Shown here: positions 1 through 64,000 of the stretch, in pieces
Position numbering within the stretch: the stretch's first letter is position 1
Layout of the letters: each line of letters starts with the position of its first letter
Position numbers and translations under genes: made by a program
Assembly: GCA_004431415.1 (NCBI GenBank)
Contig: QPMI01000587.1
Coordinates: 45,205 to 109,204 of the forward strand
Direction of reading: 5' to 3'
From: Cyanophora paradoxa CCMP329
Taxonomy: Eukaryota; Plantae; Glaucophyta
Length of the DNA stretch: 64,000 nt
Notes under the pieces: model-generated
Seen by the model: only the letters and a program-made list of their open reading frames with translations
What the model was told of the DNA's origin: nothing
Databases searched by the model: none

Positions 1-216
1 GAAAGGCGAAGGACCAAAAGGCCCGAAGCACAATCGACAGTGAACCAACCAGACAAGGGTAGTGGCGGCGCAAACGCCTTACGGTCTACCGTGTATGCCC
101 CGGTGGTCCAGCGCTCATTCAGGCAGACACGGAAAGCAACCACAGACATCCCAATGCGGGCCTCTTCCTAATGCCGGCCTGGGGGAGTCCTGGTCATGAC
201 CTCACGTAAGAAACCT

Positions 217-3200
217 TCAACCATCAGTCATGTCATCAGACTCTTCGTCAGTGATAAGGACCATTGGGGAACCTGGGTCATCAGCGAGATCCATAGATGC
301 AGCGGATGGGAGAGTTGGAGGAGGTGAGGGCCGCAAACGTTTGAAAGAAACCTGAGGTAGGACACCAGCTGCAGGAACGTTGTCACCATGATCCAGAGCA
401 CCAGGGTCTGGAGAAGACACTCGACGACGCTTAGGCGGGACAATAGAAGGAGAAAGAGGATCAGTATCCATGGGCATCATAGGCGCAGAAAAAGGCAGAG
501 GGGCAGAAGAGGGAGGAGCTAGGAAAGCAATGACAGCATGACTCGCGAAGTCGGGCTCAACATCAACAGCGTCAATTCGGATAGGAGAGATCGAAAGCAT
601 ATCAGGGGCAAGCTCAGTGTCATCCACATAGATGATAACTTGAGGAGAGGGCGGAGGTGAACCTGTATCATCGATAACAGCATCAAGACCGAATGCTGAA
701 GCACCAACACAACGGTGTTGAAGAGGCGGCTCATCCTCTGAGTCAATATCCGGAGGCGGGTGAGGTGGCAACGGGTGAGGGGGTGAGTGAGCCATAGGAC
801 CAGGGTCAGGGGCAGGGTCGGGTCCCCCAGGGGGGTCGTCATCATCTGATGAGGTACTACTGGAGGAATCATCAGAATCATCAGGGCCAAGGTCGGAAAG
901 GTCAGAGGAGTCTGAGCCGTTGTCAGGAGGGGACATATAGCCTTCCAGATCCTCCTTTTCAAGACGCTGCAGCAGGACAGGCCGCGCACTGGCGTAGGCA
1001 AACTGGGTAACAAGAGAGCTAGAAGCTAGGTCGGGGCTAGGGGCCGGCTGATCGACGTGCTCGCAGTGCTCATAGGGGGCTAAGGAATGGTCAAAAGCAC
1101 GGGAAGCGTCTAAGAGATTAGCGTAGAATGAAGAATGAGAGGGGTCAGCAGTAGAGATGAAACGGAAATATCCACGGACATAGGTGACTTTAAATCGAGG
1201 TAAACGACAAGGAAGCATGTCCATAAAATCGTCCAGTTCATGGAACAAGGCAGTCATCAGAGTAGCTGTTTTCAAGCCCGTCTTGGAGGAAGGTGTAAGG
1301 GGCAGCTGGGTGTTAGGGTCCATTGCAAACGTAGCAGCAGCTTCAGTGCGACCTGCTCAATAGGCCAGACAGTACGAGCGGAAAATGATGTGCAATCCAA
1401 GAATCCGAACAACCTGCCACTCCCAGTTCTGCAAGAACATCCAGCTGTCAGCGAAACGGACCAAGCCAGTGAGCAGCCAGGCAACAAAGCGTGCAGAAGG
1501 GATGGGCATCGGCTGGAGCTGCAGGGCATGGAAGAGAAGCGACCACAACTGCTGCACTACGGGGCAAAGAGCCAAGACGTGCAGCGAGTTGCAGTGCCTG
1601 TGGCAGACCGGACATAGCGAAGAGAGAAGCTCACTGTCAAGCAAATTCGCCGAAGCGGGATGCTGAAGATCACGCGCAGCCATAGCAGCGATGCGGGACG
1701 ATGTGCGGAGGGCGTTGTAGCGCAGTGCAAAGTAGCCGTCAAGGACCCGCTGCATGAGAGCGTAGCGGAGGTCGGGAATCACCGTGTTGAACCAGGGAAA
1801 GCGATCAGTGCGCGCATCGTAGCCCAGCGGCCAGAGGAACTTTGGAGAGAGATCAGCATGCCACTTAGTCTCAGCGGTCGTCGGCGCCATGAAAGCGTGG
1901 GAGGAGAGGTACTTGTACACGTCGTGAACCGTGAAACGCGACGGGGCAGCAGGCAGCTTGTGCACAACCGACTTAGAGAGGCGCAGCTCTTCCTTTGAGC
2001 GATCATTGATGTTCTCACGGTCAGAGTAGAGCGCAAACGTACGGGAAGACAACGGTGGCAGCGGAAGGAGTGCAAGGTCGGAGAGCTGCAACTAGTTCAT
2101 GAGGAACCGGACGAGGGCAGGCATGGAAGACAGCTTGCATGCGTTCTTAACCAGGCTAAGCGCATGTGCAGGCACGGGAATGAAGTCGATCGCACGGGCC
2201 GCGGGTCAGATTGCGACTACATCGGGGAGGGCAACGGGATTTTCAATCGAAGGACTGCAGGGCACGTCAATCTCATGGAAAGCGAGCTGTGTGTCAGGAA
2301 GAAGATGAACGCGACAGAGAGCTACTCCCTGGAGCGAGACACGCTCAGCAGCAAGTTTCGAGAAAGGGCCAATAGCGAGACCTCCAGGTTCGTGTTTCCA
2401 GTCTGCAGTTTTACCACAACGCCAAACCTCTTGCGCAAGTCGATTATTGAGTGCATGCAGCTGGTCGTGCAGTTGCTCGGGATAGGAGGGTTGGACATAG
2501 AGAGTATGTTCACCAGAGAAATCCCAGATTTGATAGTTGAAACGGAAGCCGAGACGGAAAAGCAGCATAAAAGTAAAGTCATGCTCATAGTACGTGTCTT
2601 TCTTATACCAGGGGTGCATGATCGGCATACGCAGGAAATCCCAAGCGCAGCGGGGCTTCTTGACATTGAAAATAGTCCGCCAAGCTTCGAAGATGGCAAA
2701 GAATGGGTCAGCAGGCAGGGGCCACAATGGCTTAACCAAGCGATCAGTCCTGTTGAGAAAAGGAAGCCAGAGCCCAAAGCCACCGTTTTCCGTGAAGGCC
2801 TCAATAATTTCTCGACCAGGAAGCCCCACCGGGGAAGCAAGCCACGATTCCAAAGAGTTTGCGGCAAAGGCCAGCTGGAAATGTTTGGGGGAGGGCGCTC
2901 CGAGACCACCAAGAGATACAGGCCAACAGGAGGCAGTGGTCATTCCCTGATGGGGTAAGATGAATGCATCGGAATACGTAGATCGCTTCCAGACGAAGGT
3001 CTGTAGATTCTTTGAAATAGCCCGGAGAATTTTAGGAGGTGCTGGGACTGCACGGGTATAAAAGCTTAAGACGCCCTGACAAAAAGCATAGGCGATGCGA
3101 CCACGCCCAAGAAGCGATGACTGGAAATCGACTGCTGTCTCCATAAAGAAGGTCGCTTTATGCTGAATCATGTTCCAGGACGGATGGTGCTCGCGATCAA

Positions 3201-3611
3201 GAAGGAGCTGATGAGGGAAACCAAGCTGCTTATGACAGGCAGGATCGAGCTCAGTAGCGCAAAGAACAGGGAACGGCAGGGGATCAGCAGGATCGAGATC
3301 CAACGGCGAGGCAGCAGGTTCCCACAGGACGATGGCCACAGACAGTGGCTTGAAAGAGCCAAAACGTGCATGGATGGCTAAGAGAGAGTCACGCAGAGAT
3401 AGCCCCTGGGCGCGAAGCAGGAACAGCTGATAAATATCGTCAGCAAACTGGACAAGGGGGGTGCCAACGGGGCGGGGTATATCAGTGAGTGAGAGCAAGA
3501 GAGAACGTAGAGGGCTGATTGAGAGAATGAAGGAAACCGGGCTCCAGGGACCACCTTGAATGGTGCCCACCAAACGTGAGAACACAGAAGAGAAGAGCCC
3601 ATTCGCAAATA
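217..3611 (-). pseudogene. 5'-truncated non-LTR retrotransposon (LINE, L1/Tx1-like) ORF2: RT C-half, CCHC finger and acidic/Pro-rich tail
   Basis: RT motifs GTIQGGPWSP and QFADD, WPVSLGGLG, and zinc finger CPVC..HVLALC. ORFs 2206-3738, 1357-2091 and 217-1323 share one frame, broken by stops at 2206, 2092 and 1357. The 5' end is cut by a host repeat at ~3612. Confidence 0.85.
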
Positions 3612-3702
3612 CACCCACCAGCAAGTCAGTCAGTCGAAGGGGGAATACGCACAAGGCGCTAGCCTTAGGCAGATGACCCTCCCACCCGCAAGTCACTGAG
3701 TC
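3612..3702 (+). repeat. Copy of host ~124-bp repeat family
   Basis: Contains cacaaggcgctagccttaggcagatgacc, as in the 36083-36580 array. Confidence 0.85.
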
Positions 3703-3704
3703 TG

Positions 3705-3873
3705 ACGGGTTGCGGCCAGAAATGATCAAAGAACACAAAGAAGAACATGTTTACCCGTCATTTGCAAGAGTCTCGTGTATTTATTCCAGAAGCCAGTACC
3801 AGCCCCCAACTGACTACCGCACACAAGGCACAGGGCTATGCTACGAGGGGGAGTTTGGGTTCGAGATACAACA
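3705..3873 (-). repeat. Partial 3' LTR of Gypsy A
   Basis: Similar to 40630-40794; similarity stops exactly at TGTTGTATCTCG on the minus strand in both copies. Confidence 0.7.
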
Positions 3874-3915
3874 TTACGCTCCGTAGTTGAGAGGGCCACG
3901 TTCTCGCTGGCCAAC

Positions 3916-6900
3916 TCATTCACGCTCAACGTAGGGGATGAGACGATCAGCGTGAACCGTAACCTTGTCACCGGTAGAATAGCCAAGCTTGTTGTCACCA
4001 CCAACAAATCGAACCACATAGGACACACCATGTCCACGAGAGGCATCAGCAACGATCTCCCAAGGACCAGTGAACTTGGGGTCCATCTTGCGCAAACGAG
4101 TCGAAGGGGTCTTGACACAGACCAGTTCACCTTGAACGAACAACGGGTCACCCGAGGGTGAGGCAGCCTGACCTTGCGCATCCTGTCGAGCTTGCCGAAC
4201 CAAATTAGCCTCGGAGTAGATACGCGAGAACCGACGACCAAGTTCAGCAGCATGAGTAGAAGCAGAATTGCCGACAGTGATATCAGGTTGAAGCAACAAA
4301 TCAGTAGGAAGCGTACACTGTCGACCGTACAACATCTCGAAAGGTGTGAATCCAGTCGAAGGATTCTTGAAGTTGCGAATCGCAAACAAGGCGAAAGGAA
4401 TGAACAAGTCCCATTGCTTCTCGTTCTGTTCCGCATAGAAACGAAGGCGAGTGACGAGAACATCATTGAACTTTTCCACGAGACCCTGCGATTGGGGATG
4501 ATAAGGAGCAGCGAAAACATGTTTTATTCCGAAGATCCGTTCCAACTCTTGCAGAATGAGATTATCGAATTCTCCGCCACGATCAGAAGAGATTTTGCGG
4601 GGAACTCCATGTTCAGGAATCCAATGTTCGAAAAGTGCGCGAACAGCGACAGTGGCCGACTTGGACCGTGCAGGCACTGCGGTGCCCCATCGAGTGAAAA
4701 CATCGACAATTGTCACCACGTACTTGTTACCACGACTTGATTTGGGAAACGGTCCAACGATGTCGATCTCGATATGTTGCATAGGAGCATCAGCAACCAC
4801 AGGTACAGTCGGCAGATTTGAAGAGGTTGGCTTCGGTTTAATCAACTGACACTTGTGGCAGCTCCGAACGTAATCATAGACATCGCGACGCAAGTTCTTC
4901 CAATAGTAACGAGATGAGACAAGATCGATCAACTTGGTCACTCCAGGATGTCCGAAATTGTCATGAAGAGCTCGAAGAACCTGTTGAGTCATGGAGTACG
5001 GAACGACGACTTGAAAAGAATCAGATCCAGTTCGTTGGCGACAAAGAACATCACATTTAAGAACGAATTTTCCACTCTTGAATGTTCGCTCCACTGACTT
5101 GTCCACGCCCTCAGGAAGGACAAGCACATCATCTTCAAGATACCTGATGATGGTGTTGAGCAACGGATCCTCAAGTTGAGCAGCTCTAATATCAGAAGCA
5201 GAAAGAGATAAGTCAAGCTCAACTGCATTCACAAGAATAGGGATGGGAATGATAGGAGAAATGAGAGACAACTCCTCAATCTTGGCAACAACTCGCTTCA
5301 CAAGTCTTGAAAGTGCATCGGCATCAGCATTCAGGGTACCAGACTTTTGAGAAATTTCATAATTGTACTCCTGCATTCCAAGAATCCAGCGGGCAATCCG
5401 AGCATTTGGGAACTCCTTATTCGACTTCATATACTGGAGAGCACTGTGATCCGACTTGATGAAGAACTTGGGGCGTTTCAGATAATGTGAAAACTTTTTA
5501 GTCACAGCCCAGTAAACAGCATATAACTCCTGCTCAGTAACTGTCCACTTCTGTTGCTCGTCTGATAATGGCTCAGCAGCATATGCAATAACAACCTCCT
5601 TGTTCCACTTGCGCTCAGCTGGGGTGAGTGTCTTAGAAGCAAATGAAATGACTCGCTCCTGACCATTGTCATCCAGTTGCGACAACACAGCACCAATGCC
5701 AGTTTTCGAGGCATCTGTTTTGAGGATAAAAGGCTTCTTGAAATCTGGATATGCAAGAATAGGAGAGGAACACAATAACTCCTTGAGCTTCCGAAAAGCA
5801 AAGTCTTGTGATTCTCCCCATACAAACAAATTCTTGGATTTCAACAAATCATACAATGGAGAAGCTATGATTGCACATGAAGGTATGAAGACCCTGTAGT
5901 AATTCACTAAACCTAAGAAAGACCTGACTTCTGATACAGATGTTGAAGTCTTGAAATTCTTCACAGCCTGAACTTTGCTGTCACATGGCTTGATTCCTTC
6001 TCGGCAAACAACAAATCCAAGGTACTCAGCTTCAGCCTTGAAGAAACGACACTTACGTGCTTTTAACCGCAGGTGAGCAGCAATCAGCTGATCAAAAACC
6101 CATTCAAGATGTTCGAAATGCTCCTTCAGACTCCTGGAAAAGACACATATATCATCAAGATAAACAAGAATAAAGATGTAAAGGTAAGCCCCTAACACTC
6201 CATTCATCAACATCTGAAATGTCGCAGGGGCCGTTTTGAGGCCCTGAGGCATGCCATTCCACTCATACAAACCAGTTGGTGTCCTAAAAGCTGTCTTCGG
6301 CCGATCCTTATCACTCATCTTGACATTCCAATATCCATCATCACAATCTGCAACAGAAATATATATGTATCCAGAAAGAGCTTCAAGAGCATCATCAATT
6401 CTTGGTAAGGGATATGCATCATCCTTGGTAACACTGTTGAGCCTTCTGTAATCGATGCAGAAACGATATGAGCCATCCTTCTTCCGCACAAGGACCACCG
6501 GAGCGGCCCAAGGGCTTCTAGAAGGACGAATTAAATTCCTTTTGATCAGCTTTTGAGTCTCTTGAACAATCTTTTGGCGTTGGTCAAAAGAAAGACGTCT
6601 TGGAGGTTCAGCAATCGGCTTTGCATCTCCAGTGTCAATGCTATGCTCAATAGGAGGACCAGGTCTGGACTCATCATGTTTCCATTGACCCTCAGCAAAT
6701 ACTTCATGCTTCCTCGCCAAGAAATCCCACATAAGCTTCCTCTCATCAAGATTATCATCAGCTGAACCAACACTGCATGGAGAGATGAGGCTTGCAACAT
6801 TATCACCAAATCGCTCCCGAATCTCCTTCAAAATCACTTCATCGACCGAAGATACTGGTACAGAACTTGCTTGCGAAAATACAGAACTCTTTTTATCGCT

Positions 6901-8202
6901 ATCTAATGAAGTCGAGTTATTTACAACAGAATCTGAAACTCTTTTACTTGAATCATCAAAAGAAGACTGGAGAACAGCTTCGGACGCAGTGATATCTACT
7001 GAATCAGGACCCTTGTACTCAGAAGTGTGCACAAAACTTCCTTTCCCAGATGAGTCATAACTCAGCACCAGGTTGACATCACAGATTTCCGGCATGTTGT
7101 GGACAACTGATGTTTTACTCTTGCTCGGAACAAACCTGGCTAGCCGGGTACCTTCAGGTATTACTGCCGGTCCCCTGTCAGACCTTGGATCAAGATTGAC
7201 AAGCAATACCTTGATACGTCCTCCACGACAATGAGCTGGGCCACCTGCCACATGGACAAACTCATTCTTGTTCCATTCTCTAAAGTCATCAATAAAGCCT
7301 TCGCCATCCTGCACATAGCAGCGGCTGGGTGCTCGCATCCAAACAAATCTCTGAGTTCCAGGATCAAGCTTGACCCTCTCAGCAGTCTCCATAATCACAC
7401 CATATTCTTCAGAACACTCATCAGAATTGCGAGATGATTCATCAGGGCGTGGTTGAGGAGAATCTGGCAAGGATCCATGCTGCTGATCTGATCCAAAAGC
7501 AAGAGAAGCAATCTTACACTCCACTGGCTGATCTGGGAACTTCGAGAATGTGATGGAGCGCCTGTTCACCTGTTCATTTTTATATGTCACTCCAAATTCA
7601 GACAAGAAATCTTGTCCAAGAATGCCGGCATATGGATAATTGGGAAAGTCCACAACAAGGAAAGGGAAAGATGCTGTCAGAGGACCGATTGACCCTTTAA
7701 TCAGAATCTCGCCAGGTACATTAACAAGATGTGAATTTGGCAGGCGAACACAAGGCGTGAATGAGGTCTTAATTACCTGATTTTGAAGTTTCAACTTCTG
7801 CACCAGTCTACTCGTGACCAGTGAAATATCAGCCCCACTGTCCAGGAAGAACTCATAAGTGGTGCCCTTGATGACAACTTTGACCAACGATCTCCCAGGT
7901 GGAGTGACAGCAAACTGTCTCCCTGCTGGAGAATTCTCTCTAGGAGAGTGGGAGTTGTCAGAGGGACTTTTTGGGTTTGAAGTGCTACTGCTATTTCCAA
8001 CAATTTCAAGAGATTGTTTGCTCTTCGAAATTCCACCAAGTGATCCATAATGCCTTCTGGGAAAAGCGGAAGGAGACAAAGAAACCTTGCTGGTACACTG
8101 AGAGAGAGGCACTCGAATGAATTCTCCCTTCTGCTTGGAAACAAGCATGGTCCTCTGTTCCAGAGAAGAGGCATCACAGCTTGGGGTAGAAGCGTTGATC
8201 AA
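3916..8202 (-). CDS. pol: Gypsy Pol polyprotein (protease, RT, RNase H, integrase)
   Basis: FLDSGAD; SPWAAPVVLV..FCIDYR..YLDD; TDAS; LHDNFGHPG..CHKC; IDIVGP..SDRGGEF..GLVE, in PR-RT-RH-IN order. Confidence 0.97.
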   Translation of the reverse strand: MINASTPSCDASSLEQRTMLVSKQKGEFIRVPLSQCTSKVSLSPSAFPRRHYGSLGGISKSKQSLEIVGNSSSTSNPKSPSDNSHSPRENSPAGRQFAVTPPGRSLVKVVIKGTTYEFFLDSGADISLVTSRLVQKLKLQNQVIKTSFTPCVRLPNSHLVNVPGEILIKGSIGPLTASFPFLVVDFPNYPYAGILGQDFLSEFGVTYKNEQVNRRSITFSKFPDQPVECKIASLAFGSDQQHGSLPDSPQPRPDESSRNSDECSEEYGVIMETAERVKLDPGTQRFVWMRAPSRCYVQDGEGFIDDFREWNKNEFVHVAGGPAHCRGGRIKVLLVNLDPRSDRGPAVIPEGTRLARFVPSKSKTSVVHNMPEICDVNLVLSYDSSGKGSFVHTSEYKGPDSVDITASEAVLQSSFDDSSKRVSDSVVNNSTSLDSDKKSSVFSQASSVPVSSVDEVILKEIRERFGDNVASLISPCSVGSADDNLDERKLMWDFLARKHEVFAEGQWKHDESRPGPPIEHSIDTGDAKPIAEPPRRLSFDQRQKIVQETQKLIKRNLIRPSRSPWAAPVVLVRKKDGSYRFCIDYRRLNSVTKDDAYPLPRIDDALEALSGYIYISVADCDDGYWNVKMSDKDRPKTAFRTPTGLYEWNGMPQGLKTAPATFQMLMNGVLGAYLYIFILVYLDDICVFSRSLKEHFEHLEWVFDQLIAAHLRLKARKCRFFKAEAEYLGFVVCREGIKPCDSKVQAVKNFKTSTSVSEVRSFLGLVNYYRVFIPSCAIIASPLYDLLKSKNLFVWGESQDFAFRKLKELLCSSPILAYPDFKKPFILKTDASKTGIGAVLSQLDDNGQERVISFASKTLTPAERKWNKEVVIAYAAEPLSDEQQKWTVTEQELYAVYWAVTKKFSHYLKRPKFFIKSDHSALQYMKSNKEFPNARIARWILGMQEYNYEISQKSGTLNADADALSRLVKRVVAKIEELSLISPIIPIPILVNAVELDLSLSASDIRAAQLEDPLLNTIIRYLEDDVLVLPEGVDKSVERTFKSGKFVLKCDVLCRQRTGSDSFQVVVPYSMTQQVLRALHDNFGHPGVTKLIDLVSSRYYWKNLRRDVYDYVRSCHKCQLIKPKPTSSNLPTVPVVADAPMQHIEIDIVGPFPKSSRGNKYVVTIVDVFTRWGTAVPARSKSATVAVRALFEHWIPEHGVPRKISSDRGGEFDNLILQELERIFGIKHVFAAPYHPQSQGLVEKFNDVLVTRLRFYAEQNEKQWDLFIPFALFAIRNFKNPSTGFTPFEMLYGRQCTLPTDLLLQPDITVGNSASTHAAELGRRFSRIYSEANLVRQARQDAQGQAASPSGDPLFVQGELVCVKTPSTRLRKMDPKFTGPWEIVADASRGHGVSYVVRFVGGDNKLGYSTGDKVTVHADRLIPYVERE

Positions 8203-8947
8203 ATGACCTCGAACATTTTGAGCACAACAAATCTTGCCACTGTCAAAGGAGCCATTAAAGTATTAACTGGTGCCGTATCAGCCTTGGGAGCTAACCAATC
8301 TTGAACTACATTGGACTTGTCGCTAATTTGATGAACCCCCTCTCAATTTCAAATTGTGTATTCCATTGGTATCGGACGGGGGGCGGGGGCATACAGGGGT
8401 AAACAGGGGGGTAACGGGGGGCCGGGCGGGGGCGTACAGGGGGGCTAGGCGCGGGGAACGGGATTATTCGGGGCTTCACTACAGCGGGACTATGCGGGGC
8501 TGTGACTGGGACTGGGGAGGCGCGATTGGTGGAGCTGTATTGTAGAGCGAGCTAGGGGGGCCACAGTGAACCATTGATTTTTGCAGGAAACATTAATTTT
8601 TGCAGTGGAAACAATAGCAATCACCTGTCCTGCGGGAGAAGATGCTACCCTGTCCTTACAGGATTTCCATTCGCTGTCGATTGTGAGAAGGTGCGACATA
8701 ACCTTGCCCAATCTTGCCCTTCCAAACTTGGCGTCATCGTTCCTCACTCTTAACCTTCCTTCTGATCGCTCAATCAATGTTTATGTCCACTCTCTTATGC
8801 ATTCGTTCCCTGCCCTCACCTCACGGTGGCTGGCTTGCCTGCTCAGCTTGTGCATCTAAAAAATCAAACATACAGGTCATACAAAAATGGGAACACACAC
8901 AAATGGGAAGGTCATAAAAATGGAAAAAACCTCAGCATTCCGGCCTT

Positions 8948-9904
8948 TTAAGATCTTTTCTGCTGGCCAGAGAACAGAATCCAACTTGCTACCAGAAAAG
9001 CGAGGTAGGTTAGGAAGGTTTGAACAAGAGAATGGGTAAATTCCGCATGGCCCAATAGAATTAGACATGCTAATTTCAGATGAGCCATTATTTCGTGAGT
9101 TACTGGATCTGTTTGCTTTAATATGGCTGCGGATGAAAAAAGAACCAACACCCCTAAAAAGCAGGATAGTATGGTCAACTGGACTGGGAGGAAAACGTGC
9201 TTATGGCAACCACATACCAACACGATCGACCCGCTTATAAATGCTGTAACGGGCGAGGACCTGTATAGATACTGGATAGTACTTAAATTGTATTTCTTCT
9301 GCACTCGTGCTGTGAGAAGCAGACAAGTTGGGCAAACTATCGCTGCAAAAAAGGAGTAAAAAATCCCAATGTAAGTCCATTCTATAGACGACACGAAAAG
9401 GCCGCATAGCAATGTAAGAAGAAGGAGGGTGCGGACTGCATCGCGAAAAGAGATTGCAATGCCCATGAACTGATGCTGCAATACGGCACTGATCGGAGTG
9501 TGGAGGAGTTTGCAAACCTGTCGGGTGTGTTGGCAAAGAGTGCGTCTTTCATTGAGCACGAACCTGGTAGCTGCTGATTGGGTTGTAAAATAGGCTCAAG
9601 TTCAGGCAAACGATTCCAGTTATGGAGGCCAGAGAAGCAGCAAAAATATCAGCAGTTTGAGCAGCATTGTTAGCGGCGAATACCGCCTTGTAGTGAAGTG
9701 CACGGGTGATGACAAGTAAGGACATGTGATGGAGCCATGTCAAGAAAACCACTTCGGGAGCAGCATCACGTGATTGAAAAAAAGGAAGACATGGCACTCA
9801 CCTTCACGCCAGGAGCGCTGTTGGATGAAAATTGAACGATTGATCCAAATCAAACAAATAGACGACAAAATGTTCATGAAAATTAGAAAGAGTTTTTTGC
9901 TCAT
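8948..9904 (-). CDS. Nucleotide-sugar / triose-phosphate transporter family protein, 3 exons (9904-9802, 9751-9564, 9517-8948)
   Basis: GT-AG introns of 50 and 46 nt give a phase-consistent product: MSKKLFLIFMNILSSICLIWIN..LNLSLFYNPISSYQVCKLLHTP..TDPVTHEIMAHLK, with many hydrophobic segments. Confidence 0.85.
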
Positions 9905-9974
9905 GTTGATTATTATTAATTGTAAAAACGTGTCATATCAAATCATGCCCGATGCAGCCTCCTTTTTGGAGTAA

Positions 9975-10470
9975 CTGGGCCCGACGGGAATTCGAAATCA
10001 CAAGGTGGAGAGGGAGTGAACCCAGGAAACATTCGAATCCACAAAGACTCGGTGGGAGTCCCACTTGGAAGGGCAGAGCCTCTCCCAGGGCCGCTGCTGG
10101 GCAGGGGGTAACAGTCAGACTCCCACTGGGTGTTCTGGGATTTGAACGTTTCCTGGATTCATTCCCTGTCCTCATATTGGTGACTTCGAAATCCCATCAG
10201 GCACACAACAGGGCCCACAATAGAAGTCAGTGCACACGAAAACTTTCCAGGGGGAACAAACACATGGCCCTAGCCATTGGCAGGTGCACCGTGCCCAGCA
10301 GAGGCCCTGAAAAAGGCTCCGCTGTTCCAAGTGGGACCCTTATGGAGAGATTCGGGGTGCATTTTTCTTCTTTTTTGTGGCAGATCGGAAACCTGGGGCC
10401 TTTAAATCCGTGATGTGCTGGTGGGTGGGGTCATGTTCTGAAGGCTAGCGCCTTGTGCATATTCCCCCGG
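9975..10470. repeat. Composite copies of host repeat family
   Basis: aaaactttccagggggaaca, gctagcgccttgtgcat and gatcggaaacctggggcc motifs shared with other copies. Confidence 0.8.
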
Positions 10471-10650
10471 TATATATATCAGTTGGAATTGTGTATTCAA
10501 TCCATGAGCTGCCAACAACAGTGTCACCACTCTCATCATTGTGTGATAGCCCCCAGCTGCTAGTACTCGTGAGGTTTAGGGGGAAGTTAATCTTGGGTTC
10601 TGATAATTAAAACCAAAGTCTACCACTGCATAAGCCCTTGCGCTTGCAGT

Positions 10651-10662
10651 TGGTAGCATCGG
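10651..10662 (+). promoter_or_regulatory. Primer-binding site (initiator tRNA-Met-like)
   Basis: TGGTAGCATCGG just after the LTR-terminal CA; identical 12-mer at 35065-35076. Confidence 0.7.
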
Positions 10663-10841
10663 AGTGAACAAATCAAACCGATCATATCTCATATGCCAAA
10701 AGAACTCCAGCAATTGCTACAAATTCAAATCACAGAGCCGCGGCCTGGAATAGGCTCGGTCACAGGCTCGTCAGGACGGACCCTATTCTAGAAATAGAAC
10801 CCGAAGTCGAAAATATTCTTGAGGAAGAGGATTTAAGAGCG

Positions 10842-12506
10842 ATGGCTGCCGCCCAGAAGATCGACATCATTTCCCGTCTTAACACGAGCAGTCAAAATAA
10901 GTATGATGGCACTAGCCCTTCGTTCACATATGACAATTTTCTAGCTGAAGTGAATTTTAATTTAAGCATGGAACTTCCATGGACCAACAACGATAAATTT
11001 CAGATCATACAGGCTATTACTACTGGAGCGGTCAAACTATTTGTTGATGGGAAGAAGCCTAATGGGGCGATCCCTGATGGATTTATTGCATCTCTGTTGA
11101 ATGATATTAAAATGCGATTCGATTTCAGTGAAACGGACTACTGGAAGGAAATCGAAAATTTGAATCCTCGTAATCCACTAACCAATGAGTTTGATCTCCG
11201 AGTATTTTTGTCTAGAGTGGCCTTGATTGCTCCGAAAGCGTGGCCCAACGAATCGGACAGTAACCGTGTAAACAAAATGAAATTTTGGTTGTGCGTTGGG
11301 TTGAATATTAGAATGGGAGAAATCCGATCTGTTGATGATTTTCTCAGAGTTCGTGAAAAGGTAAAAAAGAAGAAAAATGTGCCTCTGGTTCTTGAACAGC
11401 CAAAAGGGGATCAACCTGTTATGTCAGCTGCCGCAAACGCTCCATCCAATTCTTCTTCTAATGCTGCTAATCGTCTAGGCAATGTTGGAAATGTAGGAAT
11501 TAATATTGGAAATGTTCCTTCTGGATCTGTTGGCTCTAGGCCTGGGTGCCAGCATTGTGGACTGTTTTTGGATTTGTTTCCTCGACATGATCCGGACCAG
11601 TGTCAGAATAGACCTGGGGCACCGCCTCGAGCACCTTTTTATGGATCTCGTGGGTATTCTGGACCCAATCGAGGCAGTTTTCAGCAGAGAGGCTCTTATC
11701 GTCCCCAGATTGTAAATCAGCGCCCTGCCCGCCAGGTAAATAATGTCCAGGAAGATGTTGAGGAAAATGTGTCTAATGAAACCAACTCTGGGTACTCGGC
11801 TAGGGATAAAAGAGTGTATACAAAGCAGGAGCTCATGCAACTTCGCCCTAGGGAAGGGACAGTGCCAATCACCATCCAAGGTGTGAGGACCAAAGCACTG
11901 CTGGATTCTGGAGCTGATGTCTCACTAGCAACAACAAGTTTGTTAAATCAAGCCTCGGACAAACCAGCACTCTTCTCTAATGCAACTGTGCCCAAACTGA
12001 AAGGATTCAACAACAACATTGTAGAAGCAGTTGGTAAAATGCAAGTAACTGTGGAGCTTGGATCTTTGAAAACAACTGAACCAGTTGTTGTTGTAGATAA
12101 GCTTGCTCATGATGTTATCTTGGGCAGAGATTATCTGATCAAGAACCAAATGGATATGTCTTTTTCTGACGGGTGTGTGACATCAAAGATCGACAAGAAT
12201 TTTCAGGTTCCAATAGAGTTGGGCAAGAATAATCGCCTGAAGCTAAACAATACTGTGTCTCTACCTGCTGCATGTGGAGTTAAAGTTGCCCTTTCCTCCA
12301 ACACTGCACCGAGTGTTTGGGGGCTTGAATGTTTCCTGGGTTCACTCCCTCTTAGCCCTGGTCAGTTTGAATTCCCGTTGGGCCCACAACAGCAAGGTCA
12401 GGTGCACACAAAAACTTTCCAGGGGGAACGTGCACAAGGTGCTAGCCTTAGGCAGGTGCACCCAGCCCAGCAGAGGCCCTGTAAGAGGCTCTGCCCTTCC
12501 AAGTAG
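10842..12506 (+). CDS. gag: Gag plus aspartic protease of Gypsy B, truncated (C-terminus reads into host repeat from ~12305)
   Basis: CQHC..H....C knuckle-like motif, ALLDSGADVS, DVILGRDYL. Confidence 0.85.
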   Translation: MAAAQKIDIISRLNTSSQNKYDGTSPSFTYDNFLAEVNFNLSMELPWTNNDKFQIIQAITTGAVKLFVDGKKPNGAIPDGFIASLLNDIKMRFDFSETDYWKEIENLNPRNPLTNEFDLRVFLSRVALIAPKAWPNESDSNRVNKMKFWLCVGLNIRMGEIRSVDDFLRVREKVKKKKNVPLVLEQPKGDQPVMSAAANAPSNSSSNAANRLGNVGNVGINIGNVPSGSVGSRPGCQHCGLFLDLFPRHDPDQCQNRPGAPPRAPFYGSRGYSGPNRGSFQQRGSYRPQIVNQRPARQVNNVQEDVEENVSNETNSGYSARDKRVYTKQELMQLRPREGTVPITIQGVRTKALLDSGADVSLATTSLLNQASDKPALFSNATVPKLKGFNNNIVEAVGKMQVTVELGSLKTTEPVVVVDKLAHDVILGRDYLIKNQMDMSFSDGCVTSKIDKNFQVPIELGKNNRLKLNNTVSLPAACGVKVALSSNTAPSVWGLECFLGSLPLSPGQFEFPLGPQQQGQVHTKTFQGERAQGASLRQVHPAQQRPCKRLCPSK

Positions 12507-12566
12507 GTCAGGTGCACACAAAAACTTTCCAGGGGGAACATGCACAAGGCGCTAGCCTTAAGCAGG
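12305..12566 (+). repeat. Copies of host repeat family replacing Gypsy B pol
   Basis: Two ggtcaggtgcacacaaaaactttccaggggga units. Confidence 0.8.
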
Positions 12567-12610
12567 GATCACCGTGAAGTTTCGGGGGGTGTTGTGATAG
12601 CCCCCGTTGG

Positions 12611-15223
12611 ATGCCCGCTCGCACATATTTCCCTTATTTTCGCTCCCTGCGTGCTCCAATATTTTACCTGAGCTCCAACGGCAAGAAGATTATGGGCTTT
12701 ATCGCGGTCCCCATGTTTGGTGAAGGGATGCTCTCGGAAATTCAAGTTAACAACAATTTCCGCTGGAGCAAGGAAGCCCCTCTCATCACGCCAACACAGC
12801 TGCAAGAACTTGTTGGCAACCGAGTGTCGCCCCCAGCTCTCCTCGAGAAGGTCCAGCAGAAGTTCCGATCGTACAAGCTTGACTACCTCGTCGCGGAAAA
12901 GAAGTTCGGCGACCTCTGCCTGGTAGTTACCCAAGACCCGTCCAACCAAGCGGAACACATATACATTGGAGTCGAGGCCTCACATGCTGACTGGACAGCA
13001 GCAACAAGCAGGATTCTAATGGCTACGGCAGCAGATGCCAGACTGGACAACCTGACGCGACCTCAGTTCCTGCACCCGACCTTCAAGGGCCCGTCAAGTG
13101 ACACCCCTCTGGCAATGGTCCGGGTCCTGGTCAACGGCCAGCTCACGACCGGCATGGGCCAGCAGCTAATTGACGCCGCAATCAACCGTGTTCTTCAGTT
13201 GGAGGGAAACTCGGCACGGGTCAACAAGCACCAAGTCATCATGCACTTCACAAAGCTTACAGACCGGGTGCCAAGGCGGGACAATGTGTACCTTCAGGAG
13301 ACAGTCCAACGGATGTGTACCGTTTTCCATTTTACTACAGCATGGGCAATCGGACAAGCACTTGTTGGGGCAAAGGAGGGAGTCCCGGCCGAAACTTTCG
13401 CAGGCAACAGAGTCTCAAACTATGTCACTATGACCACAAACAGAGACCCTGTCGTTGATTTTGACATAGTCCCGACTTCTTACGCCAAGACCACAATGGA
13501 CTTGGTCACGCCGACCGAATACACAGCTGACCACGAAGAAATGCCAACATACATCACTGTCGGATTGGAGATTGGAGATGAGGACCATGAGAAGCAAGAG
13601 GCAAATGACATGTTGGCCAGAAGGATTCGAGCGGTGAGTCTTCATACAGAATGTAACCAGAGAAAACTCAACAGAGTCACAGATGCATCGGCTCCCCATC
13701 GACTCCAGACTGCGGTTCCAACTGGGGCGCATGTCCCTGCCGCAGTCCCGAGCCCTCTCAGAGCTGATGGCGCTGGCCAAGCGGAAGCAAGCGGTGGACG
13801 CAGGCCAAGTAGTGGCAACTATCTACGAGATGGAAGACGGCACGTCCCTCCTAAACATGATGTACGCCAGCTCACACAGTCACAGGGGTCTCCGAAGCCC
13901 ACATTTACGCCATTCACATCCCCAACTGGAATGGACGATTCAATTGGGCACCCTTCTGTAAAACATGCTTCAGCCAGACATCTGATATCTGCAAGGAGCT
14001 TGAATCTTACATCCATAAGGCAGACAAGTGCCCACACAAACCGGTGCACCAGACCCAAGGAACTAAGGCAGAACCTGGGCCAAACATTGACATTCCCCCG
14101 CATGTTCACCACAGGATCGGCCTGGCAACGGACCAGGACAGGATGGACAGGGCGGACGGGGCGGACGGGGCGGGCGGGGCGGCCGCGGCCGCGGAAACCC
14201 ACGGGGGCGTGGGGGCCTCGGCCCCAACTCCCAGACCCACGTGCGGTCCTCCAACCAAGTGCGGGACGATTTCGCTGCCGCAGGATACTGAGCAGAACAG
14301 ACCAAGAATCACGAGTAGTCCATGAACAAAACAAAATACAACAAGCTGCAATGGTATTGCATGCCGTGATCGCACATCTGCAAGAGGCAATCATTCCCAT
14401 TATAGTGTCCTGCCCCTACCTTCTCGGACCACTGCTACTTATTGAAGGAATCTCCCGGATAGCCACTGCTCAGTCAAGAAAGCGAGCGCTCACAAACTTC
14501 GTCCTGATGATAGTGCTCATAGGCTGCATCGGGCAACTTCCCACAACCTCAGCCCTTGAGAGTGAGAGAATTATCCAAGAGAGCTTGGAGGGAGCACTAG
14601 ACCACAGCGACACACACTTTGGTCAGGACCCCATCCAAATACACAAGCAGAAGCCAGACGACCTGGTTAGGATCACATCCTGGAATTGCCAGACACTCAA
14701 TGAAGACAAACTGTCTATGGCCCTGACTACAGCACGAGAGTGGTCCTATGACATATTAGCCCTTCAGGAAACCAACGCCTCTGAAACAAAAGGGAAAATC
14801 TGGCAAACACAATACTCGAAGGACGGAGTCTTCTTACACTCGGGCAGGAAGAAAGACCCGCGTGGGTCGGGGACCGGCCTATGGTTGAGCGAACGACTCA
14901 AGATTCACATAGGAAAACGGTTTACCTGGCCGGGAAGGCTAATAGGGGTGGAACTGAACTTCGCGGCTAAAAAGATCATCATTGCGTCCTTATATATGCC
15001 AGCAACTGAACGGCGAGACACGGGTCACAAGAAAGAACAGGAGGACCTTATAGAATACATCCGTACCACAATCAGAGCAACAGCATACGCCAGCCCAGTT
15101 AAATGCTCGATTATACTAGTTGGAGACTTTAACAGTGTGGCGAACCCCCAGCAGGATCGAATCACAACAGATCAGGGCCAGACAGAACATTTTGGACAAC
15201 AATGCAAAATGAATGGGGACTGA
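12611..15223 (+). CDS. LINE B ORF1 region plus N-terminal AP-endonuclease of ORF2 (probably frameshifted)
   Basis: SWNCQTL, ILALQETN, IILVGDFN; slip near 15200 into the frame with RLD..SDHLPV. Confidence 0.75.
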   Translation: MPARTYFPYFRSLRAPIFYLSSNGKKIMGFIAVPMFGEGMLSEIQVNNNFRWSKEAPLITPTQLQELVGNRVSPPALLEKVQQKFRSYKLDYLVAEKKFGDLCLVVTQDPSNQAEHIYIGVEASHADWTAATSRILMATAADARLDNLTRPQFLHPTFKGPSSDTPLAMVRVLVNGQLTTGMGQQLIDAAINRVLQLEGNSARVNKHQVIMHFTKLTDRVPRRDNVYLQETVQRMCTVFHFTTAWAIGQALVGAKEGVPAETFAGNRVSNYVTMTTNRDPVVDFDIVPTSYAKTTMDLVTPTEYTADHEEMPTYITVGLEIGDEDHEKQEANDMLARRIRAVSLHTECNQRKLNRVTDASAPHRLQTAVPTGAHVPAAVPSPLRADGAGQAEASGGRRPSSGNYLRDGRRHVPPKHDVRQLTQSQGSPKPTFTPFTSPTGMDDSIGHPSVKHASARHLISARSLNLTSIRQTSAHTNRCTRPKELRQNLGQTLTFPRMFTTGSAWQRTRTGWTGRTGRTGRAGRPRPRKPTGAWGPRPQLPDPRAVLQPSAGRFRCRRILSRTDQESRVVHEQNKIQQAAMVLHAVIAHLQEAIIPIIVSCPYLLGPLLLIEGISRIATAQSRKRALTNFVLMIVLIGCIGQLPTTSALESERIIQESLEGALDHSDTHFGQDPIQIHKQKPDDLVRITSWNCQTLNEDKLSMALTTAREWSYDILALQETNASETKGKIWQTQYSKDGVFLHSGRKKDPRGSGTGLWLSERLKIHIGKRFTWPGRLIGVELNFAAKKIIIASLYMPATERRDTGHKKEQEDLIEYIRTTIRATAYASPVKCSIILVGDFNSVANPQQDRITTDQGQTEHFGQQCKMNGD

Positions 15224-17889
15224 CAGACATCGGACAGCCCGGGGAGGTCACATTCTGGGCGGGCAAAGGAGCAGCCCTCCACGCCGCAAGACTTGACACG
15301 ATGGTGGTAACAGCCGACGTCCGACCAGCAACGAAAGGAGCCCGGGCCATTGCGATAGCAGCACACCAACCTGGCCACTCCGACCACCTCCCCGTCTGCG
15401 CCGACTTCAACTTCAAGGCAATGGAGATGGAAATCAAAGGATCGAATAAACCGAACGCACCGGTTCCAGGACCCCCACGGTTTACAATTGAAGAACAGGA
15501 CATTGAAGTTCGCACCAAGTACAAGGTGAAAGTAATGGAAGAACTGGACAGAACTATAGGCCGCCAGGTCGAGGAAATTATAAACGAATTAAGTCATCCA
15601 ACACAGGAACTACGCCGCTCCAAGGATGAACGGCTGACAAGGCTACACACAATTGTAACAGCCATAGTTCCCACCATGCAAACTGCAGCACGGAAACCAG
15701 AGTTTGCTAAAGCGGAGATATTTAGAGATAGAACCGTCCAGAAAATGAAGAATCCAAGCACAACCCCAGACGTAGCCCTGGTTCGACGGGGGCGCACCCT
15801 CCTCAAGGCATGGGTGCAGGCACCACAAGACGCCCCCAGCAAATTGGAAGAAGTAGGACGTCTGCGAGCACACATCAAGCAGCACAACCAGGAGATAGAC
15901 GAGGATAAAGATAACATCCAGCACGACATCCCAAAATACAAGCTGTCCAAACTGGAGCCACCACCAGAATACAAGAAAGACGAACCGTGGGAGGCTTTCT
16001 GCGAAACTTGGAAGAGCTGGCTGGAAACGATGGATTCCAAGATCTCCAGAGCGAAGAACAGTCACCACAGACTGAAGATTCAGGCCCTAATACACAAAAG
16101 ACGGACCAAGCTGGAGAACCACAAACAAATGGGGTCATACATAGCGGGAGTGATGGAAAAACGATCACGCACACCGCTGATGCATGTAGTATGGAAAGAC
16201 GAGAAGGGCCAACTACAGCACAGTAACGACTCAAACACAGTGACGTCCGTCATGGCCAATCACTGGAAGAATTGGTGGGCGCCACGCGCACCTATAGAAG
16301 ATAAAACAGAATGGCTGAAACTCTTCGGCCAAGAGGTGACGGAAGCCCTGATCGCGATGCATGCCGAAAGAGATGACATCAAACACCAGGCGTATGCAAA
16401 CGCAACAAACCTACCGGACGACAAGGAATTAGATAGAATAATAGGCGGACTCCAAAACGGAGCAGCAGGACCATCACAATTAAGCAATGCAATGATCAAA
16501 TTCCTGTACCTTCCACTGAAGTACGGTCCGGGAGAAAAGGCACAGGCAGAAGACAAGCTGAAGCACATAGGAACTGCCGACGCGATTGTAGAAAAAGAAT
16601 TTACAGCGCCACTAAGGATGCTGATCAAAGCAATCATCTGGGAACTCATGGACCTGGATGATATGCCAGCCCCAATGGCAGAAGCACTCATATGTCCCCT
16701 TCCGAAGACAGGCACACACGACGGTACATTAGAGAATCTGCGCCCCATCGCCCTTCAAGACACACTGCTGAAAATAGTGGCAAGTATTTACACAGAACGA
16801 CTCACCATAATCATGCAGGATAACAAAATCCTGAGCGAGTCGAACTTTGGATTCACTCCAGGGGTAGGCACAGAGGAACCCTTATACATCTTGAGAGCAG
16901 CTATTGAAGACGCACACAAGTTTAACAAGCCAATCTATAAAGCGGGCGTCGACGTCAAAAAGGCATACTGTAGCGTCATGTGGTCGTCCCTCGAAAAAGC
17001 CCTCCGGCAAAAGAAGATCCCAGAGAAAATCATTGCCTTCTTCAGAAGATGGGATGAGAAGAGAATGGGACGAGCAATAACGGGATTGGGGCTGTCAGAC
17101 CTATTTGAGATCCAATGTGGAATGGCGCAAGGAGCAAACCAAAGCCCACTCTTCTGGCGGATTTTTGTAGATCAGAAAGAGCGAATCATATCTAAACTTG
17201 CAAAGCAAAATGGCTGGAGCTACCAGTTTGGACCGGCTCCTCAGAAGAAAGGACTACCCCAGGAATGGGCCCCAGATCCAGTTTGGGTGGATGATGTGGC
17301 CTTCGCTGACGACGACGTCCTGCTTAGCGGATCAATAGAAGGACTCCAGCAAATGGTCAAACTAATGTCAGCGTTCTATACGGTACACGACATAGAGCTC
17401 AGCGCGCCAAAAACAGTAGCAACATATTGGCGACCCCGACCCAGCAAAGCTAAACCCCTGACAAAACTAGAAATCTATACGAGAGCAGGACTGGTTCCGG
17501 TTCCTAAAATCCACCAGCCCAACGAAACATTTAAATTTCTTGGGGTTTGGTTCACGATGACACTGAACTGGACGCACCAATTCCAGAACATGCTCGAGAT
17601 GGCAGCAGCTATCCTCCGACCAAAACGCCTGACAGACACAGAAATCATCTTCCTCACCCACGTAGTGATAATGCCACGGATAACATACGGACTCAAAGTG
17701 CTCACTTTGTCTGAGACGAAACGGAATCAAATCGATCGTATATTTCGAGGGTTACTCAAAGAAAAAGCAAGTCTTCACCGAGGGTTCCCGTCAGCAGTAC
17801 TCCACACGCCCGACATTTACGGTTTACACCCAATACAATACTACCAGCTAAAAATGCACCTCCTAGACGAGAAGACGAGACTCAACCAT
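15202..17889 (+). CDS. LINE B ORF2: APE C-terminus and reverse transcriptase (cut by Gypsy C)
   Basis: SDHLPV; RPIALQDTLLK; DVKKAYCSV; GMAQGANQSP; AFADD; FKFLGVW. Confidence 0.93.
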
Positions 17890-18317
17890 TGTTCGATCTT
17901 AAATGAGGCTCTCCCCAGGCATATTCAGCCTCTAGAGCACTCTAGAACCCTGGTGACTGAGCCCCAGCCTTCACACGCAGAGATACAGACCTGGACAGTC
18001 GGATTCCCAGACACAGGAGCCCGAGGCACAGACGCCTGGCTCGTAGGCACACGCTGACTCGTGTACATGGCTGCAAGAGGGCTTATATAGGCTAGGCTAG
18101 GAAGCTTCTCGAGGGGCTGGCCGACTGCGGCTAGCCTCGGAATATTCACGAATAACTAGCCCTAGAAGCTTCTCGAACATCTAGCCCTAGCCGCCCTGTC
18201 TAAAGGTACATGATCCTGCGCTTGCTAAGGGTACATGATTCTGTATTACAATGAGTCACGCCCTGATCATGAGTTCGATCACGATCACGAAGCTAGCGCT
18301 TCAAAGCGACCACAACA
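17890..18317 (-). repeat. 3' LTR of Gypsy C
   Basis: Direct repeat of 26904-27331. Confidence 0.97.
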
Positions 18318-18379
18318 TTCGTCCTAGCACCAACGTGACGTCCTCGTCACGAAAACGACCACAACATACGGGCCTAGCA

Positions 18380-21300
18380 CTAAGCCAGAGGCATAGATAA
18401 CTCAACAGGACGCCCACGCAAACACGTCACATGCACTACAAAAGACTCTCCTGGTCTATGATGTACACGCACGTCGTCTGCAAACGACGTTATCCTCACT
18501 CTAGATCTCGAAATGACTTCTTGCACAAAATAGGGGCCGCTCCAACCCGAAGCGTTCGGAAGTCCAGGCTTCTTTGAACGATCGGTCGGCACGAAAAGAT
18601 CCACTGGCTGTCCAGCCATAAACTGTCGCTTTCGACCTCGATTAATATTTACATGCAGATGCCGCATGCGAAGTCCTTGCCGGAACATGTTCAGAAAGGC
18701 TTGCTCCCGATCAAATTTTTGACGGGTACGCAATTCCGTCACCAACGTACTGTAGCCCTCCTTGCTCAGCGACCGCAGTCGGTCGGCCTCAGTAGCGACC
18801 GGCCCAACTCGTTCGCTGAACAGTGGAACGAAGCTAGGAGCTTTCGCCTTAGTCGGCTGTGCCACCGTTGACTCCGCCGCGCGAGCTCTGTCCCTTGGAT
18901 GAGCACGCGTGGACGGCGTCGTCCAGTGCGCTCCCGGAGCGTCGAACTGCAACTTGTCAAGCTTGGCAATCAGTACTGCCGCCGCGGGTGCTGCAATCCG
19001 CCAGCGACAATGCAATGGTTGCCGTCGCTTGCTTGTCACCATCGAGCACTCAGACCAGCAAGTCCCATCCCATCGCCAGATCGTGTGTGAGTCCTCCTTA
19101 TCGTTCTCCGCCGTCGTCTTGCCCGGACCGAACGCCAGCGCAGATGGCGAAGGGGCCAACTGCGCCGCGCCCGATCCCAGAGTCGCCAGCGACGAGAACT
19201 TGAGATCCAGCGATGTGAAGGGATCGTAGCCCTTGTGCAGTCGGAACGGAGTGAATCCCGTCGCCGAGTGCTGAGTCGTCCGCATCGCGTGAAGCGCCGC
19301 GTCCACCCACTTCGTCCAGCTGGTCCCGCGGTGCTCCTCCGTGAGCGTACGAATCTTAGCCTCCAACGTCTGATGTCCGCGCTCCAGGGCTCCCTTCGTC
19401 TGAGGCGCGTACGCTGGCATGATGACCAGCCGCACGCCCTTCTCAGCTAGGTACGCTTGCACGTCCTTGCTAATGAACGCCGTGCCTTGATCGCACTCGA
19501 TCTCCAGAGGCAAGCCATGCTCCTTGAACTCCGCCTCAAGAGCCTCGATCACGGTGCGACTATTAGCCACCGGCTTGACATGCGCCATCATCCACTTCGA
19601 AAACACGTCCTCTAGCGTGATCAGCGACTTAGCATCTTGTCCAGCAAACTTAACCTCATCGATCTGCCAGCGCTGCATCGGTCGAGATGCAAATCTAGGC
19701 GTCGGCTTCGCCTCCGTCGCTCGATCAAATTTCTGATTCCGGCATGGTTCGCAGGTCGACACGAACTTGCGAATGCTCTCCCGCATCCGAGGCCAGTAAA
19801 ACTTCATGTTCACTCGTTTGACTGTCGCATGGTAGCCGCCGTGACCCGCGCCGTAACCGCTGTGCGCCTCACGAACGATTTCGGATCGCAGGGCCGTCGG
19901 GACCACGATGCGCGTCAACTCCTTGTCTTGCAGCCACGAGACGTGGAGGAGGAGACCTCCAGGTCCGAGTTTGTAATCTTGAGCACGTTGTGCGAGATCC
20001 GATCGCGTTTTCGCAGGGAGCTTCGAGATCGACTTCTCCCCCGCCAACCAAGCGATGAGCGGCGATAGCGTCCGGTCTGCCCGCTGAGCGTCGCGCAACC
20101 GAGAGCTAGGCAAGCTCGTCGGCTGTTCGCTTACGTTGGCGACCGCAGGAGCTGCCGCCGGCTGGAACCGTCGCTTCGCCAAGCGCCGGCCAGCACAGAG
20201 CGAGCAGGCATCGACTACGGCGCGAACTCGTCGCACGAGCCAGCCAGGCGCAGGCGCGGACTCCCCGGCCACGGCCTGAACTGCTGCGCGCAAGGTCGCT
20301 CGGAACCCCAGGCACGTTACTTGTCCTGCCCTTGGTCGCTTCCCTGGCTGAGTAGCGATGTCTGGCGTTGCCGTCCGCAGATGCAGACGTTTGACGTCGT
20401 CGTCCGTGAGAGGGAGCGACGCCAAGTTCTTCTTCCAGCTCCGAGTCCCCAGCGGGCGGCCGAACCGCGCAGTGCTCTCCTGCACCGACGCGACTCGCGG
20501 CGCCTCCGTCTTGCCCTTGAGTCGGTGCGCCACCTCCCGCTTGCGAAGGAACTCCGAGATAGCCAGACGATCGCCCTTGCTAGCCAAGAGAGCGACTAGA
20601 GCTTCGCCGGCCAGCTGCTGGAGTGACGGGGGGCTGGGCCCGACGCGCTTAGTAGCGATTGCCTCCTGCAATGCGCTGACCAAGTCGCAATCGACCGCAG
20701 CCTGGGTGTAGCCCACGTCGACGTGACCAGCGGCTGGTGCCGAAGCTGCGACGGACGAGACGACAGCTGCAGCTGCTGGCTCGTTCGTCCTAGCACCGCA
20801 AGCTGCGTTCGTCCTAGCACCGAAAAATGGATCAGGGTCCGTCTCCGTCGCCTTATCCACTTTCGTGTACTTCTCATAAAGTCGCGACAGGACATCGGGC
20901 TCGATGTTCTTCGTGCCCTTCACGTACTCAATGTCAAACGGCATGAACCGCATGAGTCGTTCGGCCCACTTGGCGTGACGATTCGCGACTGCACCACTGA
21001 GTTGGTACGTCGGCCGCAATACCGTCAGCAACGCCTTGTGATCTGTGCGCAGGGTAAAGCGCCCTAGCTCCAGATACGGCCGATACTGCTCAGTGACGGC
21101 CCACACCACTGCAGCTGCTTCCAGGTCTGTCACTGAATAATTGCGTTCCGAGTCCCTTGTCGCTCGACTCGCGCAACTGACAAGGTACTCCAGACCGCGA
21201 ATGTCCTTCTGCTTCAGGACCGCGCCGAATCCGTCGACACTGGCGTCGGTCTGAAGTATGAACGGACGAGTGAAGTCGGGGTACCGCAACACGGGCGCCG

Positions 21301-24300
21301 AGGTGAGAGCTTCCTTCAACGCCTCGAACGCTGCCTGCTGAGCGTCCCCCCAGGCCCAAGGTGTGCGAGCCTTCAAGAGAGATGTCAGCGGGGCTGCCGT
21401 GTTGCTGAAGCCCTTGATGAACCGCCGATAGTACGACGCAAAACCGATAAACCCCCGAAGCTGGCGCACGTTCCGCGGCCGCGGCCAGTCGTGGAGTACG
21501 GCCACCTTTTTCGGATCCACTTTCACGCCCTCCGCATTAACTATGTGACCGAGCAGCTCCACCTCCGGCTTCGCGAAGTGACATTTCGACGGCTTCACCT
21601 TGACGTTCGCCTTCCTGAGGCGACTGAACACCTCGACAAGGTCCGCTGCGTGCTCCTCGACGTCCTTTGCAAAAATGACTACATCATCGATGTATATACA
21701 GCAGACGCTCCATTTCAGGTCGGATAACAGCAAATCCATCGCTCTTTCAAAGCTCTGCGGGGCTCCGCAGAGTCCCATCGGCATTCTGAGCCATTCGTGC
21801 AAGCCGTCAGGTGTGACAAAGGCTGTTTTCTCTCTGTCGTCTTCATGCAGCTCGAGCTGATGAAATCCCGACAGGAGATCGATCGTCGAGAAGATCACGG
21901 CGCCTTGCAACGTGTCCAGGATGTCGTCTATCCGTGGGAGAGGGTACGAGTCTCGTTTTGTTATCGCGTTCAGTTGTCGATAGTCAACGCAGAACCTCCA
22001 CGTGCCGTCCTTTTTCTTGGCCAAGACGACAGGGAAGGCCCATTGAGACTTCGAAGGTTGGATGAGCCCTTGATCGAGCATCTCCTGCACCTTCTTACGA
22101 ATCTCCTCCCTCCGCACAGGGTCGACATGCCGAGGAGGTACGCGGATCGGTCGATGATTGCCTGTATCGATCCGGTGCGCGAACTCCTTGGGCATCGTTT
22201 TGTTGGGGTCTAAAGTCGACGAGAATATATCTCGGAAATGATATAGAACTGCATACACTTGCCTCCGGACCTCGTCCGGCAAGCTATCTGTTCCTACATC
22301 GAGCTTCTGCTTAAGCTCCTTCCACTCCGGATCGTTTTCACGCTCTGTACACTCGCTGCACTTTCCACACCAACATACTGGAATATCTAATTGCTTCTGC
22401 TTCACAGCCTGGGCCAAGGCTGCAACGATCGGGCCACGTCCTTTGCGTCTGGCATCTCCTCCGACGCCGTTTTCTAAAATCGTGTGAATTTCTACTTTCG
22501 ATGCATCGGTCCAATAACCAACTAACGTATCCTTTCGCAGCATTACGGTCTTGCTGGAGGGATTCAGCACGCGTACAGTGCAGACGCCCTCATCGAACTT
22601 TCCTATCGTATTCGAAAGATATATACGATGCCGAGTATGAAAAAGCTCGTCTCTTTCTATCAATCCTGCTGTGCCGTCCTTCGGCTGTCTGATACTATCT
22701 CGCAGCACTACCTGAACATTCTTCTCGGACATTGGCGGCACTTTACAATCTGCGGCCACCGTCATTGCTGGTGCCGAGCTGCCGTCCAACTCGATCTTGA
22801 CGTGCTGATCGAGCTTGTCCTTGTGCTGCAGGACCCCATCTACGAGATCTACTACCCAGCGATTCGCCTTGATGAAGTCGGCGCCTAGAATCAGGTTCGT
22901 GGGAAGAGTCTTCCACACGAAAAACGGCTGATTCACGTGTAGCAGGCTGCCGAGCTTGATGTTCAGGTCGATCATCCCCAAACATCTGACTGGCGACCCG
23001 TCCGCGGTTGCGAACGAGGCCGTGAAGGTCTTGTTAATCTTGGACTCCAATCCGTATTTCTTGACGACCTTCTCTGAGACGATGGAGAACGCAGCGCCCG
23101 TGTCCACCAACGCCATGATGGACTCGGCCGCGTCGTTGACTCGCACCGTCACGTTGGCGTGCACACCACGTCGGAGGTGGACGTTGCGGATGGCGGCGGC
23201 CGTCTCCCTGAGTCGTTCGAGGTAGGCGGCCACGCCCCTGTCGTCCACCGCGACGGGCGGCATGTGCACAGCTCCGACCTTGCCGAGGAAGACTAACGTC
23301 TTGCGTGCAGTCTTGACGGTCTTCTTCAGCTGGGTCGAGGCTGCGTTCGCTGGGGCAACGCGTGGATCTGTACCAGCGCGCTGCAAGTCACGTTCGAGTA
23401 GGCCCCTCCGGCCCTTGACACCTTGTTCGGTCTGTGCATTGTCGATCGGGTCGTCGGCAAGACGTCTCTCCGGACGTTTCCGTTGCTTGACCACGTACTC
23501 CTCAGGCACGTAGCCTCCTTGCCGAGCTGGCCCGCCAGGCGGAGTCGACGGGGGATCGTTCTCCGCTGGGGTGGCTCTCTCCTTCGACGACGGACCAGGA
23601 GCACCTCCAGTCGGCTCCGAGGGCCGAACACTGCTTCCGGGCGTCCCCTTGGCAGCTCCATCCGCAGGGCGCCTCCTGGAAGTCCCCTCCCTGGCTCCTA
23701 CGCCCCCCGGCCGCGGCGACGACGCTGAGCCTGCGCTCGCCTTGTGCGGCCCCGGGCAGGCCTGGCCGTGCGCCCTCTTCTCCGAGTCGCACGCCACTTC
23801 TCTCGCACTCAGATTCACCGAGTGTACGCCCTCGCTCAGATTCACCGAGTGGGCACGCTTCTGACCGCGCCCAGCTCCACTGGACCGGTCCGCTCGCTCT
23901 GTGGCCGCAGATTCACTGCGCCTAACATCACTACGCTCAGATTCACCGAGCTGCCGGCTATTCTTCACGCGCGACTCGACTGCATCGAGTCCGCCATTTA
24001 CTTCGCTCTGCTTCCGATCCGGATCTAACACTCGCGGACGCTCAGATTCACCGAGCTCCGTCTCACGCATCATAAGGCCCGATACATATGCTGCAATACT
24101 TGCTATAGGTGCGGGCATCTCCATCCCGTACCATGCATCCTCGTGATCTTGCACGAAACAGATCGATTTGCTGCACTCGCTGCAGTGCTCGCTGTCGCTT
24201 TCCGACACTAAATCCGAGTCTGCTGCCGACTCCGAGCTCGAATCTGAATCAAGGTTCGCCAGAACCGAAAATCGATTGCTAGTATTTACACTACGCGCAG

Positions 24301-24376
24301 CTCCGATGCTGACGGGCGGAGACGGCTGCTGGCGTCTCCGCGCCCCGTCCGTCGCTCGTTCACTCGTCTTGCTCAC
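18380..24376 (-). CDS. pol: Gypsy C Pol (long low-complexity leader, protease, RT, RNase H, integrase)
   Basis: LVDTGA; WAFPVVL..FCVDYR..YIDD; TDAS; AHSGYGAGHGG..CEPC; QIDE..CDQG..LERGH; overlaps the gag end in another frame. Confidence 0.96.
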   Translation of the reverse strand: MSKTSERATDGARRRQQPSPPVSIGAARSVNTSNRFSVLANLDSDSSSESAADSDLVSESDSEHCSECSKSICFVQDHEDAWYGMEMPAPIASIAAYVSGLMMRETELGESERPRVLDPDRKQSEVNGGLDAVESRVKNSRQLGESERSDVRRSESAATERADRSSGAGRGQKRAHSVNLSEGVHSVNLSAREVACDSEKRAHGQACPGPHKASAGSASSPRPGGVGAREGTSRRRPADGAAKGTPGSSVRPSEPTGGAPGPSSKERATPAENDPPSTPPGGPARQGGYVPEEYVVKQRKRPERRLADDPIDNAQTEQGVKGRRGLLERDLQRAGTDPRVAPANAASTQLKKTVKTARKTLVFLGKVGAVHMPPVAVDDRGVAAYLERLRETAAAIRNVHLRRGVHANVTVRVNDAAESIMALVDTGAAFSIVSEKVVKKYGLESKINKTFTASFATADGSPVRCLGMIDLNIKLGSLLHVNQPFFVWKTLPTNLILGADFIKANRWVVDLVDGVLQHKDKLDQHVKIELDGSSAPAMTVAADCKVPPMSEKNVQVVLRDSIRQPKDGTAGLIERDELFHTRHRIYLSNTIGKFDEGVCTVRVLNPSSKTVMLRKDTLVGYWTDASKVEIHTILENGVGGDARRKGRGPIVAALAQAVKQKQLDIPVCWCGKCSECTERENDPEWKELKQKLDVGTDSLPDEVRRQVYAVLYHFRDIFSSTLDPNKTMPKEFAHRIDTGNHRPIRVPPRHVDPVRREEIRKKVQEMLDQGLIQPSKSQWAFPVVLAKKKDGTWRFCVDYRQLNAITKRDSYPLPRIDDILDTLQGAVIFSTIDLLSGFHQLELHEDDREKTAFVTPDGLHEWLRMPMGLCGAPQSFERAMDLLLSDLKWSVCCIYIDDVVIFAKDVEEHAADLVEVFSRLRKANVKVKPSKCHFAKPEVELLGHIVNAEGVKVDPKKVAVLHDWPRPRNVRQLRGFIGFASYYRRFIKGFSNTAAPLTSLLKARTPWAWGDAQQAAFEALKEALTSAPVLRYPDFTRPFILQTDASVDGFGAVLKQKDIRGLEYLVSCASRATRDSERNYSVTDLEAAAVVWAVTEQYRPYLELGRFTLRTDHKALLTVLRPTYQLSGAVANRHAKWAERLMRFMPFDIEYVKGTKNIEPDVLSRLYEKYTKVDKATETDPDPFFGARTNAACGARTNEPAAAAVVSSVAASAPAAGHVDVGYTQAAVDCDLVSALQEAIATKRVGPSPPSLQQLAGEALVALLASKGDRLAISEFLRKREVAHRLKGKTEAPRVASVQESTARFGRPLGTRSWKKNLASLPLTDDDVKRLHLRTATPDIATQPGKRPRAGQVTCLGFRATLRAAVQAVAGESAPAPGWLVRRVRAVVDACSLCAGRRLAKRRFQPAAAPAVANVSEQPTSLPSSRLRDAQRADRTLSPLIAWLAGEKSISKLPAKTRSDLAQRAQDYKLGPGGLLLHVSWLQDKELTRIVVPTALRSEIVREAHSGYGAGHGGYHATVKRVNMKFYWPRMRESIRKFVSTCEPCRNQKFDRATEAKPTPRFASRPMQRWQIDEVKFAGQDAKSLITLEDVFSKWMMAHVKPVANSRTVIEALEAEFKEHGLPLEIECDQGTAFISKDVQAYLAEKGVRLVIMPAYAPQTKGALERGHQTLEAKIRTLTEEHRGTSWTKWVDAALHAMRTTQHSATGFTPFRLHKGYDPFTSLDLKFSSLATLGSGAAQLAPSPSALAFGPGKTTAENDKEDSHTIWRWDGTCWSECSMVTSKRRQPLHCRWRIAAPAAAVLIAKLDKLQFDAPGAHWTTPSTRAHPRDRARAAESTVAQPTKAKAPSFVPLFSERVGPVATEADRLRSLSKEGYSTLVTELRTRQKFDREQAFLNMFRQGLRMRHLHVNINRGRKRQFMAGQPVDLFVPTDRSKKPGLPNASGWSGPYFVQEVISRSRVRITSFADDVRVHHRPGESFVVHVTCLRGRPVELSMPLA

Positions 24377-25886
24377 GGCGTCGCTGGCCCCGAAAGGACT
24401 CCTTCAGCTCCTTCATGTCTTGGAGCGCTGACTTGAGCTCCTTCCGTAGGTCGTCCGCCTCCTTGACCTTGCATTGCTTCTCCGCATGACCATCGCGTCC
24501 GCAGTAGTTGCAGTGCACGGACTTCCGCTTGGCGCTCCTGTCCGTGCGCTCCTCCTGCTCGTCGCGCTCCTCATAGCGGCACTTGTTGTACCCGCCCTTA
24601 CCGCCTTGCGGCGCAGAGGCGTACCCCCCTCGCTGCGGCTTCATGATAACTACGCGGCGATTCGGGCTGCCCTGCTGCTGCCGAGGCCTGCGAGGGCCAG
24701 GTGTGTTTCGCTTGGGCTGCTGGCATTCGAAAGACCGGTGCCCAGGCTGATCACAATTCCAGCAGACAAAATTGCTGTACCCCCCCTGAGCGTCATCGTA
24801 CCCCGCCTGGGCATCGACGCGCTCCGTCACCTCCGCGATGCGGGAGGGGTGCATCCCCTGGAATCGCGAGTGATCGGCGTACCCCCCCTGGGATAACGCT
24901 GTACCCCCCTTCACGAGGACTTTGACCCCCTTCTCGCGGGCCTCGTCCACGAACTGCTTGATACCCGCCTGGTCCGCTTGTACCGACTGCAAGCTTGCGA
25001 TGAGGCTGTTGAACTTGTTCTCCAGGTTGCTGATCGCCTCCCGGAGCTCGCCTCCCGAAGCTGCAGCTGGCCGGACGGGTACGTTGTTGGGGTACGTCGC
25101 CGCCGACTTGCGCCCTGATGTGAGCTGCAGGTCGTCGTCGTCGTCCAGGCCGATCCGATTCACAGCGGCCGTCAGTCTGTTCGCTTCGTTGTGGTACGCG
25201 AAGTCAGTCTTGACGTGCTTCAAGAACTCCTGGCTCCACTGCGCCAAGTCCCTCTTGTGCGTGGTCTGCGCCTTCAGTGCCCGCCGCACCAGCTCAGTCC
25301 GGCTCTTCAGAGCGTCGATCATCTTGTTGATCATCGAGCTGTCGGGGACATCTTGTTCCATCTTGAGGAGCTTGCGGTACGCCATGCACACGCGTATGAA
25401 CGCCGTCGCCTCCATGACTGACGGGCGCTCGCACTCGCAGAGCTCGCGGCCCTTCTCCAAGATCAACCGAGTGAGCAGGGCCTCCAGCCGCTGGCTCTCG
25501 GAGATCTGTAGCACAATATGATCGATTATCGCCTCGTACTTGTCCGTCTCAATTCCAGCACTCAGAATAGAGTCTCGCAGGCCCGATGCAGTTATGTGAT
25601 TTGATTTGTCTAATGACATAAGCAGTGCCACTGCCTTCTGCTTAGAGGCATGCGGCTTTTTATCTAGACACTTGGCCCAAGTGTCAAAACGCTCTAGCCA
25701 CACGGCTACATCTGAAGACTGAAGTACAGGAGGCGGGCAGCGATTGAATTGCTGCTCCTGCGCGAAATCCGCGAAAACCTGGGCTAGGGCCGACTCTGCC
25801 ATGACTGCAGAAAAAACTAAATCGATATCTGAATCGAAAACTGGAACTGGCGGCGAGCTCGAGCCGAGGCTCGAAAAGAGGGGCAC
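24360..25886 (-). CDS. gag: Gypsy C Gag with two CCHC zinc knuckles (first ATG at 25802)
   Basis: CWNCDQPGHRSFEC and CNYCGRDGHAEKQC. Confidence 0.93.
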   Translation of the reverse strand: MPLFSSLGSSSPPVPVFDSDIDLVFSAVMAESALAQVFADFAQEQQFNRCPPPVLQSSDVAVWLERFDTWAKCLDKKPHASKQKAVALLMSLDKSNHITASGLRDSILSAGIETDKYEAIIDHIVLQISESQRLEALLTRLILEKGRELCECERPSVMEATAFIRVCMAYRKLLKMEQDVPDSSMINKMIDALKSRTELVRRALKAQTTHKRDLAQWSQEFLKHVKTDFAYHNEANRLTAAVNRIGLDDDDDLQLTSGRKSAATYPNNVPVRPAAASGGELREAISNLENKFNSLIASLQSVQADQAGIKQFVDEAREKGVKVLVKGGTALSQGGYADHSRFQGMHPSRIAEVTERVDAQAGYDDAQGGYSNFVCWNCDQPGHRSFECQQPKRNTPGPRRPRQQQGSPNRRVVIMKPQRGGYASAPQGGKGGYNKCRYEERDEQEERTDRSAKRKSVHCNYCGRDGHAEKQCKVKEADDLRKELKSALQDMKELKESFRGQRRREQDE

Positions 25887-25918
25887 AAAAGTGCGCCCGC
25901 TACGGAGCTGCGTCTTAT

Positions 25919-26500
25919 CTAGTCTCGGCGGCGCTTAGCCTGGCGCCGCTCCTTCTCAGCGGCCTGCTCCTGTCTCCAGGAAGCGACGATCTCGTCCGCG
26001 TCCGGGGAACGCGGTTCTAACTGGAGCTCTGGCGAGACGAGGTCCACGACCGAGTGCTCGCTCGCGTGCGAGGACGGCGTGCCGAAAAGCTCGTACTTCA
26101 GCTGCTCGTGAGGCTTCGACGGTCCGGCTGCGGGCTGGAACGTCGGAGCTGCCTCCTGAATGGGCTCGCCGTACGGGCTGGCTGGCGCCGAGTGCGGGTC
26201 GCGGCCGCCAGGCCCGGAAACGAGGTTCGCTGCCGGGTGCGGAGTGCCGTTCAGCTGCTCCGGCGACGGCTGGTCGAGGCTGAAGCCGGGTGCGTCCTCC
26301 TCGACGCGGGCTTCCTCCTGCGCAGCCGCGGCCACCTGGTCGGCGGCGTGCGCAACAGCCGGGCCGATGTTCTCCGCGATGTTGACGTCGACGGTCGCCG
26401 GCTGGAAGGGAGCGCCGGGACCGTCGCGCGTGAAGAGGTAAAGACCGTAGGTGCGCGTCTCGGTGCGGGTCTCGATGCGCGTCTCGGGCACGAGGGTCAA
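25919..26500 (-). CDS. Extra acidic/Pro-rich ORF upstream of gag in Gypsy C
   Basis: 193-codon sense ORF between PBS and gag with a non-ATG start; not in frame with gag. Confidence 0.45.
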   Translation of the reverse strand: MTLVPETRIETRTETRTYGLYLFTRDGPGAPFQPATVDVNIAENIGPAVAHAADQVAAAAQEEARVEEDAPGFSLDQPSPEQLNGTPHPAANLVSGPGGRDPHSAPASPYGEPIQEAAPTFQPAAGPSKPHEQLKYELFGTPSSHASEHSVVDLVSPELQLEPRSPDADEIVASWRQEQAAEKERRQAKRRRD

Positions 26501-26891
26501 CGCAGTGTTCTCGCTCAGACGCTGGGTCTGGACACTGCGCGACGCCGCGACGACGTGGTCAGGTTCCGCTCTAGGTGCGCGCGCGCGCAGGTTCTCGCAG
26601 GTTCGAGACGATTCTATCGCGTCTCCGTCGACACGCGCGCAGCCCAGCGTACGTCGACGTGCTTTCTAGAATGCGTGGGATGCTTATCTTTGTGTTTGGC
26701 CGTTCTAGGCGCGCCCCCCCGCGGTCGGGCATGGGTCGGGTCGTACGGCGACGGACCATGAACGCAGATGCCGTACGAAGCAAGGACGGGGTGGCGAACG
26801 CCAAGTACGTGCGCAACAAGGGCTCAAGGTCAGCCACACGGGGTCGAGCAAGAGCCGGGTTCGTCTGGAAGCAGGCGAAGGTTCCAGAACC

Positions 26892-26903
26892 GCGCAGCCC
26901 CCA
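26892..26903 (-). promoter_or_regulatory. Primer-binding site (tRNA-Pro-like)
   Basis: TGGGGGCTGC directly after the 5' LTR; first 8 nt match the tRNA-Pro-type PBS TGGGGGCT. Confidence 0.6.
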
Positions 26904-27331
26904 TGTTCGATCTTAAATGAGGCTCTCCCCAGGCATATTCAGCCTCTAGAGCACTCTAGAACCCTGGTGACTGAGCCCCAGCCTTCACACGCAGAGATAC
27001 AGACCTGGACAGTCGGATTCCCAGACACAGGAGCCCGAGGCACAGACGCCTGGCTCGTAGGCACACGCTGACTCGTGTACATGGCTGCAAGAGGGCTTAT
27101 ATAGGCTAGGCTAGGAAGCTTCTCGAGGGGCTGGCCGACTGCGGCTAGCCTCGGAATATTCACGAATAACTAGCCCTAGAAGCTTCTCGAACATCTAGCC
27201 CTAGCCGCCCTGTCTAGGGGTACATGATCCTGCGCTTGCTAAGGGTACATGATTCTGTATTACAATGAGTCACGCCCTGATCATGAGTTCGATCACGATC
27301 ACGAAGCTAGCGCTTCAAAGCGACCACAACA
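26904..27331 (-). repeat. 5' LTR of Gypsy C
   Basis: Direct repeat of 17890-18317. Confidence 0.97.
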
Positions 27332-30300
27332 CCATGTGGCTGATACCCTGGTCAGCAAAGTATATCAGCACAGGGTAAAAGCAACGCAATATGAACTGGG
27401 CTTACTTCTGTTGCCGAGCTGCTACCCACAACTGCGCATCTCCGAGCGACAGGCTAACGAAAACCTGATCCTTGGGATTGCGCGCGAAATGATTGAGTCC
27501 AACCTCTTCTTCGACAGCAGAAACGACGGGACATATCACCTGGCCCCAAGCGGTCAACTCCAGATCCTCACTCCTAAATGGACACATGAGCGAGTCAAGA
27601 ATCTAAGCAGAAACTACGTCATTACCACGCACCTTTCAAGCCACACACTCAAGAAACACGGTCCACAGCTCAGAGACCATGGCCTGCTTACTACGCAAAA
27701 CGTCTGCACAGCTGATGGACAGAGGCTGGCCAGCTGGGCGGACCTAAGAATGAGAGGACAAGTCCCTTTCCACCGCCAGACAGAACCTACATGGTTCACA
27801 ACAGTCAGATTCGAACTACAAGACCCAGCCACGGGCAAGTTAGAATCACCCCTCCCATCCACGCTCCAGGTCAACCTTAAACACGCGCTCAAAACCTTTG
27901 AGGACATCCGAGTAGGAGACTACGTGATGACCACGGCAGGACTGCTAGGCGAGGTTATAGCACACGTGATCGTTGACATCCAAAACGACACACTTACATA
28001 CACGTACCCCGAATCGGAGCACAGTTACGAGAGTAGCTCAGTCGAAACAGACGTGACAGGAGAAGCATCCAGTGGATCTGCGACAGAGGATGAGGCCGAA
28101 CCCCCACTGCAAGTACCAGCCTCCCCAGCCCAATCGACATCATCACACACCTCCTTTGAATACCCCCAAGGCACAATGCGGATGGTCATTCTGAACCATT
28201 GTTTCGCACTGTACGATGAACCAAAAGACACACCAGCAGGCCTGATCAAACAGTTCGAATGGTGCCCACACCCCAAGGCCTGTGACAACTGGGAAGTTGC
28301 ACTGGAAACACCGGGCCACAGCCATAATAGATGCAGATGGCTAGAGTACCTGTACAATATTCGTAAAGTTCAGGTAATCAAAGTGATCAAACCAGAAGGG
28401 TGGACCCCACCAACAATCCCCGGCAGACGACGGAGGAAGCAGATGCTGATCAATGATCCAGACCGTATCGAAACTAAGCATAAGAATAAACAAGTTCAGA
28501 TCCTGTGTATGACAGAAGACGATATGGAGACCTTCAAACAAGAAGCCCAGTACCTCCATGAAGAATTTAAGAAGGAAAGCCGGGATGCCTCGATCCCCGA
28601 GGGCCAGCCCCAGCAAGAGGAAGCTCCTCCTGCGGAACGGTACCAACTCCAACCGCAGATGGCCAACTGGCTGGCTGACGTTGACCTTGCGGATAGATCT
28701 GTGTCATCGTTCAAGATCATACTATTCCTCGAAGCAGCATTCAAAAGACTGACCGAGACGTACAACAAAGATCTATTAACGGACTCAGACATGCTCCAAC
28801 TCCAGGCCGGAAGCGGCAACGCATATTACACAGACGCAAGCACGAAATCGACCTGCATTAACCTCCCACGGTTCACGGAGCGACTGAGCTTTCCGAATGG
28901 TACAGGGATCTCAGCAATCAAACTGACCGATGAAGGCGAGGAATTAGCGTTGAACCGAGGCGCCCCACTGGCCAGCCTGACGCGACAAGAGAGTGAGGCA
29001 AAGGCAAGCGAGGTTTTACACACAGTTCTATACGGACGCCAAGAGAACAACAAAGGCAAGATCCTGAGCGTGATGTTTGTAGACAGTCTAAACGGAACAC
29101 ACAAAAGGGCTTACACTGATTCCCTGCTGACGGCTAACCTGCTGGCAAGCCTTGGCGGGCGCCGACCCACCACCAGGAAGCAACTGCGGAACCCGTACGC
29201 GGCAGAAGTGCGAGTCTGGCAATCACTTTGCACCGTACAACAAGCCGTCCAGCAGAAACACCCCACACTCAAGGGCTTATCACTGCAAGCACAATGGGTA
29301 CCCGCACATCAAAGACGCTGGATCCCTAAACCGCATTGCATATACCAAAGATGGACCCCGCACAACTGGCTCCAATATCCAGATTCCCCACCAAGTATCC
29401 AACCAGACGCGGTCACGCCTCCTGTCCCCCAGACCCCGGATGTCAGCTGCCACTCATTTAACCCCACCGACAATGATAACTCACTGGATGACCTCACATC
29501 CTTCCGAGCGTGGGTCTCAATCGATAGGCTACTGGACCTACCCAACGGAGTGCGATACATCATGAGTACCATGTGGGAGAAAATCCTACTAGAAGCACAA
29601 TATCCGAGAACATATATAGAAGAACAAGGCTACCGCATCATCTTGGACCCCCTGCGGGAATTCCCGACCAGTCTCCGAGCCGACATGGTAGTAGATTACG
29701 AAATGGCGAATCCCCGTTGGCGGGGCAAGGGGCCCCACCCGGGATACGCACGCATCCCATTTACTCGCCTGGAATTCGACGGATACTATATCCTGTGGGA
29801 TTATATCAGAGTACCCAAAACATCGGTATCAATGACAGGAACCTACTTTGGAGAGTTCCCCCACCCCACGATGATCACGTTCCACTCCTACAATGCGCAA
29901 TTCAATTGGACACTCCAGCGATACCTTATGGACAAGGACACACCACCTGCAGTGAAGGCATGCCAGATCATCTACAATGGCCCAGGAGTCCAACTCGGAC
30001 CAGCCCCCACCAAACCAGCACCTCAGAAGACTGCGCCCAACAAAACAGTTTCAGTCCCAGCGACCACGATCAAATCGTGCCCTAACAGGGTAACACGGGA
30101 AGACGAGGGAGAGAAAATCCTGAACGTGAAGTATGATCCATTCAATGACCTAGTGGACAAATATGCCAACAAGGCACGAGAGGAAGGGCAAGGCTACCTT
30201 CCAGCACCGATGTTCCTGCCAGGAGGATTTTCGGTAGAACTGTTTATGGTCCAACGGGACCCACCGGGAACCAGCTACGACCAATTCGCCGCATGGCGCT

Positions 30301-31730
30301 GGGGACCATACCAGATGCGAGCATTCCGAGTAGAAGGAGACCCCACAACGTTCGCCAAAGCTATAGTGCACCTGCAAAGCTTCATTGCGTGGTGCGCACT
30401 TCCCTCGGCAGGAGAAGCGGTCCGCCACCCGCTATCAGACTTCCGGCCGATGTTTGACTTACTCACATTACTGGGCCGCGGGCGTGCACGCCGCCCGAAT
30501 GAGGCGATGTCAGGCCTGTGCAAAACTATCATACAGATCGTCACGAATATGCTCCCTACGATGAAGCGCCGCGTGAGGGACGCACCACAACTGTACGCGC
30601 CGGTCAACCCACGGGCAGCCTGCCCCCGCTGCGGCAGGCATCAAACAGAATTCCGCGACGGAAAACCAACGCTGACATGGCAGGGACCAGTCGAGGATCA
30701 CGCACACGTCTTCACATGTGCCCAAACCTCGTTCGAGATGATGGAACTGCAGCTTGCGCTCGTCGAGCACGTACGCAAGCTCCTAGAGACGTGTAAGTTC
30801 GGTAGTTGTTATGTAACATTCATCATGCACCTCTTTCCCTTCCTTGAGGTGACAGACACGACGAGGAAGGCAGGCAAACCAGCGCACCTGGCCTTTCCTA
30901 TGCACGCGGTGTGCACTGACAAGTACGGGCGCACGCAGCCCATGCCCGACGAGCGCTGGCAGCCGCTACGAGCGCTCCTCACAGAGCTGCGCACATACCC
31001 CCCCAGGGCGCTACTGCACCTCGTGCTTCCCTCTGGCTTCGACAAGGCACTCGAGCTCTTGGGCGTGCCGAAGCGTAAGGCGCGGCAAACGCCGACGGAC
31101 ATCGTAGACAAGATCCAGCAAGCGCTACGTGCGATATGGAAGAAGCGCTGCGACGACATGATCAAGTGGGAGAAAACACACGGGATCACCCAGCGCATGA
31201 AGGTCGATAAGCGTAGCGAGCAGCAGCAGCAGCCCGCCACCGCTGGCCAGGGCCCCCAACCGGCTGCAGCGCGCCCAGTGCAACTCGCGGAACCGGCTAT
31301 CAGCGAGGCGGACTTCTACGGTCTAAATGCAGAAGAAGCTAAAGCGTACGAAGCCCGCAAGCCCCGCATACACGCAAGACGTAAAGTTCGAATGCGTCCA
31401 CTGACCCAGCACTTTGCAGCGGAACAGCCCTCGCCCCAAGCAGATGGGGATGAAGAGACAGCCGAGAACGGGCCAGCCATATCGGCTGGACCCCAACGAC
31501 GACTCCAGAACGCCCCCGAATGGCGAGGTACACATGCTGACCAACTGAGAGGTTGGTGCCAGCAGTGCTGGTGTCATGCCCGCCTCCATAAGCTCCGCAC
31601 ATACCGTGATAACCGTGAACCCGGCATAATCTGCCCGGAAAACGCGCAGGAGCAGATACTCATACAAGAAGCCCTGATCCAATACCACATTGGGGGAGTT
31701 GCCCCATTCGGTCTGAACCTGTCACTATAA
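27332..31730 (+). CDS. LINE B ORF2 C-terminal part: RNase H (with insertion) and CCHC finger
   Basis: YYTDAS, YTDS, QWVPAH, NDLVDKYA; CPRC..EDHAHVFTC. Confidence 0.85.
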
Positions 31731-32203
31731 GCATCCATCGTCAATATGAGACCTAGAGTCTAATAAATACGTTTAAGACATTAAAACCGTAGTACTCTCC
31801 GGCCGACGCCTGCGCTATATGCTCAGTGCACTCAGTGTCGGAGACGAGCTACGTGCGCCCCCAACCACGGCCAAGACCAATCCTTAGTGGACAGCCCTTG
31901 GGATGCCACAAAAGGAGGCCCTACACCTCCACCAAGGAGTAAGGCCCCTGCTAGGAGGAGGACCCTGCGAGATGCAGAACCAGGTCCGGCTTCACGCCCT
32001 AGGAATCCGGCAGGCGGTCGGCAGTGGACGGCGTAACAACCACGGGGGACCTTCTACATTCAACACCTCCACCAAGCTAGCTAGCTTTAGCCACTACACT
32101 ACACCTCTCTCGTAGTATAGTTACTTAGACTAGATCATGCTCTGTGGACTGTGCTTTGAATTAGATTACCGCTACCCAAAAAAAACCAATATTTTACCTT
32201 CGC

Positions 32204-33019
32204 TTATGTTGATAATGGAGAGCACCATGGGGTTCTCGACACATTGCAAAAGATGTGAACAGTTAGACGCAGACGTTCACTGTAAACATCCATTGCTGTG
32301 AGCCAGAAAATTGTCGAGGAAATCCCGGAGTCCATGCTCCAGATCACCTTGCTGACTCTGGGCTCACTGAAATCCGGGTGCAGGCGCTTGGTGTGGTGCA
32401 CATCCTCCAAATGTTGAAAGCAATTTCTTAACACCGCACACTTGAACGTTGCATTCACCTCTGGTCTCCAAGGAGGCCACAACCCTTTTCTCTGCAGACG
32501 CACTCCTAAATTTGTGTCCTCATAACCCCATCCCCAATTCTCAGCCGGAAAACCATCAACAGCTGCAAACTGTTTTGCCGACAAAATAACGACACCACCG
32601 AAATAATCCTGTCCAAGTGAATGATAGGTAGGATGAGTTTCAGGCGACACAAGCTGCACTGGCCTTTCCAATGAGTGTGCATAATCAAGCTCAGGCGAGA
32701 TTGGAATGAGATCAACGTCATGTAAACAAATACGAGAGAGCCGCGCACGCTGGATAAATGTGAACCCGGCATTCAAAAGAGCGCCTCTATTAAAAAAATA
32801 ATCGGGTGTTTGTTCGACAAAAATGAAGAGATCGCGAACGCTCAAATACGCCCGTAGATGATGAGAGATTTTCGCAGCGTGGTTGTCGCGATTTCGAACG
32901 GGGACTAGAACAACCAAATTGTCACTTTCGTTGCTCATGCTCACGCATACTAAGACACAAAACGAGAGCAGGAATAAAACTGCGTAATAGGACCTCGCAA
33001 ACATCGCTGTGGGGGCCAT
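32204..33019 (-). CDS. GT7 family beta-1,4-galactosyltransferase-like protein
   Basis: N-terminal anchor; VPVRNR, FNRGALLNAGF, HDVDL, YFGGV, WGWGYED. Confidence 0.92.
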   Translation of the reverse strand: MAPTAMFARSYYAVLFLLSFCVLVCVSMSNESDNLVVLVPVRNRDNHAAKISHHLRAYLSVRDLFIFVEQTPDYFFNRGALLNAGFTFIQRARLSRICLHDVDLIPISPELDYAHSLERPVQLVSPETHPTYHSLGQDYFGGVVILSAKQFAAVDGFPAENWGWGYEDTNLGVRLQRKGLWPPWRPEVNATFKCAVLRNCFQHLEDVHHTKRLHPDFSEPRVSKVIWSMDSGISSTIFWLTAMDVYSERLRLTVHIFCNVSRTPWCSPLST

Positions 33020-33198
33020 GAGACGAGGAATGTACTAAGGATACGATTGGGCTTTCACAAAAAAAGGACGATCCCGGCTCTCGCTGCCCCTTGCGTTTAC
33101 CTATTTATCTGACTCCTCGGTGGCTGCCTTAATCGGATGAGTTACTTTTACTCAATTGATTGATCAAAGCTGTCTAGAGCGGATCTCTAGAGTCGACG

Positions 33199-34527
33199 TC
33201 AAGTTTGATCAAGAGTCACTGCAAGTGTTAAAGCGTTGATAAGAATCGAGGGTTCCATGTAGAAGTCATCATCTTGACTCTTCGCTGGTACTTGAAGAAC
33301 CGCGTACTTGATTTGCATGTGTGATGCAAGAAGATAAAAGCATGGCTGATGATAATGCTCTGGTATGATTTCAAGCAATGTTGTATTTCGGCGTGAAAAC
33401 AAAATGTTGCTAGAACCTGACCCATGTGGTCCAACGACAACGGAAGCTGACTGAAACAAACGAATTTGGCTGGTCATCGCTTCCTCACCAGTATGTTCGA
33501 TCACTTCGTAAAAAGATTCAAAGTTTAATCGGATATGATGGAGAACTGCCCTCCAGTTGACCATGTGCCTTTTCCCAGGACGACGCACCATGAAAAGTAG
33601 GACCGGCCTTTTAGCAAACGAAGGCTCATCTGGCACCTCCAGAGTGGACAAAATGAAATCTCTTGTCAACACTGCTTGAGCAGGGGATATTCCAGTGCAA
33701 GGTATGCTCTGTGAAACAATGAGAGTGTCTGCCAAGTACTGAGGAGCAATCCTCGTAAGTAGGTGTTTCACAAACGGGGGTTCATTCTTGATGTCGTGCA
33801 AAAATGCCTTTAAGTGCACGGATTCCGATATAAGAATAGAAAGTTTGTCACAAAGTCGTATCTTAGTCAACATAGCTATCTTTGGAAGAACGTTCAGTCT
33901 GCAAATGCGTCAGATTGGCCCGATATAACAATTGGATACTCACAAGAAATGATAGTAGCAGTGGTCCCACTCTTGTATTGCGGAAAACAAGACAGCTTCA
34001 CGAACTGTCCCTGATGATTCCTTGAGGTCGGCCTTCTTCCCGCACCCTGACGATGGAAGAACTCTTGAATTTCGAAAAACTGTTTCTGGAGGAGTGAACC
34101 ACGCCTGTGCTAATAAGCCAACGAAAGGGTCTTCGTCCCATGCATCAATGTGTGTTCCGTCCCAGAAAGGGTTCCAGAAGTCGGAGTTATCAATCGTCTC
34201 GAACGAGCAGCTCCTTGTGGAGCAATTAAAAAAGAACGCTGGAAAAAGATTCGCCGCGCGATGCGGCATGTTCCAAAGTATCCTGTCAGGCATTAGGTGC
34301 TGGCCGGAAGAGCCATCCACCACCATCAGTCTGAAGCATTCCCAGGCCACAGGTGCCGAATCGTCAGTTGAATTCGACATCCAAGACTTTTCCGTAGAGA
34401 GGTCCTCCGCAATAGCTTCCGATGAAGTAATTGGCCTCAGAACAACAACTGCTGGAAATGCAAAAGAGAGTAGCCACAACGCGAGTAAGCAACGTCGCAA
34501 TATCTTTGGTAAGCTTCGAGAGAACAT
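33199..34527 (-). CDS. GT61-like glycosyltransferase, 2 exons (intron 33943-33899)
   Basis: 45-nt gtgagt..tttgcag intron joins YYHFL to LNVLPKI; QIRLFQSASVVVGPHGSGSSNILF; N-terminal anchor. Confidence 0.88.
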
Positions 34528-34699
34528 GACCTTGAAGCGGATGAAGAATCACCTTCTAGATGAAGAGTTTAATCCGCCGCTCGGATTTTAGGATCTACGT
34601 TCCGCTTTGCTGTTAGCTCGAGCTTGGTGTCAACATCTGCAAGTGCTTTTCTGTTCTGGTACGAATGTTTTGTCATTGAGCTCTGAATGCCGTGCTCGT

Positions 34700-34962
34700 T
34701 GCCCTTAGGTGCTAGCCTTAGCTAGGGAAATATGCACATGGCGCTAGCCTTAGGAACGCTAGAAGGCGAGTCTCCGCCACTCCAACTGGGACCCCCACCG
34801 AGCCACCGTCTGCGCCCGGGGGTGGCCCCGAAAGAGGCTCAGATTTGGGGTGCATCTTTCTTCTATTTTCTAGCAGATTGGAAAACTGGGGCCTTCGACT
34901 GAGTGACTCCCTGGTGAGTGGGTCATCTGCCTAAGGCAGCACCTTGTGCATGTTCGCCCTGG
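34700..34962. repeat. Copies of host repeat family
   Basis: gcgctagccttagg and ttggggtgcatctttcttctatttt motifs. Confidence 0.8.
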
Positions 34963-36082
34963 TGATAGGCCCTCGCCGAGAGGGGCGGCAGTTAGATTGG
35001 GTTCTTGTATTGTTTTTCTCATATTCATCAGTTTGTCATCACAGAGCTGACGTTAGCTGGCAATTGGTAGCATCGGGGTTACAACCTCCCTCATTCAACC
35101 GTGGGTCCTAAACGATTCGCTGGTTGGGAGCGAATAGCAAATGGGTTACAGCGACTCGAGCTTAAATCAGACGACACAGGGAGCGAACCGGTAGTTGAAA
35201 TAGACTCTCCTAAACACAATTTGTCGGAAATGGGTGATGCTCTTACCAACGAACAATTGTTGGCCTTCTCTAGGGATCCTAACCTGCAATACTCTGGAGA
35301 AGCTGATGGCATATGTGATCTCGAAACGTATAAAATGTCGTTAGAAAATTATTTCGGTCGCCAGAATTATTCCGTAGCCGATAAGTACAGTATTATTCTG
35401 CACACCTGTCGCAAAGAAGCAAAAAAGTTGGTCGCAAAAATGGCCGTCCCCAATCCTGCACCTGCAAACTTCATTGAAACGATTTTTACAGAGTTTGAAA
35501 ATCATTTTGGTTTATCGGAAACCGACTTCCAACGTAAAGCTCCCCGATTCAGATGAACTTGATCTGCGGAGATTTCTTTCATTGGCCTGTGATGTTGTAC
35601 CAAAGGCGTTCCCTGATGAGGGCGCAAAAAGCCATGTCCGCAGAGTCCATGAGAAATTAGCTCAACTGAACTCTGATGGGTTTGTTCCTCTTGCGAAGAA
35701 TATTAAGACAATCTCCGATTTTCAGAATTTTCGTGAGCATGCTGAGAACCATTCGAAGGTCGCAAAAATATTCGCTGAGGCCAAGTCAGGTAAAGAAAAG
35801 GTTACAGAGGTTCCAGGCAAGCAAGCTGCCTCAAATCAAACCAATACAGAATCGAAGGTTGTGTCTCGCACTGGAGATGTGGATATCAATATCGCTCCTT
35901 CTGGACCGCCAGCTGGCTCAGCATCTTTTGTGAATCCTTACTTGTATCCATCAATGGTTCCCTACGGGAACATCGGATTCATGCATCCGATGGGATATGC
36001 ACAAATTGGAAACCTCAGCAAGGGATATGGAAATCAATCCGGATTTTATGGAAATTGGAAACCTCACACAAGGCGGAGAGAG
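34963..36082 (+). mobile_element. Truncated Gypsy-like element D: ~100-bp LTR, PBS (35065-35076) and frameshifted gag (from 35230)
   Basis: Same PBS as element B; gag resembles B gag (KYDG/QYSG, DKFQII/DKYSII, SETD, EFDLRVFLS/ELDLRRFLS, PKAWP/PKAFP). Confidence 0.75.
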
Positions 36083-36580
36083 ATGCACAAGGCGCTAGCC
36101 TTAGGCAGATGACCCTCCCAAAAGCAAGTCACTCAGTTGAAGGCCCCAGGTTTCCAATCTGCCAGAAAATAGAAGAAAGATGCACACCAAATCTCTCTGG
36201 GGGAACATGCACAAGGCGCTAGCCTTAGGAAGATGACCCACCCACCAGCAAGTCACTCAGTCGAAGGCCCCAGATTTCGGATCTGTGGCAAAATAGAAGA
36301 AAGATGCACCCCAAATCTCTCTGGGAATATCCACAAGGCGCTAGCCTTAGGCAGATGACCCACCCACCAGCAAGTCACTCAGTCAAATGCCCCAGGTTTC
36401 CGATCTTCCACAAAATGGAAGGATGCACCCCAAATCTCTCTGGGGGAATATGCACAAGGCGCTAGCCTTAGGCAGATGACCCACCCACCAGCAAGTCACT
36501 CAGTTGAAGGCCCCAGGTTTCGGATCTGTGGCAAAATAGAAGAAAGATGCACCTTAAATCTCTCTGGGGGGAGATGCAGA
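36083..36580 (+). repeat. Tandem array of four ~124-bp units of the host repeat family
   Basis: cacaaggcgctagccttagg recurs at about 36086, 36210, 36332 and 36454. Confidence 0.92.
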
Positions 36581-36582
36581 TG

Positions 36583-36910
36583 TGTGCATATTCCCCCAGA
36601 GAGATTTGGGGTGCATATTCCTTCTATTTTGTAGCGGATTGGAAACCTGGGGCCTTTGACTGAGTGACTTTTCCCCTGTAAGAGGCTCTGCCCTTCTAAG
36701 TGGGACCCCCACCGAGTGTTTGGGGACTTGAATGTTTCCTGGGTTCACTCCCGCTTAGCCCTAGTCAGTTTGAATTCCCGTCGGGCCCACAACAGCAAGG
36801 TCAGGTGCACACAAAAACTTTCCAGGGGGAACATGCACAAGGCGCTAGCCTTCGGCAGGTGCACCCTGCCCAGCTGCTGCCCTGTAAGAGGCTCAGCCAT
36901 TCCAAGTGCG
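36583..36910. repeat. Inverted and composite copies of host repeat family
   Basis: tgtgcatattcccccagagagatttggggtgc is the reverse complement of the array unit. Confidence 0.8.
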
Positions 36911-37378
36911 GTACAGAATCTGTCTACGAACAGCACTGCCACCCCACTCCCGCCCCGCCCGGCCCCCCACCCACTTTCCCACTCCGCGACCAAACGGGCG
37001 CCCTCCCCGTATTGTTCAAGCGATATGGACGCTGAGCCATCCCCTACTCAGCTGCCATCGATCCTGACGACCCTCCGTATGATCCCCGAGTACTTCCCCT
37101 CCTCAACGGCATAAGATCTCGCCTGGCCACCCTTAAAGCGGCTCCCCTCTCCCTCATCGACCCCAACCCTCGATCTGGGGCCCACCTGGCCACACCCCTT
37201 CTCCTTGAACAACCCATACCTGCAGAACCAATCGATGCTTTCTTCAGACTCCTTCAAAACCGGCAATTCTCCTTCCGGCTGCATGCCCCAACCACCCCCA
37301 AGTGCCTCTTCCTCTCGTCCTCCCAAGCAACCTCAATCTCCATGGGCACAGCCCCAACTGCCCTCTCGCTCAAGACCC

Positions 37379-37700
37379 CCCCTGCAAACTGTTTTGTGTG
37401 GGTGGGGACCCCTGTGAGATTTCAGGGGGTGGTGGGGGGGGGCTGACCCCACATCAGATACTAGAAAAGACACACTTCTCCTGTCACATCAATCCAGTCA
37501 AAGATCTCTCGAGACCCCCAGCCTACCCCTGCAAACTGTTTTGTATGGGTGGGGACCCCTGTGAGATTTTAGGGGGTACTGGGGGGGCCTGACCCCGCAT
37601 CAGAGACTAGAAAAGTAACACTCCTCCCGTCACATCAATCCATTCCAAGAGCTCAAGAGACTCCCAGCCTACCCCTGCACACTGTTTTGTGTGGGCTCTG
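37379..37700 (+). repeat. ~148-bp tandem repeat (2+ units)
   Basis: cccctgca(a/c)actgttttgt at about 37379, 37526 and 37672. Confidence 0.85.
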
Positions 37701-37974
37701 GGGATGTCAACTCTGGATGTTCCAGACAGCGCTAGGATTCTCCAGAGCACTTTGACAGGTTTGCATGACTCTAGGGAGCATTTCTTTTCTAGTTTCAAGT
37801 TTGGGTTCAGGGCTCCCGCATTGCCCCCTCAAATCTCACTGGAGGGCCCCTGTGAGATTTGGGTGGCCGTGGGGGGAGCCCCCATTCCCAAACTAGAAAA
37901 ATGAACAGTGACACTCACCTGGCTATGCAACCCTGTCAGAGCTGTTGGAGGATCCCAGCACTCTCAGCCAAGTG

Positions 37975-38140
37975 ATTTGTGTGGGTGGGACTTGCTGGTT
38001 GGAAGAGTAATCTGCCTAAGGCTAGCGCCTTGTGCATATTCCCCCAGAGAGATGCGAAGCGCATCCTTCTTCTATATTCTGGCAGATCGGAAACCTGGGG
38101 CCTTCGACTGAGTGAGTTGCTGGTGGGTGGGTCATCTTTT
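37975..38140 (-). repeat. Copy of host repeat family
   Basis: ctgcctaaggctagcgccttgtgcatattcccccagagaga. Confidence 0.85.
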
Positions 38141-38731
38141 GCACACGCAAGCTTAAGAACCTACGGGCGGAGCGCAGCCTTGGAGCGCGGCAGCCTGGCG
38201 ACATGACTTGGTGCACGGGGCGGAGGCGCCAGGGGTGGCAGCGCGGCTCGCCGGGCGGAGCGGAGGCGCGCGGGGCAGCCACCAGGCGCCGTGGCTCGCC
38301 TGTTGGGGCGCAGCCTTGGAGCGTGGCGGCCTGGCGGCATGGCTCAGCGGCTTGGCGGACGGAGTGGAGGCCCCAAGGGTGGCGGCAAGGTTCTAAGGGC
38401 GGGGCAGAGGCATGCAGGGTGGCAGCTCGCGGGTGGATGCTTGGCCGCCGGGACATGGCAGAGCAGAGGATCGGAACGCTGGGGCGGGGTGGACCCGCAG
38501 GCACGGAGGCGGTGGATCCGGAGCGGCGTGCAGCCTACGGAGCAGGGCCAGGTCTTTGCCTACCGAGTGCTGCCCACTAAGCCTCATTGATGCTAAGACA
38601 GACTCTCTGAGACAGGGTCCCAGGGTGGCTGAGGGAGCAGGCATGCATTGGCAGGGCTTACCACACGTGAGTGTGGGCTTGTTGCAAAAAAAAGAATGAT
38701 CCCATTATCCATGAGGTTGCCTCAGTGGAAA

Positions 38732-38924
38732 TGAAATGAAGCAGCTGGATGAATGTGGCTGCGATAAGCTGCTGCATCCCAAGGTGTGCTAGGCTACATT
38801 AGAGATGCGATCATTTATTCATGGGACAACCCAAGACTGACTACAACCAAGACACAGCAAGGGGAAGGGGGAGAACTAGGCATCCTAAGAGAGAACAGGG
38901 GAAGAGTCACTACGCTTCACAACA
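38732..38924 (+). repeat. ~190-bp direct duplication of 40345-40537
   Basis: tgaaatgaagcagctgg...cgcttcacaaca reads the same in both places. Confidence 0.9.
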
Positions 38925-40344
38925 ATCGCTCTGTGGTAGAAATGGCCACGTCCTCGCTGGCCCAATAATAATAGAAGAACAGCAACAATGCTCCAAGATG
39001 CAAATGCATCCATATTCTGTATATCTTGACTCGCACTGACCATGTGGACTTCAGATGAGAGGACATCACTCAGCAATGAGAAGAAGCACAACCAAAGCTG
39101 GCCTGTTGTCAAAACAACCTTTGACCATACAATCAACTCCAGAGTGAGAAAACAGCATGCCCATCATGCGACAGAGCCTGTGACATCAATCATGGCAACT
39201 CTTGGCCTAGTCCAGGAAAAAACTGTCCATGGTGACTCATCCTCAAAGTAGGTGGCAAAGAGAGCCTGTCCTCACCATTGCTACTACTCCATTCAAATGG
39301 TTTTCACTCCTCCAATCGCTAGTGTGTAGTGGTTAACCAGCTCCGTCCAACTCCAGACTCCAAGAACATTTTTAACAGATGAGCCACTTTCCAGCAATCT
39401 TGTAAATCCTCTGGTCTCCTGCAAATGCTGGAGCGCACCTAAGAGGAAGATGTGCTGGGAGCGTGGCTGACTCTTCAGTAGCTCACTGTGCAGCATTGCA
39501 TGTCCAAAGTCCAGCAGTCAGATGAAGGTAGGCAATTCCTTGTACATGTCCAACAGTGGTGACCCTTTCGCACCAAGAATACTGTCCTGTGATTCCAGCT
39601 TTGGCAATCAAGGAAAACAAATCATCCAGGGATTGTAACATCCTGGGAAAAACAAATCTCCGACATGCACCAAGAAATAAGAGGAGCTTCGAGCTGCAAG
39701 TACTACATACAGAGGTAACACTGTGCTGCAAGACAAGATTTTTTTTGGTGGGGCCTGTGAAATGAACATCTACGTTCGGAAGCAGAGAGACAACAGGCAC
39801 TCGAAAGACATCTAGTAGGAACCACTGCGAAGGGAAAAGTGCCAATGCACCACCTGCGAATGAAAAGTGCCAATGCACCACCTGCGAATGCAGGCCACAG
39901 CAGTGTGCGTACGTCTCCAAGTACATGTCGTCAAACCTTCTCGTGTGAAACGCGACAGCCCTTTCGAAAATATTCCCAGTTTCGCGAAGTGCGAATGCAC
40001 TTCCCAGCGACTGGTATGAAGAACAACGTGCGAATGCACGGACCATCCCTGTCAAAACAGAGACATGGGCTTGTCGGGCCAGAACGAGAACTACGGCTTC
40101 AAATATGAGAACGTGATGTAGCGGTGCGTAATCCATGCGAAACCAGAGCGTTGCTCGCTCTGTGGTAGAAAAAAAAGACGATGGCCGATAACAGAATGTG
40201 AAGCGTAGGACATAAATATAGTGGAAAGCATTCCAATGCTAGCCTAGCACGAAAAAAATAGTTTGCTGAATTTTGTGCACACCGGTTTGAAGGAATGATC
40301 AAAATCACCACGTGCACGGGAATCGTTCCGCGGCGGCCCCCAAT

Positions 40345-40794
40345 TGAAATGAAGCAGCTGGATGAATGTGGCTGCGATAAGCTGCTGCATCCCAAGGTGT
40401 GCTAGGCTACATTAGAGATGCGATCATTTATTCATGGGACAACCCAAGACTGACTACAACCAAGACACAGCAAGGGGAAGGGGGAGAACTAGGCATCCTA
40501 AGAGAGAACAGGGGAAGAGTCACTACGCTTCACAACAGAAATTCGCCCAGACATTCGTCCTGGCTATGGTCAAGCGCATTCGCGTGGAATTGAAAATGTT
40601 TTGGATGATTCGAAAAGTGCTATTGATGGGTAGCGGCCAGAAAGGATCAAAGAACACTTGGGAGAACATGTTTACCCGTCATTTGCAAGAGTCTCGTGTA
40701 TTATCTCCAGAAGCCAGCACAAGCCCCCAACTGACTTCCACACACAAGGCACAGGGCTATACTACGAGGGAGAGTTTGGGTTCGAGATACAACA
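40345..40794 (-). repeat. Solo/partial LTR related to Gypsy A
   Basis: 40630-40794 matches 3710-3873 and ends at the same TG boundary; left limit uncertain. Confidence 0.6.
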
Positions 40795-40910
40795 CTAGTA
40801 GAGTAGTGGTAGTTAGTGGAAATCGTGGAAAATTGGAACGGAAGTGGTTTAAGAATTTTTTTTCTGATGAGCTGTGGTGGAAGCGAGATACCCCTGCTTA
40901 AAAGCATTTT

Positions 40911-41606
40911 ATGTCATCTACAAATCATTCGAAGCCGGTTTCCCTGAAGTTGTCTTTTGATGATAATGGCCCAGACTCAATTGAAATTTGTTCTCTGGAC
41001 TCCCAGAGCCGTCCTGCTGAGCCTGCATTCACAGGGCCGCGTCGCTTCCTGACCTCAGCTCTGGGGAGGTCAACTCTGGACGTTGTCATTCAGGGCAAAC
41101 ATCACAAATTCCTTCTCCACAGCGGGGCAGATGTCTCTTTCATGCTTTCTTCTTCTATCTCTTCTCTTGGACTTCAAAAAAAGGTGTTTAGAACTTTTCA
41201 CACTCCTTCTGTCAAGCTCCCGAATTCTGCATTGGTGGCTGTTCCTGGTGAGGTTCATGTGGCTGCTATTATTGGGCCCCTCACTCGGAGTGTTCCCTTT
41301 CTTGTGGTTGATTTCCCGGGATATGCATTCGATGGCATCTTAGGCCAAGAATTCTTTTCTGATAATGGAGTCACCTATTGCAATAAGGACGCTGACAATC
41401 GATTTGTGGTCTTCGCCAAGCACCCAGACAAGCCAGTTAAGTGTGGAATCCTCTCTTTCTTACCTGGCACCTCTACGCAGCTGAGTTCTCGGTCGCCGGA
41501 GACAGGTGCAGACAAAACCTTTCCAGGGCAAAGGAGAGTATGTGAAGGAAGTGGAACCAAAAGAAGTTCCCCCTCAGTCTTTCTTCATCATCAGTTTAAA
41601 TTTTAG
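40911..41606 (+). pseudogene. Gypsy A-related protease fragment, catalytic Asp replaced (LHSGAD)
   Basis: Colinear with Gypsy A protease (GRS..V.I.G..F.L.SGAD, LPNS..V.VPGE, PFLVVDFP, GILGQ.F); truncated by host repeat. Confidence 0.85.
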
Positions 41607-41895
41607 CCCTGGTCAGTTTAAATTCCCATCTGGCCCACAATAGGAAGTCAGGTGCACACAAAAACTTTCCAGGGGAAACATGCACAAGGTGCTAGCCTTA
41701 GGCAGGTGCACCTTGCCCAGCAGAGGCCCTGTAAGAGGCTCAGGCATTCGGAATGGGATGGGTGTTTAGGGCTTTGAATGTTCCCTGGGTTCACTGACTT
41801 CCTGTTGTGGGCCCGACGGGGATTTGAACTGACCAGGGCTTAGAAGGAGTGAACCAAACATTCCCGTGGGTCCACAACAGGAAGGCCAGGTGCCC
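41600..41895. repeat. Composite copies of host repeat family
   Basis: gtcaggtgcacacaaaaactttccagggg..gctagccttaggcagg. Confidence 0.8.
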
Positions 41896-42300
41896 ACACG
41901 ACAATCAAATCCCGCTCCTGCTGAGAGTGTCTTTCAACCCATTGTATAGCTTCGAACAGCTTCTTTTCATCGTTCCACTTACTACCAGTTGTCAGGAAGC
42001 GTAGTTCCCTTCCCCTTTTGCCATAGCAAATGAAGCATGTATGTTAGCAATCCCCCATCCCTTTTGTAGGGGTATGTCATTCAATCATACATGGATACTA
42101 CACGTGTGTGCATGTGCGTCCCGGCACGGCACTGCGCCGTGTGCGGAAGTGGCCTAGAACCCATCGTATAGCTTCTAGCAGCTTCTTTTCAAACTTCCTG
42201 TTGTGGGCCTGACGTGAACTCAAACTGACCAAGGGTGGGCCCCCGCAGAGACTATTCTAATCTTGTGAGCTCTTGATACTATTACACAGTAAGTGATCCT

Positions 42301-43278
42301 TTACAACAGCGCCCAAGGGGAGCAGGCCCCAAACCCGGACAGAGTGGAAGGAGGCATGAATAACTCTGGCCATCCTGTATTAACTGAATTTCCATTAAAT
42401 GCTAGCTTCATTTGATCAGGTGAGTAGTCGATGCCAATTATACACTTGGTGTTCAAACCACACATGAACTGAGGCGAATGAATTCGGAAAATTCGGAATG
42501 CGGAGACCCACAAGCCAAGGGAGACATCTTCATTGCGTGTAATCCGGAGATTTTTTTTTTGAGCCAAAACCTGTTTTATCAAGTTGAATGATATAACATA
42601 TCCTGGTCCTCTAGCGAACGGGGGCAAGTGAAGACCCAAATCCCATGTTGGATCTCTCCATTTTCCACTTCGGTCTCTTTCTTGATCAATGCAGAAGCTC
42701 CCGAAGTGAATGTGGTCAACAAGTGAGTCATCTTTATTCAGTGCACAATTCGAGAATTGGAGCGTTGCCGTTGGGATCTGTGGAAGCAAGTTCGTGCCAT
42801 CTCTGACAATACGCTGAAGGAAAAATTTTAAACTCTTGGACTGCACAAAAGAGTTATCATCAACCTTCATAAAAAACAGACAATTGAAAGAAGAAACTGC
42901 GAATTCTAAGATCGCAAGAAGCTTGAAAGTAAGCCTCTCATACTGGTCAATAATATCGAGTTCGACTACATCAGGCTCATTAAATGCGGTTCCGTTACCC
43001 ACGAAAAATCGAAGAAAACAGCAGCTCTGGTCTTGGAACTCACTCCCCCACGTTTCTCGGATCGCATTTCGAAAATCAACCCGCTCGCTTGTAGAAAAAA
43101 CCGCAGTAAAAAGCAAACAGCGTGCAGAAGTTGGGGGGCTCACAGATTCCGCGGCATTGTTAATTTGAAGGAAGTTTGCTTGTGTATCACTACAGATAAT
43201 GCCCAAGAGATCGACATGAAGACGAAAAGTACACACTACTATTACCAAGCCAATGCCGAGTCGAAGACGTGAAAGCAT
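42301..43278 (-). CDS. GT31 family beta-1,3-galactosyltransferase-like protein
   Basis: RNAIRETWG, FFMKVDDNSFV, PPFARGPGYVIS, NEDVSLGLWV; N-terminal anchor. Confidence 0.93.
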   Translation of the reverse strand: MLSRLRLGIGLVIVVCTFRLHVDLLGIICSDTQANFLQINNAAESVSPPTSARCLLFTAVFSTSERVDFRNAIRETWGSEFQDQSCCFLRFFVGNGTAFNEPDVVELDIIDQYERLTFKLLAILEFAVSSFNCLFFMKVDDNSFVQSKSLKFFLQRIVRDGTNLLPQIPTATLQFSNCALNKDDSLVDHIHFGSFCIDQERDRSGKWRDPTWDLGLHLPPFARGPGYVISFNLIKQVLAQKKNLRITRNEDVSLGLWVSAFRIFRIHSPQFMCGLNTKCIIGIDYSPDQMKLAFNGNSVNTGWPELFMPPSTLSGFGACSPWALL

Positions 43279-43549
43279 CTAGTGAACTGTACAAAACAAG
43301 AAAGCTATCGGCGTCAACCAGAACAAGTTCAGTGGAAACCACGTGCACGACACAACACGTGCAGGGAAACAAGGGCCCCCCGAATGAAGCTGAAGAGCGC
43401 AGAAAAGCGTACCCGAAGGCTAGCGCCTTCCCGAAAAGCGGAATTGAGCAGGGCCGCCTCAGCAGGGCGGGTTGCACCTGCCTTCGGCTAGCGTTCTGTG
43501 CATTTTCCCCGTGGAAAGTTTCTGTGTGCATTTCATCTCGCAAGAGGAT

Positions 43550-44375
43550 ATGATGAACGTCTGACAATTTTTTCTGTTTTTAAACCCTTGCGAGGCTCTG
43601 ATGCTATTCATCAGCTCCGAGCTGCTTCCAGTTGGAAGAACATCCGCCCTCGGCGCCTCTGCTTTTCTTCGGCGACGAGGAGGGCGTTCATGAGTTAGCT
43701 GAGGTTTTGAATGCCACACACGTTGCCGATGTACACCGAAATGATCTCGGAACTCCAACGATAGGAGCCTTGTTCGCTGCCGCTTTCCTTCATTCGAACT
43801 CGTGTGTCCTGGAATTCGGACATTTCTCTATCGAGATCAGTCGGGATCGTCATGTCTCGATCGAGATCTCTAGCAAGTCTGCTTTGACGATCTGAAAACC
43901 TTCTTAATGGTTGGAAGAAGGCATACTATTTCATTGGCATCGAATGCGCGGATCTCTGATTTTTTTCGGAGGCAATTCTTCTCGAGTTGAGCGAAGGTCA
44001 TGCAGACGAAGATGGAGCTCTTGATTACTTTGTTTACAAGGGATTTCTGGCAGAATCAGACAATTCCGAACTTCGCGATTGGACGGTTCGCATCGGATAG
44101 CTGGCTGCTCGCTGCGGCATTAAATTCTTCACGAGCCGTTGTAGATGCTAGTGATGTTGTGCGGGCAATTCATCCGTTTCATGTCTATACTCACTCCGGC
44201 ACAAATGAATCATGGAATCCGAAAAAATTCAGCTGAGGCCCAGCACAATTTAGAGCTGGCTTCTTTAAGCACAGAGCAAATTATTTCATCAAGGCTCCGA
44301 TCTGTGCATCTGAAACTTTGCATGACGGATGCAGCCTCTGTCTATATCTGCAATATGCAGGGGGAGAATCGGTAA
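43550..44375 (+). pseudogene. GT-A-like glycosyltransferase, frameshifted or spliced
   Basis: Pieces TIFSVFKPLRG..Q.RA..SW, LFFGDEEG..GTP and IPNFAIGR..DSWL..DAS..AIH in different frames. Confidence 0.5.
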
Positions 44376-45022
44376 GTTGAGCAAAAGTGCGGGGGCAAAA
44401 TAGGTGAGCAAAGGCACAAAAGCATCATGAAATCAGCCTCGGGTCATCAGCTCGGTGGGATACGAAGAGGCTTCTGTTTTCGCTGTCATGCTGTTTGTGT
44501 GTCGGATTCATCGCTTCCCCGATTTTTGTTTTTTTGGCAGCGCGGATCACGAACAACGGTTCATGATCAAAGCTCATCCCAACAATCGACGATGAATGAC
44601 TTGAAACAATCATTGATGTCTGAAAAGCGGATTGCCTGACCGCGTAACGATTATTGTGTATTGACAATGACTTACAAGACCGATAAATAGAATGCATGGC
44701 AATTAAGGAATACGGCTAAATGATCGCTTGCCCATTGATCTTGCCGCGGGGGAGTGACCCAGAGGGTGGCGTATAGGGGCCAGATCTGACCTGGTCCTTT
44801 CCCGTCCAAAGGTGTGTTTTTCGGCGATCAATCATTTCAAGTTCGAGGCCCCCGAGGGGGCAAGAAGTGTTGTATTTGTCGGTGGAAAAAGCTTTGGGAT
44901 TCCATGGTTGGGCGATGGGGGCGAACCGCAATCCCCCTGAGTCGCTCTGTGCCCCATGATTCGTTGATATGTCAGTTGAATTCTCAGTTTGTGCAGCTCT
45001 TGCCCATGCCCAGCCCTAGCCC

Positions 45023-46357
45023 ATGAAGGCAACGCATTTGTTTTTCACATACGCATGCCCTCTCTCTCAAGCGATTATTCTTCTTCGACACGAGGATTTC
45101 AATTTCATTGAATGTGTGTCAATAGTCTGTGTGAACTATCTTTTCCGCTCGCAACAGTCATGTGTGTCCTTGCCGGATCTCGATAGCGCGTTTTTTGCGG
45201 GATCGTGGGTGGTTCAACTCAACACTCCGAAAATTCAACTTAAAGATTTCGACGTCGTTCGCAAATCTTTGCTATCTGCCCCGTTGAGTTTAGAGAACCC
45301 CAACGTTGCATGGGTAGTCCCCCTGCGAGCAGTTTCGTTTCGCTCCCCACTTGTGGTAAACCACGAGGATCTTGCTTCTTTGCGGCATATAGCAGTTGCC
45401 AAGAAATGCGATGAAATCGATCTCACTAGAACTGCCCCAAACCCTCCTTACCCGTGGTGCTGGGGACGGAACTTTAAAATGCATTTTTCAAGGCACCAAG
45501 CCGTGATTACTGTCCAAAACGTCATCATTGGACGAAGTGGAGTCGTGTACGATAGCAGCAAGTTCTACTCGTATGAACCATCGTTCATCATTGAATCAAC
45601 ACCAGAAGATGATGTTGAGCGATGTGTCGAGTTTACTGAAATTGCTCTTGCAATTGCCGAGTGGTATCATCAAGGATATCATCTGTTCATGGAAGCCTTT
45701 CCTCGGTTTCTGTTTGTGTTGGACTTCTTTCGCCAGAATACGCATCTGCCCCTTATTGTCCATGGCAGCACAAAGACCTTTTGGATCGAGATGTTTTCTA
45801 TCTTACATCTTGACGCTAGCCGCCTACTGACCACCACAAATTGTGCAATAAGAGCGAGCATTGCTTTTCTCTCTCTGTTTGCTGATTTTCGATTTGGATA
45901 TGTCCACATGGAATCCTTACTCCTTATCAGAGAAGCGTTCAAAGATCATATCTTGAACCAGACCCAGTCTATTGTTGTTGTCGATCGGACAGGCTTCCAA
46001 AGGAATTTTCATGCAACAGGGAAATTGATCCAGTTACTTGAAAAACATTTTTCACCGTCCAAAGTGGTACCATTTAGAGGCCACCAACTTTCTAGAGTGG
46101 AGCAAGCGAAGATATTCAGCTCAGCGAGAATTATCATTGGACCACATGGTCAAGACTTCGCTAATCTTGTCTTTTGCAATCGAGGCACACTGGTTTTTGA
46201 ACTGCTTCCAATTGAAGGGAATTGCCATAATTATCATATGATATCAGAACTTCTTCAATTGCGCTATGTTGCTTTACCATGGGGTACATGCCATGATTGT
46301 AATTTTGACAATGTATATCCTGAAAGAATTATGGCTGCTGTGAAGCTGCTGACCTGA
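45023..46357 (+). CDS. GT61-like glycosyltransferase
   Basis: GYHLFMEAFPR; EQAKIFSSARIIIGPHGQDFANLVF; VFELLP. Confidence 0.88.
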   Translation: MKATHLFFTYACPLSQAIILLRHEDFNFIECVSIVCVNYLFRSQQSCVSLPDLDSAFFAGSWVVQLNTPKIQLKDFDVVRKSLLSAPLSLENPNVAWVVPLRAVSFRSPLVVNHEDLASLRHIAVAKKCDEIDLTRTAPNPPYPWCWGRNFKMHFSRHQAVITVQNVIIGRSGVVYDSSKFYSYEPSFIIESTPEDDVERCVEFTEIALAIAEWYHQGYHLFMEAFPRFLFVLDFFRQNTHLPLIVHGSTKTFWIEMFSILHLDASRLLTTTNCAIRASIAFLSLFADFRFGYVHMESLLLIREAFKDHILNQTQSIVVVDRTGFQRNFHATGKLIQLLEKHFSPSKVVPFRGHQLSRVEQAKIFSSARIIIGPHGQDFANLVFCNRGTLVFELLPIEGNCHNYHMISELLQLRYVALPWGTCHDCNFDNVYPERIMAAVKLLT

Positions 46358-46509
46358 AGTCTTCTGAAATAATGAATGAAGAATCTGCACCCCCAAAAAC
46401 ACTTATTCTACTGAAATGATGAATGAATCTACCAAAAAAATGAATGAAGAGTCTGGCCCCCCAGCAAAAACTAAAACACCTGAATCCTTGCGAAATCCAT
46501 TGCCCACCA

Positions 46510-46712
46510 TTATCAGGAATGCAGGAGCCGGATCCTGGAACATTTGTGTGGGTTGGAGGCCACTGGGGGGAAACCCCTGCCCCCCCAACTGAGGCCCTGT
46601 AATAGGCTCGGACATTCCGAGTGGGACTCCCACTGAGTGTTTAGGGATTTGAACTTCATCTTGGGTTCACTCCCTCTCCACCTTGGTGCACCTGCCAAAG
46701 GCTAGCGCCTTG
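46510..46712. repeat. Host repeat copy interrupted by the virus-like element
   Basis: gctagcgccttg stops where other copies continue tgcat. Confidence 0.75.
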
Positions 46713-47088
46713 ATGAAATTTAAAAATATATATGAGGGCCATCAATGGGCCAAACGCGAAAAGTCAACTCCGAGAGCTCGAGACTCGGAAGTGACGCTTA
46801 GATTGCGGAGGTTCTTATAACCGCCGCAACAGCTGTGGGGGTACCCCCTCCGAGGCTGGCGATCGCGGCGATCACGACCCTGGCGATCGCGATTTTCTCC
46901 CGATCGCGACCCTTTTCGATCGCGATTTCGAGATCGGGGACATTAATGCGATCGCGAGAAAGGAAAAATCGGAAAAGGCCGAAAAGTGCCGTTTTCACGC
47001 GTGAAATCGATCGAAAACGAGGGTTCGAATCCCGGGCCCGGATTTGGACTTGGTCAGAATCTCGAGTCAAAATGGGAGAAAAATGTGA

Positions 47089-47150
47089 CCTGGGACTTGG
47101 GACTTGGGACTTGGGACTTGGGACTTGGGACTTGGGAAGAGTTAGAATCA
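47089..47150 (+). repeat. (TGGGACT)6 plus TGGGAAGAGTT cassette, copy 1
   Basis: Directly visible. Confidence 0.95.
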
Positions 47151-47194
47151 GAGTCTGGACTCAAAAGCGGGGAAATTTTCGGACGGGGAGAAAA

Positions 47195-47683
47195 ATGTCA
47201 GGCAATCTCTATTACGATTTCCCCTTTGAGTTGAATATGGCATTCGAGAGGCTGCGCGAGTTCTGGCGTTGGCACCTCACAGGACATGACATTCCCGACA
47301 TAACACCAGAGCCCAACACACAGGGCGTGCTTGAAGTCATCCGTCAATATCCGCGTCGATTCAATGAATGGATCGAGTTCCACGCAACGAACCGTTTCCA
47401 GAGTCTCCCCGAGGCCATACGCGAAAATTTCGTGAGGCTGGTGGGACCAGGCTACGACAACCCTAACAATCATAGACCACGCCCAGCTGGCGTGACGCGC
47501 GAAGCTCGAGAAGACCGTAGACTTTTCCGCAGGGAATTGAGAGAGGATAGACGGAGGCTTTCAATGGGGCTCCCGCAGATTGTGAGGGGGTACAGCCCGG
47601 ATTACGAGACTTACCAAGAATTGTACGGCTTCGAAAATCCCTTGAGAGGGTACTACCAGGGTGAGGGCCAGGGGGGCCCCTGA
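47195..47683 (+). CDS. Hypothetical viral protein (162 aa)
   Basis: ATG in AAAAATG context after TTTTCGG motif; open frame. Confidence 0.6.
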   Translation: MSGNLYYDFPFELNMAFERLREFWRWHLTGHDIPDITPEPNTQGVLEVIRQYPRRFNEWIEFHATNRFQSLPEAIRENFVRLVGPGYDNPNNHRPRPAGVTREAREDRRLFRRELREDRRRLSMGLPQIVRGYSPDYETYQELYGFENPLRGYYQGEGQGGP

Positions 47684-47998
47684 GGGTGTACCCCCGGCCC
47701 GAGACTCGACCTTCGGCGGACGCACTCGGGCGATTTCCGTCAGGCCGGCTCCTTTTTCTGCCTTCGGCCAACGCTAAATTTGGCTTTTTTCAGGCCAGTT
47801 GGCAACGTTTTCCGTTGCGAACTAGACCGCGAAAAAAATCGCCACAAAACCGCGGTCCGCCGCCATTTTGGCTCACTCTTGAAACGGGTTCGCCGCCTTC
47901 TCTCAGCCCAAGGAATCCCGCCTCTCCGAATTTTCACAAGTCCGCTCTCTCAGTCACCTCACGTTTTGCCTTTGCTGATCTCTCTTCCCTTTGCGCAG

Positions 47999-49046
47999 AT
48001 GTCGATTCCCTCTGAGCTTGTCGAGGACCTTGCCAAGGCCGCGAGATGTGGACTAAGTCCGCGATTGGCCTACCCGTGAAATGGAGAAGCGTGCCCGCAA
48101 GCTGGGGTACCTCTACCAAGCTCACAGCGGAGAAGGCTTCATACCATCAACCTCAACTTTGTATCCTCCCTTCTGCCCAAGTCCAAGCAACCCAAGCCCG
48201 AGCCCAAGCCCGAGCCCGTCGACGTGCCCCCGTCCCCGGCTGGGTCAAGACTCCCACTGGCTGGGGCGACCCCAAGCTTTTCGCCGAGTCTGCCGCCGAG
48301 ACGCTCGCCTGGGCCTATCCCCCTCAAGTCTTCACGAATTTCCCCCTCCGTCATCGTCGTCATCTGCCCCTCAGCCCGTCGCCGAGCCCGCTCCCGAGCC
48401 AGTCGATGACGCCGAGTCCGAGGCCTCTGACGCCGAGTCTGACATCAACGACTTTATCGACTTTGACGTGCCGATTCAATACGACTCTGAGTCCTCTTCC
48501 GACTCTGAAGGCGACAACGAAAACCCGACTCGCAAGCGCCGCATTATCAAGACCAAGTCAATCGTCAAGAAGAAGTTCATGGAGACCACGTCATTCACCG
48601 ACAACTCCGAGCGAGTCAAGAATCCCGCCAAGGAACACGAAAAAGACTTGAAGATCGGCGCTGGCATTGCCCGTTCTCGCGTGACGTCACACTTCAGCAA
48701 GCGCCTGACTCAGCACGTCAAGATCATTGAGAAGCGCATCATCGCCAAGCGCGAAATGGCCGAACTCCGGCGCAAGTTGCGTCACGAGCGCCTTCTTCGT
48801 CGCGAGATGACGCTGGCCAAGATTGCCGAGCGCAAGAAGAAGGAGGCAGCGGAACTTAGGGCGCGCGTCGAGGCTCAGCAGCGGCGCGAGGCAGAGGCGG
48901 CAGCGGCCTTGGCGGCGCAGCGCGAGCAGGAGCGGCAGGACTTAGTGCAGGCAGCGCAGGCCCTTCCCCGCATTCCCCTTAAGTCCACGCCCGAGGCCCC
49001 GATTGACTTGGTTTCCGACGATGACTCTGATTTTGAGATGCTGTAA
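47999..49046 (+). CDS. Hypothetical viral protein: Pro/Ser-rich, acidic, then basic coiled coil (5' part frameshifted)
   Basis: ORF 48081-49046; RKRRIIK NLS-like; ends PIDLVSDDDSD; upstream ATG at 47999. Confidence 0.55.
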
Positions 49047-49117
49047 ATAGTATTGCGTCATTCCACTGTACATACTGGTAAAAATTGGCCGACTATTCAG
49101 TTATGACTTGGCGCGAT

Positions 49118-49185
49118 CCTGGGACTTGGGACTTGGGACTTGGGACTTGGGACTTGGGACTTGGGAAGAGTTAGACTCAGGGTCT
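49118..49185 (+). repeat. (TGGGACT)6 cassette, copy 2
   Basis: Directly visible. Confidence 0.95.
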
Positions 49186-49464
49186 GGGCCCAGAGTTTCA
49201 CTGGATCCGAGAGTTTGCTGCACCAAGTCACTAACCACCGGGCAGACATTTCGAGGGGTACGGAAATCCGCATACGACGTTTCTGGTGACATTCCAGGTG
49301 AGATTTCAAGTGTGATGTCGTGTGACAGGGGGTACGATTACGGTTACGAAAGATGGTAAGAGTAAAAAAGACTACGAGTAAAAAAGACTATGATTAAAAA
49401 AGTCGGTAGAAAAACTCACCTGACTTGTCTGACAAATTTCTGATCCTGGAGAAAGTCTGGGACG

Positions 49465-49525
49465 GGACCTGGGTTTCAACTCTTCCCAAGTCCCAAGTCC
49501 CAAGTCCCAAGTCCCAAGTCCCAGG
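49465..49525 (-). repeat. (TGGGACT)5 cassette, copy 3 (inverted)
   Basis: aactcttccca(agtccca)5gg. Confidence 0.95.
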
Positions 49526-49546
49526 TTTTTCCGAACCTAGGGCAAA

Positions 49547-49912
49547 ATGGCCCTGCTCCGGTGCACCGACTCGCAAGACGTCGCCTACAACGTCCTGGTC
49601 AACTCGGACGTACCCCCGAGTGCCTTGGAGTTTCCCTGGAGAGTGGACAGGGACAGGGTGAGCAAGACATTTGGAGGACGCAAGCACTACCTCTCCCAAC
49701 TGATCCTCGGGAAGTCGCCACGTGGACGCTACGTGGAACACATCAACGGCAACCCGCTGGACTACAGGAGGGAGAACCTGCGCTGGGTATCGATGTCGGA
49801 GATTCGAAAGAAGAGGAGGGGGTACAGCGATCTACAGGGGAAGAGCGAGGAGATTGCGGAGATGATGGAGGCGGCGCAGGCGCTAGTGCAGCTCAGCCAG
49901 TCTAGACGCTAG
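49547..49912 (+). CDS. HNH endonuclease-domain protein (HNH_3-like)
   Basis: YVEHINGNPLDYRRENLRWVS. Confidence 0.85.
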   Translation: MALLRCTDSQDVAYNVLVNSDVPPSALEFPWRVDRDRVSKTFGGRKHYLSQLILGKSPRGRYVEHINGNPLDYRRENLRWVSMSEIRKKRRGYSDLQGKSEEIAEMMEAAQALVQLSQSRR

Positions 49913-50684
49913 TGGTGTGGATCTTAGTGTCGTACTCGCGGTCAATCGTGCTCCAGGCCACGTAGTTCGTAGCGGTGCCGTTTGCAAGGTTGGTGGTGGC
50001 AGTCGTGTAGTCAGCCTCCGCCTCTATCAACTCAGCCATGAGCGTAGAACCCACGACCATTCCAGAGGTAGGCATACCCGCAATGTTGTTGTACAATTTG
50101 AAAGTGAATTTCGTGAAGAGGAGCCGGGGCCAGACCTGGGTACGGGGATTCGAGGAGTCGAAAGCAAAGGCAGTACCCGAGGCGCCGCCCGTGGTGGCAT
50201 TCGTCATCATTTCCTTTGCGGTCATCTTCCAGAGATTGTACATCTCAAAGGGGACGGCCTGCGTGGTCTTGTGAGTGGCATCGATGGCGGCGCCGTCTAT
50301 GTGGGTCTTGGAGCCGCCGTTAAAGGTGCGAGTGAGGGCGGTGTTCGCAGTGAACTTGAGCTCGAGCACTCGGATTGCGGGCCGATCCGGCACGGAGGGC
50401 TCTATCTTTTTCAGGAGGCCAGAGAGCCAGAGGGCCTCCGCCTCGTCCGCGCTCACACCCGAGTCGATGTCAAAGTACACGTACACGGAGCAGGAGGCGG
50501 GATTCTCGAAATCGTTGGAGGTGACGCGCAGCATGATCGGATTCTGGATCTTCACGGTCAGCATGGAGGCGTAGCTGCCGTCCCAGACCACGGAATCCGT
50601 CCCGGCGTTGGCCGCTGCGACATCGCCGTAGAAATCGGGGGTGGGCAGCACGGTCTTCACGATGGTGCTCGAGGTGGAAGGCAT
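49902..50684 (-). CDS. Beta-rich putative virion protein, paralog 2
   Basis: ATG at 50684 (AAAATG); shares QNP, FD, SGL.KK, R.LE.KF and PR..FT.F.F with 50708-51388. Confidence 0.65.
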   Translation of the reverse strand: MPSTSSTIVKTVLPTPDFYGDVAAANAGTDSVVWDGSYASMLTVKIQNPIMLRVTSNDFENPASCSVYVYFDIDSGVSADEAEALWLSGLLKKIEPSVPDRPAIRVLELKFTANTALTRTFNGGSKTHIDGAAIDATHKTTQAVPFEMYNLWKMTAKEMMTNATTGGASGTAFAFDSSNPRTQVWPRLLFTKFTFKLYNNIAGMPTSGMVVGSTLMAELIEAEADYTTATTNLANGTATNYVAWSTIDREYDTKIHTTSV

Positions 50685-50707
50685 TTTGCGACCTCGGATG
50701 AGAAAGA

Positions 50708-51388
50708 TTATCCGTAGAAGAGGGCGATGTCGTTGCCGATGCCCGAGAGGCGGGCGGCGGGCTGCACGGCGTCGGAGCCCGTGGTGTGCCTGTAGGAAAT
50801 CGAGCACTCGCGCAGCTCCGCGCAGAGGCTGGGGCCCGTGCTGAAGTGGGGCTGGTCGGCGGCGTAGGGGAGGGGGAAGACCTGGAACTTGAAGAAGGTG
50901 AAGGGGAAGCGGGGTAGCCCGGAAGCGCGCGGATTGCCGCCCGTGTAGAGGGCTCCCAGGGTCGCGGGACTCGGATTGAATTTCGTGAAGAGCACGTCGC
51001 CCTTAAGCGTACCCCGCGCCGTGTACGCACCCGTACCCGGTAGACTGTTGTCGGTGTACTGGTTCACGGTGGGGCCGTACCCCGTCTCCCTGAACTTTAC
51101 CTCGAGACAGCGCAGGACGTTGGCCGTGGCCGTGGCAGGCGCGACCTTTTTCACGAGGCCGGATTCGTGCAGCAGCTCGATTACCTCTGCGCTGAGGCTC
51201 AAAGGGTCGAAGAAGAGCTGGTAGGAGTAGATCTTGGGCGTGGCGTAGGCGTTCTGAACGGCCTGAATCACGACGGGATTTTGCAGAAAGACGTCCACGT
51301 AGCTGCCAGAGGAGATGCGTGCGAAATCCTTGGCGTTGGTACCAACATCCAGATCACCTTTGAGGGTCTGGTACCAGTTGGAAGTCAT
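50708..51388 (-). CDS. Beta-rich putative virion protein, paralog 1
   Basis: TAAATG start; motif colinearity with 49902-50684. Confidence 0.65.
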   Translation of the reverse strand: MTSNWYQTLKGDLDVGTNAKDFARISSGSYVDVFLQNPVVIQAVQNAYATPKIYSYQLFFDPLSLSAEVIELLHESGLVKKVAPATATANVLRCLEVKFRETGYGPTVNQYTDNSLPGTGAYTARGTLKGDVLFTKFNPSPATLGALYTGGNPRASGLPRFPFTFFKFQVFPLPYAADQPHFSTGPSLCAELRECSISYRHTTGSDAVQPAARLSGIGNDIALFYG

Positions 51389-51425
51389 TTACACCGGGGC
51401 AGATATTTTTTCGGACTTGGGGGAA

Positions 51426-53441
51426 ATGAGGAGGGTGAAGCGCATTGTGTTGATGAGGCGGAGAGGGCCACGTCCCCTTGGACCCCCACAGAACGTGTCG
51501 GTTACGCGCGTGCCTGGTCAGTTTGCGGCTTTGATTGTGTGGTCCCCTGCCGCTGAAGCGGAAGGCTATGGTGTGAGTCGCACGGTTGGAAGTATAACGG
51601 GCACCCCTATCATTTTCAGTAATGTCACTTCACCATTCACGAACTCCAACCTACTCCCTGGTCGCCTCTACCTCTACACGGTCTTCTCCTACCGGGATCT
51701 GACCGACTCGGGGGGACATATGAAGATTGCGGTGCCCCCATTGTCAGTATCATGATGCCCACGTCGCTCACATCCTCCACCTCCCAAACCTACGGCGATT
51801 TCATTGCGGGGGAGGCCCCACATCGCAGTCCGTACCCCTCCCCACTGTGGTTGTCACCATCAACTGGGAGGCCTTCGTGGACCCCGTCGACGAGATTCGC
51901 ATTTACAGGGATGGTGCATTTAACGGCATCGCAAACAATGCGCTATCGACCTCGTACACGGACGACAGCAACTCCCTGGTGCGCGGCACGCAGTACTCCT
52001 ACCAGGTAGCACCCGTTGTGGGCGGCATCGAGTACGAAAAGTCCGACCCGATATTGGCCTGGACGGTACCGAACGCGCCCACGAACGTGATTGCGAGCGC
52101 GCCCAACGACCAGCAGCAGCCTGTGAGCCTCACCTGGACGGCGTCCATGGGAGCGACGGGGTACAAGATCTACAGGGGCGGGGCCTACCTCGCAACCTCC
52201 GCGACCAACTCCTACAGCGACGCGACCACGATCTGGGGTACGGGGTACGAGTTCCAGGTCTCCGCGACGAACTCGGGGGGCGAGGGGCCGAAGGGCATTA
52301 CAGTCTACGTCACAACGGACCCGGGGGCGCCCACCGGGCTCACTGCAACTCCAACGGCGGGGGCAGCCCAGCCTGTGGTGCTTGCGTGGTCCGCGCCGGC
52401 GATGGGCGTCACCGTCTCCTACAACATCTACAGGGACGGCGTTTTCCTTGCGAACGACACCAGCAGCCCGTATTCGGATACAACAACAGCCTATGAAACC
52501 ACTTACACTTACATCGTCAAGGGTGTCAATCAGATTGGCGAGGAAGGCCCCCCATCGTCGTCAACAAGCGCAACTACTGCAACCGCTCCTGTTCTGGCTA
52601 CATTCTCCTACACCGGAGCTCCCCAGACCTGGGTCGTACCGACAGGGACTATGGCCATTCGTGTCATCATGTGGGCAGCCGGGGGTGGAGGCGGAGAGCA
52701 TGCTGGTTCGGGGGTCCGGGGGCGCGGGTGCTTGTGTCGTTGGTACACTGGCCGTGTCCTCGGGGAAACGCTCATCCTTGTCGTTGGATGCGGTGGTCCG
52801 AAAGGTGTATCGGGGACTGCCACTGCTACTGTCTACGGAGGGGGCGGAAGGGGCTGGAGTCATAGCATCGACCCGGAATACAAAAACGGTGCCGGTGGTG
52901 GGCGTTCTGCGATCCAACGCATTTCTGGGACCGATTTGGTCGTTGCCGGGGGTGGGGTGGGGTACATGCGATTCATCCGGAGGCGGAGGAGTAGGCGGGG
53001 GGCTGACCGGTGGTTCTGCTGAACCGGTTGGCTTAGCCAGTGAGGTGCCAGCTCAAGGAGGCACTCAATCCTCTGGTGGAGCCGGTGTTGTAGCAACAGG
53101 GGCCAGGCCCAGCAACCCAGGAACTTTACGCCAAGGTGGTGAGCCCGGCCCTGATCCAAACGGCTGGAGGTGGGCGCTGGGGCGGCGGCGGTTACTTCGG
53201 TGGGGGTTCTGGGTCCAGCAAGAGCGGAGTGCCTGAGGCCCCGTTAGCAAGAATGTTTGGAGGTGGCGGCGGCTCGAGCTACATTGGCAACTTGACGAAC
53301 GCTACGACCTACCCCGGGTCAGGGCAAACGGCAGGAAACAGCGACAGTCCCCACTACGTTGCTGGCATTGGCAGGGGTGGGAATGGTGGGTCAACGTTCA
53401 GCGATGGCGGCCACGGTCACATAGTGATCTCGGTGGTCTGA
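51426..53441 (+). CDS. Fibronectin type III repeat protein with C-terminal glycine-rich domain (several frameshifts)
   Basis: Repeated P..P.....L.W......Y.IYRDG....Y.D....Y.Y.V; FSYTGAPQTWVVP; GGGGSSY..DGGHGHIVIS. Confidence 0.8.
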
Positions 53442-53451
53442 TATCCATTTG

Positions 53452-54515
53452 TTATTGGTTCTGCAAAGCGGCTACCTGGTCTTTGAGTGTTTGAACTTCC
53501 TGTGCAAGTTCTTGTACTGCTTTCAGCGTCAAGGAAATAAGCCTGTCATAGTTTACCCCCAAAAATCCATCCGCGTTTTCAAAAACAAGGTTCGGCAAGA
53601 CACCTTGAACTTCCTGTGCAATGAGACCGTAATCAATTTTCGAGCCCCCGGAGGTTGTGTTGATCCAATTAAAGGACACAGGGTTCAACTGCAGTAAAAG
53701 AGGGAGAATGTTTGCCAGGCTGGTGATATTTGCTTTCAGGCGGCGATCGCTCGAGGAGTTTGTAAGGTTACCACTGGCATTGGAATAAACGGCCCTGTTT
53801 CCGTCGCCTGTGAGCGATGAGACGATGAGCTGACCCGTTATACCCACGCCGACGGTTCCGCACAGCAGTCGATCGCCGCCATTGTATTTCAAGGTTAGGC
53901 CAGCGGTGACACTCCCACAATCGATTATTGTAGTGTTTTGCATAGACAGGCCGCCAGAAGGGCCTTCGACGGTTGAGGCGAATAGTTTACCCGTTATACC
54001 GACACCTTCAGTCCCGCACAACAGCCGATCCGAGTCACCGTACTTTAGATTTAAGCCGCCGCCACCGCCTGCAATGGTCGGAGTTGTCCCGTGTATGTAG
54101 ACGCTGTTGTCCAGTGCTACTGTACCTGCTACCGATGCATTTCCGTTCACTCTTAGCCCACCCACCACGTTTGCCCCGCCCCCCTGCACGTACAGCGCTG
54201 CGTTCCCTCTCCATCCGCAGCTCCGTTAAAGGTTAGGGCGTTTGTGGTGTGACCACTCCCGTCCCAGGAGCCGTTCGTGACGGTGAGCCTCTGCGTCTTC
54301 ACGCGCCCCGGCACGGCCGATCCGCCCTCCCGCGTGCGCATCTTATCGCAGCGCAGCTCGCCGACTCGCACGAGATCGGCCTCGGAGAAGGGGACGGCCG
54401 TGGCGTTGTAGGGGGCCTCGGTGGCCTGGTTTCCGAGGGTGGTCTCCTTAATCGTGTGATCGCCCTTGTGATTCACGCTGGCAGCGTAGGTGAACAAAGG
54501 AACAGCAACTGACAT
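53452..54515 (-). CDS. Fibre protein with C-terminal Peptidase_S74-type intramolecular chaperone (frameshift ~54190)
   Basis: SSDRRLKANI..LNPVSFNW..GLIAQEV..VNYDRLISLTLKAVQEL plus coiled coil; two LKY..DRLLCGT.GVGITG repeats. Confidence 0.88.
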
Positions 54516-54539
54516 TTTTGGATTGCATCAGAAAATCGA

Positions 54540-57500
54540 TTACATAAGCAGCTTGCCCGCTGCCATCCAGTAGATCGTGAGCCGTTTAGATTCGATGATC
54601 GTTTCTGACATCGTGGGCCTGAACCTCACTCTGACGACAAATCCGGTGTAGGTGACGTCGTAGACGTTCACTGTCATGTCGACATCCACTCCAAGTTTTA
54701 TGGATGGGGTAACTGTTACGTTTGGCGGTGGGTTCCCCCCTGGCTGGGGCCATACAGGTAACAAGCCACCACCTGCGTCGTACGCTTCCGGGAAACTCAT
54801 GTTGAACGTGACAATGTATGTTGTGTTGAGATCGAAAGCCGTGTTCGCGGAGTACGTGTGAAAGAAAGTGCCGTGTTGAATGTAAGCGTCCATGTTCACG
54901 TTTCTGTGCCCGTGGCCGGTGAGCGAGTACTCTGTGTGACTGTGCGTAGAGGGGGGGAAGGTGAGAGGCTTCCCCGTAACTTGAGTCTCCCAGTCCACGT
55001 TGTGACTGTGAGTCGAGGGGGGGAAGGTGAGAGGCTTCCCCGTAACTTGAGTTTCCCAGTCCACGGTGACGCCTGACAAGTCCGGGGCCGTCCAGTCGCT
55101 GATTTCTGAGATGGTGTGCTGGTGATCTGCGTGGGGGTACGTGCTCGGCTTCCCCGTGATGTTACCCCACGCCCAAGTTGCTGGAATTGTCGGTATCATC
55201 GGCCTCCCTTTTAGATCTTGGTACTCTCCTGTATGCGCCACGGCCGCCAGCTGCGGTACGGCAACGCCCACGGTGCTGACGGCCTGGCTCGCCCCCGGCG
55301 CCATGTGCCACTCGTAGTTCTGCGATGCAAACACGGGCTGGCCTGGCTCGGGTGCCCAGTACTCGATGCCTTTGGCGATCTTTTTGGTGTAAGGGGCTGC
55401 AGGCCTGTCCACCAATTTATCGACGTACGCCTTGGGTACCAGCCAGTTGGCCTTGGGGCTCTGCGAATTAATCCCGTTGTCTATGAAGGCCCCGTAATTC
55501 CTGAAGGCCTCGGCCTCCCACCAATCCTGCATGCGGAAGGTCCCGGGAATTTCAAGGCGCGAGTTAGCGTCCGCCAGGCGGGCCACCTGCGCGCCTCCGT
55601 TCGACGAGACGCCCGAGTGACGGATGGCCGAGCCGAATTCGCGCCTTAATGCCTCGATGTGATTGATTCTGTTGAGGCCCTCCTGGTAGACGGCTATTAA
55701 GACGCGCTTCCGCCCCTTGGTCTCCTCCTTCACCATCTGCTTCAAATCGCGCATCAGCCGACTCAGGGCGAGCGAGGTCGACCCGAATCCCTCCTGCATT
55801 TTAACGGTGAGCTGAGAGAGGAAGAGCACGGTCGCCGTCAATTTCGAGCAGAGTCTTCTGGTCCTTGGGGGTACGGTAATCGTTGATGCTGTTATCGAGC
55901 GCGCGAATGAAGCCTGCAGCTCTTCGGCTCCTTATTTCGTTTAACCGCAGCTCCTGCGCCAAGAGCGAGGCCATTTCGCGCGCCTCCGAGGGGTCGTACA
56001 CACCCAAAACCGGAGCCCAGCTCGCCCTCTACCTATTAATTCGGTTGCGCAATTGGCTCGCCTCGTCGCCCCACGTCTCGACGCCCCAGTCGTAGATCTG
56101 TTGCGAGAGCTGCGCGATGAACTGATGGTATCGGCGCCCAGTCGACGGGGTACTTGAAGAAGTTCTTCACGATTTCTTCCGCGCTGCGCCCGTTGATATA
56201 TCCACGATCACCTGCGCGATGGCGCCCGCGAGGATGGACAGGCCAAGTCCCCCACCGTGCCGATCCTCATTTTCGTGAGGGCGCTCAGGGCGGACGACAT
56301 GCCCGTCTGCAGGCCAAAGGAGCCGACCGTCATGATCATCTGATCGCGGAACGTATCGAAGAACTCGCCTCCCTATCTGCCCTGCGAGAGCGCCTGGTAG
56401 GCCGAGAGCAGGCCGCCCGCCGTCGCCAGCCCAAGGCCGGCCGCCGCCGCGCCCGCCCGCCGCATGGCCCGCGAGCCCGTACCCCCAGCCCGGCGCCCAC
56501 CAAGTCGATCCCGCCCCTGAAATAAATCGGCTGCCCGAAAGACATGCCTCGTTGTTCGCCGTACCCGCCGCGAGAAGAGCGTCTCGGCGCTGAGGGCCTC
56601 CTTGGCCACCCCGGGCCGCCTTGCCCTCGGGCGCCCCAGGTAGGCGTCGCGCTGCTCTTTGGTGGTAAATCGCTCGAGGTCGAAATCCGCAAGGGCGTCG
56701 GCGGTGGCGCGGTTCCAGTCGCCGTAGGGCATCAGGGCGTTGCGCAAAATAACGTCCGAGTCGCCCATCACGCGCCTGTCGAGCGTCTGGAATACGCCCT
56801 CGGAGGGCAGGCGAGCTGTGCCCGGGCGCATTTCCTCCACGGAAACGTCGTCCCTCTCCGCGAGCGTGATATCGTCCGGGCTGGCCGAGCCACGCCCGCG
56901 CCCTCGTCGGCGTAGGCCCTTCCCCTCCTTTTTAACAGTTGATTGGCCTCCCGTTCAATGCTTGGTACTCTGTTCTACCTTGGTCTTTCTGCCTCTTCCT
57001 CTGCCGCCTTGCGCTCTGCGATCTTCCGCCTCTGCTCTTCTATCTCGGCGTTGCGTCTCGCCGCGTTCTCCTTGCCTGCTGCTTCGCTCTTCGATCACCT
57101 GTTTGCGTACTCCTTGTCCGCTTGGGCCTTTCTGTAGCGCTCCTCGATCTGACTCTTGGCCTCGTCTCCTCTCTTCCTTAGTTCGCCTATGAACGCCGTT
57201 GTATCTATGTAAAGCTTGTATTTGGCGGGTGGATGCTCACGTTTAAGGCCTCCAGATCGCGCACCATGGCGTCGTACTGTGCAAGCCCCTCCGCTGGAAT
57301 GACGGCTCTTCGCTTTTCCCAAAACTTGCTCAGCTTCTCCACGTAATTGACCATGCCGACGTACGCGCTCTGTGCGCCGATGCTCACCGTTTTCGGATTG
57401 GCTCGCAGCTCTGCCAGAAACTCCCGCTTGTACATCCCGTACATTGACGATTCGAGGCCCCCGCCACAGGCTCGCTTCGTCCGCAGTTCGCGGTGCATCT

Positions 57501-59546
57501 CCTCCGCGTCGCCGTATGCTATCCAGATGGCATCGCTGATGGCCTCTGAACTGCTTGCGCTCAAAGTTTTTCCACTTCTCATCGGCCATCTTTCTCCTCA
57601 GTCTTCGCGTCTTTCTGGCCCCTCCGACAGCTGGTTCATCACATATGTGAATCGTGAATGTCATCCCCGAGAGCTCGTATTTTCTCGCCGTTGCGCGATT
57701 CGTTCTCTTCAGCTCTCGCATCTTTGCCCCATGCATCGAGGGTGCGTTCTTGAAGGCCTCGAGGGCCCTCTTCCGCCCCGCAACCTTTGGCTCTCCAGAC
57801 GTGCAAATTCCTCGTCGATGCAGTTTGCATTGCCTTCAGTCGTTCCTCTTCTGTCTTGGCGCGCCTCTCGTCGCCCTGCGCCGCTGCTCTAACGCATCGA
57901 AGAGGGCCCTCTGGTCCTCGATCGTGAGGCCGATGAGCTCTTCACCTGGTCGCTCCTACCCAGACGCGCAAAGGGTAGCCTCTCGCGCCGGCCTGGATCG
58001 GGCCTTGGCGTCGTCTGCGTCTCCATTGTGCCCCTTGGCACAGCCGTCCTATCCTCTGCAGCTCGGCCGTCAGCGTTTCACTTGCTGCTCTAGGTGAATC
58101 GTATGTGATGCGACCCCTCTGCCTTCGCCTCTCCTGTCTCGCAGTTCGAGCTGCCTTAAATCCTCCTTTGCTTTTCTGGCTGCTCCTCCGCTCCTTTCGC
58201 TCATCGTCCAGCATCTTTGTCCTCTTCGACCTCGTTTGCTATGTTGACCTGTTTCATTTCCATGTCCAGTTTCTTCGGTCCTTGCCTGCTCCTTGCCTCC
58301 CTTATCGCTTTCCACATCCTATCGGCCTCTCTCTTCGATCTCGCTTTCCCTCGGCCTCCAGATTCTCAATTCTATCGCTCGCCTCTTCAAATCGTCCGCT
58401 ATCTTTTCTCGCGCTGTCCTCATTCGTTAATGCCGCTCCTGTCTTCAGCTCCTCGCCAGTATCTCCCTGCTCGTCTGAGTAACGATCGTTTTGTTATCTT
58501 CTGCAGCTCTGCAATGTCCTTTCGTACGCCTTCCGATCCCTGTAGTACTTTGCACCGCCTGCAATCAGGGCCGCGCCGAAGATTCCCGTTGTGTACCAAG
58601 GATCGGCACGAGCGTACCCCTCCGCCGTCTCCGCCGAGCCGCCGCCACCCGAGCCGCTGCTACCCCCGCCCCCTCCCACGGGCGTGCCACTGAGCCCCCT
58701 CCACCCGTACCCCGCCTGTACCCCACCCCCCGTACCCCCACCCTCCCACCCCTGTACCCCGCCTCCCGTGCTTCCGCCGCCCGTACCCCCACCCGGAATC
58801 GCGCCCGGCACCTTGGGCCCGCCGATGATGTCGTCGTACAGGTGGCGGTGCGCCCAGTCCGTGATGTCGGCCTTCACTGCGGGTGCTTGACGAGGGCGTA
58901 CCTCTCGTCGTGGAAGTGGTCCTTCAGCGCCCAGTTCTGCGTTTCGCCCAGTCGAGCGATCGGGGAGCACGTCGGGTGCCGTTGGGATGCGGCCCCCGCC
59001 CGTCGTCTCCGGCGTCTCGCCCGTCCTGTCGGCGCTCAGGGCGCGGATGTTCACCTTGAAGTGGTCGAACCACGCGAAAAACTCCTCCCTGTCGCGCCTG
59101 TACTGGTCGGGCTCCATGCTCGGCAGCGCCTGGCGGCTCCAGTAGATGTGGCGCAGGGGGCCCGCGATGCGCTCGAGCGCGTTGTACCCGGGCCTCACGT
59201 CTCCCTCTGCGCCCTTTAGAGTCAGTTTCACGAGGTTCAGGGTGGCGTCCTTTGAGGTGACCGAGTTTGCGATTTTCACGTCGGCCGCCCTCTTGATAAT
59301 GTTCCAGTCCACGCCCGTCTCGGTCGTGACGCCCCAAAGCCCCTTGATAATTGCGGTGAGGTCACCGTAATCGTCCAAGGTACCGACGGACGTCAGGAAA
59401 TCGCTGTAGGTCGCGCCCTTGCGCAGCCGAATCTCGTCCGCGTAAATTCCCCTCACGCTCAGGCTCCCGTCTATCGCGAAGGCGCCGTTCAGCACCTCGT
59501 CCGGATTCGGGATGGCCATGCGCCAGGGGTCGTCGAGCATCGACAT
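54540..59546 (-). CDS. Very large putative virion/fibre protein (~5 kb, multiply frameshifted): Gly linker, coiled coil, fibre repeats, H-type-lectin-like tip
   Basis: Overlapping ORF pieces tile 59546-54540; LAAVAHTGEYQDLKGRP; HQHTISEI; two VDWETQVTGKPLTFPPSTHSH; PPNVTVT..VTYTGFVVRV..YWMAAG. Confidence 0.6.
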
Positions 59547-60032
59547 TTTATCCGCGAGAGAGAAAAATTAACTAATGCTCCGCGTCCCACGTCCACTTCA
59601 GCTTGCCGCTCACCTCGCCCGTTGTCCAGCGGCCCACGGGCACCTGCCAGAAAACGTCGGCGTAGGGTAATCGGGCCTGATAGTGATCTGCTCGTCACGC
59701 AGCCAGCGGTAGGCCTCGGAGCATCGCGTATTTTCGGCTCCCAGTATTCCCCGCCCGCGCCGTTCGGCAGCGAGTACCCCTCCCTTGCTACCCGTACCCT
59801 GTAGAAGTGCTCGCCCGTTAGCGTGTCTACCCCCTGTACTCGAATTCTACGATTAAGGCCAAGTCCTGCATGCGCTCTCGCCGAGACGGATGTGACTGAG
59901 GCTGTGCAGCAGCCCGCATTTAATTGGACCAGAGGCGGTTACAAGATCGACTCTGTAAGTGAGGGTGAGGGGTAGCCTGGCACGCCCGCAAAGGTGCGCG
60001 TCTTGACGCCCGAGCCCTTCCGCGGAATATGA

Positions 60033-60509
60033 TCAGGCGCATTTAAGGGGCCTGCGAAAATCTATTTCGCAAAGGCCCAGAGGCGAAGTTCTTGACGATG
60101 AAGGCGTTGTTCTTCTGGTGGCGCCCGTGATGTCGGTGAAGCGCACGCGCAGCTCCTGGAACTTGTCGTACGCGACGTAGTTCGGGCGCACGGCCATGGG
60201 CACCTCGAACCAGTAGAGGATGGTGTTCTCGAGGCCGTCGTGGCCCCACGTCGGGATCACGACCTTGTTGATGCACGAGTTCACGTTCGAGATGGTCGTG
60301 ACGTTCAAGTCGGGCACGTCCATCAGCAGAACGTTGACGGTTTTCGCGGCGGTGGGGTCCGGAATCGCGGTCGTATCCAGCTCCAGGTAGACTCCCTTGA
60401 TCTGCAGCGTGTCGATGTCGGCGGGGATCTGGTTCAGCCTGAGGCGCCAGAAGCCCTCGGAATCCTGCGTCTCTCCGTTCGACTGGACGTAGAGGTTGAC
60501 GCAGGACAT
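60033..60509 (-). CDS. Putative minor capsid (penton-like single jelly-roll) protein
   Basis: ~150-aa beta-rich ORF with the pattern LYVQS..L.L..LLMDVP.LN..VIP..KFQELRVRFTDITG; recognised by eye only. Confidence 0.55.
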   Translation of the reverse strand: MSCVNLYVQSNGETQDSEGFWRLRLNQIPADIDTLQIKGVYLELDTTAIPDPTAAKTVNVLLMDVPDLNVTTISNVNSCINKVVIPTWGHDGLENTILYWFEVPMAVRPNYVAYDKFQELRVRFTDITGATRRTTPSSSRTSPLGLCEIDFRRPLKCA

Positions 60510-60740
60510 TATTTAGGAAGGGGCCTGAGAAATTATGCCTTCCTCAGGCCGTGAGGAGGTAGGGCCCCACGAAGTAGTAGCCCGCGAACTGCGCGGCGAG
60601 GATCCGCACGAGGTAGTAGCGGCGGGCGACATGTAGGCGACCGCGCCGAGGGTCAGCAGGCTGCCCAGGTAGCGGGAATCGCTGGTGATATCATCGAGGC
60701 TCGGGAGCAGGACGACATTGTTAAGGGCCCATTCAGAAAT

Positions 60741-60953
60741 TTACTTGGGCATGAAGAAATTCCTCACCCGCTCCCCCTCCTCGTGCAGCGCCCACTGCAG
60801 CCGGTCGATGACGGCGGCCATCACGGGCGGGCTCGCGGCGGGGTTTTTCGCGTACGCCCTGGCGTCCTCTGCCATCTGGGGGTGGTACTGCTCGACCCGC
60901 TTGGCGTAGCTCGCGATGGCGCGGCGGGTGCACCGATCCAGGTCAGCCGCCAT
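60741..60953 (-). CDS. Small hypothetical viral protein (70 aa)
   Basis: AAATG start; stop abuts a TTTCT spacer. Confidence 0.5.
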   Translation of the reverse strand: MAADLDRCTRRAIASYAKRVEQYHPQMAEDARAYAKNPAASPPVMAAVIDRLQWALHEEGERVRNFFMPK

Positions 60954-61386
60954 TTCGGCCGGCTCCTTCGCTGCTGCTGCTTCTTTCGCGCGTAAGTCCT
61001 AAGAAGCCAAGGGAACGCTGTGCTGGTGCTGGTGCTCGTACTGTTGCTGCTGCTGCCGGGCAGGACGACGGAGCCTCTGCGCTGGGGGCTGTTGTCGCGG
61101 GAGTCTCCATTTCCCATTTCTCTAGAAAAAAACGCGTACCGGTCTGCGTCATCTGGATGTCCACGTGGTGCGGGCCGATCGCCTGCACGCTCTCGCGCCT
61201 CTGCTGCTCGGGTGGGGGCTCGGGCTCGGCTCGCCGCGACGCACGACCCTCAGGGCCGCCGCCTTCAGGGCGCCCAGCACGGTGTTGGGACGCACGCGCT
61301 CCGTGCCGCCCAGGAGCTCGGAAACCAGGAAGAGCGCGCCGCAGATTACGTGATGACGTCCGAGTGGGTGCATGCCCCTCGAACAT
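60943..61386 (-). CDS. Small membrane-associated viral protein (frameshifted)
   Basis: Hydrophobic VICGALFLVSELLG..NTVL segment near the ATG at 61386. Confidence 0.4.
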   Translation of the reverse strand: MFEGHAPTRTSSRNLRRALPGFRAPGRHGARASQHRAGRPEGGGPEGRASRRAEPEPPPEQQRRESVQAIGPHHVDIQMTQTGTRFFLEKWEMETPATTAPSAEAPSSCPAAAATVRAPAPAQRSLGFLGLTRERSSSSEGAGRNGG

Positions 61387-61407
61387 CTTGCGGGCGCGTC
61401 AGAACAA

Positions 61408-63424
61408 TTACCCGCTACCCCTGCCCTTCCGCGCCCCTTGCCCTTTCCGCGCCCTCGGCCCTGGCCCTCAGATCGCCGATTTCCGCGGCCTGCGCGCAAA
61501 GCGGGGTCGTCCGCCTGGCCGGCGTCCGCTTGGAAAATCGTGAAGAGGTACCCGTCCGTGTTGTTGTCGGTGTTGTTCGTGTTTCGCGCGTGCGACCACT
61601 CTTTCAGTAAATCGCGCCTCTGCTTGTCGGGCAGCGTCTTCGAGAGGTACTCCTGCAGCTTGCTCGCGTAATTTTCCTCCGGAATCAGCGACGCAAGGAC
61701 GGTGGGCGGATCTTCCCCATGCCTATCTTCTCTTCCGTCAGCATGCGCTCGAGCTCTGCGATTTCCACCATCGTATCGATGCTCGCTGCGGTCCTGCCTC
61801 TGCTCTCTTCTGGTCTACGAGGCGCTGCCCGGCCGCTGTGAATTTCGCGGACAGAATTTGGTGCAGCCGCTCGTACACCGTCGTGGTGCCCGGCTCCTTC
61901 TCCTTGAGCAGCACCACCCAGTCGTAATTCGCCCACAAGCACCTGCAAATTCGATATGTGATCGATCGTCACCAGCACGTGGGCGTGCAGCGCCCCGTCC
62001 GTCGGCCCCACCTCACGCCCCTTGCACGCGAATTCCGATGATTGCGTTGGCGTACGTGTCGTCCTTGTACTTGCCGTTCTCCTCCTTCAAATTGAAGCGG
62101 ATGAACTTGTAGAATTCTGCGTCCGAGAGCACCTCTGCGAGGCTGTCGCGCAGCGCCGCCGCCTCGAATTCTCGCGCCTCTCCCAGGCGCTTGTGGTGTT
62201 GAAGAGCACCCAGTAGCGCGACTGGCGCGCCTGTCGTATGTCGTACCGCGTGCTTCCGTCGGGATTCTTTTGTTGAGGATGAAGACCGACCGCCCCGTCT
62301 CGCTGATTTCCGTGATCACCTTCTCGAGCGCCTCCAGCCCGTTTGCCTGCGCCGCCTGCAGTCCCGTTTTCGCCTTCTCTATGTTCTGCTTTACCTCTTG
62401 CGCGTCCGCGAAGGTTGCCATTAAATCTTCCATGCTCGGCGCCACGATTTTCGCCTTTCTGATTTTCGACTGCGCAGAGTTGGGCTCGATGACGGACGAT
62501 CCGAAGTCAGCGGCCGTATCCTTTGCCTTTTTCGTGGTCTTTGGCTTCGGCCCGCCGAGCACGCTCTCGACCATGTGGTCGCGCGTCTGCTTGGAGACGG
62601 TGGCCGTGTCGCCCCTCTTTCGCCTCTGCAGGCCCAAGATCACGAGCAGGCCCTTGTTGCCGAGCAGCGTGACGCACTTCTGGCAGAGCCACGAGTTTCT
62701 GGGCGACACCGTGGGCACCTGCGCCGGCTTCTTGTCCTTGATGAGGGGGTACGGCTCCTGGCCCTTTTCTTTCCCTTGCCGTTTTGCTTGGCCGCCCACG
62801 CGTTTGCCTTCTCTATGACCGCGACGTACTCTTCGTACACGGCATCCTTCCTCGCCTGCGCTGCCTCCCTCGCGGCGATTTTCTCTGGCGTGTTGGCCCC
62901 CTTGGCGCTCGGCACGGGCGTGGCTTCGTACATGAGGCGAAGGCAGCGGTAGCAGATTGGCGGCGATTTCTGCGCGCTCTGGTACGTGCGCGGTATGGCG
63001 CGCAGTCGCTCCTCGGGGAGTTTATCGTACTCGATTTCGCTGTGGATGCTCCAGAGGGTCGCGGCTCGTGGTATGATTTATCGAGCAGCGATGGGAGCAT
63101 CTGAACTTCTTTGGTGGCCGAGAGCTTGATGTATCGGATATGCTCTTCTGCTGCTGGAATATGCCGTCCTCGCCCTGAACCAGCACGTATCGCTTCGGAA
63201 TCTCAACGACGGGCGTCTCGAGCTCGTCCACGCCGGTATCGGGCGCGTTTCCCTTTGCCTTTCCCTTTCCCTTCCCCTTGCCCTTGCCCTTCGGCTTAGG
63301 CTCCGGCTCCTCTTCCTCTTCCTCCTTCTTCCTCCGACTCGGAGGACGGGGACGTGGGCTCCTCTTCCTCTGACTCGCTCGAGCTCTCTGGCTTCTTCTT
63401 GCGGCCTCGGCGCTTCGGAGGCAT
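61408..63424 (-). CDS. Long HUH-domain protein: NLS/acidic N-terminus, two CxxC pairs, C-terminal HUH endonuclease (frameshifted)
   Basis: MPPKRRGRKKK; CYRC, CQKC; YWVLFNT; EVGPTDGALHAHVLV (61979-61987); LIPEENYASKLQEYLSKT (~61640). Confidence 0.75.
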
Positions 63425-63445
63425 TTATTGGACACGAGAAAAAAT

Positions 63446-64000
63446 TTACACGAGCTTTACAGCGCCCGTCTCGAGGGCCTCTACCGTCTTCGTAATGTAC
63501 AGCTGCAGCAGATCCTTAAGGTTGCTCTGCGGCAGCAATTTTACGTCTACGTGCATCTGCCTGGCGGTTTCTCGCTTCCTGTAGCCGTCTCCTTGCCCGT
63601 CCACTGCATGCCGAGGCGTCCTTTCTCCGTATCGGCCGCACCGCCGTCTTCTGGTACTCCTCCCCGAACAGTCTCCTTGTAGAAATTCGGCAGGCCGCCC
63701 TGCCCCTCCGTTGCATGAACTTGATGAGGAAATCCGACGCCTTCTTGCCGTCGAATTGCACGCGCGAGTAGTCACCAGCGTGAGCAGGATGTGCGCGTGG
63801 AGCCGCCCCGACCGCGGCCCGTACTCGATGCCGATGTTCGCGTTGCCCTTCTCCACGTGCGTGTCGTACTGGTCGACTTGAAATCGAAGCCCTTGGGTTC
63901 GCCTTGTCGGGGTACACCCCCATCTTTATGCACCGCGCCAGCTGCCTGTCGTCGTAGAAGAGGGCCTCCAGCCCCCTGTGAAACGCGTCCTGCACCTTGG
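63446..64000 (-). CDS. HUH endonuclease (rolling-circle initiator-like), 5' end outside window, frameshifted
   Basis: IEYGPRSGRLHAHILL (63791-63799); LLPQSNLKDLLQLYITKT (~63490). Confidence 0.8.

Follow-up and report, generated by a model that had tools for sequence, protein, structure and literature searches.

What is the compact DNA that abruptly replaces host repeats in the right part of a Cyanophora paradoxa contig, and how did it get there? The window analysed here is the whole 64,000-nucleotide stretch of contig QPMI01000587.1 (strain CCMP329), and a preliminary description had read its positions from 46713 to 64000 as an endogenous mriyavirus-like virus. We consider it probable that these 17 kb form the left part of an integrated virus-like element with dozens of near-identical copies, likely mriyavirus-related, replicated by HUH enzymes and likely joined by them to TA runs. 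As a bare claim, an integrated mriyavirus-like element in C. paradoxa is not new, and the link to this host was already known; what is new is the precise end shared by the element family.

The junction and the shared end

The switch away from host repeats reported at 46712/46713 is borne out. A host repeat copy of families D11/D16 (46560..46712, start approximate, minus strand; motif matches at 46593 and 46692) is cut at 46712, and the two repeat motifs have 13 and 9 matches in 1–46712 and none beyond. Short-read contigs from two of three DNA runs bridge the junction without differences, which answers the call for reads across it: 44001–46753 is spanned in X3 and X5 by single contigs with no differing letter, the X6 contig ends at 46736, under the 31-letter overlap rule, and X1 gave a host-repeat piece only. 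This comparison covered 44001–47080, and the refined element end is overlapped by fewer than 31 letters of flank contig. The bridging contigs support the proposed integration in a eukaryotic chromosome; the element is genuine and chromosomally integrated in Cyanophora paradoxa. Two details needed revision. The junction is indeed abrupt, but the end common to other copies begins at about 46726–46734, not at 46713; and the element is GC-richer than its local flank (0.595 versus 0.489) but not than the genome, which averages 67.6% (PMC6704402).

The element is one member of a young multi-copy family and not a lone insertion. Contig loose ends and a TA-run scan place the convergence point of different copies' flanks at an (AT)4 run (46726..46733): other flanks meet the same end at 46722–46726 in 6 contigs listed for X3, 9 for X5 and 8 for X6, with loose ends before 46722/46724/46726. 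The run is likely either the target site or the extreme tip of the element. It is followed by a terminal unit common to many copies (46734..46787, plus strand), with high-depth contigs starting at 46734 and a loose end behind 46787 in X3, X5 and X6. One end variant reaches 33x, 30x and 31x the flank depth in X3, X5 and X6, and other variants 47–53x, contig depth not being a strict copy number. A 62-nt version of the unit (46726–46787), with a TA run after it, lies in a single-copy 8-kb contig (X5 record 12, X6 record 20). Copies of HUH2 occur on 12 named C. paradoxa contigs, six of which have a second element gene at most 10 gene numbers away, and the paralogous pair of 260- and 226-aa ORFs occurs on 37 differently named contigs. 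The preliminary description had missed both this family, with its dozens of copies, and their common end. A motif that occurs close to the element end and to the microsatellite-bounded ends of L005 and L010 was dropped as evidence, since equally good alignments come from 75 and 49 of the 752 background tiles.

Hairpins lie in the left terminal region (46726..49540), together with two orphan ORFs and three tandem arrays of G-rich heptamers, of which two are direct and one is inverted; the fold z for 46713–46960 is −4.7. A stem-loop at 46803..46830 (plus strand) is a candidate origin: its apex resembles an HUH nick nonamer, the sole such site in the window by a pattern picked after the site was seen. 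An orphan ORF of 162 aa from the ORF list (47195..47683, plus strand) matches no family, and an acidic/coiled-coil ORF (48057..49046, plus strand) is frameshifted near its start.

HUH genes and the left arm

Profile matches uphold both HUH genes of the preliminary description, one short, placed at 63449 and running past the window edge, the other a long broken ORF with a C-terminal HUH domain. The short endonuclease, of about 280 aa (63446..64000, minus strand, start past the window), has motifs II and III (E 2e-9) and seven base-loss frameshifts. The long gene, of about 640 aa (61450..63424, ends approximate, minus strand), is also frameshifted and was read in six frames; motifs II and III lie in its C-terminal HUH domain, and its three pieces are collinear with the HUH profile (E 3e-3 and 3.5e-7; the third is non-significant but holds motif III). 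The frameshifts of HUH2 are base losses in every case and are likely long-read errors.

An intact relative, P0010, retrieves 129 proteins, short ones as well as ones of 1000–1900 aa with a C-terminal HUH domain, as described for 'Gamadviridae', and Atlas places it with rolling-circle Rep clusters (0.93–0.94). The HUH family alignment retrieves 16 IMG/VR loci; two HUH ORFs are present in 10 of them and a VLTF3-family ORF in 10, and the single record read whole carries VLTF3 (E 1e-22) and an A32 ATPase (E 1e-8). Both genes belong, judged by sequence, to the mriyavirus HUH family: their relatives occur as a short-plus-long pair in viral contigs that bear VLTF3/A32. In trees of 148 and 44 rows, the Cyanophora HUH falls outside the gamadvirus-type clade (90/97 on the branch between them, not starred), to which it adds an outside lineage, and adjoins an unlabelled group of 170–200-aa HUH proteins. 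None of 50,697 phage records matches it.

Between the terminal region and the HUH genes lies a left arm rich in fibre-type genes. The HNH gene reported earlier (49541..49912, plus strand) matches HNH_3 PF13392 at 49541–49909 (E 6e-8) and phrog_99 (E 5e-8). Two intact paralogous ORFs follow on the minus strand (28% identity, E 2e-16). The 260-aa ORF (49902..50684) has copies of 85–98.5% identity in C. paradoxa and 59–63% identity to two environmental proteins; its Atlas score of 0.79–0.82 to cressdnavirus capsid clusters makes it a candidate single-jelly-roll virion protein, as a lead only. The 226-aa ORF (50708..51388) is an exact EukProt member whose 13 named cluster mates are all from C. paradoxa. 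A small fn3-like ORF (51425..51755, plus strand; PF00041 E 0.005, below cut-off) precedes a frameshifted FN3-repeat glycine-rich protein (51752..53441, plus strand; PF00041 E 7e-9; PF21722 E 0.002; phrog_1696, phrog_11583), where the fn3 match and a weak Gly_rich_2 match (51724–53019) agree with the FN3/Gly-rich gene seen before. The S74-chaperone fibre is likewise recovered, in two frames (53452..54512, minus strand; tail-fibre PHROGs; PF13884), with Peptidase_S74 at 53455–54225 (E 1e-15).

A 66-nt repeat and the frame profile suggest that the many pieces at 54540..59548 (minus strand) form one probable large fibre/virion gene, the last piece of which holds two 22-aa phage-tail-type repeats (54543–55931; phrog_14 E 2e-8). 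Of the lectin-tipped giant protein once proposed, only frameshifted pieces are present, and the lectin tip matches no Pfam family. The penton-like assignment at 60036–60509 is unsupported: the beta-rich ORF there (60033..60509, minus strand), an exact EukProt member that is 149 aa in sister copies and has two base losses relative to P0060, matches no Pfam family, and its AlphaFold model has a pLDDT of 34. Both AlphaFold models are single-sequence (pLDDT 34 and 35), and a Foldseek search with the second found nothing at E <0.001. Longer fused gene models were looked for but none turned up, PDB sequence searches and two metagenome scans gave no matches, and IMG/VR scans with the 260-aa ORF, P0010, A2, P0060, A6 and A7 retrieved no locus. 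Neither a terminase nor an HK97 capsid was found among the element ORFs scanned that would indicate a tailed-phage contaminant, PHROG matches being to the fibre and HNH genes only.

Class membership and route of insertion

The element is likely to be a dwarf double-jelly-roll virus related to mriyaviruses. To strict membership of Mriyaviricetes we give marginally more than an even chance, HUH being also found in rve-bearing 'Zoravirus' Polinton-like viruses (PLVs). The element has the conserved mriyavirus-type HUH endonuclease with motifs I–III. It also has the short HUH plus HUH_long of the 'Gamadviridae', its long gene being far shorter and unrelated in the N-terminal part, but neither an HUH inside their clade nor, in the window, the PEV-type conserved gene block. 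The endogenous mriyavirus first proposed is partly supported, as to integration and the HUH pair; class membership rests on capsid, ATPase and VLTF genes, which would lie past the window, as would any integrase.

The 16 IMG/VR loci have 23 conserved families, among which only HUH matches the window; one opposite-strand shadow family matching at E 0.01 was set aside. Genes after HUH_long in those loci have no match in the window, nor do the VLTF3/VLTF2 profiles built from them, genes that in the loci lie upstream of HUH and here would fall past the window edge. Profile–profile comparisons, two out-of-frame queries being disregarded, found nothing, with a best probability of 1.2%. The 34 element ORFs of the left 17 kb have no Pfam match to an A32-like ATPase, and RuvC, PD-(D/E)xK, SF3/SF2 helicase and Mriya_1/48/50/51 are unmatched in the same 17 kb. 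No capsid, ATPase, VLTF2/3 or helicase is seen there, nor could the published C. paradoxa capsid genes be linked to the element. No DNA polymerase is seen in the left 17.3 kb; Mriyaviricetes are characterised by the lack of a family B polymerase and by genomes of 35–45 kb. Integrase families match none of the 34 ORFs scanned, as the preliminary description had it.

Because many young copies have one end on different TA-run flanks, the precise common end argues for enzyme-driven insertion, possibly by HUH. The HUH enzymes would initiate rolling-circle replication in the nucleus with a host polymerase, as extrapolated from PMC11253617, and likely also attach the fixed end of the element to short TA runs. 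The analogy of IS200/IS91, Helitrons and Replitrons (PMC10288648) suggests that an HUH nick-and-join reaction may perform the insertion, a route that falls somewhat short of an even chance; an rve or tyrosine recombinase encoded past the window is possible, if on the doubtful side, and host repair at TA microhomology is unlikely. We rather doubt, while thinking it conceivable, the bolder reading of an intact integrase-free nucleocytovirus relative that uses HUH as a TA-microsatellite transposase, in effect a Helitron-like virus with dozens of potentially inducible proviruses.

The alternative with most to be said for it, unlikely in our view, is a Zoravirus/VC218-type PLV that carries a mriyavirus HUH pair and integrates by an rve or tyrosine recombinase in its right part. 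HUH co-occurs with rve in such viruses: roughly half of the 'Zoravirus' and 28% of the VC218 PLVs have an HUH, and both groups are mostly rve carriers (10.64898/2026.06.19.733378). The position of the HUH outside gamadviruses, next to the unlabelled group, would fit. The segment 54540–55931 resembles a fibre reported from 'a PLV of Cyanophora paradoxa' that has an H-lectin and two tail repeats (PMC12220804), and rve is common among glaucophyte elements, at 85 of 156, with pPolB in 49 (PMC12220804 Table S6, whose columns are off by one somewhere and were read from the right). However, the short-plus-long HUH pair is described for gamadviruses only, the short HUH retains the gamadvirus N-terminal extension, and the flanks of the copies converge on a TA run. 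The rve integrases are not known to favour TA runs. The same table's counts for HNH (40), S74 (37) and D5-type primase-helicase (38–40) fit the family size and its rve count does not, a weak point given the uncertain column reading.

A capsid-less HUH transposon of Helitron or Replitron type, derived from a dwarf virus and carrying the fibre genes as cargo, is improbable. The precise common end, terminal hairpins, TA target, dozens of young copies and short copy of the terminal unit would all suit it, as would the lack of a major capsid in 17 kb. Its HUH relatives, however, are viral: the HUH groups with viral proteins and not with Helitron/Replitron transposases, the grouping that would have refuted the preliminary description, no helicase is fused to it, and Helitron_like_N matches one of 36 HUH family members marginally (E 0.046). 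No Replitrons were detected in glaucophytes (PMC10288648), the element has retained about 10 kb of virion-type genes, of which two are intact with 85–98% identity across copies, and 366 viral capsid genes, falling into two clusters and with HHpred matches to nucleocytovirus capsids, are on record from the C. paradoxa genome (PMC10120064 supplement). A mis-join of free virus or phage DNA to the host during assembly, which the error-rich element and its flank-unlike composition might suggest, is largely refuted and very improbable, given a junction bridged by short-read contigs of separate samples and years, depth ratios constant across three runs, the same end on many other flanks and no phage match.

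Prior reports and known systems

Endogenous viruses of C. paradoxa have been catalogued before, and the element is probably one of them (PMC10120064; PMC12220804; 10.1101/2025.04.19.649669; PMC12344493); the accessible parts of these sources do not describe the HUH pair, shared end or TA target. One of them reports a Mriyaviricetes-related embedded region in a Glaucocystophyceae assembly and reads such regions as mainly accidental insertions (10.1101/2025.04.19.649669), and mriyaviruses are described without integration genes (10.64898/2026.06.19.733378). In contrast to the accidental reading, dozens of young copies with one end on varied TA-run flanks point to an active enzyme-driven route. 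Axenic growth and methylome data are available for C. paradoxa (PMC12344493), so that the life cycle of mriyaviruses, their still unproven rolling-circle model and the function of a second HUH become directly testable.

Among known systems, the 'Gamadviridae' (Mriyaviricetes; Pleurochrysis endemic viruses and Phaglo-G; PMC11253617, 10.1101/2022.07.28.501842) share the HUH family, an algal host and a short HUH followed by a longer same-strand protein with a C-terminal HUH; Phaglo-G, too, sits in an algal assembly with short tandem repeats on its flanks. In contrast, the Cyanophora long HUH is about a third as long (about 640 versus 1600–2100 aa), its HUH has its own branch, the other 22 conserved families of the 16 loci have no match in the window, and the element has a left arm of phage-type fibres, FN3 and HNH and exists in dozens of copies. 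Yaraviridae (Mriyaviricetes), compared by description only, resemble it in a stand-alone HUH and, over the 17.3 kb seen, in lacking a polymerase, but are described with one HUH rather than two. The 'Zoravirus' VC102, VC218 and VC134 PLVs (10.64898/2026.06.19.733378) have a nucleocytovirus-like capsid module, HUH in part of their members and an integrating lifestyle, but mostly carry an rve or tyrosine recombinase, neither of which is seen in 17 kb of the Cyanophora element, and are described without an HUH pair. Finally, Replitrons, Helitrons, IS200/IS605 and IS91 (PMC10288648) share with the element an HUH enzyme, terminal hairpins, a short target motif and copy-number gain, but use other HUH families and carry no virion genes.

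Chromosomal junction and host flank

The virus-like element, which begins at 46713 (left end refined to about 46726–46734) and runs to 64000 and beyond, is real, integrated and multi-copy. The preliminary description had placed it in a chromosome, and this is borne out by short-read contigs; those of four read runs (X1, X3, X5 and X6) were compared with window 44001–47080. In both X3 and X5, one contig spans 44001–46753 with no differing letters, bridging 46712/46713. Because these contigs run 41 letters past 46712 without a difference, an assembly chimera at this position is ruled out. The junction-side contig of X6 stops at 46736, and X1 yielded only a host-repeat piece within the compared interval. 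Across 20 runs under one organism label, 65–75% of the words of 44000–50000 are present.

The left 46.7 kb contains Ty3-type LTR retrotransposons, a LINE-like element and glycosyltransferase genes (GT61, GT31 and GT7), each a single ORF. Two motifs of a dispersed host repeat have 13 and 9 matches there, and neither has a match in the window past 46712. A dispersed host repeat of about 120–200 nt lies at 3612–3876, 10223–10435, 12307–12566, 36048–36910 and 41557–41855, is tandem at 36083–36578 and adjoins several retroelement pieces. Identical 300-nt LTRs (17890–18189 and 26904–27203) enclose an intact-looking Ty3 element nested inside the LINE-like element (ORFs 12578–18057 and 27243–31730). 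Whereas the host average is 67.6% GC with intron-rich genes, 32000–46712 has 47–49% GC and single-ORF genes (GT61 twice, GT31 and GT7); this stretch is possibly older foreign DNA or heterochromatin in which insertions accumulate.

Copies, shared end and integrity

Flank depth was 89 in X3, 39.5 in X5 and 117 in X6. Depth rises to 47–53 times that of the flank in contigs of the element end, and to 33, 30 and 31 times in one end variant in the same three runs, depth being no strict copy number; the ratios of this variant fit chromosomal copies better than free virus. Among the loose ends listed, other sequence is joined before 46722, 46724 or 46726 in at least 6 (X3), at least 9 (X5) and at least 8 (X6) contigs, and high-depth contigs begin at 46734. 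Since loose ends and high-depth starts converge, the copies have one end in common, located at the (AT)4 run 46726–46733 or immediately internal to it. A single-copy 8-kb host contig (record 12 of X5, record 20 of X6) holds only 46726–46787, with 6 differences and between TA runs; this 62-nt unit is possibly a solo terminal unit, the opposite end of a copy that has diverged, or an excision footprint.

A protein search with the short HUH gene, HUH2 (63446–64000, minus strand), gave 15 matches in a set of 339 candidates. Eleven are named gene models of C. paradoxa type, three are EukProt entries without a name, and one is P0010, an intact protein from JGI. HUH2 stands on 12 named contigs (the 11 gene models plus one further cluster member), and on six of these a second element gene lies at most 10 gene numbers away. 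All three near-identical named HUH copies that were looked up carry Cyanophora paradoxa accessions, and two ORFs of the window match entries of EukProt clusters exactly, all named members of those clusters (2 and 13) being from this species. A paralog pair encoding 260 aa (49902–50684, minus) and 226 aa (50708–51388, minus) occurs on 37 differently named contigs, with identities between copies of 85–98.5% (11 copies) and 86–96% (10 copies). The element is a member of a multi-copy family, not a lone insertion. The environmental proteins P0010, P0023, P0024 and P0076, on contigs of 1–8 kb, have 40–64% identity to element genes; judged from such proteins, relatives exist outside this strain.

Aligned with sister copy P0016, 63440–64000 shows 155 matches and 6 mismatches together with seven frameshifts, each due to base loss. 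Aligned with P0060, the 149-aa gene (60033–60509, minus) shows 1 mismatch and base loss at two places. The 260-aa and 226-aa genes are free of frameshifts. The single-copy flank is without differences from short-read contigs. The published assembly is described as PacBio RSII/Canu (PMC6704402). The frameshifts are likely long-read consensus errors in a multi-copy repeat, and the element may for this reason be intact.

HUH lineage and gene content

The element carries two HUH genes: HUH2 and a long one (61450–63424, minus) with a C-terminal HUH domain. A search with P0010 found 129 relatives (E ≤0.001) of about 220–290 aa, of 170–200 aa, and of 1000–1900 aa with a C-terminal HUH domain; motifs I, II (HUH) and III (YxxK) align. 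A 36-row alignment led to 16 IMG/VR loci on contigs of 15–44 kb, called gamadvirus-type by our comparison with Table 1 of PMC11253617 and not by tool assignment. Ten of the 16 have two HUH ORFs and ten a VLTF3-family ORF (identity confirmed in both members scanned); the one record examined whole has both VLTF3 and A32. Two such contigs bear dinucleotide microsatellites at the equivalent boundary (L005:1-62 and L010:1768-1842), followed in L005 by direct and inverted 13-nt arrays, and neither has a long HUH; they may be integrated copies.

Trees were built from 148 rows (quick) and from 44 of those (careful); for the latter, rows that were partial or very long were dropped, as were most of the unlabelled gamadvirus-type ones, and P0016 replaced the window copy. 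The Cyanophora HUH groups with P0010 and P0076 (support 99/93) and falls outside the gamadvirus-type rows (90/97), beside the unlabelled group of 170–200 aa; it is a separate lineage of the mriyavirus HUH family. The earlier mriyavirus-like label stands for the HUH genes, which are of that family and follow the order of the gamadvirus-type loci (short HUH, then a same-strand long ORF with a terminal HUH domain). But of 23 families common to at least three of the 16 loci, HUH alone matches the window and the other 22 do not. Related to mriyaviruses by its HUH genes, the element is somewhat more probably inside Mriyaviricetes proper than outside it; tree placement and shared families do not support a place in 'Gamadviridae'.

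Pfam and PHROG matches in 34 element ORFs comprise HNH, fn3/glycine-rich, S74 fibre and tail-repeat, with no polymerase, integrase, capsid or ATPase found. The 260-aa protein reaches an Atlas score of 0.79–0.82 against cressdnavirus capsid clusters, a lead only towards a capsid-like protein. The labels 'penton' and 'lectin' could not be substantiated, although a two-repeat H-lectin fibre is reported from a C. paradoxa element (PMC12220804). In the first 3 kb, G-rich heptamers make up three tandem arrays, of which two are direct and one is inverted; the inverted pair flanks a 251-nt spacer directly before the HNH gene, and the arrays could form G-quadruplexes.

Possible routes of insertion and known systems

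Following the proposal for mriyaviruses (PMC11253617), the element would be copied in the nucleus by rolling circle with a host polymerase. Strong folding is predicted for its first 250 nt (z −4.7), and the stem-loop 46803–46830 is a candidate nick site by apex resemblance, the sole such site in the window under a pattern set after the stem-loop was seen. By analogy with the HUH transposases of IS200/IS605, IS91, Helitrons and Replitrons, with their terminal hairpins and short targets (PMC10288648), the HUH enzymes would insert the element, a reading that falls somewhat short of even odds and is narrowly the most probable of three. Insertion by an unseen rve or tyrosine recombinase is nearly as probable. 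HUH is present in rve-bearing Zoravirus and VC218, both Polinton-like virus groups, and mriyaviruses are described as having no integration genes (10.64898/2026.06.19.733378). Host repair is the least probable of the three routes. Mriyaviricetes-related embedded regions are reported from a Glaucocystophyceae assembly, and such regions are taken as mainly accidental (10.1101/2025.04.19.649669). The end that the copies here share is constant and lies at a TA run.

The link between such elements and C. paradoxa is already published. The supplement of PMC10120064 has 366 endogenous-virus capsid genes of this alga in two clusters, five examples of which have HHpred matches to nucleocytovirus capsids; PMC12220804 tabulates 156 glaucophyte elements, and PMC12344493 describes methylated viral regions in C. 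paradoxa. The literature searched, mostly outside subscription journals, gave no account of this family's ends or of HUH-mediated viral integration. New here are the shared end, the TA target, the probable intactness and the separate HUH lineage, whose long HUH has about 640 aa, in contrast to 1600–2100 aa in 'Gamadviridae'.

Follow-up and report, generated by a model that had tools for sequence, protein, structure and literature searches.

Paired HUH endonuclease genes, one short (HUH) and one long (HUH_long), have been described in mriyaviruses of the 'Gamadviridae' (Yutin et al. 2024, PMC11253617). According to that description, HUH is present in all mriyaviruses, the N-terminal region of HUH_long is termed uncharacterized, and in Pleurochrysis sp. 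endemic virus 2 (PEV2) HUH and HUH_long are genes 11 and 10, respectively; rolling-circle replication of mriyaviruses is a prediction from sequence only. The main text of the paper speaks of neither zinc, integration nor endogenisation, and its supplements do not name Cyanophora. In the first 20 rows of its table, which the PEV gene columns led us to treat as gamadviruses, HUH is recorded for 20/20 genomes and HUH_long for 14/20, though some of the six absences may reflect incomplete contigs.

A search with a HUH_long alignment found nine IMG/VR virus contigs, and in 9/9 the short gene lies directly upstream of the long gene on the same strand, with spacing that ranges from an 11-nt overlap to a 39-nt gap. 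Seven of the 13 loci found with a short-type alignment are on these same contigs, three are on contigs that end soon past the short gene, and three have no adjoining long gene. The gamadvirus-type contigs L013, L017 and L022 carry a short HUH without an adjacent long HUH, and in the first two of these the short gene is flipped with respect to the genes that usually lie upstream of it. Downstream, gamadvirus loci contain three large opposite-strand ORFs in which no Pfam family (helicases included) was found. The one gamadvirus-type record searched for it contained VLTF3 above the Pfam cut-off (E 3e-19).

The 64,000-nt stretch of DNA analysed here (hereafter the window) holds such a pair, with near-identical counterparts among gene models labelled Cyanophora paradoxa (a glaucophyte alga, by the EukProt label obtained through cluster look-up). 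The short-plus-long pair is a published arrangement, and the window is a compact new example of it in a multicopy algal element. Like gamadvirus HUH and HUH_long, the two genes are adjacent and have intact motifs I–III; as in HUH_long, the HUH domain of the long protein is C-terminal and has no fused helicase. Gene order and spacing, an RQSR-type motif I and two CxxC pairs are likewise shared with gamadvirus-related contigs. The long protein differs in length (676 aa here, compared with 1,048–1,934 aa in 23 sampled HUH_long proteins and ~1,570 aa in PEV2) and in having a basic start, an acidic tract, R/K-G tracts and an insertion before motif III. The element also differs in its neighbour genes, for which no match in the gamadvirus set was found, and in its association with a glaucophyte rather than a haptophyte, in many chromosomal-type copies. 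Genomes of 35–45 kb with no DNA polymerase and no integrase are characteristic of Gamadviridae and Mriyaviricetes; the window holds only ~14–17 kb of the element.

Mriyaviricetes-related viral regions are also embedded in a Glaucocystophyceae assembly (bioRxiv 10.1101/2025.04.19.649669). These regions and the window element probably belong to one element family, although HUH does not occur in the main text of that report (0 occurrences). Some of the mriyavirus-like viruses Zora (VC102) and VC218 resemble the element in having an HUH endonuclease together with mriyavirus core genes, but most have an RVE integrase, and the account of them reports no HUH_long (bioRxiv 10.64898/2026.06.19.733378). 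The element may already be annotated in the supplements of these two reports. Single-tyrosine rolling-circle initiators and HUH transposases (SIRV1 ORF119, IS200/IS605 TnpA and parvovirus NS1) share a ferredoxin-like core, the motif order I-II-III and one Tyr, and pT181 RepC is a functional parallel to the HUH pair. All four, however, work as homo-oligomers from one gene, whereas the virus-like element, a large dsDNA one, keeps two diverged genes next to each other. The literature searched, which was thin on subscription papers, contained no compact HUH_long, no R/K-G tails and no account of the HUH_long Cys pairs.

Layout of the HUH gene pair

The pair occupies the right end of the window, with the following features:

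63446..64000, minus strand: 3' part of the short HUH endonuclease gene (a predicted ~280 aa in full; 7 frame changes)
63776..63829, minus strand: motif II of the short HUH (ExG...HUH, metal-binding), from motif match and His conservation in relatives
63485..63538, minus strand: motif III of the short HUH (YxxK, single catalytic Tyr), from motif match and Tyr/Lys conservation
63425..63445, minus strand: 21-nt spacer between the short and long genes, T-rich at its start and A-rich at its end
61408..63424, minus strand: long HUH gene, likely a compact counterpart of gamadvirus HUH_long (676 aa in intact copies; 12 frame changes)
63245..63424, minus strand: lineage-specific N-terminal stretch of the long protein (NLS-like basic start, acidic tract, KG repeat)
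62943..62954, minus strand: first CxxC pair (CxRC) of the long protein, matching the invariant CxRC of HUH_long
62674..62685, minus strand: second CxxC pair of the long protein, agreeing with HUH_long by order only
62195..62227, minus strand: motif I of the long HUH (RQSR...H, HUH_long type; the short protein has the ESNF type)
61964..62014, minus strand: motif II of the long HUH, from motif match and His conservation
61635..61688, minus strand: motif III of the long HUH (YxxK), from motif match and Tyr/Lys conservation
61408..61470, minus strand: lineage-specific RG/KG repeat tail at the C-terminus of the long protein

The long gene runs from an ATG at 63424 to a TAA at 61410-61408 and begins 21 nt past the stop of the short gene, which is truncated at the window edge with ~94 N-terminal residues, including motif I, lying beyond 64000. 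The preliminary description of this DNA had proposed tandem short and long copies of an HUH endonuclease, both keeping their catalytic motifs. The genes are indeed adjacent, but the short copy is incomplete, cut by the edge, and the two HUH domains are only 24% identical (44/181 aligned residues). All four motifs quoted in that description were recovered on the minus strand and are conserved in relatives. They also stand beyond chance: a profile built from seven short models finds 219 relatives at E<=0.001 (150 listed).

The pair had further been described as hidden by frameshifts, and this was borne out, with the four motifs scattered across several reading frames of the window and 12 (long gene) and 7 (visible part of the short gene) frame changes relative to intact models. 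Because of this scatter, Pfam names none of the gene pieces; Pfam and PHROGs gave a name for neither the short nor the long protein. The NLS-like basic start, acidic tract and two CxxC pairs attributed to the long copy were present. The statement that no helicase is fused to it agrees with the intact long protein, in which neither a Walker A motif nor any Pfam family of helicases was found. A fused short-long protein was considered and rejected, given the stop codon and 21-nt spacer between the genes; fusion appears only in the spliced models P0184 and P0014.

Intact copies and the frameshifts

The names of the near-identical short and long EukProt models, which carry the Cyanophora paradoxa label, point to 30 contigs, among which the window's own contig and duplicates within the assembly may be counted. 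Searches with window reading frames returned 14 near-identical short models and 7 long models, and wherever a contig lists models of both types, they bear consecutive gene numbers (4/4). Three long models are 676 aa in length and 100% identical in alignment; in P0172, one of the 676-aa models, the HUH domain covers about residues 395–610. When P0172 (intact, 676 aa) was compared with the window, exact runs covered 660/676 residues and were separated by 12 frame changes; with the seven in the visible part of the short gene, the window's copy of the pair has 19.

Contigs from four short-read runs have one additional base relative to the window at all 12 of the indel places shown (of 40). Several short-read pieces differ from the window by 3–6 gaps and 0 substitutions, and a piece over 61535-63242 differs by 10 gaps and 16 substitutions. 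Since gaps come without substitutions, long-read error fits these data better than decay, and the frameshifts are most likely long-read assembly errors. The short-read contigs merge many element copies, however, so decay of the window's own copy may be compatible with the data, and only 7/12 indel places touch a homopolymer of at least two bases.

The intact long proteins fall into two subtypes (P0172 and P0175 types) with 62% identity in the N-terminal and 75% in the C-terminal part, while the short proteins encoded alongside them are nearly identical. Such divergence of the long subtypes beside near-identical short HUHs points to recombination or to a long gene that changes faster.

Conservation and fold of the HUH domains

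Among the matches listed, relatives found by the short-protein profile are mostly 150–340 aa in length, and also include proteins of 1,000–1,900 aa that match C-terminally. The preliminary description had named conservation of the His and Tyr residues beforehand as a point on which an HUH assignment could fail. In the short-type alignment (107 rows, with long and partial proteins left out) both His are present in 107/107 rows and the Tyr and Lys in 106/107; in the long-type alignment (24 domains) both His are present in 24/24 and the Tyr and Lys in 22/24. Each protein has one catalytic Tyr, with no conserved second Tyr at +/-4 of motif III in either the short or the long type. A YxxxY two-tyrosine motif was rejected: a Tyr is found at +4 in 1/106 short-type and 0/22 long-type rows.

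In the Atlas, the short protein sits next to clusters of rolling-circle Rep proteins (score 0.95–0.96), with PF23343 on 24–40% of their members. The nearest relatives were P0015 and P0016; locus searches of viral and metagenome contigs, with the frameshifted window frame or close alignments as queries, found no relatives. A search of PDB sequences returned one match only, which was unrelated (E 0.8).

We modelled the fold of P0015, which is 54–57% identical to the short protein (pLDDT 74.6), and its Tyr259 lies within helix 252–265. In a wide structure search with this model, the top row (Z 7.2) was a non-HUH protein, and six HUH proteins were among the top 50 at Z 5.3–6.8 (none reached 8). 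These HUH-type matches comprised TnpA, TrwC, bocavirus NS1, SIRV1 ORF119 and TraI. TnpA structures ranked second and third (2ec2, Z 6.8, rmsd 2.9, 104 aligned residues; 2vhg, Z 6.3), level with unrelated ferredoxin-like folds; other matches included 4kw3 (Z 5.4) and 2x3g (Z 5.3 at 24% identity). Foldseek of the same model against PDB gave nothing at E<=0.001, and against BFVD it gave one strong unnamed match (E 2.4e-12, 793 aa) and weak Rep matches at E of about 0.002–0.005. The modelled fold of this close relative appears compatible with HUH but is not decisive; the HUH assignment rests on the motifs. For the long protein, a model built on a shallow 10-row alignment was unusable (pLDDT 33.6).

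Relationship of the long protein to HUH_long

The long protein matched the HUH_long profile with probability 96.8% (E 2.8e-10), and the RQSR motif I is common to both; the deeper short-type alignment scored higher (probability 99.1%, E 1e-18). In a quick tree of 90 rows, the long protein was sister to HUH_long with SH-aLRT 85, unstarred and on a long branch. A careful tree (LG+G4) of 41 of these rows, chosen by hand, gave the same position (89/85), again unstarred and on a long branch. Local duplication, in which the element's own short and long proteins would form one clade, was rejected (p-AU 0.0014) in an AU test run after the first tree was already known. The duplication that gave rise to short and long HUH is probably old and would predate this lineage.

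The Cys pairs bear on the same relationship. Two CxxC pairs (four Cys) are invariant in 23/23 HUH_long proteins, and the window long protein has them in the same order. For the first pair, the profile score lay above 500/500 shuffles in both subtypes; for the second, it was not above shuffles. The first pair (CxRC) matches the invariant site and is likely to provide zinc ligands. Other parts of the protein vary: a basic start is found in 1/23 gamadvirus-type long proteins, runs of (R/K)G are at most three in all 23, with the R/K-G tracts confined to the present lineage, and the N-terminal part of HUH_long ranges from about 390 to over 1,500 aa. The long gene is likely the counterpart of HUH_long. 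The window protein would then be a HUH_long of less than half the usual size, hinting at two CxxC pairs plus the HUH domain as a minimal shared core, and easier expression would be expected.

Proposed roles of the two proteins

We consider it fairly probable that the pair is of the gamadvirus HUH/HUH_long type, with the short protein likely acting as origin nickase and the long protein likely as an accessory second nickase. Rolling-circle initiators begin replication with one Tyr and finish it with another (PMC5714925); as set out in that source, the two Tyr events may be served by a single chain with two Tyr, as in phiX174 A, or by two subunits, as in pT181 RepC. Because each protein of the pair has one catalytic Tyr and rolling-circle replication needs two Tyr events, a split of roles between short and long proteins, as the preliminary description suggested, is plausible. 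The short protein would bind a divalent metal through its HUH motif, and its Tyr would cut single-stranded origin DNA, freeing a 3'-OH for host polymerase; the helicase would be separately encoded or supplied by the host. Its basic start, Cys pairs and R/K-G tracts may bring the long protein into the nucleus and onto DNA, where it could give the second Tyr that terminates replication, closes circles or resolves intermediates. Since the short gene occurs in 20/20 gamadvirus-pattern genomes and the long gene in 14/20, we infer an essential role for the short protein, as initiator, and an accessory one for the often-lost long protein, whose nickase activity would be helpful but not obligatory.

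A homo-oligomer of the short protein could, however, supply both tyrosines. If it did all of the replication nicking, the long protein would be left with another job (for example, chromatin tethering, regulation or packaging processing), its HUH domain serving mainly as a sequence-specific DNA clamp. EBNA1-like tethering would be a parallel for chromatin tethering by the long protein; a literature search on it found nothing. We regard this division of labour as unlikely. It would fit the absence of the long gene from six of the 20 tabulated gamadvirus-pattern genomes and from 3/13 short-alignment loci (with three more cut by contig ends), the variable length of the N-terminal part, the divergence of the local long subtypes beside near-identical short proteins, and the R/K-G tracts at both ends of the long protein. 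Yet the long type strictly conserves both His as well as the Tyr and Lys, which favours catalysis, and the R/K-G tracts are missing in other long proteins and so cannot explain the family.

Strand transfer by AAV Rep and some relaxases joins DNA strands, and AAV Rep mediates integration. On this model, which takes up the preliminary description's idea of endogenisation without an integrase, the long HUH might itself nick single strands of both virus and host and link them through strand transfer, acting as the integrase and giving entry to the chromosome without RVE or a tyrosine recombinase, a reading that we find distinctly improbable. Gene models on 30 contigs, many of them near-identical, and the position of the element beside a dispersed host repeat and retroelements can be cited in its favour, as can the second and third rank of TnpA structures in the P0015 search, although their scores tie with unrelated ferredoxin-like folds. 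No integrase family was found among the element ORFs scanned in the window, and mriyaviruses are reported to lack integration genes (bioRxiv 10.64898/2026.06.19.733378); the right half of the element, beyond the window, may nevertheless carry an integrase, frameshifts can mask genes from Pfam, and related HUH-bearing groups have RVE in 57–62% of genomes according to the same report. Moreover, HUH_long is conserved in viruses known from metagenomes, and insertions of this kind have been read as mostly accidental (bioRxiv 10.1101/2025.04.19.649669).

In a fuller version, to which we give very little credence, an integrase-less mriyavirus lineage colonised an algal genome dozens of times; the short HUH would fire rolling-circle replication, and the long HUH, pared down to a nickase with two zinc sites and DNA-binding R/K-G tails, would serve as a chromatin-tethered strand-transfer enzyme that closes circles and joins viral ends to host DNA. 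If true, the strand-transfer reading would give the giant-virus phylum its first case of HUH-driven integration, and the host would be an alga that can be cultured. With dozens of near-identical copies present in a single alga, junctions could be compared so as to weigh HUH chemistry against accident as the source of integrase-less insertion.

That the long gene arose separately and resembles HUH_long by convergence, or that the window copy is a decayed pseudogene pair, is the least credible reading: the long branch with unstarred support, the length of 676 aa against 1,048–1,934 aa, the different downstream genes, the 19 frame changes and the fact that no more than 7/12 indel places touch runs of equal bases could be taken in its favour, but duplication from the element's own short gene was rejected (p-AU 0.0014), HUH_long has the same type of motif I, the CxRC site and the same gene order and spacing, three 676-aa models are 100% identical, and the gaps relative to short-read contigs come without substitutions.

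The surrounding element

The pair is accompanied in the window by further genes of the element:

49902..61400, unstranded: rest of the virus-like element in the window, with genes co-linear in other copies (tail-fibre-like, S74 chaperone, FN3, tandem paralogue pair)

Of ten window ORFs looked up, five had exact database entries; on other contigs, members of their clusters keep this gene order next to long HUH models. Because of this co-linearity, at least the stretch from 49.9 to 64 kb is one repeated element. Searches with 17–18 conserved gamadvirus-locus gene clusters found no match at E<=0.05 among the other window genes (those upstream of the pair fall outside the window), and the best match among eight intact element models was at E 0.096. 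No mriyavirus-type MCP, packaging ATPase or VLTF3 was seen in the window, which holds the left part of the element, and none of the best 120 of 396 matches in a VLTF3 search was labelled EukProt. Capsid, ATPase, VLTF3, helicase and any integrase genes would, if present, lie to the right of the window.

Nearest the pair, a 158-aa ORF (60033-60509, minus strand) is kept across copies; Atlas scores for it were all <0.8, and we presume a resemblance to a small jelly-roll minor capsid protein. Frameshifted pieces at 54543-59546 (minus strand) map to single models of 1,395 and 1,682 aa elsewhere, with no Pfam family, and may be one very large gene. The region 51315-55841 contains an FN3-repeat gene, a tail-fibre-like gene with a Peptidase_S74 chaperone and a repeat-bearing tail-like region, which are likely virion fibres. 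Two tandem paralogues on the minus strand (49902-50684 and 50708-51388; 260 and 226 aa, 30.6% identical) have no Pfam family, and their clusters have 11 and 13 further members on contigs of the same assembly.

At the left edge of the element, beside a hairpin unit, lies an HNH endonuclease gene (49547-49912, plus strand; PF13392 above cut-off). Heptamer arrays at 47075-49532 (six copies at 47092, six at 49121 and five inverted at 49488) give rise to a 408-nt hairpin unit and to inverted arms of 49 nt that enclose 2.4 kb. The sequence 49118-49525 folds as a long hairpin (z -11.3) and 46713-47200 does so weakly (z -2.4); no tie between either sequence and the HUH proteins was found. This heptamer and hairpin region may mark an end of the virus, an origin or the insertion of a small element. 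A dispersed host repeat (46584-46713 region) stops near 46,690, just before a rise in GC, and its end is a candidate left junction of the element.

Further left, 32204-46357 is low in GC and contains intron-less glycosyltransferase ORFs (GT7, two GT61 and a galactosyltransferase) amid repeats; the two of these that were looked up had no exact database entry. The region 3916-25886 holds open Ty3/gypsy-type polyproteins (1428 and 1998 aa) and a LINE-like endonuclease/RT pair, and a 428-nt direct repeat (17890-18317 and 26904-27331) flanks one element in the manner of LTRs.
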